DNA from: Armatimonadota bacterium
GTDB taxonomy: Bacteria; Armatimonadota; JAAZEB01
NCBI GenBank assembly: GCA_016199585.1
Contig: JACQGM010000334.1
Span: 1 to 40,016, forward strand
DNA length: 40,016 nt
Direction: 5' to 3'
Shown: piece after piece, positions 1-40,016 of the stretch
How the letters are laid out: each line of letters starts with the position of its first letter
Position numbering within the stretch: the first letter of the stretch is position 1
Position numbers and translations under genes: made by a program
Notes under the pieces: generated by a model
What the model saw: only the letters and a program-made list of their open reading frames with translations
Database searches by the model: none
Told to the model about the DNA's origin: nothing

Positions 1-1722
1 GTTCGCTGTCGTCGCGGTCGCCTTCTGGCGTTGGTCGGCCTCCAGGTAGTGATCCACCAACTGCTTCAGGCTGGTGGCGGGCGGCATCGGCGGCGGGCCG
101 ATGCGAAGCCCCCCGCCCCCCGCGCCCTCGCCCTGGCCCGCCGGGGCCACCATCATCATCCCGCCGCCGGCGCCGCCACTCACGCGCAGCACCACCCGGC
201 CATTCGGCGCATGCTCGGGGATCTTCAGCGACAACGTGCGCTTGACCGGCTCCTTCTCCCAGGGGCGCAGCGTCACATCCACGTTCACCGTGTCGCCCGG
301 CTCGTACTTCTCGCGGTCTGCCACCGCCCGCTCGATGGTCGCCGTCCGCCGCGCGCTGTCAATGTCTACATTCACCTTGACTTCGCGAACGCTCACGCTC
401 TCCCAGGGATTGCTGCTCAGCAGGTTGAGGCCCGTGACCAGGTCCCCCAGTGAAGCGACGTCAATCCCGGAAGCGCCGTAGTAGAGGTTCTCGCGGCGGA
501 TCGGCCCCAGCTCCCGGGTCACCATCTCGGTATGTACCCTTGCCGTGGCGTCGCCCAGCCCGCTGTGCGCGCGCAGGATCGCCTCGTTGGTGACGATGGC
601 GACGAGCTGCGACGTGAGGAACCGGTTGTCAATCACCCGCGCCCGGAGCGTCCGCCGTCGGCTGCTGCCGAAGTCGCGCACGTTCACCTCAACGGGGATC
701 AGGTCCGGCACCCGTCCGACCATCGCAGCCACGCCCCAGGGCCGGTCCTGGCGGACGCTCCCGACCATCTTCACCGGCGAGGCGAGCTTGAAGGATGTGT
801 AGACGCTCGGCACCACGTCGTGTACCCAGGCGGTGCAAAGCGGCATGTCCACCGCGCCGGCGGTCATAAAGGGATGGCCGAAGGCGAGGATCTGACCGCC
901 TTTGCGGTAGGTGATCGTGCCGACCGCGGAGATGTCCACGTCGCCGACGGCGAGGGAGACGGCGGCCGCCGAGCCGGGCTCCAGCGGGATCGGCCTATCG
1001 TACTCCATGCCCCCGGGCCCGGAGACCGCCTCGATGCCGAAGGGCTGGAGGGCCTCGGAGAGGCGCTTCAGCCCGGGCGCGCTCAACCCGGAGACCATGA
1101 CCGGCGTGGTCATCGGCACCATCTCCATCGTGCCGGACTTCGCTCCGCCGTCCGGGCGCTTGCGGGCGTCGGGCACCAGGCGGATGCGCCGGATCGCCTT
1201 GCCCTCGACGGTGACCGGCCGGGGAAGGCTCCACTCCTGCGGCGCGGCCCGGGCGAGGCGCGCCCGACCGGACCAGGCCGGTTTCGCCGGCAGCGAGGGA
1301 TCGAGGGCTTCCAGCATGTCTTCGATCGGCGTCACCAGGCCGAGCGGCTCGCTCCCGAAGGGGTAGGTGGCGGAGACCGCGCCGAGCATTCGCCCGTTGA
1401 TGTAGACCGGGCTGCCGCTCATCCCCTGCATCACGTTGGCGCGTCGCTCGGTGATCGGCCCCCCGGAGACGCGCACCAGCACGTACGACCCCCCGAGGTT
1501 CTGCTTGGGGAGCACGCCGAGGACCGTCACGTCGAACGCCTCGATCTTCACCCCCTTGAAGACCGTGCGCCCGACGCCCTTCATGCCGGGGCGCACCTCG
1601 CCGGCGCGGATCATCTCCCGTGGATCGAACTTGACCGCCGCCGACGCCGCCGCCACCGAAGCGGACAGGAGGACGAGCAGACTGAGCAAACCGCGACCGC
1701 AGCAACAGGAAAGACGCTTCAA
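1..1722 (-). CDS. SpoIVB-like peptidase S55 domain protein, secreted; 3' end lies outside the window
   Basis: Not in the ORF track because it has no stop in the window. Manual translation from TTG 1722 (RBS AAGGAG upstream): MKRLSCCCGRGLLSLLVLLSASVAAASAAVKFDPREMIRAGEVRPGMKGVGRTVFKG...VMQGMSGSPVYINGRMLGAVS. Signal peptide plus the S55 GMSGSP catalytic-serine motif. Confidence 0.9.
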   Translation of the reverse strand, partial: MKRLSCCCGRGLLSLLVLLSASVAAASAAVKFDPREMIRAGEVRPGMKGVGRTVFKGVKIEAFDVTVLGVLPKQNLGGSYVLVRVSGGPITERRANVMQGMSGSPVYINGRMLGAVSATYPFGSEPLGLVTPIEDMLEALDPSLPAKPAWSGRARLARAAPQEWSLPRPVTVEGKAIRRIRLVPDARKRPDGGAKSGTMEMVPMTTPVMVSGLSAPGLKRLSEALQPFGIEAVSGPGGMEYDRPIPLEPGSAAAVSLAVGDVDISAVGTITYRKGGQILAFGHPFMTAGAVDMPLCTAWVHDVVPSVYTSFKLASPVKMVGSVRQDRPWGVAAMVGRVPDLIPVEVNVRDFGSSRRRTLRARVIDNRFLTSQLVAIVTNEAILRAHSGLGDATARVHTEMVTRELGPIRRENLYYGASGIDVASLGDLVTGLNLLSSNPWESVSVREVKVNVDIDSARRTATIERAVADREKYEPGDTVNVDVTLRPWEKEPVKRTLSLKIPEHAPNGRVVLRVSGGAGGGMMMVAPAGQGEGAGGGGLRIGPPPMPPATSLKQLVDHYLEADQRQKATATTAN

Positions 1723-1751
1723 CGCAAGCTCCTTCGCTCCCAAGAAAGAGG

Positions 1752-1966
1752 AGAACCCGTTTCGGCAGCGCCGCCGCAGGATTCGGGCCGGAACTCCCGC
1801 CACCGCAACAGCGACTGGCGAGAGGTGAGGCGAGGCATCGCGGGCTACGGAGGCACAAGGCGCCCTTGGCCGCACGCGATGTCTCGCCCCACCCTCTCTG
1901 CCACCGCGGCGCCGGCGCATGCCGATACGGGTTCTTCTGGCGGGAGCGGCGATCCCCGCCGCCCCC
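1752..1966 (-). ncRNA. candidate structured 5' leader RNA (long rod plus crossing helix)
   Basis: Nested complementary segments 1752-1777/1906-1935 and 1816-1842/1875-1903, plus a crossing 9-bp pair 1794-1802/1938-1946, all between promoter and RBS. Confidence 0.45.
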
Positions 1967-1981
1967 TTCCGATCTGAAGAC

Positions 1982-2011
1982 AGTATATCATCGTGCGGAA
2001 GAGAGCGTCAA
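1982..2011 (-). promoter_or_regulatory. sigma70-type promoter for the S55 gene
   Basis: Minus strand TTGACG-N18-TATACT with TG just upstream of the -10. Confidence 0.7.
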
Positions 2012-2248
2012 TAGCGCCCCGGCCATCCTCAGGCAAGCGGCGAACGCGGGGCGGCAAGGGGAATCGGCCGCGAACGGGGAATACCGATGGTGGGCGCGAG
2101 CAGCAAGCACCTGCTCGTACTGCTCCCGGGTGGTTTCGGCCGCCCGGCGGCACCGGAAGGCACGGGAGAGACCCGGGACGCCCCTGCCGGCCCCGCCACT
2201 CGGGGCGGCACGGCGCATCCAAGAGCGGTATAAACTCAAGAGGTGATC

Positions 2249-5200
2249 ATGCGGAACGGAGCGCAGCTATCGCTCTTCGGGGGTGCCGGCAAGGGGCACC
2301 TGTTTGATCCAGAGATGCTATCCCGCTACCTCAGGGAGCACAGGACCACGCTCCTCCCGGACCTTGACGCTCGAGCCAGGGCCATCCGCGACTGGGTTGA
2401 CGGGATCTCGGCCACTACGGCAGGGGAAGCGACGCTGGAACACAAGTTCGTCAGCGACATCCTCCACCAGGTGCTCGGGTATGTGGCGCACCCGCAACTG
2501 CCGGCGTCGCTCTACCCGAAGCCGGGAACCGCGACTACCGGCATCAGAGGCACACCCGATGTCGCGCTGGGCGAGTTCACCGCATCCGAGACGCGCTTCA
2601 CGGCCGTGATGGAGCTCAAGTCCCCGGGCGCGGATCTGGACCTGCCGCAGCCGGGGCACGGGAACAAGACCCCGGTTGAGCAGGCGTTTGACTATGGGAG
2701 ACGGATCCTGGGCGTGCGATGGGTACTCGTCTCGGACATGCGTGTGATCCGGCTCTACTCCGTGGAGTCGGCCGGCGAATACGAGGAGGTCGCCCTCGGA
2801 GACTGTGTTACCGCGGACGGCAAGCCCACCGAGTCATTCACCAGACTGCACTTCCTCCTGCACCATGACTACCTGGTGAGCGGGCACGAGGGCTCGCAGG
2901 TTGCGCTTCTGCACGACAAGTCCGCCGCCTCGCGGCTGAAGATGCGGGACAGCTTCTACGACGCCTACTACAACGTCCGCGCTGACCTGTACAACGAGAT
3001 CCGCCTTGCGTCGTCGCAGCTTCCCCGCGCTGCCACGCGCGACGACATCCTGGAAGCCACGCAGAGACTGCTCGATCGGCTGCTGTTCATCTACTACTGT
3101 GAGGACCATCCGCAGGGCCTCGTCCCGAAGGCGACCCTTGAAGATGTAATCGCCGCTGCACGGAGACTGCCTGGAGCAAGTCAGACGAAGACGTACGACT
3201 ACATGAAGGCGCTCTTCCGTGAGATCGATGCGGGAAGCCCGCCCGGAAGCGGCGTCGGGGTCTACGGTTACAACGGGGAGCTCTTCAAGGACCACTGGAT
3301 CATTGACCACATATCGCTGCCGGATTCGCTGCACGACAGGCGGTACGCGCTCGAGGAGCCGGATGGGAACACGCGCTGGATCCGCGGCGTCTGGGGGCTG
3401 CACGTCTACGACTTCTGGACCGAGCTGAGCGAGCACCTCCTGGGCCACATCTTCGAGCAGTCACTGTCGGATCTCAGTGAGCTGGGCAGCACAGAGGAGG
3501 TGCCGCTGTCGGAGAAAATGAGGGAGCGGAAGAGAGGCGGCGTCTTCTACACCACCAGCATCCTGTCCGATTTCCTCAGTGCCGGCGCTCTCACCGCTCT
3601 CCTGGACGAGGCGGCGCCGCTCGAGCATGTTCCGGCCGAGGAACTTCCCGGGCGGCTGCAGGAGCGCCTCAACCGCTTGCTTGCCCTTCGGGTGGCGGAC
3701 TTCGCTTGCGGGTCCGGCGCGTTCCTCGTCTCCGCGTACGGCGAGATGCTCCAGGAGTTCTGGCGGCTCCGGTCGTCCCTGGACGTGCTCGTTGCCAGAG
3801 ACCGCAGTTTCGACACGCTGCTGGAGACGGAGACGCAGGCCGGCCTTCTCCGTCATTGCCTCTTCGGGGTGGACAAGCTGCCCCAAGCGGTGGAGATCGC
3901 CAAGCTGGCGCTCTGGCTTCGGTCGGCGCGCAAAGAGGAGAAGGTGCCCGACCTGAGCGGGAACGTGGTCGCCGCCGACAGCCTGGACGTGGCAGCGGTG
4001 TTCGATAGACTGCACATGGGCGAGGCTGGCTTCGACCTCGTGATCGGCAATCCTCCCTGGGGAGGCGAGATGGACGAGGAAATCCGTGCGCGTGCGCTGC
4101 ACATTCTCAACCTCCCTGAGGGAAGCACGTGGGACTCCTGGGAGCTCTTCCTGCTCCTCGCCATCCGGGCACTGCGCGAGGGAGGCAGACTCGCCCTCGT
4201 GCTCCCGGATAGCTTCTTCTACCCTGAGAAGGCGCGCACGAGGAGGGGCCTGTTTGAAGCGACGGCCGTCGAGAAGGTCTACAACCTCGGCCCGGACTGG
4301 TTCGGCAGCATGGTCCGGATGGGGACGGTGGTCGTCCAGGCGCGTCGAGGGGCATCCGACCTCAACAGCCACCTGCACGGCCTCCTTCTCACCGGCAAGC
4401 TGCGCCGCGAGGCGATCCGCGCGAAGGTGCCGCTGACGCAGATCGAGGCGCAGTGCAGCCGACCGGTTCCCATCCGGCGCGTCGTCGAGAGCCCGACTTG
4501 TGAGGTGGAAGTGTTCCGCGGCGCCAGAGACGACGCGATCATGCGGCGGATGACCGACCGCAGCATTCCACTCGGGACTCTGTGCGAGCGCGGCCGAGGT
4601 GAGGAGGTAAACAAGGCGGGGCTGGTGTGGGAATGCCCCAGTTGCCTTGGCCTCACCACACCGGGTACGAAGAGGAAGGGCGGCGGCCACAACGACAAGC
4701 TGTGCGAGCAGTGCGGGCACCGCCTCACGGAAGCGTCAGTAGCAACGACTGCCTTCGTGGTCGAAGCGCAACCCCAGACCGGCTCCCGGGCGCCATTCAT
4801 TGATGGCGATGACCTGAACGAACGCTATCGTAGGATCGTGCCGAGCAAGTGGATGTTATTGGATCCATCGCGCTGGTCGCACAAGAGCGCCGGTCTCTAC
4901 AAGCCGCCCAAGATCCTCCTCCGCCAGGCCGGTGTGGGCATCCTTGCCGCCCTGGACGAGACCGACGCGCGTTGCCCCCAGTCGGTCTACATCTACCGCC
5001 TGCGCGACGCGTATCTAGCCAGGGGGTACCGGCACGAGTTCGTGCTCGGCGCGCTCTTGTCGCGAACCATGTCCTACTTCGTGCTGAAGCGGTTCTCGGA
5101 GGCCGACCCCGCGAAGGCATTCGCCAAGCTCACCCATGAACGGTTGGCGGACCTGCCGGTGCCGGATGTCCAACTCACGGACGCCGCGCACCGAACGGCC

Positions 5201-5437
5201 CACGATACCATCGTCGAGAACGTGGGATCCCTACTGCGCGGAACCGCCCACCTGGGGGGCAAGGAGGACCTGGAGATCGAGCAGGTACTTCGCGACCTAT
5301 GGGCCATCAGCAACGCGGATGGCGCCTACATCAACGGGGAGTTCCATGACCTGCCCGACAGCCAACCGATCCGCGATCTCTTTCCGAACGGACGCCCGAG
5401 GCCGGTCGCCGCGCTTTCGGACAGCGACGGCGGCTGA
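2249..5437 (+). CDS. fused restriction endonuclease / N6-adenine DNA methyltransferase (type IIG, Eco57I-like)
   Basis: N-terminal PD...ELK nuclease motif and QAFDY; MTase motif I DFACGSGAFL; motif IV GNPPW; C-terminal TaqI_C-like target-recognition region (PKILLRQ). RBS GAGGTG before ATG 2249. Confidence 0.88.
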   Translation: MRNGAQLSLFGGAGKGHLFDPEMLSRYLREHRTTLLPDLDARARAIRDWVDGISATTAGEATLEHKFVSDILHQVLGYVAHPQLPASLYPKPGTATTGIRGTPDVALGEFTASETRFTAVMELKSPGADLDLPQPGHGNKTPVEQAFDYGRRILGVRWVLVSDMRVIRLYSVESAGEYEEVALGDCVTADGKPTESFTRLHFLLHHDYLVSGHEGSQVALLHDKSAASRLKMRDSFYDAYYNVRADLYNEIRLASSQLPRAATRDDILEATQRLLDRLLFIYYCEDHPQGLVPKATLEDVIAAARRLPGASQTKTYDYMKALFREIDAGSPPGSGVGVYGYNGELFKDHWIIDHISLPDSLHDRRYALEEPDGNTRWIRGVWGLHVYDFWTELSEHLLGHIFEQSLSDLSELGSTEEVPLSEKMRERKRGGVFYTTSILSDFLSAGALTALLDEAAPLEHVPAEELPGRLQERLNRLLALRVADFACGSGAFLVSAYGEMLQEFWRLRSSLDVLVARDRSFDTLLETETQAGLLRHCLFGVDKLPQAVEIAKLALWLRSARKEEKVPDLSGNVVAADSLDVAAVFDRLHMGEAGFDLVIGNPPWGGEMDEEIRARALHILNLPEGSTWDSWELFLLLAIRALREGGRLALVLPDSFFYPEKARTRRGLFEATAVEKVYNLGPDWFGSMVRMGTVVVQARRGASDLNSHLHGLLLTGKLRREAIRAKVPLTQIEAQCSRPVPIRRVVESPTCEVEVFRGARDDAIMRRMTDRSIPLGTLCERGRGEEVNKAGLVWECPSCLGLTTPGTKRKGGGHNDKLCEQCGHRLTEASVATTAFVVEAQPQTGSRAPFIDGDDLNERYRRIVPSKWMLLDPSRWSHKSAGLYKPPKILLRQAGVGILAALDETDARCPQSVYIYRLRDAYLARGYRHEFVLGALLSRTMSYFVLKRFSEADPAKAFAKLTHERLADLPVPDVQLTDAAHRTAHDTIVENVGSLLRGTAHLGGKEDLEIEQVLRDLWAISNADGAYINGEFHDLPDSQPIRDLFPNGRPRPVAALSDSDGG

Positions 5438-5584
5438 TGCCGGCGCGCGGGCTTCGCTCCTGCACGCGGCGCGTGGGGAGACGTCCCCGGCATCTTCCAG
5501 ACACCCGAGCGCGCCGCCGCCCCGGTGTCTCACCCGATCACGGGGTTCGACGCCCTGTTCGGCTCTCTGATGAGGAGGAACCCG

Positions 5585-8500
5585 ATGCGCAGGATCCTGG
5601 TCGTTCTGCTGGGGTGTGTCATTGGCCTGAGCCAGGCCAGCGCCCAGGCGCCACTGGAGCCGACGATGCGCGACCTCTTCCGCGCCCAAGCCTTCCTGGT
5701 GCCCGCCACCGAGGAGGAACTGGGCCGGGATCTCTACCACCGCGACTGGGCCTTCGACCGGCCCGACCGGGGCAACTTCACCTACTTCTCCCCCGAGGTG
5801 GCCGACCTGCAGGTGACGCCGGAGAAGGTCCTGCGCTTCCGCATGGGAGCGGGCAAGGCCGTCCTCGGGTGGGGCAACTACGAAGGGAAACAGCCGCTCG
5901 CCGCCCGGCTTGCGCTCTGGCCCTGGCACGACAGCGTGGAGCTCCGCGTCAGGCAGTCGTCGGCCCCGAGCGCGTGGCGGCTCCACTTCTGGAGCGACGG
6001 CGAGCGGCTTGAGACCCCCGTGGCGGCGACGCTGGCGTCGGCGGACTGGCAGACGCTCACCTTCTCCCCGCTTCTGGGCCCGTACCAGAGCCTGGCGGAC
6101 GTGGCGCCGGACGGGTTCGATCTGGAAGTGGATGGCGAGCCGGGGAGCACCGTCGAGATCCAGTCGCTGCGCATCACGCGGCGCCTGCACGAGGGGTATC
6201 TGCGCAAGGAGTTCGATCTTCCCCGCGGGCGGGTGTGGCGCGCCATGGCCGAGGTGGGCATCGGCGGCTACCTCTACGTCAATGGGCGGGAGGTGCCGCT
6301 CGAGAGCAGCGTCTTTCGGCGCCCCGCGCTGAGCGGCCCGGCGGCCAGCAGGCTCTATCGCACCGCTCCCGGGGGCACGGTTCCCGTGGAGATCACCTCC
6401 TACCTCAAGCCCGGCAGGAACTGCGCCGGCCTTTACTGCCGGCAGGTGAATGACAGCCAGCTCGTCTACTTCCAGGGCCGGGTCGTCATGGCTTCGGGAG
6501 AGACGGTTCGCGTGGATGGCGACGAGACGTGGCGGATCAGCTCCCGAGCGAAGGATGGCTGGAGCCGGCCGGGATTCGACGATAGCGGCTGGCAGACGCC
6601 GGAGACGACCCACTGGGACCACCCCAAGAAGGTCGGGCTGGTCCACTACTACGACTTCCTCATCCACTCGTGGCTCATCGGCTCCGGCGGGGGATGGGTC
6701 GGCCCGAGCATCCCCGTCTGGGATGGCCGCCTGGTGCTGGAGAACCCCTACGAGCGCAGGCTCTTCTACGACGCCGCGAAGCCCGCGGTGGTGCGAGTCC
6801 GGGTGCCGGAGGGCCTGGCGGCGCGCCGTCCCGCGATCCGGTGGACGCTGACGCGCTCGGAGGAAGAGGGGGAGCATCCCGTCGCCCGGGGAGAGGCGAC
6901 CCGGTTCCGCCGCTCCGGGGGATCCCTGGTCTACGAGATTGACTGCGGCCGCCGGGAGCGCGGCGTCTACGCCATCGAGGTGGCGCTCCGGTCGGGCGGC
7001 GCCGTCATCGAGGAGCGCCCCCGCGAGCCGCTGGTCGTGATTGGCCGGATCCCGATGAAGGAGGTGGAAGGGCGGGCCTACGATGAGGGGATGAAGCTCA
7101 CCCTGGAAGATACCATTGACTTCACCGACCCCAACGACCCCCATCCCTGGGTGGAGGCCGCGGGCATTACGGGACCGCGAAGCAAGCCCGCCCCGGCGGT
7201 GACCACGCCGAACATCGTGCGACGGAATGGCCTGCGCTACCGCGAGACCGTTCGCCGCGAGCCGGGCCACGCCGATCCCCCGATGTTCTCCTACCAGTTC
7301 CGCTTCCAGCGCCCCGGCGACCTCTACGTGATGGCCCTGGAGTACCCCGACGACGCCGACCGCTGGATCGGCGTCTCCTGCTCCACCACCCTCACCGACA
7401 TCTTCACCAACTCCAAGGCGGCCCCCTCGGTGTGGACGGGCGACAAGTACCCGCTCACCAACACGGTGCAGGAGCTGCGGTGGGTCTACCGCTCGGGGCC
7501 GGGTCCGCACACGATTGATGTGCTGGCCCTGCAGGTGGGCGCCACGGCCGCCGCGGCCCGCCTGCGCATCTACCACGTGGATGCGCTCCCGGCGCTCAAG
7601 GTAAGGCCACCCGGGAAGGACGCACGCTCCTTCGGCACCTACACCGAGCGCACCACGCTCTACACCAGCTTCGGCAAGACGTTCGGCCCCACCCGCCAGC
7701 TTGCCACCCTGACGCCGCTCGGCACCGAGCCCGCCGACTTCCCGCCCCTTCCCGAGAGACTGCGCTACTTGCGGGACTGCCTGGATGCCTGCGAGCACTA
7801 CGCGCAGTACCTCCGCTTCACCGGGCAGAACCTGCTGGTGATGGGGGGCTTCCAATACGACAACGGGAACTCTCCCTTCACGCCGGCGGCTCACCTTCCC
7901 ACCTCCCGTGTTCCCCGCGATCTGCGCGAGATGGCGGTGCGCGTCTTCGGGCTGAACGGCATTGATGTCATCGCCGGGATCGAATACGACGGACACACGT
8001 GCTTGCGCGAGGAGTACCCCGTCAACGACGGACAGGTGGCCCTCGGCGCCGACACCGCGCTGATGGTTTCCCGGGAGGGCCGACAGTCGACCGGGAGGGG
8101 GGCGCGGCGGGCATACTCCCCCGGCTGGAGCTTCCTTCACCCCCGCGTTGAGGCGCTGATGCTCTCCGTGGCCGAGGAAGTCGCCGAGAAGTTCAAGGAT
8201 CAGCCCAACGTCAAGGGGGTAAGCTGGACCCATTACCTCACCGGCGAATGGAGCCCCGGCTTCAGCTCCTTCCAATGGTCGTCGCCCTTCCTCTACAGCT
8301 ACGACGACGCGACCATCGCGCGCTTTGGGAAGGACACCGGGATCCGCGTGCCGGGAGAGCCGAAGGACCCGGCGCGGTTTCAGCAGCGCCATGAGTTCCT
8401 GACCACCGGCGCCATGAAGGAGCAATGGACCGCCTGGCGCTGCCGGAAGGTACACGACTTCTTCCTGAAGGTCCGCGACCGCGTGCGCGCCCGGCGCGGC

Positions 8501-9574
8501 GACCTGGACCTGATCGTGTCGCCGTACGTGGACGTGGGGCACGACCGGGCATGGGTGGCGGACGGCAGGCCGCTGCGCGCGTTCCTGCGCGAGTGGGGGC
8601 ACGATCCCATCCTCTACCGCGACGACGAGGGCCTCTGGCTCTCCCGCTGGATGCACCCCACCCTCCACAACGAGCCGGCCTCCCGCAAGCCGGGTTATGC
8701 CACCGGATGGGAACAGAGCGTCGGGCAGGAGTTCACCGACCTGTACGCGCGCGAGCGGAACCGCTCGGCCGTGGTCATGCACCAGTTCTGGGAGCCGCAG
8801 TACCGCGCCCCGGGAGCCATCTACGACGAGGAGTCGCAGCGATTCCAGTTCACCGACAAGAGTGATTGGCCCCTTCCCGGCAACCGCGGCCAGGTGCTGG
8901 CGCAGCCGGGGGGTGAGAACGCGCGCGAAACCTTCATGCTGGCGCTCGTCGGGGCGGATCCCGACCTCCTGACATACGGGTTCATGGATGTGAACATGAT
9001 GGTCGGCCAGGAGCAGCAGATCCGCGAGTTCGGGCAGGTGCTGCGCGCCCTCCCACGAGAGAAGCTCCTGCCCGCGCTCGGCACCGGGCTGCAGACCAAC
9101 CTCGCCATCCGGGAGCTATCCAGGGATAACCACGGCTTCTTCTACGTCGCCAACCCCGGCTACTGGCCGATGGAGGGCAGCGTCACCCTCTCCGGCACGG
9201 CGGACGTGGTGGACCTGGCCTCGGGCCAACCGGTGGCAACCACGATTCAGGAGGGGAAGAGCGTGGTGCCGGTGAGTCTCAAGCCGTTCGGCGTGGCGGC
9301 GTTCCGCGCCGACGCGGCGGTGAAGGTGGCCGCCTGGAGCAACCGGCCGCTCCCGGAGGCCGAGCTGTCTCACGTGCGGGGGATCCTCGCCGATGGCGAG
9401 CAGCGCCTCGCTCAGGCGGCACCGCCCCTGAAGCCGGAGGACCGCGACTACCTGCAGACGGCCATCGCGGCCGCCAAGGCCGACATGGAGCGGGGGGCCT
9501 ATGCCTGCGCCTGGAGCCGGCTGACGCACTGGCGCTACTGGGGCCTGGCCCGGGAGAGCGTGGCGCATCGGTAG
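5585..9574 (+). CDS. large secreted glycoside-hydrolase-like protein (sugar-binding beta domains plus C-terminal TIM-barrel-like region)
   Basis: RBS GAGGAGG then ATG 5585; signal peptide MRRILVVLLGCVIGLSQASA; galactose-binding-like segment (YLRKEF...LYVNG...ITSYLKPGRN...W..PGFDDSGW); later YSYDDATIARF and WTAWRC motifs typical of GHL10-like hydrolases. Confidence 0.6.
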   Translation: MRRILVVLLGCVIGLSQASAQAPLEPTMRDLFRAQAFLVPATEEELGRDLYHRDWAFDRPDRGNFTYFSPEVADLQVTPEKVLRFRMGAGKAVLGWGNYEGKQPLAARLALWPWHDSVELRVRQSSAPSAWRLHFWSDGERLETPVAATLASADWQTLTFSPLLGPYQSLADVAPDGFDLEVDGEPGSTVEIQSLRITRRLHEGYLRKEFDLPRGRVWRAMAEVGIGGYLYVNGREVPLESSVFRRPALSGPAASRLYRTAPGGTVPVEITSYLKPGRNCAGLYCRQVNDSQLVYFQGRVVMASGETVRVDGDETWRISSRAKDGWSRPGFDDSGWQTPETTHWDHPKKVGLVHYYDFLIHSWLIGSGGGWVGPSIPVWDGRLVLENPYERRLFYDAAKPAVVRVRVPEGLAARRPAIRWTLTRSEEEGEHPVARGEATRFRRSGGSLVYEIDCGRRERGVYAIEVALRSGGAVIEERPREPLVVIGRIPMKEVEGRAYDEGMKLTLEDTIDFTDPNDPHPWVEAAGITGPRSKPAPAVTTPNIVRRNGLRYRETVRREPGHADPPMFSYQFRFQRPGDLYVMALEYPDDADRWIGVSCSTTLTDIFTNSKAAPSVWTGDKYPLTNTVQELRWVYRSGPGPHTIDVLALQVGATAAAARLRIYHVDALPALKVRPPGKDARSFGTYTERTTLYTSFGKTFGPTRQLATLTPLGTEPADFPPLPERLRYLRDCLDACEHYAQYLRFTGQNLLVMGGFQYDNGNSPFTPAAHLPTSRVPRDLREMAVRVFGLNGIDVIAGIEYDGHTCLREEYPVNDGQVALGADTALMVSREGRQSTGRGARRAYSPGWSFLHPRVEALMLSVAEEVAEKFKDQPNVKGVSWTHYLTGEWSPGFSSFQWSSPFLYSYDDATIARFGKDTGIRVPGEPKDPARFQQRHEFLTTGAMKEQWTAWRCRKVHDFFLKVRDRVRARRGDLDLIVSPYVDVGHDRAWVADGRPLRAFLREWGHDPILYRDDEGLWLSRWMHPTLHNEPASRKPGYATGWEQSVGQEFTDLYARERNRSAVVMHQFWEPQYRAPGAIYDEESQRFQFTDKSDWPLPGNRGQVLAQPGGENARETFMLALVGADPDLLTYGFMDVNMMVGQEQQIREFGQVLRALPREKLLPALGTGLQTNLAIRELSRDNHGFFYVANPGYWPMEGSVTLSGTADVVDLASGQPVATTIQEGKSVVPVSLKPFGVAAFRADAAVKVAAWSNRPLPEAELSHVRGILADGEQRLAQAAPPLKPEDRDYLQTAIAAAKADMERGAYACAWSRLTHWRYWGLARESVAHR

Positions 9575-9625
9575 GAGGCGCCGGATGGTACCAAGACGGA
9601 GGGAAACGCCCCAACGGGCCAGGCC

Positions 9626-10012
9626 TCACCAGATCGTGTCTACGGCGTAGCGCCCGAACACCACGTCGCCGGTGAGCAGCGGGATCCCCTCCACTCCGCT
9701 CTGGGCGATGAGGAGCCGAACAAAGGGGTCGCGGTGGTGGTGCGGCAAGTCAAAGACGCGCAGAACATGGTCCATCTGGATCGGGAGCACGACGAATCCG
9801 TGGACCTGGATCTGGTCTGCCACGAAAGCTGCCGGCGGATCCGCGAGTGAGAGCTTGCCAAGCTGCGCCTTGATGTCGATCTCCCACCCGGTTACGGCAC
9901 TGAGAAGCACCTCGTTGCGCTTATCCAACAGGACAGCTCTCGCGGTCGCGGACAGCCGTGGGTCATCTACAGCCCACCACAGGAACACGTGCGTGTCCAG
10001 CAGCACTCTCAT
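9626..10012 (-). CDS. vapC: PIN-domain toxin, VapC family
   Basis: LLDTHVFLWW, WEI, HRDPFxRLLIAQ, LLTGD motifs; overlaps the upstream antitoxin by 4 nt. Confidence 0.92.
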   Translation of the reverse strand: MRVLLDTHVFLWWAVDDPRLSATARAVLLDKRNEVLLSAVTGWEIDIKAQLGKLSLADPPAAFVADQIQVHGFVVLPIQMDHVLRVFDLPHHHRDPFVRLLIAQSGVEGIPLLTGDVVFGRYAVDTIW

Positions 10013-10239
10013 CTCTCGAACGAATCCAGGATGTCATCGGGCAGTGGCGCATCGAAGTCTGGCGCGAGCACCACTCTCCCCTTGGCCGTGCCCGGTACCC
10101 GCTGCCGCGCAGCCGATACCCGCGTCACCCGGGCCACAAGAACACCCTCTCGAGAGATGACCACATCTTCACCCCGGAGCACTCGGTTCAGCACCGACTC
10201 GAAGTCAGCCTGAACGTCCTGCACGGTTACCGTAATCAT
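10009..10239 (-). CDS. Phd/YefM family antitoxin
   Basis: 76 aa; V..GEDVVISREG..VARV pattern and C-terminal DFDAPLPDD; directly upstream of the PIN gene. Confidence 0.88.
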   Translation of the reverse strand: MITVTVQDVQADFESVLNRVLRGEDVVISREGVLVARVTRVSAARQRVPGTAKGRVVLAPDFDAPLPDDILDSFER

Positions 10240-10281
10240 CGTGGGACTACCCCCCCTTCCGCGGCCTCCTACCTACCGACC

Positions 10282-10310
10282 ATTGTACCCGTTTGCACGG
10301 TATGCTGCAA
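10282..10310 (-). promoter_or_regulatory. sigma70-type promoter of the Phd-VapC operon
   Basis: Minus strand TTGCAG-N17-TACAAT. Confidence 0.6.
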
Positions 10311-10405
10311 GCCCGAGGGCAGCGGCGCTCGCGTGCTCCGAATGGCGCATCGGGGAAGCTCCGTGGATGTCTGTGGAGGCCGGCCACTGCGAACCGCGGT
10401 CGGGG

Positions 10406-12367
10406 CTATGCCACCAGCGCCACCATTCCCTCTGCCGCCATCACGCGCAGGTACTCCACCACGGTGGGCAGGGCGATGGCGCCGCCGTGCTGGAGGCGCT
10501 CCCAGACCTCGCGGGCGGTGCGGCGGCCATCAATCCACTGCCAGACGCGGGCAGTGTCCGCGGCCCCTCCCGGGGCGGAGAGGCGGAGGCGAGCGTTGCC
10601 GGAGAGGAGGGCCGCGCCGGGGACACGCCAGCGCAGCCGGCGGGCCACGATCTCCTCGCCGGGCACCGAGGCCACCCGGGCGACCGCCGGAAGATCGGCG
10701 TCGGGCGCCAGGATCTTCGCCACGAGCGCCGCTTCGCGCTCGGCCGCGGCCCGCACGTCCTGCGCCAGGGCGCGGAGTTCGGCCGCCAGGGCGCCATCGT
10801 CCGGGGCGAAGCACGCCGCCTGCGCGACGGCATCCTGCCCCTGCAGGCCGAGGTGCCGCACCAGCGAAACCAGGTCGGCGGCGCCCGAGCCCTGTGCCAG
10901 CACGGCGGTGGCGCCGTCGCTCACGCTCTGCGAGATGCGCCGCTTCCAGTCCTGGGCAGCCAGGAGGCCGAGCCAGCGCGACTGCGGGGCGCCGGCCGTG
11001 GCGAGGAGATGGAGGTAGGTGCCGACGACCGCGCCGACGCGCCCGAGCGTGTCGCGGCTCATCTGGTCGGGCGTATCCTGCGAGCTGTGGTAGAACCGAT
11101 CCGGCCACCCGGAGAGCTGGGGCGTGGGGATGCCGAAGAAGCCGTCGGAGATGAAGGCGTCGTTGCCCCAGAAGGGCGCGGTGCGCCAGGGGAAGACGGC
11201 GTAGTTGTCACTGCTGAAGCGCGATGCCGGCTCGGCCGCCACCGCGCCGAGGAGCGTCTCGATGAGGGCATCCGTAAAGGAAGCAGCCTGCTCCCGCGCC
11301 CGGTAGAGGACCATCTGGCCGCCGCAGACGGCGAAGTCCTGCCCCACCGAGTCGAGGCAGACGGCCGCGACGACGTTGGAGAGACGGTCCCGGTGGGCAT
11401 CGAGATACGGAACGAAGCCACCCACCTCGACGGCGTGCATGAAGCGGAGGGTGCGCCGCGGGGGCGGGAGCTTGCCCGAGGCCGTGAGAACGGCCAGCGT
11501 GCGCGCCAGCTCCAGGCTGAGGCAGCACCCCGACGCGTTGTCGCGGGCGCCCGGCTCCGAGAGGTGCGCGAGGACCCAAACCTCCTCGTCGGCCAGATCG
11601 GTGCCCGGGAGCGCGGCGTGAACGAAGTCGGAGCTCCCCTCTCGCAGCTCGGCATCCACCACGGCGCGGAGAAGCACCGGCTCGGGGGAGCGGGCGATGA
11701 GCTGGCGGAGGCGCCGGCCCTGACGCGGGGAGAGGTTGAACCCGAAGAGGGGCGTCTCGTCCCGCCGCCCGGCGAAGATGCTCCACATCACCAGGTCGGG
11801 CGCGTCCTCGGGCTCGCGCACGGGGGGATAGGAGACGAGCCAAGGCGGGCTGATGCCGTCGGAGAGAACGCCGAGAGCGCCGCCCTTGCGCGCGGCCGCC
11901 TCGGTGATCATCGCGGGCTGGTCCACCAGGAGGAGCTTGCCCCTGAACTCGCCCGGCGCCACGTCCGCCTCGGTGAGCGGGGCGCTGCGCACCACCACCG
12001 GGGCGCAGATGCCTTCCGGGGGAGTGCCGGTGCTGTTGGACACCAGGGAGAGCGGCTCGTCCCGGTAACGGCAGATGACGCCCGCCGCCGACGCGGGGGC
12101 CACAATCGCCAGCGAGGCGTCGCGCGCCCGCCACTCCAGGGGGTTGCGGCGGCCATCGAGGAACTCGGTGCGGTCGTCGGCCGGGTAAGGGATCATCTCG
12201 GCCTCGGCGGCGCCGTTCTCGCGGTAGCGCTCCACCAGCAGCCCGCCGGCCTTCCGCATCCCCGGACCCGGCACCGTGCAGCGGCAGGCCCAGTGGTTGG
12301 CGATGTCTCTCAGGCAGAGCCCGAGGTTCAACTCGTCAGTGATGGCATTCAGGATCGGGCGGTACAT
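10406..12367 (-). CDS. M28-family / DUF4910 aminopeptidase-like protein
   Basis: AHLSEPGARDNASG, RRTLRF..AVE..G, CLDSVG and FYHSSQDTPD zinc-peptidase motifs; RBS GGAGG upstream. Confidence 0.8.
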   Translation of the reverse strand: MYRPILNAITDELNLGLCLRDIANHWACRCTVPGPGMRKAGGLLVERYRENGAAEAEMIPYPADDRTEFLDGRRNPLEWRARDASLAIVAPASAAGVICRYRDEPLSLVSNSTGTPPEGICAPVVVRSAPLTEADVAPGEFRGKLLLVDQPAMITEAAARKGGALGVLSDGISPPWLVSYPPVREPEDAPDLVMWSIFAGRRDETPLFGFNLSPRQGRRLRQLIARSPEPVLLRAVVDAELREGSSDFVHAALPGTDLADEEVWVLAHLSEPGARDNASGCCLSLELARTLAVLTASGKLPPPRRTLRFMHAVEVGGFVPYLDAHRDRLSNVVAAVCLDSVGQDFAVCGGQMVLYRAREQAASFTDALIETLLGAVAAEPASRFSSDNYAVFPWRTAPFWGNDAFISDGFFGIPTPQLSGWPDRFYHSSQDTPDQMSRDTLGRVGAVVGTYLHLLATAGAPQSRWLGLLAAQDWKRRISQSVSDGATAVLAQGSGAADLVSLVRHLGLQGQDAVAQAACFAPDDGALAAELRALAQDVRAAAEREAALVAKILAPDADLPAVARVASVPGEEIVARRLRWRVPGAALLSGNARLRLSAPGGAADTARVWQWIDGRRTAREVWERLQHGGAIALPTVVEYLRVMAAEGMVALVA

Positions 12368-12390
12368 CAGTTTCCTCCCGGGAAGACCCG

Positions 12391-12465
12391 TGTAGGGGCG
12401 AACCGCGTGTTCGCCCGGCCGGCGTGGAGAGAACAGGCAGGGGGAACACGCGGTTCGCCCCTACA
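12391..12465. repeat. REP doublet (GTAG family), inverted pair
   Basis: TGTAGGGGCGAACCGCGTGTTCGCCC at 12391-12416 and its near-perfect reverse complement at 12440-12465. Confidence 0.85.
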
Positions 12466-12527
12466 GGAGCGGCTCTTGCCGACCATCAAAGAACCTTCGG
12501 CACCCGGGATCCCGTCTCCTGCCCCGG

Positions 12528-13511
12528 TCAGGCGTATTCCCGCGCCACGGCGATGAAGGCGTGGATGTTCTCCGGGGGCGTGTTCCGGCACAGCTCCACC
12601 ATGATCGCCCGCGCGCCGCGGGCGACGGCATCCTCGTAGGCGCGGCGGATGCTCTCCGGCGTCCCCTGCGCCATCTCCGCCACGGTCTTCAGGTTCCAGG
12701 TGAAGGGGAGACCGGGGGCGGCGCCGCGGATATCCTCGATGGTGAGATACTGGTCCTGGCCCGGATCGAACGAAGTGACGCCCAGCTCGAGCAGGAAGGG
12801 GAGGTGCCCGGGGCGGAGGAGCTCGCTGTGGTGGCCGCGCGGCCCCTCGCCGAAAGCGTGGTATATCCGCCGGTAGTAGGGCATCACGAACTCGGGCCAC
12901 ATCGCGGGGGAGATGAGGCCGGCGAAGTCGTCGGCGATCCCGGTGCCCCGGTCGGTCGGGGCGCCATTGAAGCGGCGCACCTGGCGTGAGAAGCGGATGA
13001 TGCTCTCCGTGACCACGTCGAGGAGATGGTGGGCGGCCTGCGGGTTCTCGTAGAGGTCGAGGAAGAAGTCCTGGCCGCGCAGGAGCTTGGCGGTGGTGAT
13101 CGGCCCCTCCAGGCCGGAGCCGAGGGGGACGCGCTGCTCGTCGCCGGCGCGCGCCTGCACCCAGCGCTGCAGCGCCACGAAAGGACGCATCGGCGGGGTG
13201 TCCAGGTAATCCTCGGGGATGGCGAGGGAGAAGACATCTTCGGGCCGGCGCAGGGCGTGGCCGACGACCTGCGGCATGTGGTCCTCGGGGTAGACCAGCT
13301 CCGCCCCGAGCGCGGCGGCGCCGACGTAGGCGGGCACCTCCGCCGAGGGCCGGCCCCCGCCGATGCCGAAGAGATCCCGCAGGCGCCCGCGGCCCACCTC
13401 TTTCGTCCGCCACTGCGTCTCGGGATCCAGGTAGTAGGCGCCGAGCTTCGTGCCGGCGTACTCGGTGGTGACCTCCGCGGGCACCGCCACGCTCCAGCGG
13501 ACTCCTGCCAT
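12528..13511 (-). CDS. uroporphyrinogen decarboxylase (UroD/MtaA-CmuA) family protein
   Basis: GPITTAKLLRG, GIADD...ISP..W.EFV.PYY, GTPESI motifs. Start moved to ATG 13511 (RBS GAGGAG); the ORF-track extension runs through a REP. Confidence 0.82.
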   Translation of the reverse strand: MAGVRWSVAVPAEVTTEYAGTKLGAYYLDPETQWRTKEVGRGRLRDLFGIGGGRPSAEVPAYVGAAALGAELVYPEDHMPQVVGHALRRPEDVFSLAIPEDYLDTPPMRPFVALQRWVQARAGDEQRVPLGSGLEGPITTAKLLRGQDFFLDLYENPQAAHHLLDVVTESIIRFSRQVRRFNGAPTDRGTGIADDFAGLISPAMWPEFVMPYYRRIYHAFGEGPRGHHSELLRPGHLPFLLELGVTSFDPGQDQYLTIEDIRGAAPGLPFTWNLKTVAEMAQGTPESIRRAYEDAVARGARAIMVELCRNTPPENIHAFIAVAREYA

Positions 13512-13600
13512 TCCGTCTCTCCTCTGCCACGGAACCTCGCCGGCCAAGCAGGATGGCGGATTGAGAGGGCAGATCGCACACCCCCGTGACGAAACCGGGC

Positions 13601-13679
13601 CGTGTAGGGGCGGACCGCGTGTCCACCCGGCACCGCGAGTGCGCCACACCCGGGCGGACACGCGGTCCGCCCCTACACG
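13601..13679. repeat. REP doublet (GTAG family), inverted pair
   Basis: CGTGTAGGGGCGGACCGCGTGTCCACCC ... GGGCGGACACGCGGTCCGCCCCTACACG; same family as 12391-12465. Confidence 0.85.
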
Positions 13680-13708
13680 AAAGCTGCCCCCTCCCTCCAC
13701 CGACCTGC

Positions 13709-14992
13709 TCAGAGCAAATGCCGGTAGTTCTCCGCCACCTTGGTGATCGCCGTCGCCACCTGGGCGATGAGGCCGGGCGCCGGCTCGATCCAGCCGCGAA
13801 GAGAGAGCACACGCCCCGACAGCGCCTCGGATACGGGGAAGTCGCCTTCACGGTAGCGGGGCAGCGGCACGTTGGCGGGGCCGGGATGACCCTTGCCCCA
13901 CAGACCCGGCAGGTCCTGCGTGAAAAGAGAGCGCCGGTACTCGGCGTGTCCGGGCCGGCCGCTGTGCATCGGCACACCCTCGGCGTTGAGCGCCTGGCAC
14001 AGCCGCTCGGCCGGGAGACCGCCGAAGGCCGCCGGATCGTAGAGGAGCTTCAGGCCCCCGTACAGCTCGGTGCCCTTCGCCTTGGGGTAGTTGTGGACGA
14101 ACTCGATGCCGGGGGTGCCCTGGATCCGCTCCCTGAGCTCGTCGCGCGCGGCGGCGAACTTGGTGAGGCGCTCGGGCAGCGTCTTCAGCGATACCCTGGC
14201 GATGGCGAGCGCCAGCGGGTGGGCGCGCCACTTCCAGCCGAGGAGCTGCTCCTCGAGCTGGCTGTAGACGGGGCTCGTCAGCTCCTTGCGGACACCGGAG
14301 CGGTGCAGGTGGCAGTAGACCAAGGCGCGCTCGTACAGTTCCCGGTCGTTCGTAGCGACGATGCCGCCCTCACCGGCCGACACCGGCTTGCCGCCGGGGC
14401 AGGCTCCCTGGAGGCTGAAGGCCGCGATGTGCCCCACGTTCCCGATCTTCACGCCGCCCCACTCGCTCCCGGCGGCGTGGGCGGCGTCCTCCACCAGCAC
14501 CAGGTCGTGCTTCTCGCAGAGCGCCAGGAGGGCGTCCATGTCGCAGGGGCGCCCGGCGGAATGGATCGGGTTGATCACCCGCGTCCTGGGCGTGATCCGT
14601 TTGGCGATGTCGGCGGGGTCCGCCAGGAGTGTCTCGGGGTCCAGCTCGCAGAAGACGGGAGTAGCGCCCATGTGCAGCGCCCCGGCGTAGCTGCCGAGGT
14701 AGCCGAAGGCCGGATGGATGAACTCGTCCCCCGCCCCCAGGCCGGCCGCGAAGAAGCCGCTCGCCAGCGCCGTGTGGCCGTGACTGGTGGCCAACACGTA
14801 CTTGCACCCGATGTACTCCTTGAACTCCTCCTCAAACTGCTTCGGCAAGCCGGAGCCCGAGCCGGTGAGGACGCCCTCGTCAATGAGCGCGCACACCGCG
14901 GCTTTCTCCTCTTCCACGCGCCGCCGCCATCCCTCGGCCGTACTGACCGTGACGGCGGGCGCGCCGCCATGGATCGCCAGTGCTTGTGCCAT
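13709..14992 (-). CDS. DegT/DnrJ/EryC1/StrS PLP-dependent aminotransferase
   Basis: LAIHGG start, VEDAAHAAG, FSLQ...K..SAGEGG with the PLP lysine, C-terminal FPVSEALSGRVLSL. Confidence 0.9.
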   Translation of the reverse strand: MAQALAIHGGAPAVTVSTAEGWRRRVEEEKAAVCALIDEGVLTGSGSGLPKQFEEEFKEYIGCKYVLATSHGHTALASGFFAAGLGAGDEFIHPAFGYLGSYAGALHMGATPVFCELDPETLLADPADIAKRITPRTRVINPIHSAGRPCDMDALLALCEKHDLVLVEDAAHAAGSEWGGVKIGNVGHIAAFSLQGACPGGKPVSAGEGGIVATNDRELYERALVYCHLHRSGVRKELTSPVYSQLEEQLLGWKWRAHPLALAIARVSLKTLPERLTKFAAARDELRERIQGTPGIEFVHNYPKAKGTELYGGLKLLYDPAAFGGLPAERLCQALNAEGVPMHSGRPGHAEYRRSLFTQDLPGLWGKGHPGPANVPLPRYREGDFPVSEALSGRVLSLRGWIEPAPGLIAQVATAITKVAENYRHLL

Positions 14993-15193
14993 CACTTCTG
15001 CTCCAATCCCCGGGGTGCCCTCACCCGGCCGCCCGCGCACGGCGGCCCGTCGGCGTGGAGGCGTGGGTCCACCGGAAGCTCTCTCCTGGAACCGGGTTCC
15101 ACCCGGAGAGCTCGTTTCCTTCTCGAACGAAGCCGGGGAGCCGGAGGCCGGGGGCGGATGGGCATCACGATGGCACCAACCGCAGTCCGTAGA

Positions 15194-15298
15194 CTATGGG
15201 ACAGCGGCCAACTCTGGATACGCGGGCAGACCGGCAAGGGCGGTCATCCCCGACTCGCTCTCCTCCTCGATGCGGAAGGGAAGCATCCCTTATTTGAA
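15194..15298 (-). pseudogene. 5' remnant of a transposase, probably IS1380-like
   Basis: Translates K*GMLPFRIEEESESGMTALAGLPAYPELAAVP*, resembling the (M.QG.LPF.....GMTALAGLP.YL.L) N-terminus I recall for IS1380-type transposases; stops on both sides. Confidence 0.5.
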
Positions 15299-15451
15299 CA
15301 GCCCCAGCTTCTCACGCCCAGTGATCCTCTGCTCGACACTCAGGGGGGCCGTTGCGGCATGGGGCTGCTCGCCGCCGCCAAGCGCTTCTGATGGCGAACC
15401 GAGGATGCCCCCTCCTGCGCTCGGCAGGGAGGGGATCGCAGACGTGCATTC

Positions 15452-15614
15452 GTAAGAGTTCAGGATGTATGATTACGGCACACCGCTTACGGGCGCAGAC
15501 GGAGCAGCGCCCCTACGAATAGGGGCTGCGATCCGTTGGACCACCACACGTAGGGGCCGTCCTCTGTGCCGGCCCGCTCCCTGCAAATCGTACTCACACA
15601 TCCTGAGCTCTTAC
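15452..15614. mobile_element. 163-bp MITE with 26-bp terminal inverted repeats and 8-bp target-site duplication
   Basis: Left end GTAAGAGTTCAGGATGTATGATTACG versus reverse complement of right end GTAAGAGCTCAGGATGTGTGAGTACG (23/26). GTGCATTC directly repeated at 15444-15451 and 15615-15622. Confidence 0.85.
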
Positions 15615-15629
15615 GTGCATTCTGGGGGC

Positions 15630-15658
15630 TTGACAGTCATATTTATTAGTGGTATCAT
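15630..15658 (+). promoter_or_regulatory. sigma70-type promoter upstream of the WbdD-like gene
   Basis: TTGACA-N17-TATCAT in an AT-rich patch. Confidence 0.65.
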
Positions 15659-15832
15659 AATATAACTTAATATATGCCTTGAGCGGTGACCGGGTGCCTC
15701 TCCCCTGTGCCCAAGGCGCCTACCGGAATCGCACTCAGTCGCTTGCTCATCCGATCATGTGGCAGGCGGCATGACCACCGTGGGGGAAGCCTGCGTGACT
15801 GGCAGTGATCAACTTCTGGACTGCGAGGCTTC

Positions 15833-17416
15833 TTGATGATCCGGAAACTCATTCATCCTTCGCTTGTGTCTTCTCGCTACTTCAGGAGGGCTTTCAATCT
15901 CATTCGCAAAGCAAGGGCCATCATCATCGGAAAAGGCAGATCGGTTGTGTCTTTGAAGCAGGCGCAAGCCGACCCTGACGAACAGGCTCAGGACGGAACC
16001 GATGGTATCGCGACCCTGCGGAACGCCTTGTCCGAAGTAGAGTTCTATCAACCGCTCTACAGGCTGGACCAAGCTTTGTTCACTTCCGCGATGCCGCGGC
16101 GCCCTTGCCTGGACCGTGCCGACGCGATCTTGAACGCGTGCGGGGGAAACGTCGCAGGAACCAGGTTCCTGGACGTGGGTTCCTCCCTCGGTTTCTTCTC
16201 GTTCTACCTGGCGGATCGCGGCGCGCAAGTCATGGGATTGGAGAACAACGAGGGGAATCTTCGGGTGGCGCAGCTTGTGAAGTCGCTCGTGGGATTGAAC
16301 CCGGAGTTCATGGCCGGCGCGCTCGACCAGCGTTTTGTTGACCAACTGCCGGATGATCGCTTCGAATGCGCCCTGCTCCTGAGCGTATTGCACCATATTG
16401 TCCACTATCGTGGGATACCGTTCACCCAGGTCCTCTTGAGGAAGCTGCTGCGGAAGATTCCGGTGCTGTTTGTGGAACTGGCCTTGAAGGATGAGAAGGC
16501 GGACGTTTTCTGGAGGCCTGCGCAGCCGGATGACCCATTGGCGTTGTTTGCGCTTTGCGAGAACGCGCAGATAGAGTTGTTGGGGGAGTTCCCCACGCAC
16601 TTGTCGGAAGCGAAGCGCCCGTTTTACAAGATCACCCGCGGGGGTACCTTCTACGTCAACCGGCGTCCTTACAACATCGAGAAGGTGTTTCACCGCGCGT
16701 ATCGCGATTCGCCGATTGGCGCGACGCGGACCTATTACCTGGCTCCCGGGGCGTTCATCAAGGCCTACCGGTTTGCGGAAGACAGCGACTTGGCGCGCTG
16801 CAACCAGGAACAGATCATCCGGGAGATCGCCAACTACACTTCCATCAGGCACAGCGGAGCGCAGCCCCGTTGTCTTCCACAAATGCTGGGCTTTGAGATA
16901 GGCGCCGGCCAAGCGTCCATTGTTCTGACACGCCTGGACGGGGAGTTGTTGTCCGACCGGCTGGGGCACCTCAGCCCGAGGGAACAAGCGCAAGTGCTGC
17001 AAGGCATCATTCGCGGCCTCGCGGAGCTCAGATCCCTCGGTCTGCACCATAATGACCTGCGCTGCTGGAACATCGTCGTGGGCGAAAGAGACGTATACCT
17101 GATTGACCTGGGGTTTGCTTCGGGAGTGCAGCTTGAGGAAACCAAGTCGGCCTTGTTGTGGCTCATGGCTGAGATGGCGCGGGCAAGGGTTCTAACCTAC
17201 GAGTACCCACGGCGCGGCGTGCCTCTGGCGGAAGCCGCCCAATACGGCCCGGTTTTCGAGGAGATTGCGGAGTGGCTCTTGCGCTCGCCCGACCCCGTTG
17301 ATCTGGACGCCTTGGACCACGAGATAGCGAGTAAGGTCAGGGTGCGCAGGCGGAACTCCTTCCGCCATGTGCCTTCTCCGTCGCTACGCGGCCATCTTCA
17401 CGGGAAATCACACTGA
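15833..17416 (+). CDS. wbdD: WbdD-like bifunctional SAM methyltransferase / kinase (O-antigen chain terminator homologue)
   Basis: EFYQPLY, LDVGSSLGFFS, LSVLHHIVH, ELA...W...QPDDP, GEFPTHLS..RP.Y, HNDLRCWN and LIDLG follow in order the motifs I recall for E. coli O9a WbdD (EIYQTIF, LDLGCAQGFFS, LSVFHHIVH, QPDDP, GEFDTHLS, HDDVRPWN, LIDFG). Start uncertain. Confidence 0.8.
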   Translation: MMIRKLIHPSLVSSRYFRRAFNLIRKARAIIIGKGRSVVSLKQAQADPDEQAQDGTDGIATLRNALSEVEFYQPLYRLDQALFTSAMPRRPCLDRADAILNACGGNVAGTRFLDVGSSLGFFSFYLADRGAQVMGLENNEGNLRVAQLVKSLVGLNPEFMAGALDQRFVDQLPDDRFECALLLSVLHHIVHYRGIPFTQVLLRKLLRKIPVLFVELALKDEKADVFWRPAQPDDPLALFALCENAQIELLGEFPTHLSEAKRPFYKITRGGTFYVNRRPYNIEKVFHRAYRDSPIGATRTYYLAPGAFIKAYRFAEDSDLARCNQEQIIREIANYTSIRHSGAQPRCLPQMLGFEIGAGQASIVLTRLDGELLSDRLGHLSPREQAQVLQGIIRGLAELRSLGLHHNDLRCWNIVVGERDVYLIDLGFASGVQLEETKSALLWLMAEMARARVLTYEYPRRGVPLAEAAQYGPVFEEIAEWLLRSPDPVDLDALDHEIASKVRVRRRNSFRHVPSPSLRGHLHGKSH

Positions 17417-17597
17417 ACAAAGTGTTGGCAACAGCCTGACGGCATCATCGGGCTCCCGGCGACCGAGGGCGCGGGCAAGGAAGGCACGAAGTCGGCAGGC
17501 GCCGACTCGGCTTCCCAGTCCGCGTCGGCTCCTTGAGCGGCCTTTCATCCCCCTTCTTCGGTCGGCTACGCTTCCCCCGGCCCTCTCGCACACGCTC

Positions 17598-19655
17598 TCA
17601 ACCGGACGCGGCAATCACCTCCGGCCGCCAGTCAGCCGGGGCGCCCGCGCGGTGGGCCGCGGCCCGGTAGCCTTCGGTGAAGTCGCCGGGGGCGACCGGC
17701 TCGCCGCGGGCGTCGCAGGGCGCCTCGAAGCAGGTGGGGCGCGGCGCCAGGCAGGCTCCGAGCTCCGGGAGGTCGCAGTCGGGGAGCAAGCCCCAGGCCA
17801 TCCACTGCAGCCCGAAGCGGTCGCGGTTGTAGAGGCGCGTCTCCACCAGGCTGCGGTAGGAGGCGAGCATCCCGGCGAAATGGAGGTCGCTGAAGCCGGG
17901 CTCCAGGGCGGCAGCCAGGTAGCCGAGGATCGCCCCGGTGCCCACCCCCACCAGGCCGATGCGGGCCGCGTCCACGTCCGGGCGCGTGAGGAGGTAGTCG
18001 TAGCCCCGTAGGACGTCGAAGACCCGAAGGCCCAGCGTGGAGATGCCGAGCATCATCGCATCCGATGCGAGGCGGTACTCGTTGCCGGTGGGCGGCGTCG
18101 TCAACTCCGGCGCCACGGCGCCGGTCGCCCGGGCGTCGAAGACCAGGAGGCGATGGCCGGCGGCGAGGAGCCGCTCGAGGCGGGGGCGCTCCGCCGGGAT
18201 GTCGTTCGTGCCGTGCTCCAGGAGGACCAGGTCGGTCTGCGCCACGGTCTCCCCGGCGGGCGGGTGGATCATGACCGCGGCCGCGGCGATCTCCGGGGCG
18301 CTGAAGAAGTATATCTTCTCGCAGGGGTAGCCGTCCACCGTCTCCTCGTGGATGACGCGCGGATAGATTGTCCGGTATCGCCCCCCGGGCACGCCCAGGA
18401 TCGCGGCGAGACGGCTGCGCCGCTCCGGGGGCGAGAGAGGAGCGCGCTCTTTGCCGCGCGCAGCCATACGCTCGCGGCCCAGATCGAAGACCGTGCGGCT
18501 GTTAGGGAAGGCATCCAGCACCTTGCCGGTGGGCGTGACGTAGAGCGCCTCTTCCGTGAGGATGTCGCGCTCGATGGCTCGATAGCCGGAGTCCGTTCCG
18601 ACGAGGTGCTTCAGGAAGAAGCGCACCACCGCCTCACGCATCGGCGCCGGATAGGTGTGGCGCACCGGCGAGATGGAGAGCGCCAGCCGCTCCTCCGCCC
18701 CGTAGAGAGCCCACGCCGCGCGGGCGCGCTGCACGCTCTCGATGGTGCCCTCAATCGGGAAGAAGTCGTAGGCGGCGGCTCCCACAATCACCGGCTTGGG
18801 GGCCATCGCTCTCAGGTAGTCGTCGTGGTCCGGGCCGAAAGCGATGGCGCCGCGCACGATCTGCTCGCCATCCTGGGGCTGCCCCGTTTTCAGGTAGGTT
18901 TCCAGGGAGGTGACGAAGGTGCAGGGGGCGGCCGCGGCGAGGCGCGGCTCGGCGAGCATCAGGAAGCAGCTCTGCGTGCCGCCGCCGGAGTTGCCGGTCA
19001 CCGCGATGCGCGCGGGGTCCACCTCGGGGCGGCTGCAGAGGTAGTCCACGCTGCGGATGCCGTCCCAGATGAAGTTGCGGGCGACGCTGCCGCCGGTCAG
19101 GACGTGCTGGAGTCCGGAGTGAGTGTGCTCGGTGGTGCAGCCGCCGATGAGTCGCTGTTGGGTCGCCGGATCCCAGTACTGGAATCGCTCGCCCTGGCCG
19201 ATCGGGTCCATGAGGAGGGCGACGAAGCCGTTCTCGGCGAGACTGGCGCAGAGGGTCTGCTCCTCGAAGTAGGCCTTCCCCAGGTCGGTGTGGCCGATGA
19301 CGAAGAGCACGGCGGGCGCCGGCCGGGCCAGGCTCTTCGGCACGTAGAGCGAGGCGGTGACGTAGAACTCCGGCTGGCTCTGGTAGAGGGTCTTCTCGAT
19401 GGTGAAGGACCCGCGGTCAATCGTTCCGGTACAGGTTGCGCGCAGTGGGGTGCGCTCCTCGGGGAGACCCCCGATCGCCTCGAGGAATCGCTCGCGGACG
19501 CGGTCGCGGTACGCCTCGAAGTCCGCCCGTGTGGTCAGCGCCGCCTTCTCCCGCTCGCGCTCGCGGAAGCGCACCGTGGCCCGGCGCCGCAGGTCGGCAG
19601 CCATCTCGCCGCTCGCGCTGTGGTAACCATCCAGGCTCCGCTTGAAAGTCAGCAT
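17598..19655 (-). CDS. acetylxylan esterase-like tandem alpha/beta hydrolase
   Basis: GNSGGG nucleophile elbow in domain 1; second degenerate domain (GVGTGA). ATG 19655 with RBS GGAGG. Confidence 0.85.
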   Translation of the reverse strand: MLTFKRSLDGYHSASGEMAADLRRRATVRFREREREKAALTTRADFEAYRDRVRERFLEAIGGLPEERTPLRATCTGTIDRGSFTIEKTLYQSQPEFYVTASLYVPKSLARPAPAVLFVIGHTDLGKAYFEEQTLCASLAENGFVALLMDPIGQGERFQYWDPATQQRLIGGCTTEHTHSGLQHVLTGGSVARNFIWDGIRSVDYLCSRPEVDPARIAVTGNSGGGTQSCFLMLAEPRLAAAAPCTFVTSLETYLKTGQPQDGEQIVRGAIAFGPDHDDYLRAMAPKPVIVGAAAYDFFPIEGTIESVQRARAAWALYGAEERLALSISPVRHTYPAPMREAVVRFFLKHLVGTDSGYRAIERDILTEEALYVTPTGKVLDAFPNSRTVFDLGRERMAARGKERAPLSPPERRSRLAAILGVPGGRYRTIYPRVIHEETVDGYPCEKIYFFSAPEIAAAAVMIHPPAGETVAQTDLVLLEHGTNDIPAERPRLERLLAAGHRLLVFDARATGAVAPELTTPPTGNEYRLASDAMMLGISTLGLRVFDVLRGYDYLLTRPDVDAARIGLVGVGTGAILGYLAAALEPGFSDLHFAGMLASYRSLVETRLYNRDRFGLQWMAWGLLPDCDLPELGACLAPRPTCFEAPCDARGEPVAPGDFTEGYRAAAHRAGAPADWRPEVIAASG

Positions 19656-19753
19656 CGCGTTCCTCCCGTCATCCCGGGGTCCAGCCCCTGATAGGGGGCG
19701 CAGTAGCGCATGATCTGCTCTTCGAAGGTGATACCGGGCTCGTTCATCTCTGT

Positions 19754-19975
19754 TCACCGTTCCGCGGCGAAGAGCGCCGCCACTTCCTCGGCGCGCAGCA
19801 CCCTGCGGTAGAGGCGCGCCTCGCGCACCCTGCTCCGTCCATCGAAGAGGGCGCCGCACGGACTCCACTCCACGTGGCGGGCGGCGCCGTGGTGGCCGTT
19901 GCCCGATACATCGCGGGCGCTCCCCGGGAGCGGCCAGTGGGCCGCCAGTTCCGGGGCCGGATCGTGGCTCATCAT
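19754..19975 (-). pseudogene. LamG/concanavalin-A-like domain gene with its core deleted
   Basis: LamG N-terminal signature (AHWPL...ARDVSGNGHHG...ALFDG) joined directly to the C-terminal signature (RLYRRVLRAEEVAALF) in 73 aa. Confidence 0.65.
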
Positions 19976-20039
19976 CACTTCTCCCCAACGGCGCCGCCTG
20001 CACCCGCGCGTGCCGCGGCAAGACATCCGCGGCGATCGG

Positions 20040-20897
20040 TTACTCGGCCTCTTCGATGTACGGCTGCGGGTCACGAGTCATGGTCATGTTCATCAGGGCG
20101 ATCACGCTGGTGGGGTGGGTGTCCCGGGTGACGGCCTTGCAGGGCCACGGCTCACCCTTCTTGAACTCGGTGCCCTGCCGCCAGATCACCGCGCGCTCAA
20201 AGGGAGGGCTCAGCTTGATGAGGCCGAAGTCCTCCTCTTTGGCCCGCCGGATCGCTCTCTCCGCCCCCTCCCGGATCAGGTCGCGCGACTTCGCCGGGGA
20301 GAGGTGGATGGCGCCGGCGTTTCTGGCCCGGTACTGATCGGGAGTACACTCATCGCCCTTGCCCGGCCGGATGCCCCACTTGACGGTGACGGTTTCGATG
20401 CCGGGGAACAACGCCTCGGCTTCCTTGCAGAACGCCGCGTCGCCGGAGCCGAAGATGGCGCGCTTCCCCAGCTCGCAGCCGCACAGCGCGCTCTGGCCGA
20501 ACTCGCCGACGGAGATCCCGTTGATCGACACGTCTATCAGGGGCATGCCCTGGGTGTGGCAGAGGTGGGCGTACTCGGTCCCTGCCTTCGCGTGCTGACC
20601 CACCCAGGCCATGACGTCGTAGAGATCGCCCAGCGTTCCGTACCCGGTGGAGCCTCGCTTCAGCTTCGCCTCCTTGTGGAGCAGCTTGGGGTTCATCCCT
20701 CCCGGCCCGTGGCCGTCGCTCACCAGGATGTCGGTGGCCCCGCCGGCCAGGAACCCGTCAACGGCGGCATTCACCTCCAGCGTCAGCAGCTCCTTGGCAT
20801 CCTCGTAGTAGCGAGAGCCAGCAGCCGGAAGGCACCAGTCGGAGGAGTTCAGCACTCCGGCCACGCCCTCGAGGTCGGTCACGATGAGGATTTTCAT
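20040..20897 (-). CDS. M55 family metallopeptidase (DppA-like D-aminopeptidase)
   Basis: MKILIVTDLEGVAG, EVNAAVDG, SDGHG, VGQHA..G....HLCHT, GEFG, SGD motifs; RBS AAGGAG. Confidence 0.92.
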   Translation of the reverse strand: MKILIVTDLEGVAGVLNSSDWCLPAAGSRYYEDAKELLTLEVNAAVDGFLAGGATDILVSDGHGPGGMNPKLLHKEAKLKRGSTGYGTLGDLYDVMAWVGQHAKAGTEYAHLCHTQGMPLIDVSINGISVGEFGQSALCGCELGKRAIFGSGDAAFCKEAEALFPGIETVTVKWGIRPGKGDECTPDQYRARNAGAIHLSPAKSRDLIREGAERAIRRAKEEDFGLIKLSPPFERAVIWRQGTEFKKGEPWPCKAVTRDTHPTSVIALMNMTMTRDPQPYIEEAE

Positions 20898-21140
20898 GGT
20901 CTTCTCCTTCATACCGCACGGCGGCCACGGACGGAGCAGCGCCCCTGCGCACCGCGCCGGTTCCGTGGGTGCGGTCAGATCCTGCTTCGCCGGTGGCGGG
21001 GGATTCCCTGCCTGCCCGAAAGGGGTTCGACCGGAGGGCGTGGAATGCTCAGGGGTGGGACGGCCGGCCCGGCCCGGAGCTCGGGGAGCGAGAACCCCCG
21101 CGCGAGCTCCCGGCGCCGGCCGGGAGAGTGGAGGAGTTCG

Positions 21141-22187
21141 ATGAGCAGGAGAGATGGGACCACAGCAGCCGCGCTGCCGTGGCTGGCGGAAGTCCAGACC
21201 CCGCCGGCGTCTCTGCCGGCAGACGCGCCGCGCCTGAGCCCGTTGATGGTGGACGGCGCGGGTCGGCCCATCGCCACCGTCGCCGCCTGGGAGCGGCGGC
21301 GGGCCGAGCTGCGCGAGCAATGGCTCGACTACATGGGGCGGTTCCCGGAAGAGCGCGGCCCAGTGAGCCTGACTGTCCTGGAAGAGGACCGCGACACGGG
21401 TTGCGTGCGCCAGCTCGTGCAGTACGAGTCGGAGCCCGGCCTCCCCGTGGAGGGGTACCTTCTCTTCCCCGAGAACCCGGAAGGCTCCGTGCCGGGAGTG
21501 GTGGTGCTGCACTCGACCATCACCTACAGCATCCGGCAGCCGGCCGGGCTGGAGGGGCCGGAATCGCTCTTCTTCGCGCTGAAGCTGGCGCAGCGAGGCT
21601 ACGCCGCCTTCGCGCCCCGGTGCTTCAGCTTCCAGTACCGAGAGCCGGGCTCTCGCGACGTGATGGCGTGCGTTCACTGGCTGAAAGCGCGGCGCCCGGA
21701 CGTGCGCGGCATGGCGAAGCTCCTCCACGACGCCCGGCGCGCCGTGGACGTCCTCGAGAGCCTCCCCATCGTAGACCGCGAGCGCATCGGGGCGATCGGG
21801 CACTCCCTCGGCGGCAAGGAGGCGCTCTACCTGGCGGCGTTCGACGAGCGGGTGAAGGCGACGGTGAGCAGCGAGGGCGGCGTGGGCCTTGCATTCTGCA
21901 ACTGGCACGCGCCGTGGTACCTCGGGGAGGAGATCCGTCGGGAAGGCTTCCCGATGGAGAATCACCAGGTGCTGGCGCTCGTGGCGCCGCGCGCGTTCCT
22001 GCTCCTGGGCGGCAACCACTCCGACGGCGACCGGAGCTGGCCGTTCATCGAGGCGGTGCAGCCGGTCTACCGCCTCTACGGGGCAGAGGAGCGCATCGGC
22101 CTGCTGAACCACCGGCAGGGGCACGCCGTGCCGCCGGAAGCGGGAGAGCGCGCCTATGCCTGGCTGGATCACTTCCTGGGGGAGTGA
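21141..22187 (+). CDS. dienelactone hydrolase / alpha-beta hydrolase family protein
   Basis: GHSLGG nucleophile motif, AAFDERV, LVAPRAFL, C-terminal GH; RBS GGAGGAG before ATG 21141. Confidence 0.85.
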   Translation: MSRRDGTTAAALPWLAEVQTPPASLPADAPRLSPLMVDGAGRPIATVAAWERRRAELREQWLDYMGRFPEERGPVSLTVLEEDRDTGCVRQLVQYESEPGLPVEGYLLFPENPEGSVPGVVVLHSTITYSIRQPAGLEGPESLFFALKLAQRGYAAFAPRCFSFQYREPGSRDVMACVHWLKARRPDVRGMAKLLHDARRAVDVLESLPIVDRERIGAIGHSLGGKEALYLAAFDERVKATVSSEGGVGLAFCNWHAPWYLGEEIRREGFPMENHQVLALVAPRAFLLLGGNHSDGDRSWPFIEAVQPVYRLYGAEERIGLLNHRQGHAVPPEAGERAYAWLDHFLGE

Positions 22188-22296
22188 GGGTCCTTATGGG
22201 TCTTGCCGACCAAAGCCGGTAGTCGTCGTTCCGGCGCGGGGCGGCGTGTCCGCCGTAACCCCGTGCTCGCCGCGGCGGCGCCAGATGGAGCGCCCA

Positions 22297-23319
22297 ATGA
22301 ACTCACGAGAGCGCGTGCAGGCGGTTCTCCGGCACCGGGTTCCCGACTCGGTGCCACACGGCCTGTACGACGTCACGATTGAGAATTACAACGACACCAC
22401 GCTGGAGTTCTTCCAGAAGATGACCGGGAAGCACCCGCGCGACTGCTTTCGGCACGACATTCGGAACGTGAACATGAAGGCGATCCCGCGCGCTCCCGAT
22501 CCTGGGCCGCGCGACCGCGCGCCGGACGGCCGGTCCTGGCGAGCCGTGATGTCCGAAGTCGAGTCCGTGGACGACCTGCGGAGGACCGGGTTCTACGAGG
22601 CATGGGTACCCACACCCTGGCGGGTGGAGGATGTCAAGCCCCAGATTGACGCGCTGCACGCCGACGGTTACGCCTGCTTCGGGGGCATCCAGGGCACGAT
22701 CGGCATGACTGTCTGGCGCTTGAGGGGACAGTCGCAGTTCCTGATGGACCTGGCCGACCGGCCGGCGTGGCTCGAGGTCCTGCTGGACTGGGTTACGGAG
22801 GCGACGATCGCGGACATGTGCGTCTCCGCCCGGGCACACCCCGACATCCACTGTTTGTGGGACGACTTCGGAACGCAGCGGGGTCTGCTGTTCTCCCCAC
22901 AGACCTTCCAGGAGCTCTTCGTGCCGCGATACAAGCGGGTCGTGGACGCGATCAAGCGCGTGGATCCAGAGGGGGCGGTCTTTTACCATTGCTGCGGCGA
23001 CGCGACGCCGATCATCCCCGCCTTGATCGAGGCGGGCATTGACATCCTCAACCCCCTCCAGCCGGAAGCGATGGACCCCGTCGCCGTGAAGCGGGAGTTC
23101 GGGAAGGACCTGGTGCTCTGGGGCGGGCTCGGCGTGCAGAGCACCCTATCGAGGGGCACGCCGCAGGACGTGGACGACGCGGTCGGACGCCTCATGGAGA
23201 CGGTCGGGAAGGACGGCGGGTACATCCTGACCCCGGCGCACATGATCAACCCCGACATCCCGTGGGAGAACATCGTCGCCTTCTTCGAGGCGGCGGAGAG
23301 GTACGGGAACTACGGGTAA
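22297..23319 (+). CDS. uroporphyrinogen decarboxylase (UroD/MtaA-CmuA) family protein
   Basis: MNSRERV start, DDFGTQRGLLFSP, FYHCCG, LNPLQPEAMDP, GGYILTPAH. Confidence 0.9.
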   Translation: MNSRERVQAVLRHRVPDSVPHGLYDVTIENYNDTTLEFFQKMTGKHPRDCFRHDIRNVNMKAIPRAPDPGPRDRAPDGRSWRAVMSEVESVDDLRRTGFYEAWVPTPWRVEDVKPQIDALHADGYACFGGIQGTIGMTVWRLRGQSQFLMDLADRPAWLEVLLDWVTEATIADMCVSARAHPDIHCLWDDFGTQRGLLFSPQTFQELFVPRYKRVVDAIKRVDPEGAVFYHCCGDATPIIPALIEAGIDILNPLQPEAMDPVAVKREFGKDLVLWGGLGVQSTLSRGTPQDVDDAVGRLMETVGKDGGYILTPAHMINPDIPWENIVAFFEAAERYGNYG

Positions 23320-23377
23320 CTCTCGAATGATCGCTCGTGCGGTCGCCGGGATTCCACCGAGCCGGAGAAGGAACCGC

Positions 23378-25606
23378 ATGAAGAATGATCCCACCCTTGA
23401 GTGGAGCTTTCCGATCCCGCGCACCCACTGCGGCGTGGCGCTCGGGAACGGCAACTTCGGCGCCCTGGTGTGGGGCCGGGAGCGCCTGCGCATCACCGTC
23501 AACCGCGCCGACTTCTGGGACCATCGCGGCGGCGAGGCGCTGATCGAGGGCACGACCTACGAGCGCCTCAAAGCCGCCTACGACCCGGCGGACGGCGCCC
23601 GGCTGAACGCCGCCTTCATCCGCGAGAAGCGCCCCGAGGGCGTGAACCGACCCTCCCGGCTGCCGGTTGGCCGCTTCGAGTTGGCGCTCGCGCCGGGCCT
23701 GGCGCCGCGCCGGGCGGTGCTCGACGTCCGCACCGGACGCCTCTCCATCGCGGTGGCGGATGGCGGCGGCCAGCCGGCGGGCACGCTGCTCCTCGTCCTG
23801 GCGCCCGACCGCAACCTGCTCTTCATCGCAGACCCGGACCGCCTGGTCGGGGCGGTGCAGAGCCGTCCCGCCCGGGAGTGGGTGGGGGAGCACCTGACGA
23901 AGTACCGCTTCACCCCCCCGACCGTCATCTCGGGCCCGGAGGGCGAGGGGTGGATCCAGGACTGCCCGGCGGATCCCTCGCTGGCGAGCCTCTGCCGGCG
24001 CGTGCCGGGAGGGTTGGCGATCTGTCTGGCCCTCGGAACCGATGCTGGCGCCGCCGTGGCCGCGGCACGGGCGGAGATCGAGCGGCTGGCCGCTGAAGGC
24101 GCCCCGGCGCTCCTGGAGCGCAGCGACGCCTGGTGGCGCGACTACTGGGCCGGGATGCCCGAGGTGGAGATCCCTTCGGAGTTCTTCACGCGCTTCCTGG
24201 AGTACGCGCTCTTCAAGTTCGCCGGCGCCACCAACCCGAACAGCCCCCTGCCGTCGGGGCTCCAGGGCCCATGGATCGAGGAGTACCAGCCGGCGCCCTG
24301 GTCGGGCGACTACCACTTCAACGTCAACATTCAGCAGATCTACACGCTCGCCTTCCCCACGGGCCGCTTCTCGCACCTGATGCCCCTTTTCGACATGGTG
24401 GATCGATTCCGGCCGGTGATGCGGCACAATGCCCGCGTCCTCTTCGGCATCGAGGACGGTCTCTCGCTGGCGCACGCCGTGGACGACCGCGGCCGCGCCT
24501 GCGGCGGCATCTCTTCCGGGGCGAGCCTGGACCCGGCGGTCTCGGGCTGGACGGCGCAGCTCTACTGGCTCTACTACCAGTACACGTTGGACACCGACTT
24601 CCTGCGCGAGCGCGCCTTTCCCTTCATGGCGGGCGTGATGCGCGTCTACGAGGAGATGCTGGAGGAGAAGGAGGGGCGGCTGTCGCTGCCGCTCGCCATC
24701 TCTGCGGAGTACGCGCAGCCGCTGCCGGGGGGCAAGCGCCAGAACGCGGGGCGGGACCCCTCCAACCAGCTCGCCTGCGCCCACATGCTGGCGGAGGCGC
24801 TGCTCCAGGCCGCGGAGACGCTCGGCGTGCCGCCGCGCCCGATCTGGCGCCGCATCCGGGAGGCGCTGCCGCCCTATACCCTGATCGGCGAGCCGGGGGA
24901 GGAGCGGATCGCCATCTGGGAGGGGCAGGATCTCGACATCTGTCACCGCCATCACGGGCACCTGGCGGCCATCTACCCCTTCGATACCCTCGGTGAGATC
25001 ACGCCCGAGAAACAGCGGGTGATTGACAACACCGTTGACCACTGGATCCTGAAGGGGATGGGTCAGTGGAGCGAGTGGTGCATCCCCTGGGCCGCCATCC
25101 TCCAGGCGCGGCTCGGCTTCACCGAGGCGCCGCGGGTGCTGTTGGAGATGTGGCGCGAGGTCTTCGTCAACGAGGGCCTCACCACCGTCTACCTGCCCCG
25201 CTTCCGCGGCATCACCGCCCACCGCCGCGCCGACCTGGTGAAGCCGAAGGAGACGAGCGAGATCATGCAGCTCGACGGCTGCATGGCGGGCGCCACCGCC
25301 CTCTACGAGATGCTGGTCCACACGCGCGGCGGCGTCACCTACGTCTTCCCCGCCGTCTCCGAGCGCTGGCCGGACGTATCGTTCCGGAACATCCACCTGC
25401 CGGGCGCGTTCCGCATCGCGGGCGCGCGCCGGGGGGGCGTCACCGTCGGCGTCGAGATCGAGAGCCGGCGCGGCGGCACGATCCGTCTGGCCGTGCCCGG
25501 CTGGGAGCGCGCCACGCTGCGGCGCGGCGGCCGCGAGGAGGAGGTCGCCCTGCCCGCCGCCCTGGCGCTCGCGCCCGGGGAGACGGTCTCGCTGCGCGCG
25601 CGGTGA
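23378..25606 (+). CDS. GH95-like glycoside hydrolase (alpha-L-fucosidase-like)
   Basis: LGNGNFGALVWG, LQGPW...WSGDYHFNVNIQ..Y, HRHHGHL..IYP and QLDG motifs. Confidence 0.82.
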   Translation: MKNDPTLEWSFPIPRTHCGVALGNGNFGALVWGRERLRITVNRADFWDHRGGEALIEGTTYERLKAAYDPADGARLNAAFIREKRPEGVNRPSRLPVGRFELALAPGLAPRRAVLDVRTGRLSIAVADGGGQPAGTLLLVLAPDRNLLFIADPDRLVGAVQSRPAREWVGEHLTKYRFTPPTVISGPEGEGWIQDCPADPSLASLCRRVPGGLAICLALGTDAGAAVAAARAEIERLAAEGAPALLERSDAWWRDYWAGMPEVEIPSEFFTRFLEYALFKFAGATNPNSPLPSGLQGPWIEEYQPAPWSGDYHFNVNIQQIYTLAFPTGRFSHLMPLFDMVDRFRPVMRHNARVLFGIEDGLSLAHAVDDRGRACGGISSGASLDPAVSGWTAQLYWLYYQYTLDTDFLRERAFPFMAGVMRVYEEMLEEKEGRLSLPLAISAEYAQPLPGGKRQNAGRDPSNQLACAHMLAEALLQAAETLGVPPRPIWRRIREALPPYTLIGEPGEERIAIWEGQDLDICHRHHGHLAAIYPFDTLGEITPEKQRVIDNTVDHWILKGMGQWSEWCIPWAAILQARLGFTEAPRVLLEMWREVFVNEGLTTVYLPRFRGITAHRRADLVKPKETSEIMQLDGCMAGATALYEMLVHTRGGVTYVFPAVSERWPDVSFRNIHLPGAFRIAGARRGGVTVGVEIESRRGGTIRLAVPGWERATLRRGGREEEVALPAALALAPGETVSLRAR

Positions 25607-25624
25607 GGGGGCGCCCGGCTGATG

Positions 25625-26500
25625 CTACTCGCCCAGCAGGCTCATCAGGGCGCGGGCGGCGGCGGTCAGGTGCTTGCGTCGGTGGTAGGCCAGGCCAAAC
25701 TGCCGCTGGATACGCACTCCCTCGATGGTCACTTCCTTCAAGACGCCCCGGGCCAGCTCGTCGGCAACCGTGAGGCGAGAGAGGATCCCGATGCCCAGCC
25801 CGGCCCGGATCGCCTGCTTGATTGCTTCGGTGCATCCCAGTTCCATCGCCACCCGGTAGGAGATACCCGCGCTTCTCAGGGAGCTCTCGGTAATGGCCCG
25901 GGTGCTGGATCCCGGCTCCCGGAGGATGAGCGACTCCGCGGCGAGGTCGTCGCCCCGAACCGCTTCGCGGTCGGCGAAAGGGTGGCCCGGCCTCACAACC
26001 AGCACCAGCGTGTCGGTCGCCAGCGGCCGCACTACGAGCTCGGGCGGGGCGCACGGCTCGCCCAGCACTCCGAAGTCGCTCTCGTTGGCAAGCAGCCAGC
26101 GCACGACCTGCTCGGTGTCTGCGATGCGCAGGAAGAGATCCACCCCCGGGTACCGCTGCTTGAGCCGTCCCAAGACGGGCGGCAGAACGAACGTGCCGGG
26201 CGTGGTGCTCGCGGCCACGACTACCCGCCCGCGCTCCATCCCCCGGAACTCCTCCATCGCCGACCGGGCTTCCGATGCGGCCATCAGCAGGACGTCGGCG
26301 TGACTGAGGAGGATGCGACCTCCCTCGGTCAGGTAGACCTTCCGCCCCATCTGCTCCAGTAGCTCCACGCCGATCTGTCGCTCCAGTTCCTTCACGTGCG
26401 CCGATACGCCGGGCTGACTGATGCGCAGTTCCTCGGCAGCGCGCGAGTAGCTGCCTCGGCGCGCCACCGCCTGGAACACGCGCAGTTGCTGCAGCGTCAT
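25625..26500 (-). CDS. LysR-family transcriptional regulator (CysL / selenium-metabolism-associated type)
   Basis: MTLQQLRVF...SYSRAAEEL.ISQPGVS HTH; ASTTPG..LP, REPGSSTR, EAIKQAI..GLG; divergent from selD. Confidence 0.92.
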   Translation of the reverse strand: MTLQQLRVFQAVARRGSYSRAAEELRISQPGVSAHVKELERQIGVELLEQMGRKVYLTEGGRILLSHADVLLMAASEARSAMEEFRGMERGRVVVAASTTPGTFVLPPVLGRLKQRYPGVDLFLRIADTEQVVRWLLANESDFGVLGEPCAPPELVVRPLATDTLVLVVRPGHPFADREAVRGDDLAAESLILREPGSSTRAITESSLRSAGISYRVAMELGCTEAIKQAIRAGLGIGILSRLTVADELARGVLKEVTIEGVRIQRQFGLAYHRRKHLTAAARALMSLLGE

Positions 26501-26520
26501 GGGTAATTCATTACCTTTCA

Positions 26521-26537
26521 CTTATACTAAAGATAAG
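26521..26537. promoter_or_regulatory. LysR binding box (T-N11-A dyad)
   Basis: CTTAT-ACTAAAG-ATAAG perfect dyad between lysR and selD; an extended -10 (TGcTACAGT, 26569-26577) follows toward selD. Confidence 0.7.
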
Positions 26538-26703
26538 AAACTGGTATTGGATAATTATACTCCATCTGTGCTACAGTGGGAAGTACAAGGAACGAGAGAT
26601 CGCAGGTGGGCGACGGACGAGCATCGTCCCTCCGCACGGGCGTGGACCGCGCGGGGGCCGCGCTTCGTGTCGGTCCACAGATAGTAAGAGAAAGGGTGAA
26701 GCG

Positions 26704-27768
26704 ATGACAAGCGAAGGGATTCGGCTCACGACGCTTTCGCACGGCGCCGGGTGAGCGTGCAAACTGAGGCCGGCGGACCTCGCGCAGGTACTGCGCCATC
26801 TGCCACCCATCAGCGACCCGGATGTTCTGGTCGGCGCTGCCACCGCCGATGACGCCGCCGTGTATCGTATCAGCGATGATCTGGCACTCGTGTTCACCGT
26901 GGACTACTTCACGCCCGTGGTGGACGATCCTTTTCTGTTCGGCGCTATCGCGGCGGCCAATGCCTTGAGCGACGTTTACGCCATGGGTGGCCGCCCGGTC
27001 CTCGCCCTCAACCTCGCGGGCTTCCCCGCGCGCGACCTGCCGCTTTCGGTCCTGGAGGACATCCTCCGGGGTGGCGCCGAAAAAGCTGTGGAAGCGGGCG
27101 TCGCCATCGTGGGTGGGCACACCATTGATGATGCCGAGCCCAAGTACGGCATGGCGGTGATCGGGTTTGTGCGCCCGGATCACGTGCTTGCCAACGTGGG
27201 CGCCCGGTCCGGCGATGCGTTGGTGCTGACCAAGCCGTTGGGAACAGGGATCGTGACCACCGCCGTGAAGCGCGGCGCGGCCCCCGCGGCAGCGGCGGAT
27301 GCGGCTGTCCGGACGATGGCCATGCTCAACCGTTCGGCGGCGGAGGCGCTGGCGCCCTTCACCATCCACGCATGCACCGATATCACCGGCTTCGGCCTCA
27401 TCGGGCACCTCTGCGAGATGGTGTCCGGCAGCGCCGTGGGGGCAGAGGTCTACGCCGGGGCCGTGCCCCTCCTTCCCGACGTGGTGCCGCTGGCTGAGAG
27501 CGGCATGGTGCCAGGCGGCACCTACGCGAACCACCAGCACTTCGGCACGCACGTTACCTGGGGGGCGGGAGTTGATGAGACCACGCAACTCATCTTGTGC
27601 GATGCCCAGACTTCTGGAGGGCTCCTGGTCGCCTTGCCGGAAGCGGAGGCGCCCGATCTGGTCGCTGCGCTGGAACGAGCCGGAACGCTTGCGGCCGTGC
27701 GGATCGGGCGGATCCTCGCTGCCCCGGAGGGAGCGATCCGGGTACGCAGCGCGAGGGATGAAGCGTGA
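26704..27768 (+). CDS. selD: selenide, water dikinase (selenophosphate synthetase), selenocysteine-containing
   Basis: ATG 26704 reads MTSEGIRLTTLSHGAG-UGA-ACKLRPADLAQVL, in frame with the ORF-track 26860..27768 protein (TVDYFTPVVDDP, AANALSDVYAMGG, GGHT, TDITGFGL, DAQTSGGLL). UGA at 26752-26754 occupies the catalytic Cys/Sec position (U-x-x-K). Confidence 0.96.
26765..26781 (+). other. putative bacterial SECIS hairpin
   Basis: GAGGCC-GGC-GGACCTC stem-loop; the G-initiated apical loop starts 17 nt after the UGA. Confidence 0.6.
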
Positions 27769-28535
27769 GTGGGGTGTGTGTCGCCCTGGGCTTCGTGGGC
27801 GGCGTCATCGCGGGGACGCTCGGGATCGGGGGCGGGATCATCATGGCGCCACTCCTGCTCTATGCGCCGCCGGTGCTGGGTGCAGGGCATCTCGATATGC
27901 GCGTGGTGGCCGGGCTGACCATGGTGCAGAGCCTGGCGGCCGCATCCTCGGGGGCTGTCGCCCACCGCCGCCAGGGGAGGGTTCAGCTCTCGCTGGTGGG
28001 ATGGCTCGGCGGCGCGGCCGGCGCGGGCGCTCTCGCCGGGGGCATCCTGTCCCACGCCGTGAGTAGTCGGACGCTGGCGATGTTGTTCGCCTCCCTGGCG
28101 CTGCTGGCGGTGGCATTGATGCTGCTGCCAGCGCCGCCGGCTGCGGACGAAGAGCACGTCCGTTTCAGCAAGGCGATCGGGATTCCCATGATGCTCGGCG
28201 TCGGCCTGCTGGGGGGCACGGTAGGCCAGAGCGGCGCCTTCCTCATCGTTCCGCTGATGTTGCGGGTCCTGCGAGTGCCGCTGCGCGCCACGGTGGGAAA
28301 CACCCTGGGCATCGTGTTCCTGACCGCCCTGGCAGGCGTGGCGGGGAGACTGGCGACGATGCAGATCGCCTGGCTGCCGGCGCTCGCGCTCGTGGCGGGC
28401 GCGTTTCCGGGCGCGCAACTGGGGGCCCGGCTGAGCGCGCGCATCCGAGGCCGCCATCTGCACGCGGCTTTGAGCCTGTTGATCGCGGCGACGGCGGCCA
28501 GGATGTGGTGGGACATTCTCGTTGGTCGCCTGTAG
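27765..28535 (+). CDS. TauE/SafE (TSUP) family membrane transporter
   Basis: Hydrophobic; GTLGIGGGII.AP and GTVGQSGAFLIVP repeats; overlaps the selD stop (GTGA). Confidence 0.9.
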   Translation: MSGVCVALGFVGGVIAGTLGIGGGIIMAPLLLYAPPVLGAGHLDMRVVAGLTMVQSLAAASSGAVAHRRQGRVQLSLVGWLGGAAGAGALAGGILSHAVSSRTLAMLFASLALLAVALMLLPAPPAADEEHVRFSKAIGIPMMLGVGLLGGTVGQSGAFLIVPLMLRVLRVPLRATVGNTLGIVFLTALAGVAGRLATMQIAWLPALALVAGAFPGAQLGARLSARIRGRHLHAALSLLIAATAARMWWDILVGRL

Positions 28536-28637
28536 TCTGTGCCGCGGCGGCGAGCAGGCGCTCCCACACCACTCCTGCCGCGGACGGTCGGTGGAGCTCG
28601 CTCTCCCTGCCCGGGGAGAGGAGGCCTGTCCCTCGCG

Positions 28638-28667
28638 TTGACACGCCCGGCGCCCCTGTGCTATACT
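28638..28667 (+). promoter_or_regulatory. sigma70-type promoter
   Basis: TTGACA-N18-TATACT with TG extension. Confidence 0.75.
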
Positions 28668-28828
28668 GACGGCGAGCGAACCCGGCAGGGAGGAGGATTC
28701 GGCGAGCGGCGCTCCCACCCCGGTCGTCTCGTTCACGGCTCGACGCGGCCGCCGGCCGTTCCCGCGCCGCACTCCGCCCCTTCGTCCCCCGCCGGTCACC
28801 GTCCGTACCGACAGACAGCGAGGGAAAC

Positions 28829-29926
28829 ATGCCCAACGTTTTCGGCAGAGAGTTCACCCGGGAGGAGCTGGAGCAACGCACCGGACGCATGGACCAGGTC
28901 TGCGGCGTCCGAGCCGCCGTGCTCACCGACGGGCGCGCCGCCGGGGTTCGCGTCGCCGACGTCTGGACCGGCAGCGGCCTGGAGTTCACCGTCCTCCTCG
29001 ACCGCGCGATGGACATTGGCGCGGCGCGCTGGCAAGGGAAGTCCCTCTGCTGGCGCTCGTCGGTCGGCGATGTCCACCCGGCTTACTTCGAGCCGGATGG
29101 CATCGGCTGGCTGCGCAGCTTCGGCGGCGACCTGATCACCACCTGCGGGCTCACCCAGGCAGGGGCGGCGGGTGTGGACGAGGGCCGGGCGCTCGGGCTG
29201 CACGGCCGCATCTCGAACCTGCCGGCGGAGAACGTCCACCTGGATGCGGCGTGGGATGATGACGGCCACTACGTCGTCTGGGCCGCGGGGAGGGTGCGCC
29301 AGGCGAGTGTCTTCGGCGAGAACGTGGTCCTCACCCGGCGGGTGTTCACCCAACTCGGGGAGAACCGCGTCTGGATCCACGACTCGGTGCGCAACGAAGG
29401 CTACGAGCGCGCCGAGCACATGCTGCTCTATCACGTCAACCTCGGCTTCCCGGTGGTGGACGACGGCACCGTCCTCGTCGCGCCCAGCCGGGCGGTGACT
29501 CCCCGCGACGCCGAGGCCGAGGAGGGAAAGGAGGCCTACGCCGAGTTTCGCGGGCCGCGCCGGGGGTATCGGGAGAAGGTCTACTACCACGAGATGCGCC
29601 CGGAGAGCGACGGACTGGTGCCGGTGGCGCTCGTGAATCGCCATGCGAACGCGGGCGCCGGTTTTGGCGTCTATCTGTTATACGGGCATCGAGAGCTGCC
29701 GCACTTCGTCGAATGGAAGATGCTGGGGCAGGGAACCTACGTGGTGGGTCTGGAGCCCGCAAACTGCCTGGTGGAGGGTCGGGCGAAGGAACGCGCCGAG
29801 GGCAGGCTGCAGTTTCTGGAGCCGGGGGAACAAAGGAATTACCGGCTTGAGATCGGCGTGCTGCCCTCACTGCTGGAGATCGCCGCCTTCGAGGAGCGCG
29901 TGGGAGCGATAGCGCGTAAGGAGTGA
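28829..29926 (+). CDS. aldose 1-epimerase-like protein (DUF4432)
   Basis: DRAMDIG, WLRSFGG.L.TTCG, LHGRISN.PA, LYHVNLGFP, YVVGLEPAN motifs. Confidence 0.88.
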   Translation: MPNVFGREFTREELEQRTGRMDQVCGVRAAVLTDGRAAGVRVADVWTGSGLEFTVLLDRAMDIGAARWQGKSLCWRSSVGDVHPAYFEPDGIGWLRSFGGDLITTCGLTQAGAAGVDEGRALGLHGRISNLPAENVHLDAAWDDDGHYVVWAAGRVRQASVFGENVVLTRRVFTQLGENRVWIHDSVRNEGYERAEHMLLYHVNLGFPVVDDGTVLVAPSRAVTPRDAEAEEGKEAYAEFRGPRRGYREKVYYHEMRPESDGLVPVALVNRHANAGAGFGVYLLYGHRELPHFVEWKMLGQGTYVVGLEPANCLVEGRAKERAEGRLQFLEPGEQRNYRLEIGVLPSLLEIAAFEERVGAIARKE

Positions 29927-29999
29927 TCCGTAATCACGCGTGTGCGCTCGGCATTACGCACTACGCATTACCCAGGACCCCTGCCCGGGAGGATGGGCG

Positions 30000-30560
30000 A
30001 TGGAGAGAAAGCGGACGGCAGGAGCGATGGCTGGAGCCGCTCTTGCCGCCGCAGTGGTCGGAGAGATGCTCCGGCGCAACGGGTATTCGGTCAGCGTGCG
30101 CCTGCAGCGGTTGGTGAAGGCCGACCCGAAGGCGATCATCGAACTGGTGAGCCACGTGGAGCGCGAGACGGAACTCATCCCTTCAGTTCGCAAGGTGACG
30201 ATCCTGGAGACGTCGCCCGAAGCGGTGCGCTACCGCGTGGACGGGTCCAGCCCCCTCGGGCCGTGGTGGTCCCTCTACCACAAGTGGTGGGACTACGAGG
30301 CCAACAGTGTGGGATGGGCCAGCGACAAGGGGTCGTTCGGCCTGCGCCAGCGCGGCCAGCTCAACCTGGAGCCGACGCCGGCGGGCACGGAGATCATCCT
30401 CACCTCGGAGTACACCTCCGAGTGGCCGGTGCTCGGCCCGGCCATCGCCGCCGCTGGCCGGGGGCTGCTGGTGGAGCCGAGCTTCAGCGCCTGGCTGGAC
30501 AACATCGCCGCCGCCCTGGAGGGGGAGGGCCAGGCGCGCGAGGAGCGGGCCGCGGACTGA
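30000..30560 (+). CDS. SRPBCC / polyketide-cyclase-like lipid-binding fold protein
   Basis: RBS GGAGG then ATG 30000; START-like pattern (V.ADP..I..LVS.VE....IPSV..V.IL) and a C-terminal helix. Confidence 0.7.
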   Translation: MERKRTAGAMAGAALAAAVVGEMLRRNGYSVSVRLQRLVKADPKAIIELVSHVERETELIPSVRKVTILETSPEAVRYRVDGSSPLGPWWSLYHKWWDYEANSVGWASDKGSFGLRQRGQLNLEPTPAGTEIILTSEYTSEWPVLGPAIAAAGRGLLVEPSFSAWLDNIAAALEGEGQAREERAAD

Positions 30561-30580
30561 CGGGTTCGGCGGAGATGGTA

Positions 30581-30608
30581 GACGGGGCGGGGTCTTCCTC
30601 GCCCCGTC
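30581..30608 (+). terminator. GC-rich hairpin after the SRPBCC gene
   Basis: GACGGGGCGGGG-TCTT-CCTCGCCCCGTC; no U-tract. Confidence 0.35.
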
Positions 30609-30734
30609 GCTCTGTACGGGGGCGCAGAAGTTGGGGCGAGGGTGGGCGAAGGGGATGGTGTGCCTCCTGTCCGGCACCCGCGAATGAACACGTATTGAAA
30701 TAGTCGCTGAGCAGTGACATGCGATCCATGCATC

Positions 30735-30763
30735 TTGACATCCTCGCACCATGATGCTATGAT
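30735..30763 (+). promoter_or_regulatory. sigma70 promoter of a leaderless vapBC operon with overlapping operator repeats
   Basis: TTGACA-N17-TATGAT; ATG only 6 nt after the -10; ATGATGC repeated at 30751 and 30759. Confidence 0.8.
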
Positions 30764-30769
30764 GCCACC

Positions 30770-30994
30770 ATGAGGACCACCGTGACGCTGGATGATGACG
30801 TGCTGCGGGCGGCCAGAAGCCTCGCGAGGGCCCGGTCGGTCAGCCTCGGTGCGGCGCTCTCCGAGTTGGCGCGGCGGGGCCTGCGGGAGGACCAGACCAT
30901 CGTGGCCGACGATGGCCTGCCCGTCTTCCGCGTGCCGCCGGGCGCCCGGCCGATCACGCTGGAGGATGTGAGGAAGCTGGAGGATGAGGCATGA
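30770..30994 (+). CDS. vapB: ribbon-helix-helix antitoxin (VapB type)
   Basis: MRTTVTLDDDVL...SLG.ALSELARRGL; ATGA overlap with the PIN gene. Confidence 0.88.
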   Translation: MRTTVTLDDDVLRAARSLARARSVSLGAALSELARRGLREDQTIVADDGLPVFRVPPGARPITLEDVRKLEDEA

Positions 30995-31437
30995 GCGCCT
31001 TCCTGCCGGATGTGAACGTGCTGATCGCCTTTGCCTGGCCCTCGCACGTGCACCATCGCCTGGCGCGCGCCTGGTTCGCCCGGAGTGCGGCGGCGGGTTG
31101 GGCGACCTGCCCGTTCACGCAGTCCGGCTTCGTCCGCATCTCGTCGAACCCGAGGATCGTTGACGGCGCGGTCACACCTCGGGAGGCGCTCGCTCTCCTG
31201 CGGCAGATGACCGAGATCGGCCGGCACGCCTTCTGGCCGGATGACCTCGACTTCACCCGCCCCGCCGACGTGCCCACGGGTCTGCTGGTGGAACGCCGCC
31301 AGGCCACCGATGCCTACCTGCTGGGGCTGGCAATTCGGAGGGGCGGCCGGCTCGTCACGCTGGATCGGTCGGTTGCTGACCTGCTGCCCGCCGCTTCCGC
31401 GCACCGGGGCGTGATCAAGGTGATCCCGATCACCTGA
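30991..31437 (+). CDS. vapC: PIN-domain toxin, VapC family (mycobacterial-type)
   Basis: LPDVNVLIA...H.HH..A..WF, CPFTQSGFVRISSNP, TDAYLLGLA, LVTLD. Confidence 0.92.
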   Translation: MSAFLPDVNVLIAFAWPSHVHHRLARAWFARSAAAGWATCPFTQSGFVRISSNPRIVDGAVTPREALALLRQMTEIGRHAFWPDDLDFTRPADVPTGLLVERRQATDAYLLGLAIRRGGRLVTLDRSVADLLPAASAHRGVIKVIPIT

Positions 31438-31450
31438 CAGGGAGAACGCG

Positions 31451-32647
31451 ATGAGCCGCCGCTGGATGCGCTATGGTCTCCCCGCCCTGCTGGTGGCGGC
31501 CGGGGCGGGGCTGTGGTGGGGGGACGTGCGGGTGCCGCCGGCGTTCTGGGTGCAGGCGATGCGAGACCCGAAGGACCCCCGCACGGTGGTGCTGCGCTAC
31601 CCGGGGACGGTGGACGTGGAGGTGACGCCGGATGGGGAGCGACTGCAGCGCCAAAGGCCGATCCGCTGCTCCATGGTACAGGGGTACGTTCAGCGCTGGT
31701 GCCTCTCTCCTGACGGACGAACGCTGATATGTGCTTCAGAGGACTGGTCCGCCTACGCCGCCGGCAGGAGTGCCAGTCCCGGCAGTCTGGCCTTCTGGGA
31801 AACGCGCACGGGGAAGGTTATCCGGCGCGTGCCCGTGTCCCAGGAGTTTGAGGCGTTGACCTGTTCTCCGAATAACCGGTTGCTTGCAGGGAAGACGACT
31901 GACACCCGTTCATCACGCGCGCACGACCGGGTGTGCATCTGGGACCTCGGAAGCGGTCGAATCGTTCGCGAGCTGCCAGTCGCGGGGCTTGGCACGCACG
32001 CATTCTCGAATGATAGCGGCGTAGTTGCTGTTGAAGGCGAAGGACCGTCTGTGACGCTCTATGACACCACGACCTGGCGTCCTCGCGCTGTGCTGAGAGA
32101 CGCTTGGGGGCAGTCGGGAATGCTCGTTCGTCGGCGCTCCTACGTCTGCGGCATCACCTTCTCCCCGAATGGGGGCCGGATGGCTGTCGCCACGTGTCGG
32201 GCATCCGGGATCGACGCTTGGGAGGGAGCCGTGACGGTATGGGATATGGCGACCGGCCGTCTCGTCTCCAGCACCATCCAGTGCCCGGTTGACCCATACA
32301 CCGAAGCCACGTTCCTCGGCGAAGACACACTCGCGGTAGGTGGGCGGCGATTCAGCGTGGCTCGGCCGGATACAGCGCCCGAGGACCTGATCGCCGCGCC
32401 GGGCAGACAACTCATCGACTTCCTCTCCGTCCCCGAGGGCCTCGCCATGTACCACGTTGACGGGCAGAGCGACACTCTGGAGGTATGGAACGTGCGGACA
32501 AAGAAGCGACAGCATCGCTGGCGCGGTGCGGCGTGCTACACGGAAGTAGGGTTCGGCGGCTGGAGAGCATACCCGGTTCCAGGGGCGCTGCTGGTGGTGG
32601 AGGAACCCCGGCACGACAGCTTCATCACGGTGCGCCGCCTGGAGTAG
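31451..32647 (+). CDS. membrane-anchored WD40/beta-propeller protein
   Basis: N-terminal hydrophobic segment; repeated SPDG/SPNN/FSND/FSPNG and IWD/VWD/VWN blades. Confidence 0.75.
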   Translation: MSRRWMRYGLPALLVAAGAGLWWGDVRVPPAFWVQAMRDPKDPRTVVLRYPGTVDVEVTPDGERLQRQRPIRCSMVQGYVQRWCLSPDGRTLICASEDWSAYAAGRSASPGSLAFWETRTGKVIRRVPVSQEFEALTCSPNNRLLAGKTTDTRSSRAHDRVCIWDLGSGRIVRELPVAGLGTHAFSNDSGVVAVEGEGPSVTLYDTTTWRPRAVLRDAWGQSGMLVRRRSYVCGITFSPNGGRMAVATCRASGIDAWEGAVTVWDMATGRLVSSTIQCPVDPYTEATFLGEDTLAVGGRRFSVARPDTAPEDLIAAPGRQLIDFLSVPEGLAMYHVDGQSDTLEVWNVRTKKRQHRWRGAACYTEVGFGGWRAYPVPGALLVVEEPRHDSFITVRRLE

Positions 32648-32784
32648 CCGCCGCACAGCAGGCCCCACCCGCCCGCCAGGAACCCACCCCCACCAGGGCG
32701 AAGAAGACTCCGGGACGGGGCCCGGACCGGGAGCGCCGCCGGCGTTCTCTCGCGGCTTCTGGCGCCGTCCTTGTGGAGACAGTG

Positions 32785-33882
32785 ATGACCCAGACCAGCA
32801 GCCTTGTGAGCACCCCCATCACCCCCGACTGGCAGAGCCTGGTGCGCTGCATCCGGCGCGAGGGCACCCCCCGGCGGGTCCACCATATCGAGCTCCTCCT
32901 GGACGCCGAGATCCAGACCGCCGTCTGCGAGCGCTTCGGGCTCCTCGCCGGCCTCGATCCTTTTGATCCCTTCTATGCCCAGAAGCGCCTGGTGGCCGTG
33001 CAGCGCTTCCTCGGCTACGACTACGTGCGCTGCGGGCTGGAGGGGATGGCCTGGCCCCTCAATCGCGCCGAGGTCGAGGACACCGCCGTCCACAAGCGCG
33101 CCGCCGGGCGCAGCTTCGTGGACGAGCACCGCGGGCCGATCACCACCCGGGAGGAGTTCGAGCGCTACCCCTGGCCCGACGCCGAGACCGCCAGCACCCG
33201 CTCGCTGGAGTGGTACTCCGAGAACCTCCCCGAGGGGATGTGCATCATCGCCAGCGGCGGGTTCGCCCACTTCGCCGAGCACCTCGCCTGGCTCCCCGGT
33301 TACGAGACCCTCTGCTACCTCCTCTACGACCAGCGCGACCTGGTGAAGGCGATCGCCGACCGGCTGACCGACATCTTCGAGACCTCCCTCCGGCGCATGC
33401 TCCAGTTCGAGCGCGCGAAGATCATCTGGGGCAGCGACGATATGGGCTTCCGCTCCGGCACGCTCATCAGCCCCGACGACCTGCGCGAGTTCGTGCTCCC
33501 GGGCCACAAGCTGATGGCGCAGATGGCGCACGCCGCCGGCCGCCCCTACCTGCTCCACTCCTGCGGCAACCTCAGCGCGATCATGGACGACCTGCTCGAC
33601 GACGTGGGCATTGATGCCAAGCACTCCTTCGAGGACACGATCGAGGACGTGCGCGAGCTGAAGGGGAGCTACGGGCGCCGGATCGCTCTCCTGGGCGGCA
33701 TTGACGTGGACTTCCTCTGCCGCGCCGACGAGGCCGCCATCCGCCGCCGCGTCCGCGACACCCTGGAGAAGTGCCATCCCGGCGGAGGCTACTGCCTCGG
33801 CACCGGCAACAGCGTCGCCAACTACATCCCCGTCGAGAACTACCTGACGATGCTGGACGAAGGCCGGCGGTTCACTGGGTGA
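32785..33882 (+). CDS. uroporphyrinogen decarboxylase (UroD/MtaA-CmuA) family protein
   Basis: SDDMGFRSGTLISP, LLHSCGN, HSFED, LGGIDVD, GGYCLGTGNS; ATG 32785 with RBS GGAG. Confidence 0.9.
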   Translation: MTQTSSLVSTPITPDWQSLVRCIRREGTPRRVHHIELLLDAEIQTAVCERFGLLAGLDPFDPFYAQKRLVAVQRFLGYDYVRCGLEGMAWPLNRAEVEDTAVHKRAAGRSFVDEHRGPITTREEFERYPWPDAETASTRSLEWYSENLPEGMCIIASGGFAHFAEHLAWLPGYETLCYLLYDQRDLVKAIADRLTDIFETSLRRMLQFERAKIIWGSDDMGFRSGTLISPDDLREFVLPGHKLMAQMAHAAGRPYLLHSCGNLSAIMDDLLDDVGIDAKHSFEDTIEDVRELKGSYGRRIALLGGIDVDFLCRADEAAIRRRVRDTLEKCHPGGGYCLGTGNSVANYIPVENYLTMLDEGRRFTG

Positions 33883-33937
33883 GGAGGATCCGCGCCCTCC
33901 CTGGCGAACGCACTCTATGAGCCTAACGAAGGTGTCT

Positions 33938-34131
33938 TCACCACAGAGGGCGACAGAGGCTGGGACTCACAGGGTTTCATCTTCAGCGTGCGGATGAGGG
34001 GGCGGTGTCCGGCTTCGTCATCGCGCGCGTGATCGTACCCGCGATCAGTGGCGGAGCGGCAGGCTGGCGGCTGCGAACCCGACAGATGCTCTCGTGCGCC
34101 CCTCAGTGTTCCTCAGAGTCCTCTGTGGTGA
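33938..34131. repeat. inverted-repeat-bounded intergenic element with degenerate ~9-bp subrepeats
   Basis: TCACCACAGAGG (33938-33949) and CCTCTGTGGTGA (34120-34131) form a perfect 12-bp inverted repeat; ACAGAGG/CCTCAG subrepeats lie inside each end. Confidence 0.6.
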
Positions 34132-34220
34132 GAGGCCTTTCCGGGCCGGGTTGGACGTGCGATTCGCGTTCATTCGCGGTTGAGCGCGGTTGCGGAATAG
34201 AGGAGGGTTTGCAGGCTACC

Positions 34221-35786
34221 ATGACAGATGAGGATGCCGGACGGGATGCGTTGTTGGAGAGCCTCCACAACCTGGAGGCGCGTGCCCTGTCGGCATTGGA
34301 GAAGAGCACCCGGGCGGACGAGCGCGCCCTCGTGGAGGCGACCGGCCTCCACGAGGCGCAGGTGCGTACCGCGATGGGCTGGCTGTTGAGTAAGAACCTG
34401 GTCGAGGTGGCGCGCGAGGAGACGCGCCGCGAGGTGCGCCTCACCGACGCCGGGCGCGACACCGTGGCGCGCGGCACCCCCGAGGAGCGCATCTGGAAGC
34501 GCCTCCGCTCGGCCGGGCCGACGCAGATGGACGCGCTGATGGAAGCGTCCGGCGTCGAGAAGGAGGATCGGAGCGGTGCCGTCGGCACGCTGCGCGCCGC
34601 CAAGGCGATCACTATCGGCCCCGGCGGCATCGTCGCGGCCCCCGACGGCCCGGAGCCGGAGGCGATCGCGCGTGACCGCGGCCTCCTGCGCGCCGCCCAG
34701 GAGCGCGAGCCGGCGCCCCTGGAGAGCTTTGCCGCCGCGGAGCAGCAGCGCCTGCAGGAGATGGCAGGCGGCAAGCGCAAGGGGAAGGGCCTGGTCTCCA
34801 TTGACCTGCGCCGCGAGCGCACGTTCGTGCTGACCCCGGAGGGACAGGCGATCGCGCGCCTTCTCGCCGAGCGCGGCTTCCGCGAGGAGGTCTCGCAGCT
34901 CACGCCGGAGATGCTGCAGGACGGCTCGTGGCGCAACGTGCGCTTCCGCTCCTACTACATCGGGCTGCAGCCCCCGCGCAGTCTGGCCGGGAAGAAAAAC
35001 TCCTACGGGCAGTTCCTCTCCTTCGTGCGCAGCAAGCTGCTGGCGATGGGCTTCACCGAGATGCGCGGCTCCATGGTCGAGAACGAGTTCTGGGACATGG
35101 ACGCCCTCTACATGCCCCAGTTCCACCCGGCGCGCAACGTCCACGATGTCTACTACGTGAAGGAGCCGGAGTACTCCGACCCGGTGGCCGAGCCCTTCGC
35201 CTCGCGCGTGGCGGCCGCGCACGAGAACGGCGGCGACACCGGCTCGCGCGGCTGGGAGTACCGCTTCGATCCCCTGCGCAGCCGGCGGCTGATCCTGCGC
35301 TCGCAGGGCACGGCGCTCTCGGCGCGCGCGCTCGCCTCCGGCCCGAAGGTGCCGGGGAAGTACTTCGCCATCGCCCGCTGCTTCCGCTACGACCAGGTGG
35401 ATGCCACCCACGCCAGCGACTTCTTCCAGGTGGAGGGGATCGTCCTGGCGGAGAAGGTGAACTTCCGCACGCTGCTAGGCCTGCTGAAGCTGTTCGCCGT
35501 GGAGATCGCCCGCGCCACCGAGGTCGAGTTCGCGCCGGCCTATTTCCCGTTCACCGAGCCCTCGGTGGAGATGCACGCCCGGCACCCAAGCCTGGGCTGG
35601 ATGGAGCTGGGCGGCGCCGGCCTCTTCCGCCCGGAGGTGAGAGAGCCGCTCGGCGTGAATGTGCCGGTCATCGCCTGGGGCCTGGGCATCGACCGCATGG
35701 CGATGCTCGCCCTCGGCCTCCACGACATTCGCGATCTCTTCTCCGCGGACCTGGACCTGGTGCGGACGCGGAAGTCGGTGCTATAG
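34221..35786 (+). CDS. pheS: phenylalanine--tRNA ligase alpha subunit, archaeal/eukaryotic type
   Basis: 521 aa with long N-terminal helical extension; FWDMDALYMPQFHPAR, FRYDQVDATH..DFFQVEG, YFPFTEPS, ELGGAGLFRPE, AWGLGIDR. Confidence 0.96.
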   Translation: MTDEDAGRDALLESLHNLEARALSALEKSTRADERALVEATGLHEAQVRTAMGWLLSKNLVEVAREETRREVRLTDAGRDTVARGTPEERIWKRLRSAGPTQMDALMEASGVEKEDRSGAVGTLRAAKAITIGPGGIVAAPDGPEPEAIARDRGLLRAAQEREPAPLESFAAAEQQRLQEMAGGKRKGKGLVSIDLRRERTFVLTPEGQAIARLLAERGFREEVSQLTPEMLQDGSWRNVRFRSYYIGLQPPRSLAGKKNSYGQFLSFVRSKLLAMGFTEMRGSMVENEFWDMDALYMPQFHPARNVHDVYYVKEPEYSDPVAEPFASRVAAAHENGGDTGSRGWEYRFDPLRSRRLILRSQGTALSARALASGPKVPGKYFAIARCFRYDQVDATHASDFFQVEGIVLAEKVNFRTLLGLLKLFAVEIARATEVEFAPAYFPFTEPSVEMHARHPSLGWMELGGAGLFRPEVREPLGVNVPVIAWGLGIDRMAMLALGLHDIRDLFSADLDLVRTRKSVL

Positions 35787-35821
35787 GCGTTGAACGTTGA
35801 ACGTCCGCCCGGAGTGATACC

Positions 35822-37576
35822 ATGGACACCGAACGCTTCCGACTGCGTGCGCTGCTGGCGGTGCTGCTGTGCCTCTCAGCGCTGGGACCGGTGTGGGGTG
35901 CGGCGGGTGGGGCACACCTGGTGGTGCTGCACCTCAACGACGTGCATGGGCAACTGGAGCCGGGGGTGACGGTCACCGGCGAGAGCGTGGGTGGGATGGC
36001 GCGGGTGGCAACGCTGGTGCGGCAGGTGCGGGCGGAGAACCCCGACCGGGTGCTGTTGCTGCACGCGGGTGACATCCTCTCGCGCGGCGATGCCCTCACG
36101 GTCCACGATGGCGGGGCCCTAAGCTTCCGGCTGCTGGAGATGATCGGCGTGGATGCCCTGGTGCCCGGGAACGGCGAGTTCTACTTCGGCCTGGACAACC
36201 TGATGCATCTGACCCGCCATGCGCGCGTCCCCGTGCTGTTCTCGAACCTGGCGCGCCGCTCCGATGGCAAGCGGCCCTTTGGGTCGTTCGTCGTCAAGCG
36301 CGTGGGTGGGGTGACGGTCGGGATCCTCGGGCTTGGATTCATCCGTGTGGAGCATCCCGCCTCGCGCACGCTGGAACTCCGCGACGCCATCGCGGAAGCC
36401 CGGCAGCGGGTGCCCGAGCTGCGCCCGCGCGTGGATCTGCTCATCGCGCTGACGCACATCGGCTTCGGCGCCGACCAGAAGCTGGCCGCCGAGGTGCCGG
36501 AGCTGGACCTGGTGGTGGGTGGGCACAGCCACACCCGCCTGCTGAAGCCACGGCGCGTGCCCCGGACGGGTGCCCCCGGCGAGGTGGTGGTGGTGCAGGC
36601 CGGCGAACTCACCCGCGACCTGGGACGGGTGGATATTGACCTGGAGCCGGACGGTTCGCGGATGCGCGTCGCCCGCATCGAGGCGAAGCCGCTGCCGGTG
36701 AACGCCGAGGTGCCGGAGGACCCGCGTATTGCCGCGGCCCTGAAGAAGGCCCGCGCGCCCATGGAGCGGGTGATCTTCGAGTCGGAGGTGGCCCTGGCCA
36801 ACCCGAAGGAGGGGGAGATCCCCGCGGGGCAATTCGTCGCCGAGGTGGTACGCCGTGAAGCCGGCGCGGACCTGGCGCTGCTGGACCGGGGCTCCGTGGC
36901 CGGCGATATCCGCCCCGGCAAGAACACCTGGGCAGACATCTATCGCATCCACCCCTGGCGCAACCGCGTGCTGCTGCTCACCAGCACCGGCGCGCAGGTG
37001 GTCGAGGCACTGGCGAAGCTGGATGCTCACTCCGGCGGGTGCATGTTCGGCAAGGAAAAGGGTGCCGTGCGCGACATGGTGGTTGGCGGCCGAGCCCTTG
37101 AGCCCGAGAAGCACTACCGTCTGGCGGTGGACCATTACCTCTACGGCACGATACCGATGCTACAGGCGATCCCGAGCCGCGATACGGGTCAGCGGATCGA
37201 TACACTCCTGGTGCGCCACCTGAAGCGCGTGAAGGTGCTGCGCACGGCGCCCACGGGCGGGCGTAAGATGTATGCAAACACGCAGCGTGGGCCGAGACGG
37301 AGCGCGGCCCCTACGAAGACACTGGGGCAGGGTCGCTGCTCCGTCCGCGACCACAACGCGCATTGCCAGCGGAGGACTCCCGCCCAACCCGGCCCGGCAG
37401 GATTCGCGCGAGCCAGGACAGAACCCGGGGCCTGGCAGGTCACGGGAGTAAGAGGGCGGATCCCGCCCCCGTCCTTGGCGCGGGCGCGTCTCGATCCGGG
37501 GGTAGCTCCCGGTCCGAGGCACGGCGTTCTGCGTCCTGGTGGGGTGCAGGACCGCGGTGGGAGTAGGTGGCAATGA
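35822..37576 (+). CDS. secreted metallophosphatase / 5'-nucleotidase family protein (last ~100 codons probably spurious read-through)
   Basis: Signal peptide; HLNDVHG, AGD, GNGEF, LTHIG, GGHSH; 5'-nucleotidase C domain ends near 37250. Confidence 0.85.
   Translation: MDTERFRLRALLAVLLCLSALGPVWGAAGGAHLVVLHLNDVHGQLEPGVTVTGESVGGMARVATLVRQVRAENPDRVLLLHAGDILSRGDALTVHDGGALSFRLLEMIGVDALVPGNGEFYFGLDNLMHLTRHARVPVLFSNLARRSDGKRPFGSFVVKRVGGVTVGILGLGFIRVEHPASRTLELRDAIAEARQRVPELRPRVDLLIALTHIGFGADQKLAAEVPELDLVVGGHSHTRLLKPRRVPRTGAPGEVVVVQAGELTRDLGRVDIDLEPDGSRMRVARIEAKPLPVNAEVPEDPRIAAALKKARAPMERVIFESEVALANPKEGEIPAGQFVAEVVRREAGADLALLDRGSVAGDIRPGKNTWADIYRIHPWRNRVLLLTSTGAQVVEALAKLDAHSGGCMFGKEKGAVRDMVVGGRALEPEKHYRLAVDHYLYGTIPMLQAIPSRDTGQRIDTLLVRHLKRVKVLRTAPTGGRKMYANTQRGPRRSAAPTKTLGQGRCSVRDHNAHCQRRTPAQPGPAGFARARTEPGAWQVTGVRGRIPPPSLARARLDPGVAPGPRHGVLRPGGVQDRGGSRWQ
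37289..37352. repeat. degenerate REP doublet
   Basis: GGGCCGAGACGGAGCGCGGCCCCTACG and GCAGGGTCGCTGCTCCGTCCGCGACC; similar to units at 15491-15517 and 20923-20949. Confidence 0.6.
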
Positions 37577-37920
37577 CCATAGTGGATGCAGACCGGAAGA
37601 TCGCCTTGTCGGAACTGCAAGATATGGCGAGCAGGTTGTTCGGCGACCTGGTCAAGGCGGTCGTTGATGTTCGGAAGCGGACCATGGTCGTGGATGCTGA
37701 GCTTCATGCCGACCAGGAGGCCTACCTGCTCGAAGAGGGGTCGGACCAGGACGACCTGTGGGGGATCAACCTTCACCCGGACCAGCCTGAGGAGGACTGG
37801 ATAGAGTTCGACTCGATGATCAACGTGAGACCCCGACAAGGGAATCCCTCGCGCGGGGTCCTCGATGAGGAGGTTCGCCGCGAGATCGCGAGCGTCGTCA
37901 ACGGCCTGGTGACGAGATGA
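37573..37920 (+). CDS. DUF5674 family protein
   Basis: LVKAVVDV, DAELHAD.E..LLE.GS.Q.DLWGINL.P, IEFDSMINVRP.QGN.SRGV pattern recognised from memory. Confidence 0.75.
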   Translation: MTIVDADRKIALSELQDMASRLFGDLVKAVVDVRKRTMVVDAELHADQEAYLLEEGSDQDDLWGINLHPDQPEEDWIEFDSMINVRPRQGNPSRGVLDEEVRREIASVVNGLVTR

Positions 37921-38285
37921 CGTACCAGCACAAGACACAGGCAGAGGGCGCATGGAACAAGCTCAGCCTGGTGGAGCAGATGGCCAACGTCGGCTCCGAG
38001 GTGGGCCGGGCAATCAACTGGCGGGAGAAGAGGCCGGAGTACGCCACGTCGTGCTTCTACCGCTCTCTTGAGCTGCTATCGCTGACTCTGGCCGACCCGA
38101 AGAACAAGGGCCGCCTGAAGGAGGTTGCCAGAGCCAAGGAACTCTGGACCGACTTCTTCTTCGGGGAGAACGTCTACCACTCCGACGCCGCCTCCTTCGA
38201 GCGCTACTTCTACGCCTTTGCCTGTGCCGCGCAGTTGCGCCGGCGGCAGGCGCGCTCCCACGCCATGGCATCCGAGGAAGGGTGA
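37917..38285 (+). CDS. conserved helical hypothetical protein coupled to DUF5674
   Basis: ATGA overlap; W..LSLVEQMANVGSEV.RA..W, LELL.LT..D, E..RA.E...DFF. Confidence 0.75.
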   Translation: MTYQHKTQAEGAWNKLSLVEQMANVGSEVGRAINWREKRPEYATSCFYRSLELLSLTLADPKNKGRLKEVARAKELWTDFFFGENVYHSDAASFERYFYAFACAAQLRRRQARSHAMASEEG

Positions 38286-38301
38286 ACCATAGGATAGAGA
38301 C

Positions 38302-39996
38302 ATGCCGACGATTACTGCAAGATTGGATGACCTGCAGCACCTGATGGGCGAGACGCTCGCCGCGGCCGAGCTGGCGAAGCGGCTGCCGCTGGCGAAGGCC
38401 GAGCTGAAGCGCGACGAAGAGGGCGAGCTGACCATCGAGTTCAACGATACCAACCGGCCGGACCTCTGGTCGGCCGAGGGACTGGCCCGCCAACTGCGGG
38501 CCCACACCGAGGGCGGGCCCCAGGCCTATCCCTGCTTCGTGGTGCCAGCTCAGCCGGCAGTCGAACTTGGGGGCACCATTGAGGTGAGCCCCGGCCTGCG
38601 CGAGATCCGGCCCTACATCGCGGGCTTCGTGGTGAAGGGGATCACTATTACCGACGAGGGCCTGAAGCAGTTCATCCAGAGCCAGGAGAAGCTCTCCGAG
38701 AACTTCGGCAACAAGCGCTCGGCGGTCTCCATCGGTATTTACGACGCCGCGCGCATCGCCTGGCCGGTCCGCTACTGCGACGCCGACCCGCAGACCGCCG
38801 CCTTCGTGCCCCTCGGCTTCGACGAGCCGATGACGCTGCGCGAGATCCTGGAGCGCCATCCCAAGGGCATTGACTACCGCTACACCCTGGAGGGGCAGCC
38901 GCGCTATCCGCTCCTCATAGATGCCAAGGACGAGGTGCTCTCCTTCCCGCCGATCATCAACAGCCGCGCCCTGGGCGAGGTGAAGGTGGGCGACGACCAC
39001 CTCCTGGTGGAAGTGACCGGCAGCGAGATGCACCAGGTGATCCTGGCGTGCAACATCCTCGCGGCCAACGCCGTGGACCGCGGCGGCACCATCCACCCCG
39101 TCCGCTGCGCCCACCCCTACGACACACCCTTCGGGCGCGACGTGGTCACGCCGTTCGATTTCCAGGACACCGTGGCGGTCGAGGCGGCGGACGTGGCGGC
39201 GATGCTCGGGCAGGAGGTGCCGGTGGAGGCGCTGCGCCGGGGCCTGGCGGCCTACGGGCTGGGCGTCGAGGCGCGCGATGGCCGCCTCGTTGTCAGGCTG
39301 CCGCCCTATCGCCGCGACTACATGCACCCGGTAGACGCCATCGAGGACTATGCCATCAGCGCCGGCTACAACACCTTCGAGCCGGAGATGCCCGCCGAGT
39401 ACACCGTCGGCGAGCAGAGCGCCATCGAGGGGCTGGCCGACCAGGTGCGCGACCTGATGGTGGGACAGGGCTTCGCGGAGATCATGACCAACGTCCTCAC
39501 CGCGAAGCCCGACTCCACCACGCGCGTCGGCCTCCCCGAGGGGCGCGTCGTCGAGATTGACAACGTGATGTCGGAGCTGTACGCGGTGCTGCGCAACTCG
39601 CTGGTGCCGTCGCTGCTGCGCATGGAGAGCATCAGCTCGCGCGCCACCTACCCGCACCGCGTCTTCGAGCTGGGCGAGGTGCAGGTCTACGACGAAGGCG
39701 CCGACCTGAAGAGCCGCACGGAGGTCCGCCTGGGCGCCCTCATCGCGCACTCCGCCGCCAGCTTCTCCGAGGCGCACTCCTGCCTCGATGGCCTCCTCTA
39801 CTACCTGGACCGGAAGTACGAGCTGGCCCCCGTGGCGCACGGCACCTTCATCCCCGGCCGCGCGGGCGAGATCCGCATCGGCGGCCGCCCCGCCGGCTTC
39901 ATCGGCGAGGCACACCCCGCGGTGCTGGAGGAGTGGGGCATCGCCATGCCCTGCGCGCTGTTCGAGGTGGTGGTGGACGTGCTGGGGGAGGGGTGA
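38302..39996 (+). CDS. pheT: phenylalanine--tRNA ligase beta subunit, archaeal/eukaryotic type
   Basis: 564 aa; MPTI start, DTNRPDLWSAEGLAR, VLSFPPIINS, PPYRRDYMHPVDAIED, LRNSLVPSLL; lacks the bacterial B2 OB-fold and B8 anticodon-binding domains. Confidence 0.96.
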   Translation: MPTITARLDDLQHLMGETLAAAELAKRLPLAKAELKRDEEGELTIEFNDTNRPDLWSAEGLARQLRAHTEGGPQAYPCFVVPAQPAVELGGTIEVSPGLREIRPYIAGFVVKGITITDEGLKQFIQSQEKLSENFGNKRSAVSIGIYDAARIAWPVRYCDADPQTAAFVPLGFDEPMTLREILERHPKGIDYRYTLEGQPRYPLLIDAKDEVLSFPPIINSRALGEVKVGDDHLLVEVTGSEMHQVILACNILAANAVDRGGTIHPVRCAHPYDTPFGRDVVTPFDFQDTVAVEAADVAAMLGQEVPVEALRRGLAAYGLGVEARDGRLVVRLPPYRRDYMHPVDAIEDYAISAGYNTFEPEMPAEYTVGEQSAIEGLADQVRDLMVGQGFAEIMTNVLTAKPDSTTRVGLPEGRVVEIDNVMSELYAVLRNSLVPSLLRMESISSRATYPHRVFELGEVQVYDEGADLKSRTEVRLGALIAHSAASFSEAHSCLDGLLYYLDRKYELAPVAHGTFIPGRAGEIRIGGRPAGFIGEAHPAVLEEWGIAMPCALFEVVVDVLGEG

Positions 39997-40016
39997 GGGG
40001 CATAGGCGTTAACATA

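Follow-up and report, generated by a model that had tools for sequence, protein, structure and literature searches.

A lysR–selD–tauE locus from an Armatimonadota bacterium and a selD-linked clade of TSUP permeases as candidate selenium transporters

The question raised by this locus is whether a LysR-type regulator, a selenocysteine (Sec)-containing selenophosphate synthetase and a TauE/SafE-type permease form a single unit of selenium metabolism, and whether synthesis of the permease is governed by the Sec codon of the gene that precedes it. The locus lies in the window, a stretch of 40,016 nucleotides of contig JACQGM010000334.1 from an Armatimonadota bacterium (assembly GCA_016199585.1, 80% complete). 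It consists of three genes, with lysR on the minus strand divergent from selD and tauE, both of which are on the plus strand (Table 1). All four features that a preliminary description had reported from this DNA, namely the lysR gene, selD with its in-frame TGA, the GTGA overlap of selD with tauE and the dyad in the AT-rich spacer, are present in the sequence, and its view of the three genes as a single selenium-related unit is upheld. A longer lysR reading frame (25625–26521, minus strand) begins at an in-frame GTG at 26521 and would add seven residues. The ATG at 26500 is the likelier start, as residue 1 of the resulting protein aligns to position 1 of the family model NF040786 (see below).

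Table 1. Features of the lysR–selD–tauE locus and of its downstream border, in window coordinates.
Feature	Position	Strand	Details
lysR, LysR-family regulator	25625–26500	-	291 aa from ATG 26500; PF00126 (HTH_1) 77.6 bits, PF03466 (LysR_substrate) 195.5 bits
Perfect dyad CTTAT-N7-ATAAG, CTTATACTAAAGATAAG	26521–26537	.	Contains T-N11-A; candidate LysR site, 21–37 nt upstream of the lysR ATG
Promoter-like site for lysR, TTCCCA-17 nt-TATAAT	26554–26582	-	10/12 consensus positions; consensus match only
TATACT, best candidate -10 of selD	26556–26561	+	Putative, read from the sequence
selD, selenide water dikinase, selenocysteine type	26704–27768	+	354 residues; TIGR00476 394.5 bits, NF002098 375.3 bits
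In-frame TGA, codon 17	26752–26754	+	Sec in SHGAGUACK; single in-frame TGA of selD
SECIS-like hairpin GCGCAG-GUA-CUGCGC	26782–26796	+	Begins 27 nt after the UGA
GAGGGA, Shine-Dalgarno-like, for tauE	27753–27758	+	6 nt before the GTG, within the end of selD
GTGA, tauE start overlapping selD stop	27765–27768	+	GTG 27765–27767, TGA 27766–27768
tauE, TauE/TSUP permease, selD-linked clade	27765–28535	+	256 aa; PF01925 142.7 bits (cut-off 32.6), residues 6–247
Promoter-like site TTGACA-18 nt-TATACT	28638–28667	+	11/12 consensus positions; ahead of the next gene
DUF4432 gene	28829–29926	+	Promoter-like site ahead; DUF4432 361.2 bits

The SelD protein exceeds the cut-offs of both families that it matches (125 bits for TIGR00476 and 299 bits for NF002098) and carries the AIRS (PF00586) and AIRS_C (PF02769) domains. 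The catalytic motif G-x-G-(U/C)-x-x-K is present as GAGUACK. At the column of codon 17, TGA is found in 80 other selD loci that were compared and a cysteine codon in all the remaining ones. The SECIS-like hairpin downstream of the UGA is maintained across loci, with 72.0% of cells paired against 57.2% in shuffles (reached by 0 of 500) and 35–54% when the partners are slid, and five of its six pairs change on both sides. RNAalifold gave no consensus for all 81 Sec-type selD slices, a set in which two hairpin types are mixed; the figures above therefore come from counting one named hairpin. Taken alone, the 60 nt that follow the UGA of the window gene fold no better than shuffles (z = -0.39). 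The same assembly holds tRNA-Sec, selA (561.9 bits) and selB (347.3 bits). It is 80% complete, and a search of it for the tRNA 2-selenouridine synthase family found no member. The TGA, the covarying hairpin and the Sec-decoding genes establish selD as a genuine selenoprotein gene.

The LysR protein has the HTH_1 plus LysR_substrate architecture that is required of NF040786 (LysR_Sec_metab; the LysR_Se or HrsM proteins) and its gene stands beside a gene of the Sec pathway, in this case the divergent selD. NF040786 is also its best NCBIfam match, LysR residues 1–289 aligning to model positions 1–294, but the score is 238.8 bits where the curated cut-off is 250, a deficit of approximately 11 bits, so the protein is classed as LysR_Se-like rather than as a family member. 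Lin et al. describe LysR-like genes beside selA, selB or selD, propose that the products are selenophosphate sensors and name a subfamily-specific proline in the substrate-binding domain of LysR_Se (their supplementary figure S5); TauE, DUF81, TSUP and permease have 0 occurrences each in the main text of that paper (Lin et al., 2015; PMC5322559). Of the lysR–selD–tauE arrangement that had been put forward for a neighbourhood survey, the selD–tauE adjacency recurs across phyla, but only 13 of 80 genome loci seeded with TauE include a LysR gene. For all 13 of these neighbouring LysR proteins NF040786 is the best match; nine score over the cut-off and the other four just below it (238.1 to 249.2). 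At loci L012 and L041 such a LysR gene is itself the divergent neighbour of tauE, and no intact selD separates the two.

The spacer between lysR and selD is 203 nt long, and its first 80 nt have a G+C content of 35% as against 69% for the genome. Within it, CTTATACTAAAGATAAG is the sole match in the window to the dyad pattern at up to one mismatch, the exact pattern being expected 0.05 times. A T-N11-A dyad between divergent genes, the classical criterion for a LysR promoter, is found here as a predicted site. On the other hand, approximately 29% of block shuffles of the spacer contain a perfect inverted repeat of this geometry (5-nt arms, 7 nt apart), so the dyad taken alone is weak evidence for LysR binding. 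At up to one mismatch the motif occurs in 4 of 55 upstream regions compared with 0.82 expected (P = 0.010), and in a metagenome replicate in 2 of 47 compared with 0.92 expected (P = 0.26). Scanned for enriched hexamers, the upstream regions gave only A/T runs and Shine-Dalgarno motifs, with no dyad hexamer standing out. Relatives suitable for footprinting were sought in same-phylum genomes, metagenomes and a protein collection; none was above 56% TauE identity except another selD–tauE copy of this assembly, on contig C107, which is cut before its promoter. The CTTAT-N7-ATAAG box of the preliminary description is perfect and real, but it is neither clearly conserved nor improbable by chance.

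The hexamer 17 nt upstream of the putative -10 of selD is ATAAGA (26533–26538), which overlaps the dyad, and a plus-strand promoter scan of the spacer gave no site over threshold. Shuffled sequences fold as well as the selD leader (26575–26710; z = -0.55), no Rfam family is matched in the window at gathering scores, and positions 26480–26860 have no Rfam match at E up to 1.

The chief finding is the genomic setting of the permease in other organisms. Among genome loci seeded with TauE, which span many phyla, selD is adjacent and on the same strand in 58 of 80, and in 46 of the 55 that are fully assessable at 32% identity or more. Metagenome loci give a similar picture, with selD adjacent in 54 of 80 and in 33 of the 34 fully assessable ones. 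Cultured organisms that carry the pair include Desulfosporosinus fructosivorans (locus L008) and Desulfopila aestuarii (loci L048 and L052). When the search is seeded with selD, the permease is found within 3 kb in 0 of 80 loci, so selD genes in general do not show this linkage, and in a sample drawn evenly over phyla the permease adjoins selD in 7 of 141 selD-bearing genomes, from which it follows that most Sec users do without it. The other neighbours at these loci are DsrE-like, rhodanese and thioredoxin-like proteins and ArsR or LysR regulators, types that belong to sulfur and selenium trafficking.

This linkage coincides with a division in the protein family. The permease shares with TauE/SafE and other TSUP proteins (TC 2.A.102) the Pfam family and both G-rich motifs, GIGGGIIMAP at residues 20–29 and GTVGQSGAFLIVP at residues 151–163, but it falls in a separate clade. 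A branch with SH-aLRT support of 100 parts 78 clade rows from 21 generic TauE rows; 59 of the former are adjacent to selD, nine are assessable and have no selD nearby and ten are not assessable, while none of the 21 generic rows is selD-adjacent. Polar residues T52 and Q200 are invariant in the clade, Q55, Q155 and R174 nearly so, and all are rare in the outgroup. These clade-specific residues, together with the conserved linkage to selD, suggest a substrate other than sulfite or organosulfonates. No conserved Cys or Sec was seen in the clade, which counts against a role in selenium transport. A Sec codon inside TauE itself was considered and rejected, the asterisks in five rows being the genes' own stop codons. 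The predicted model (pLDDT 93.7) is all-helical with ten helical elements; Foldseek retrieved only BacA among solved folds (TM 0.58, E 0.046), and no sequence relative was found in the PDB.

The linkage of this clade to selD across phyla makes TauE a well-founded candidate for a selenium transporter, as had been suggested for the window protein. It belongs to a widespread, unnamed TSUP subfamily whose genes nearly always adjoin selD. The preliminary description held that TSUP genes near selD had been noted before, but no such mention was found in the papers searched, and a connection between the clade and selenium was absent both from the open-access main texts searched and from the source annotation. 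The annotation names clade members only as ‘sulfite exporter TauE/SafE’, ‘YfcA’ or ‘hypothetical’, and could for that reason be improved.

The closest parallel in argument is YedE. YedE and YedF are a predicted selenium transporter and its redox partner, and YedE, the main candidate selenium transporter in the literature, was put forward on the strength of the genes around it and of its joint occurrence with SelD (Lin et al., 2015; PMC5322559). The case for the selD-linked permease is of the same kind, but YedE (TIGR04112) belongs to the YeeE/YedE fold family, which is unrelated to TSUP. Neither this assembly, which is 80% complete, nor any of five permease-carrying genomes yielded a protein that scores over the TIGR04112 cut-off; the cut-off was passed in one of five comparison genomes, numbers too few to show mutual replacement, and in 0 of 14 control genomes. 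The idea that YedE and the permease complement one another was dropped since the numbers are too small. A review from 2022 states that no high-affinity selenium transport system had been identified (PMC9312934), and the TSUP clade, unrelated to YedE and linked to selD in many phyla, adds a second permease family and with it a concrete gene with which to test selenium uptake.

The preliminary description had further proposed a two-layer gate, in which the synthesis of TauE requires ribosomes to have passed the UGA of selD, in addition to LysR control of transcription. In its full form this reading would have the layout selected for that purpose. The tight arrangement of stop and start does recur. 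The GTGA overlap is repeated in the second selD–tauE copy, which lies at the end of contig C107 and encodes a TauE 75% identical to that of the window, and elsewhere spacers of 10 nt or less occur in 45 of 72 Sec-type junctions compared with 5 of 19 Cys-type junctions (Fisher p = 0.008, for rows that are not phylogenetically independent). AGGAGG-like motifs of at least four letters are few, being present at 5 of 52 junction rows. There is also a precedent in Treponema primitia, where selenium controls the fdhF_Sec transcript downstream of an early Sec UGA via translation coupling, so that both downstream RNA and protein are selenium-dependent (Matson 2013; PMC3892789). A like effect is proposed here, with the difference that in T. 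primitia it acts within one gene, whereas at the present locus it would have to reach a second cistron. A Rho homologue is present in the assembly (465.8 bits, E 1.5e-139, below the 509 cut-off), so polarity would be feasible. Against the gate, tauE has a Shine-Dalgarno-like GAGGGA of its own (GGGAGG at this position in the C107 copy), and the junction is no more strongly folded than shuffles (z = -0.15), so independent initiation of tauE is possible. Cys-type selD genes are also paired with tauE, at 8 genome and 11 metagenome loci. The order is reversed to tauE–selD in 6 of 58 genome and 7 of 54 metagenome adjacent loci and in 4 of 8 pairs of the even phylum sample, and it is this reversed order that is seen in the nearest relatives of the window TauE (L199, L200, L202, L203, L011, L022, L027 and L013). 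That most of the selD genes are of the Sec type is a matter of the taxa concerned, as TGA is present in 149 of 150 selD matches of the evenly drawn phylum sample whether tauE is near or not. Finally, an importer under a strict gate would not be made when selenium runs short, and the cell would be shut out. Given the Cys-type pairs, the reversed order and the separate Shine-Dalgarno sequence, gating by the UGA is no conserved design, and a layout selected as a two-layer gate is considered unlikely, although some gating of tauE by the UGA is plausible.

Characterised substrates of TauE/SafE-type proteins are sulfite, sulfoacetate and toluene sulfonate, and the sulfite and sulfoacetate members are described as exporters, which makes export or detoxification a live alternative. 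The permease could rid the cytoplasm of surplus selenide or selenite, or of a sulfur analogue (sulfite or sulfide), and so protect the cell or sharpen the discrimination of SelD between selenium and sulfur. The Pfam family PF01925 is itself named sulfite exporter, the DsrE-like, rhodanese and thioredoxin-like neighbours handle reactive sulfur or selenium, and increased synthesis at plentiful selenium, whether through LysR or the UGA, would suit export. Yet a tight and ancient pairing with a selenide-consuming enzyme is more easily explained by supply, and the polar signature of the clade is unlike generic TauE; export is judged to be rather unlikely. The genes might instead be ordinary neighbours, tauE encoding a generic sulfonate/sulfite TSUP protein whose position after selD is without functional meaning. 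Such a view would fit the unrelated flanks of the locus and the 60 same-phylum genomes surveyed, in which no close permease orthologue was found (best 30% identical, E 3.3e-18). It is contradicted by the adjacency seen across phyla in both the genome and the metagenome surveys, by the separation of the clade from generic TauE and by the identical overlap in the second copy, and identities of 35–53% disfavour the loci being copies of one mobile element. An arrangement without meaning is for these reasons very hard to credit.

On balance the locus is probably a selenium assimilation unit, with a divergent LysR, a selD–tauE operon and a TSUP permease that moves selenium for SelD. The regulator, close to the selenium-associated LysR family, would be divergent from an operon of two genes, the first of which encodes the Sec-containing selenophosphate synthetase and the second the permease of the selD-linked clade. 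The permease would most likely supply SelD by carrying an inorganic selenium species, reduced or oxidised (selenite, or else hydrogen selenide or a form akin to it), through the membrane. The two genes are probably co-transcribed and translated back to back. Under scarce selenium, ribosomes would halt at the UGA and less tauE product would likely be made, through loss of reinitiation together with transcriptional polarity; since tauE carries a ribosome-binding site of its own, this effect would be leaky, and it would be a by-product of the layout rather than the reason for it. Counted against this assimilation unit are the nine assessable clade members that lack a nearby selD, the small share of selD-bearing genomes that have the permease beside selD in the even phylum sample, the shortfall of LysR from the NF040786 cut-off, and the dyad, which is statistically weak and not clearly conserved.

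A broader reading can be put forward tentatively. The clade might be a dedicated selenium importer missing from current models, one that anaerobes and microaerophiles from eight or more phyla use instead of YedE or alongside it. Where the layout is like that of the present locus, it might be fed forward both by the UGA of selD, through lost reinitiation and Rho-dependent polarity, and by a LysR that senses a selenium metabolite. If true, this would amount to a self-reinforcing switch, by which selenium is used only when it is present. The layout in any case provides a simple natural system in which to ask to what extent a Sec codon governs downstream genes.

The remainder of the window near the locus is occupied by genes unrelated to it, with a GH95 gene upstream and the DUF4432 gene downstream, and the promoter-like site ahead of the latter marks the end of the unit.

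Three genes fill positions 25625-28535 of the window, and together they form a predicted selenium assimilation operon. The arrangement given in the preliminary description is present, with lysR and selD diverging around an A+T-rich spacer that carries a perfect dyad, and selD and tauE overlapping by four nucleotides (GTGA). The ATG start of lysR was adopted because residue 1 of the resulting protein aligns with position 1 of the best family model. The unit has unrelated neighbours, with a GH95 glycosidase gene upstream of it and a gene for a DUF4432 protein downstream. A 'tRNA-???' whose anticodon has only two bases, called by ARAGORN within the frame of this DUF4432 gene (28881-28969), is probably false. 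The window is one entire contig of an assembly of 449 contigs (5.38 Mb, 69% G+C, 80% complete, contamination 3.4%).

Features of the selenium unit and of genes neighbouring the pair at related loci
Feature	Position	Strand	Remark
lysR	25625-26500	-	291 residues from ATG 26500; ORF list gives GTG 26521
lysR-selD spacer			203 nt; A+T-rich at its start (35% G+C over 80 nt)
Perfect dyad CTTATACTAAAGATAAG	26521-26537		in lysR-selD spacer
Promoter-like site for lysR	26582-26554	-	promoter scan
selD	26704-27768	+	single in-frame TGA = codon 17, in SHGAGUACK
GAGGGA	6 nt before tauE GTG	+	Shine-Dalgarno sequence of tauE
GTGA overlap	27765-27768	+	selD stop and tauE GTG share four bases
tauE	27765-28535	+	GTG start; 256-residue TauE/TSUP protein
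Strong promoter-like site of next gene	28638-28667	+	marks end of unit
ArsR-type / thioredoxin-like neighbour genes	L033:2501-2842, L036:2486-2827, L068:2161-2850, L010:4781-5296, L019:4743-5255, L029:4697-5149		

The selenocysteine (Sec) type of SelD is well known, and the window selD is a functional selenoprotein gene rather than a defective one. Its product scores 394.5 bits against the SelD model TIGR00476, and its TGA falls at the catalytic Sec/Cys column, where 80 other fetched loci also have TGA and the remainder Cys. A hairpin, GCGCAG-GUA-CUGCGC, starts 27 nt past the UGA. Across 81 aligned Sec-type genes its positions pair in 72.0% of cells, a value lowered because about 30 rows (Desulfobulbales-like loci) use a different, earlier hairpin, against 57.2% in shuffles (0/500 reach the observed value) and 35-54% with slid partners; five of the six pairs have changed on both sides. 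Hairpins in this alignment (A1) take two placements, columns 24-41 and columns 37-51. The GCGCAG-GUN-CUGCGC type occurs in the window, Nitrospirota, Chloroflexota and Bacillota, and the earlier-placed GUCCGAC-GGAUCU-GUCGGAC type in the Desulfobulbales-like loci.

Genes for Sec decoding (tRNA-Sec, selA and selB) are present in the same assembly, as are three selD genes including the window copy. The second, also of Sec type, lies on another contig (C46:13283-14311), is 60% identical and is followed by a tRNA gene without a permease. Of the third, only the last 53 codons remain where contig C107 breaks off (11419-12341), followed by a TauE gene with the same GTGA overlap, GGGAGG in front and a product 75% identical to the window TauE. 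The extra copies may be paralogues or may derive from another strain within the bin.

The window TauE was searched against one genome per species, and selD, lysR and tauE were located by tblastn in the best 80 loci. The selD-tauE adjacency of the preliminary description recurs widely, the two genes lying side by side on one strand in 58/80 genome loci and in 54/80 loci of a metagenome replicate, with lysR nearby in 13/80 and 5/80, respectively. The order is selD-tauE in 52 genome pairs (41 TGA, 8 Cys, 3 with the N-terminus off the contig) and tauE-selD in the other 6, all TGA. Among the 22 genome loci without selD, 8 are not fully assessable and another 5 hold distant TauE proteins of <32% identity (archaeal and one Acidobacteriota); the pair is found in 46/55 fully assessable loci at >=32% identity. 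Among metagenome loci flanked by 1.2 kb or more in both directions, 33/34 show the pair, 29 as selD-tauE (20 Sec, 9 Cys) and 4 as tauE-selD. Starting from selD, a search in which one pattern favoured Cys forms gave no permease within 3 kb in 80 loci (31 Sec, 49 Cys). In 151 genomes drawn evenly from a single phylum, selD occurs in 141 and the pair in only 7, and a close orthologue of the window permease is absent from 60 genomes of the window's own phylum. The permease is therefore accessory, but loyal to selD where present.

A TauE tree of 99 rows (quick IQ-TREE method, LG+G4) was built after leaving out HSPs of <150 query residues, ORFs of <200 aa and ORFs running off the locus. A branch with SH-aLRT 100 splits 78 rows from 21 generic ones, in whose part of the tree, the tool warns, long branches meet. 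The clade comprises 59 selD-adjacent rows, 9 assessable rows without selD and 10 that are not assessable; none of the generic rows, which include TauE genes of the window's phylum and another from the same assembly, is selD-adjacent. By record titles the selD-linked clade spans Bacillota, Chloroflexota, Actinomycetota, Nitrospirota, Nitrospinota, Thermodesulfobacteriota, Myxococcota, Acidobacteriota and Pseudomonadota. Two of its residues, T52 and Q200, never vary and Q55, Q155 and R174 hardly do, all five being rare in the generic rows; no conserved Cys was found in the clade alignment.

This selD-linked TSUP clade may be the new element of the unit. LysR genes beside Sec genes have already been published and proposed as selenophosphate sensors, in a paper whose main text does not contain 'TauE', 'DUF81', 'TSUP' or 'permease' (PMC5322559). 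A high-affinity transporter for selenium is still to be identified, according to a 2022 review (PMC9312934). In the main texts of the openly available papers searched, nothing ties the TSUP/TauE family to selD; an earlier mention elsewhere is possible. Source names among the 120 relatives listed are only TauE/SafE, YfcA, hypothetical and probable membrane transporter, and no specific model for the clade was found in NCBIfam.

NCBIfam also holds the selenium metabolism-associated LysR family (NF040786). It is the best match of 13/13 tested neighbouring LysR proteins, counted as such when scoring >100 bits against the window LysR; nine pass its 250-bit cut-off and the other four score 238.1 to 249.2. 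The window LysR, at 238.8 bits and under the cut-off, is classed from these matches as LysR_Se-like. In L012 and L041 such a LysR gene diverges from tauE, no intact selD separating the two, and L013 has the order lysR, tauE, selD; this placement of LysR beside tauE points to putative control of the permease by LysR. L041:2933-4822 holds, in this order, the gene of a LysR_Se member scoring 260.4 bits, that of a membrane protein with a DedA/VTT domain, a 37-residue selD remnant (62% identical) and the permease, and looks like a decayed or rearranged form of the unit with an extra membrane protein. In Nitrospirota and Acidobacteriota loci an ArsR-type regulator precedes the pair in place of LysR; that of L068 is fused to a rhodanese. 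A thioredoxin-like gene follows tauE in the gammaproteobacterial Cys-type loci, and DsrE-like and rhodanese genes are recurrent neighbours.

The dyad contains T-N11-A and is placed where a LysR site is expected. About 29% of block shuffles of the spacer produce some perfect 5+7+5 inverted repeat. The motif, with at most one mismatch, occurs in 4/55 promoter regions of the pair elsewhere against 0.82 expected (P = 0.010), and in 2/47 against 0.92 in the metagenome replicate (P = 0.26), the matches coming mostly from one Nitrospirota lineage, which has ArsR, not LysR. L013, which has a LysR, carries CTTAT-N7-ATAAA. No relative close enough for promoter footprinting was found among same-phylum genomes, metagenomes and the protein collection. 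Binding of LysR at this candidate dyad is a reasonable guess. Upstream of selD, three Desulfobulbaceae loci with LysR (L024, L061, L081) share a promoter-like stretch, TTGACAG...TATAAGAATA, and an inverted repeat whose halves, TATAAG ... CTTATA, are separated by roughly 35-40 nt and enclose a repeated ATTGATAGAAA; the half-site resembles the window dyad and the spacing differs.

The preliminary description also proposed a two-layer gate, in which synthesis of tauE would depend on read-through of the Sec UGA in selD as well as on LysR. Comparative support for this is mixed. The GTGA overlap recurs on C107, and stop-start distances are <=10 nt in 45/72 Sec-type junctions versus 5/19 Cys-type ones (Fisher p = 0.008), a difference that the test exaggerates, since the Cys-type loci belong in essence to a single group of gammaproteobacteria. 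Few selD-tauE junctions have a Shine-Dalgarno motif, a Rho homologue is present, and the fdhF_Sec message of Treponema primitia offers a precedent, being under selenium control downstream of the UGA via translation coupling, according to Matson et al. (PMC3892789). However, the window tauE has a Shine-Dalgarno sequence of its own, and its junction with selD has no special RNA structure. The pair also occurs with Cys-type selD, and it is reversed in 6/58 genome pairs, 7/54 metagenome pairs and 4/8 pairs of the even phylum sample, as well as in the nearest relatives of the window TauE. Sec-type selD is in any case the norm in these taxa (149/150 among the matches listed for the even sample), and strict gating of an importer would leave a cell short of selenium unable to take it in. 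Some selenium dependence of tauE is thus likely in this layout, as a leaky by-product rather than a strict gate.

Elsewhere in the window, an Eco57I/MmeI-like methylase fusion of 1064 residues that includes a TaqI_C specificity domain (2243-5437) is followed by a 1349-residue ORF (5525-9574) with no match in Pfam or NCBIfam. A phenylalanine-tRNA ligase alpha subunit (34005-35786; NF003210/PRK04172, 546.8 bits) has about 85 extra N-terminal residues, and the metallophosphoesterase at 35822-37576 matches SoxB (123.7 bits) and 'UshA-like (seleno)protein' (104.2 bits), both weakly and below cut-offs. Three URO-D-like (uroporphyrinogen decarboxylase family) genes, at 12528-13700 (-), 22156-23319 (+) and 32485-33882 (+), sit among glycosidase and esterase genes on this one 40-kb contig.

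Follow-up and report, generated by a model that had tools for sequence, protein, structure and literature searches.

SelD of Haemophilus influenzae contains selenocysteine (Sec), and a 1996 paper on selD is said to have put forward the idea that the gene is autoregulated. In Escherichia coli, the minimal SECIS of fdhF begins 11 nt after the UGA. FdhA and SelD are described, in the part of PMC1794560 cited here, as the most widespread bacterial selenoproteins, and the SelD selenoprotein is recorded there in Geobacter, Desulfovibrio, Moorella, Clostridium, Rubrobacter and Symbiobacterium, among others. The bacterial SECIS model, in the form given by the cited section of a 2026 review, has a stem of 4-16 bp and a loop of 3-9 nt with a G in its first two positions (PMC13188914), together with a UGA-loop spacing of 16-37 nt and an energy of <= -7.5 kcal/mol (PMC13188914, Fig. 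2 legend). In addition, the LysR_Se (HrsM) proteins are known as selenium-associated regulators (Lin et al., 2015, PMC5322559; review PMC9312934). A Sec-type SelD with an in-frame UGA is an already known and widespread arrangement, and it is against this background that the present locus is to be viewed.

The window analyzed here is a 40,016-nt stretch of DNA that makes up the whole of contig C287 in an Armatimonadota metagenome bin (5.38 Mb, 449 contigs, 80% complete, 3.4% contaminated). Direct reading of the letters places the start of selD (selenide, water dikinase; 26704..27768, forward strand) at ATG 26704 and its stop at TGA 27766-27768. When the in-frame TGA at 26752..26754 of the same strand is read as Sec (U), a single uninterrupted frame of 354 residues is obtained, with Sec at residue 17 and the next stop only at 27766-27768. 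The residues up to the TGA are M T S E G I R L T T L S H G A G and those after it A C K L R P A D L A Q V L R; codons 13-20 are CAC GGC GCC GGG TGA GCG TGC AAA, i.e., H G A G U A C K, and the N-terminal peptide spanning the UGA reads MTSEGIRLTTLSHGAG-U-ACK in this frame. A stop-to-stop list of open reading frames presents selD only as 26860..27768, with a GTG start and 302 amino acids, and naive ORF calling thus shortens the gene by 52 codons (354 - 302), exactly the loss that an earlier, sequence-only reading of this DNA had reported. Since the ORF caller cuts the gene short, codon 17 should be annotated as a Sec exception in this bin.

The translated frame yields full-length matches above the curated cut-offs of two NCBIfam models, namely TIGR00476 (394.5 bits, cut-off 125; residues 7-315, profile positions 1-310 of 311) and NF002098 (375.3 bits, cut-off 299; residues 2-347, profile positions 2-344 of 347). 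Both matches take in residues on either side of the UGA, and hence the residues preceding it belong to SelD. The structure of E. coli SelD (3u0o_A) was matched over residues 2-343 (E 1.8e-77), and in the ungapped N-terminal alignment, for which U17 was entered as C, U17 lies opposite Cys17 and K20 opposite Lys20, the glycine-rich loop being preserved as well. We take Cys17 and Lys20 to be residues with functional roles in the E. coli enzyme, Cys17 being the catalytic one. The protein is predicted to be a selenophosphate synthetase that uses ATP and selenide, and 26704..27768 is very probably an intact selD whose catalytic residue would be a Sec specified by the in-frame UGA. The sequence-only reading had proposed just such a SelD, and the continuous frame, the two family matches and the position of U17 agree with it.

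Concerning the recoding signal, the hairpin GCGCAG-GUA-CUGCGC at 26782..26796 (forward strand) is the likely apical part of the SECIS. It has 6 bp, a loop at 26788-26790 and an energy of -8.0 kcal/mol, lies 33 nt after the UGA and agrees with the consensus model outlined above in loop, stem, spacing and energy; its pair probability is 0.91-1.0 in all three windows folded. For this gene alone, both the MFE and the centroid structure give an extended stem-loop at 26764..26813 (forward strand), with 26782-26796 as its tip and CUGAGG/CC-UCAG and GGCGGA/UCUGCC as predicted lower helices. A search of the whole window with Rfam at gathering thresholds returned no match, the library being one that may not include a bacterial SECIS family. 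At 69% G+C, the preferred codons for L-A-Q-V-L-R would often produce this very hairpin by chance, and the case for the element therefore rests on comparative data.

Such data were drawn from alignments of Sec-selD genes anchored on their codons. Of the 24 Sec-selD sequences of relatives, 15 have a hairpin of <= -7.5 kcal/mol in the same register. Across 54 Sec-selD genes from several phyla, 81.0% of the cells in this register are paired against 71.6% in shuffles, double changes occur in 33 cells against 11.1, and none of the 500 shuffles reached the observed pairing or number of double changes, while registers slid along the alignment attained at most 52.5% pairing. On average, 82% of the six core pairs are formed in the 54 Sec genes compared to 50% in 42 Cys genes, and all six are present in 34/54 and 4/42, respectively, in two gene sets that are not phylogenetically independent. 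The compensatory changes turn Ala/Arg into Ser/Gly, Leu/Gly, Ala/Ser, Ala/Cys or Ser/Arg. For example, L-A-Q-V-L-R (GCG..CGC) is replaced by L-A-Q-V-L-C (GCA..UGC), L-A-Q-V-L-S (GCU..AGC/AGU) or L-A-Q-V-L-G (GCC..GGC), by L-S-Q-V-L-R (UCG..CGA) or L-A-E-V-L-R (GCGGAG..CUCCGC), and by L-S/L-Q-V-L-G-Q (UCC or CUC with GGG). According to these comparative data, the likely SECIS of SelD overlies the L-A-Q-V-L-R codons and forces coupled amino acid replacements, a clear case of an RNA signal that shapes a protein sequence. The register is not universal, being absent from a second selD in the bin (contig C46) and from the same-family relative G002, both of which carry a stronger hairpin approximately 13 nt nearer the UGA instead. 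Another member of the family, G001 (L035), has a Cys-type selD (TGT) whose SECIS register keeps an almost complete hairpin, GGCGCA-CGUGC-UGCGCC, with C in place of the loop G; this would seem to be a vestige of the Sec state after a change to Cys.

The alternative that survives best retains the selenoprotein and places its SECIS at 26766..26781 (forward strand), acting by itself or in a stack with the second hairpin. This is the structure that the sequence-only reading had singled out as GAGGCC-GGC-GGACCTC; it does exist, as GAGG-CC/GGC/GG-A-CCUC with 4 bp, a bulged A and 2 bp, but its role as SECIS was not supported. It starts 11 nt after the UGA, the same offset as that of the minimal fdhF element, and its loop GGC begins with G 17 nt after the UGA, within the range of 16-37 nt. 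However, its energy of -5.3 kcal/mol misses the threshold of <= -7.5 kcal/mol, and the surrounding 91 nt fold no better than shuffles (z = -0.48), so that taken alone it is no more than what chance provides in DNA of 69% G+C. Folding of 26755-26800 only (46 nt) gives it a probability of 0.8-0.96, but the value drops to 0.0 in windows of 79 and 111 nt. In pairing it surpasses slid registers (61.4% vs at most 47.8%) but not shuffles, either in the 24 Sec-selD sequences (54.2% vs 58.7%) or in all 54 (61.4% vs 62.0%), and no covariation above shuffles was detected. The loops of its counterparts in relatives, moreover, often lack a G (UAA, ACCCA, CCU). In its favor, many Sec-selD genes have a less conserved hairpin in this area, the register two columns upstream being 61.7% paired with double changes, and in the C46 paralogue the sole strong hairpin lies here (-14.6 kcal/mol, spacing 20). 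On account of these exceptions (C46, G002 and the less conserved first hairpin) we allow 26766-26781 a small chance of being functional; it is probably not the element bound by SelB, and 26782-26796 is preferred as the candidate SECIS.

A Sec-type SelD implies the Sec trait, as the sequence-only reading had predicted, and the corresponding genes were indeed found on other contigs of the same metagenome bin. The selA gene is located on contig C72 (561.9 bits) and selB on contig C368 (347.3 bits), the latter being incomplete since the contig ends after 584 residues; a tRNA-Sec (68.7 bits, Rfam) with the anticodon TCA (ARAGORN), i.e., UCA in the RNA, lies 1.4 kb from selB. These two contigs have a G+C content of 0.711-0.715, the mean for the bin being 0.693 (sd 0.012), and they rank 306 and 388 of 406 by tetranucleotide composition; as the contigs are short, composition neither proves nor disproves a common origin with the bin. 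The Sec-type selD marks the organism, which comes from a groundwater metagenome and has 69% G+C, as a selenium user. A search for selU (TIGR03167) gave no match in the 80% of the genome that the bin represents, which is not proof of absence.

The dedicated tRNA-Sec, selA and selB also bear on the idea that the UGA does not specify Sec and is read instead through a general reassignment of TGA or, by near-cognate reading, as Cys or Trp. Of the 3516 open frames with 400 or more codons, 2127 are closed by TGA, which makes it the commonest stop; it also terminates selD itself, and a general reassignment can thus be discarded. Cys is known to be inserted at Sec codons in other systems when selenium is scarce, and nothing specific to this locus favors near-cognate reading. 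Overall, we regard a non-Sec reading as very unlikely.

The distribution of the catalytic codon among relatives was informative as well. A match of SelD scale was obtained in 27 of the 40 same-phylum relatives searched, and the catalytic codon is TGA in 22 and Cys in five of them (TGC in G033, G008, G035 and G031, TGT in G001). All of these genes read through to approximately 342-350 residues with a conserved N-terminus. SelB exceeds the cut-off in 29/41 genomes. Of the 22 relatives with TGA, 21 are among these, and the one exception, G034, has a partial SelB match covering profile positions 104-576. TGA also occupies the catalytic codon in 30 of the 68 readable loci of other phyla, and relatives of this SelD in named genomes belong to Chloroflexota, Gemmatimonadota, Planctomycetota, Methylomirabilota, Actinomycetota and others. 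Altogether 96 loci could be read, 54 of Sec and 42 of Cys type, after 13 of 109 had been dropped because the motif search missed their N-terminus. The UGA of the window is consequently aligned with Cys in homologues, as would be expected for a Sec codon.

These counts weigh heavily against the view that the TGA is a nonsense allele or an assembly or sequencing error, in which case the gene would be a pseudogene or encode Cys. The assembly is a single, low-coverage metagenome assembly, and the contigs from public sequencing runs that can be compared with it have a depth of about 3, which leaves some room for error. Yet the same codon recurs in 22/27 relatives, in 30/68 loci of other phyla and in the C46 paralogue, the frame is otherwise unbroken and its product is scored as a full-length SelD, and a conserved SECIS lies downstream of the TGA. 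With regard to the TGC, TGT or nonsense variants that the sequence-only reading had envisaged, no alternative letter appeared in the public-run contigs. One of these, from a groundwater-metagenome run, covers 26618-26789 including the TGA with zero differing letters; the contigs (Logan contigs of patchy cover) possibly derive from the same sample as the window and so lend the TGA weak support. No RNA run containing this stretch was found among the public sequencing runs listed. The error reading is largely refuted and, in our view, hardly credible. Equally implausible is translation from GTG 26860 into an N-terminally truncated, Sec-free SelD-like protein with an untranslated upstream frame, which is what a plain ORF caller returns, given that the match to the SelD profile begins at the very first profile positions within the 52 upstream codons, which also encode the glycine-rich catalytic loop and Lys20, and that the N-terminus is kept in all relatives.

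Besides selD, at least two further selenoproteins are likely to be encoded in the bin, judging from predicted domains that span a UGA. In C153:2792-3295 (L132) an AhpC/TSA domain at residues 7-135 spans the UGA (U43), and in C394:7138-8331 (L131) a Thioredoxin_7 domain at residues 18-80 spans it in the motif C-E-R-U, with PDZ domains present in the same protein. A hairpin with a GUU loop is present in C394:7138-8331 26 nt past the UGA. Regions on C189, C32 and C255, three of the five examined, were rejected, as no Pfam domain extends across their U. The scans themselves were of limited power: the first, which employed a GC3 filter, produced 36 candidates, mostly off-frame or adjacent genes, and missed both selD genes, and the second, based on codon log-odds, produced 48 and again missed selD, indicating low sensitivity. 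A full-length match to an FdhA-like formate dehydrogenase alpha subunit on C342 contains no internal stop. On the reverse strand of C167 (2133-2405), a molybdopterin-oxidoreductase-like frame with one in-frame TGA shows a weak match to positions 384-477 of formate dehydrogenase alpha (E 2.3e-6).

The bin also carries additional selD copies. A second complete Sec-selD is located at C46:13280-14320 (L046:4281-5321); it is 59% identical to the first, shares the SHGAG-U-ACK motif, differs in the register of its SECIS and is sister to the selD of G002 with a support of 100/100 in a 28-row tree from which G031 was left out. A third copy is represented by a 3' fragment of selD followed by tauE at the end of C107 (11432-12341), with 72.7% DNA identity to 27607-28519 of the window and unrelated flanks. 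Each of the 27 relatives with SelD showed a single locus of SelD scale, and the bin, at 80% completeness, yielded no SelD of the Cys type. The three loci on C287, C46 and C107 may be either paralogues or a product of bin heterogeneity.

The neighborhood of selD in the window comprises two genes of potential interest for selenium metabolism. Divergently upstream, a LysR-family regulator is encoded at 25625..26521 on the reverse strand, and the best match of its product is the LysR_Se model NF040786. Because the score of 238.7 bits falls below the cut-off of 250, the protein is treated here as LysR_Se-like. A LysR with 44% identity is likewise found divergently upstream of selD in L125. The intergenic region between lysR and selD (26522-26703, 182 nt) has an A+T-rich half at 26515-26600 with a promoter-like site on the minus strand, followed by a G+C-rich selD leader with inverted repeats at 26612-26632 and 26642-26678. 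A scan of 26450-26760 for promoters and terminators detected only two promoter-like sites, both on the minus strand. No Rfam match beyond chance was obtained for the region at E <= 10 (26480-26900), a single FsrA fragment being dismissed as such.

Downstream, a TauE/SafE-family permease is encoded at 27765..28535 on the forward strand. Its residues 6-247 match Pfam PF01925 over profile positions 2-237 of 237 with 142.7 bits, well above the gathering score of 32.6. The GTG start of the permease gene overlaps the selD stop (GTGA), and the two genes are probably co-transcribed. The gene next after tauE encodes a DUF4432 protein (28829-29926); a 'tRNA-???' called by ARAGORN at 28881-28969 (89 nt, two-base anticodon) falls inside it, has no Rfam support and was rejected as a false positive.

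The link between selD and this permease extends to other metagenomes. A SelD match was recorded in 56 of 80 metagenome loci encoding TauE relatives with 35-52% identity. In the 40 loci where TauE was placed by tblastn, selD lies directly upstream on the same strand in 33 and downstream in seven; for the other 16, the position of TauE comes from the locus table only. SelD at TauE loci with a readable N-terminus was of the Sec type in 19 cases and of the Cys type in nine. In 21 of the 24 TauE loci without SelD, the sequence upstream of TauE extends for no more than 900 nt. Conversely, a TauE of this kind was present in 0/108 SelD loci of reference genomes. The link was not found in the literature searched, with the reservation that supplements or papers on the TSUP family may list it: TauE, DUF81 and COG0730 do not occur in the main text of PMC5322559, the supplements of which may list the link, nor do TauE, DUF81 and SafE occur in the body of PMC13188914, to which the same applies for its supplement. 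According to the cited part of the latter, a 2026 review, a specific selenium transporter of high affinity is still to be identified in prokaryotes (PMC13188914). The selD-TauE linkage offers a candidate for the transporter that reviews call missing, and we tentatively suggest, as a possibility rather than an expectation, that the selD-linked members form a TauE/SafE (TSUP-family) subfamily dedicated to selenium transport. If so, TauE would import selenite or other selenium species for SelD or export any excess, and together with the LysR_Se-like regulator it would constitute a selenium acquisition module in an organism whose two or three copies of SelD all depend on Sec, with none of the Cys type in reserve.

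The identity of the gene, the position of the UGA, the presence of the Sec machinery and the conservation and covariation of the hairpin are established. As regards the mechanism, we infer Sec insertion at the UGA, binding of SelB to 26782-26796 and a feedback loop. SelB in complex with Sec-tRNA(Sec) would bring about the recoding of the UGA at 26752-26754 to Sec, SelB being recruited by the SECIS stem-loop within the selD coding sequence, with its tip at 26782-26796, 33 nt downstream of the UGA. In the glycine-rich loop near the N-terminus, Sec17 would stand where E. coli SelD has its catalytic Cys17. The resulting enzyme would make the selenophosphate that SelA needs to form Sec-tRNA(Sec), and since SelA requires selenophosphate from SelD, the synthesis of SelD would depend on SelD activity. 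An enzyme that needs its own product in order to be made had been anticipated by the sequence-only reading, and the notion, which this reasoning supports, has already been published.

Compared to Sec-type bacterial SelD proteins in general, the present one shows no difference in kind. As in those, the UGA lies at the catalytic Cys/Sec position of an N-terminal glycine-rich loop, the SECIS is situated in the coding sequence just downstream, selA, selB and selC are present in the genome, and the protein would depend on the selenophosphate that it produces; Cys orthologues exist in sister lineages, some with hairpin remnants (G001). What sets the locus apart is the second Sec-selD and third fragment in the bin, along with the location of this copy between a LysR_Se-like regulator and a TauE permease. 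With E. coli SelD (PDB 3u0o) the protein is collinear over residues 2-343 and shares the SHGAG-x-x-CK loop and Lys20, whereas the E. coli enzyme has Cys17 where Sec is predicted here. Relative to the bSECISearch consensus, the G-U-A loop of 26782-26796, closed by G-C, fits N1-G-[G/U]-N-N2, and the spacing of 33 nt is near the upper limit of 16-37. In the E. coli fdhF element, the GU loop is about 14 nt closer to the UGA than in the window. Finally, the upstream regulator resembles LysR_Se (HrsM) in having it as its best NCBIfam match and in adjoining a gene of the Sec pathway, although its 238.7 bits remain under the curated cut-off of 250.
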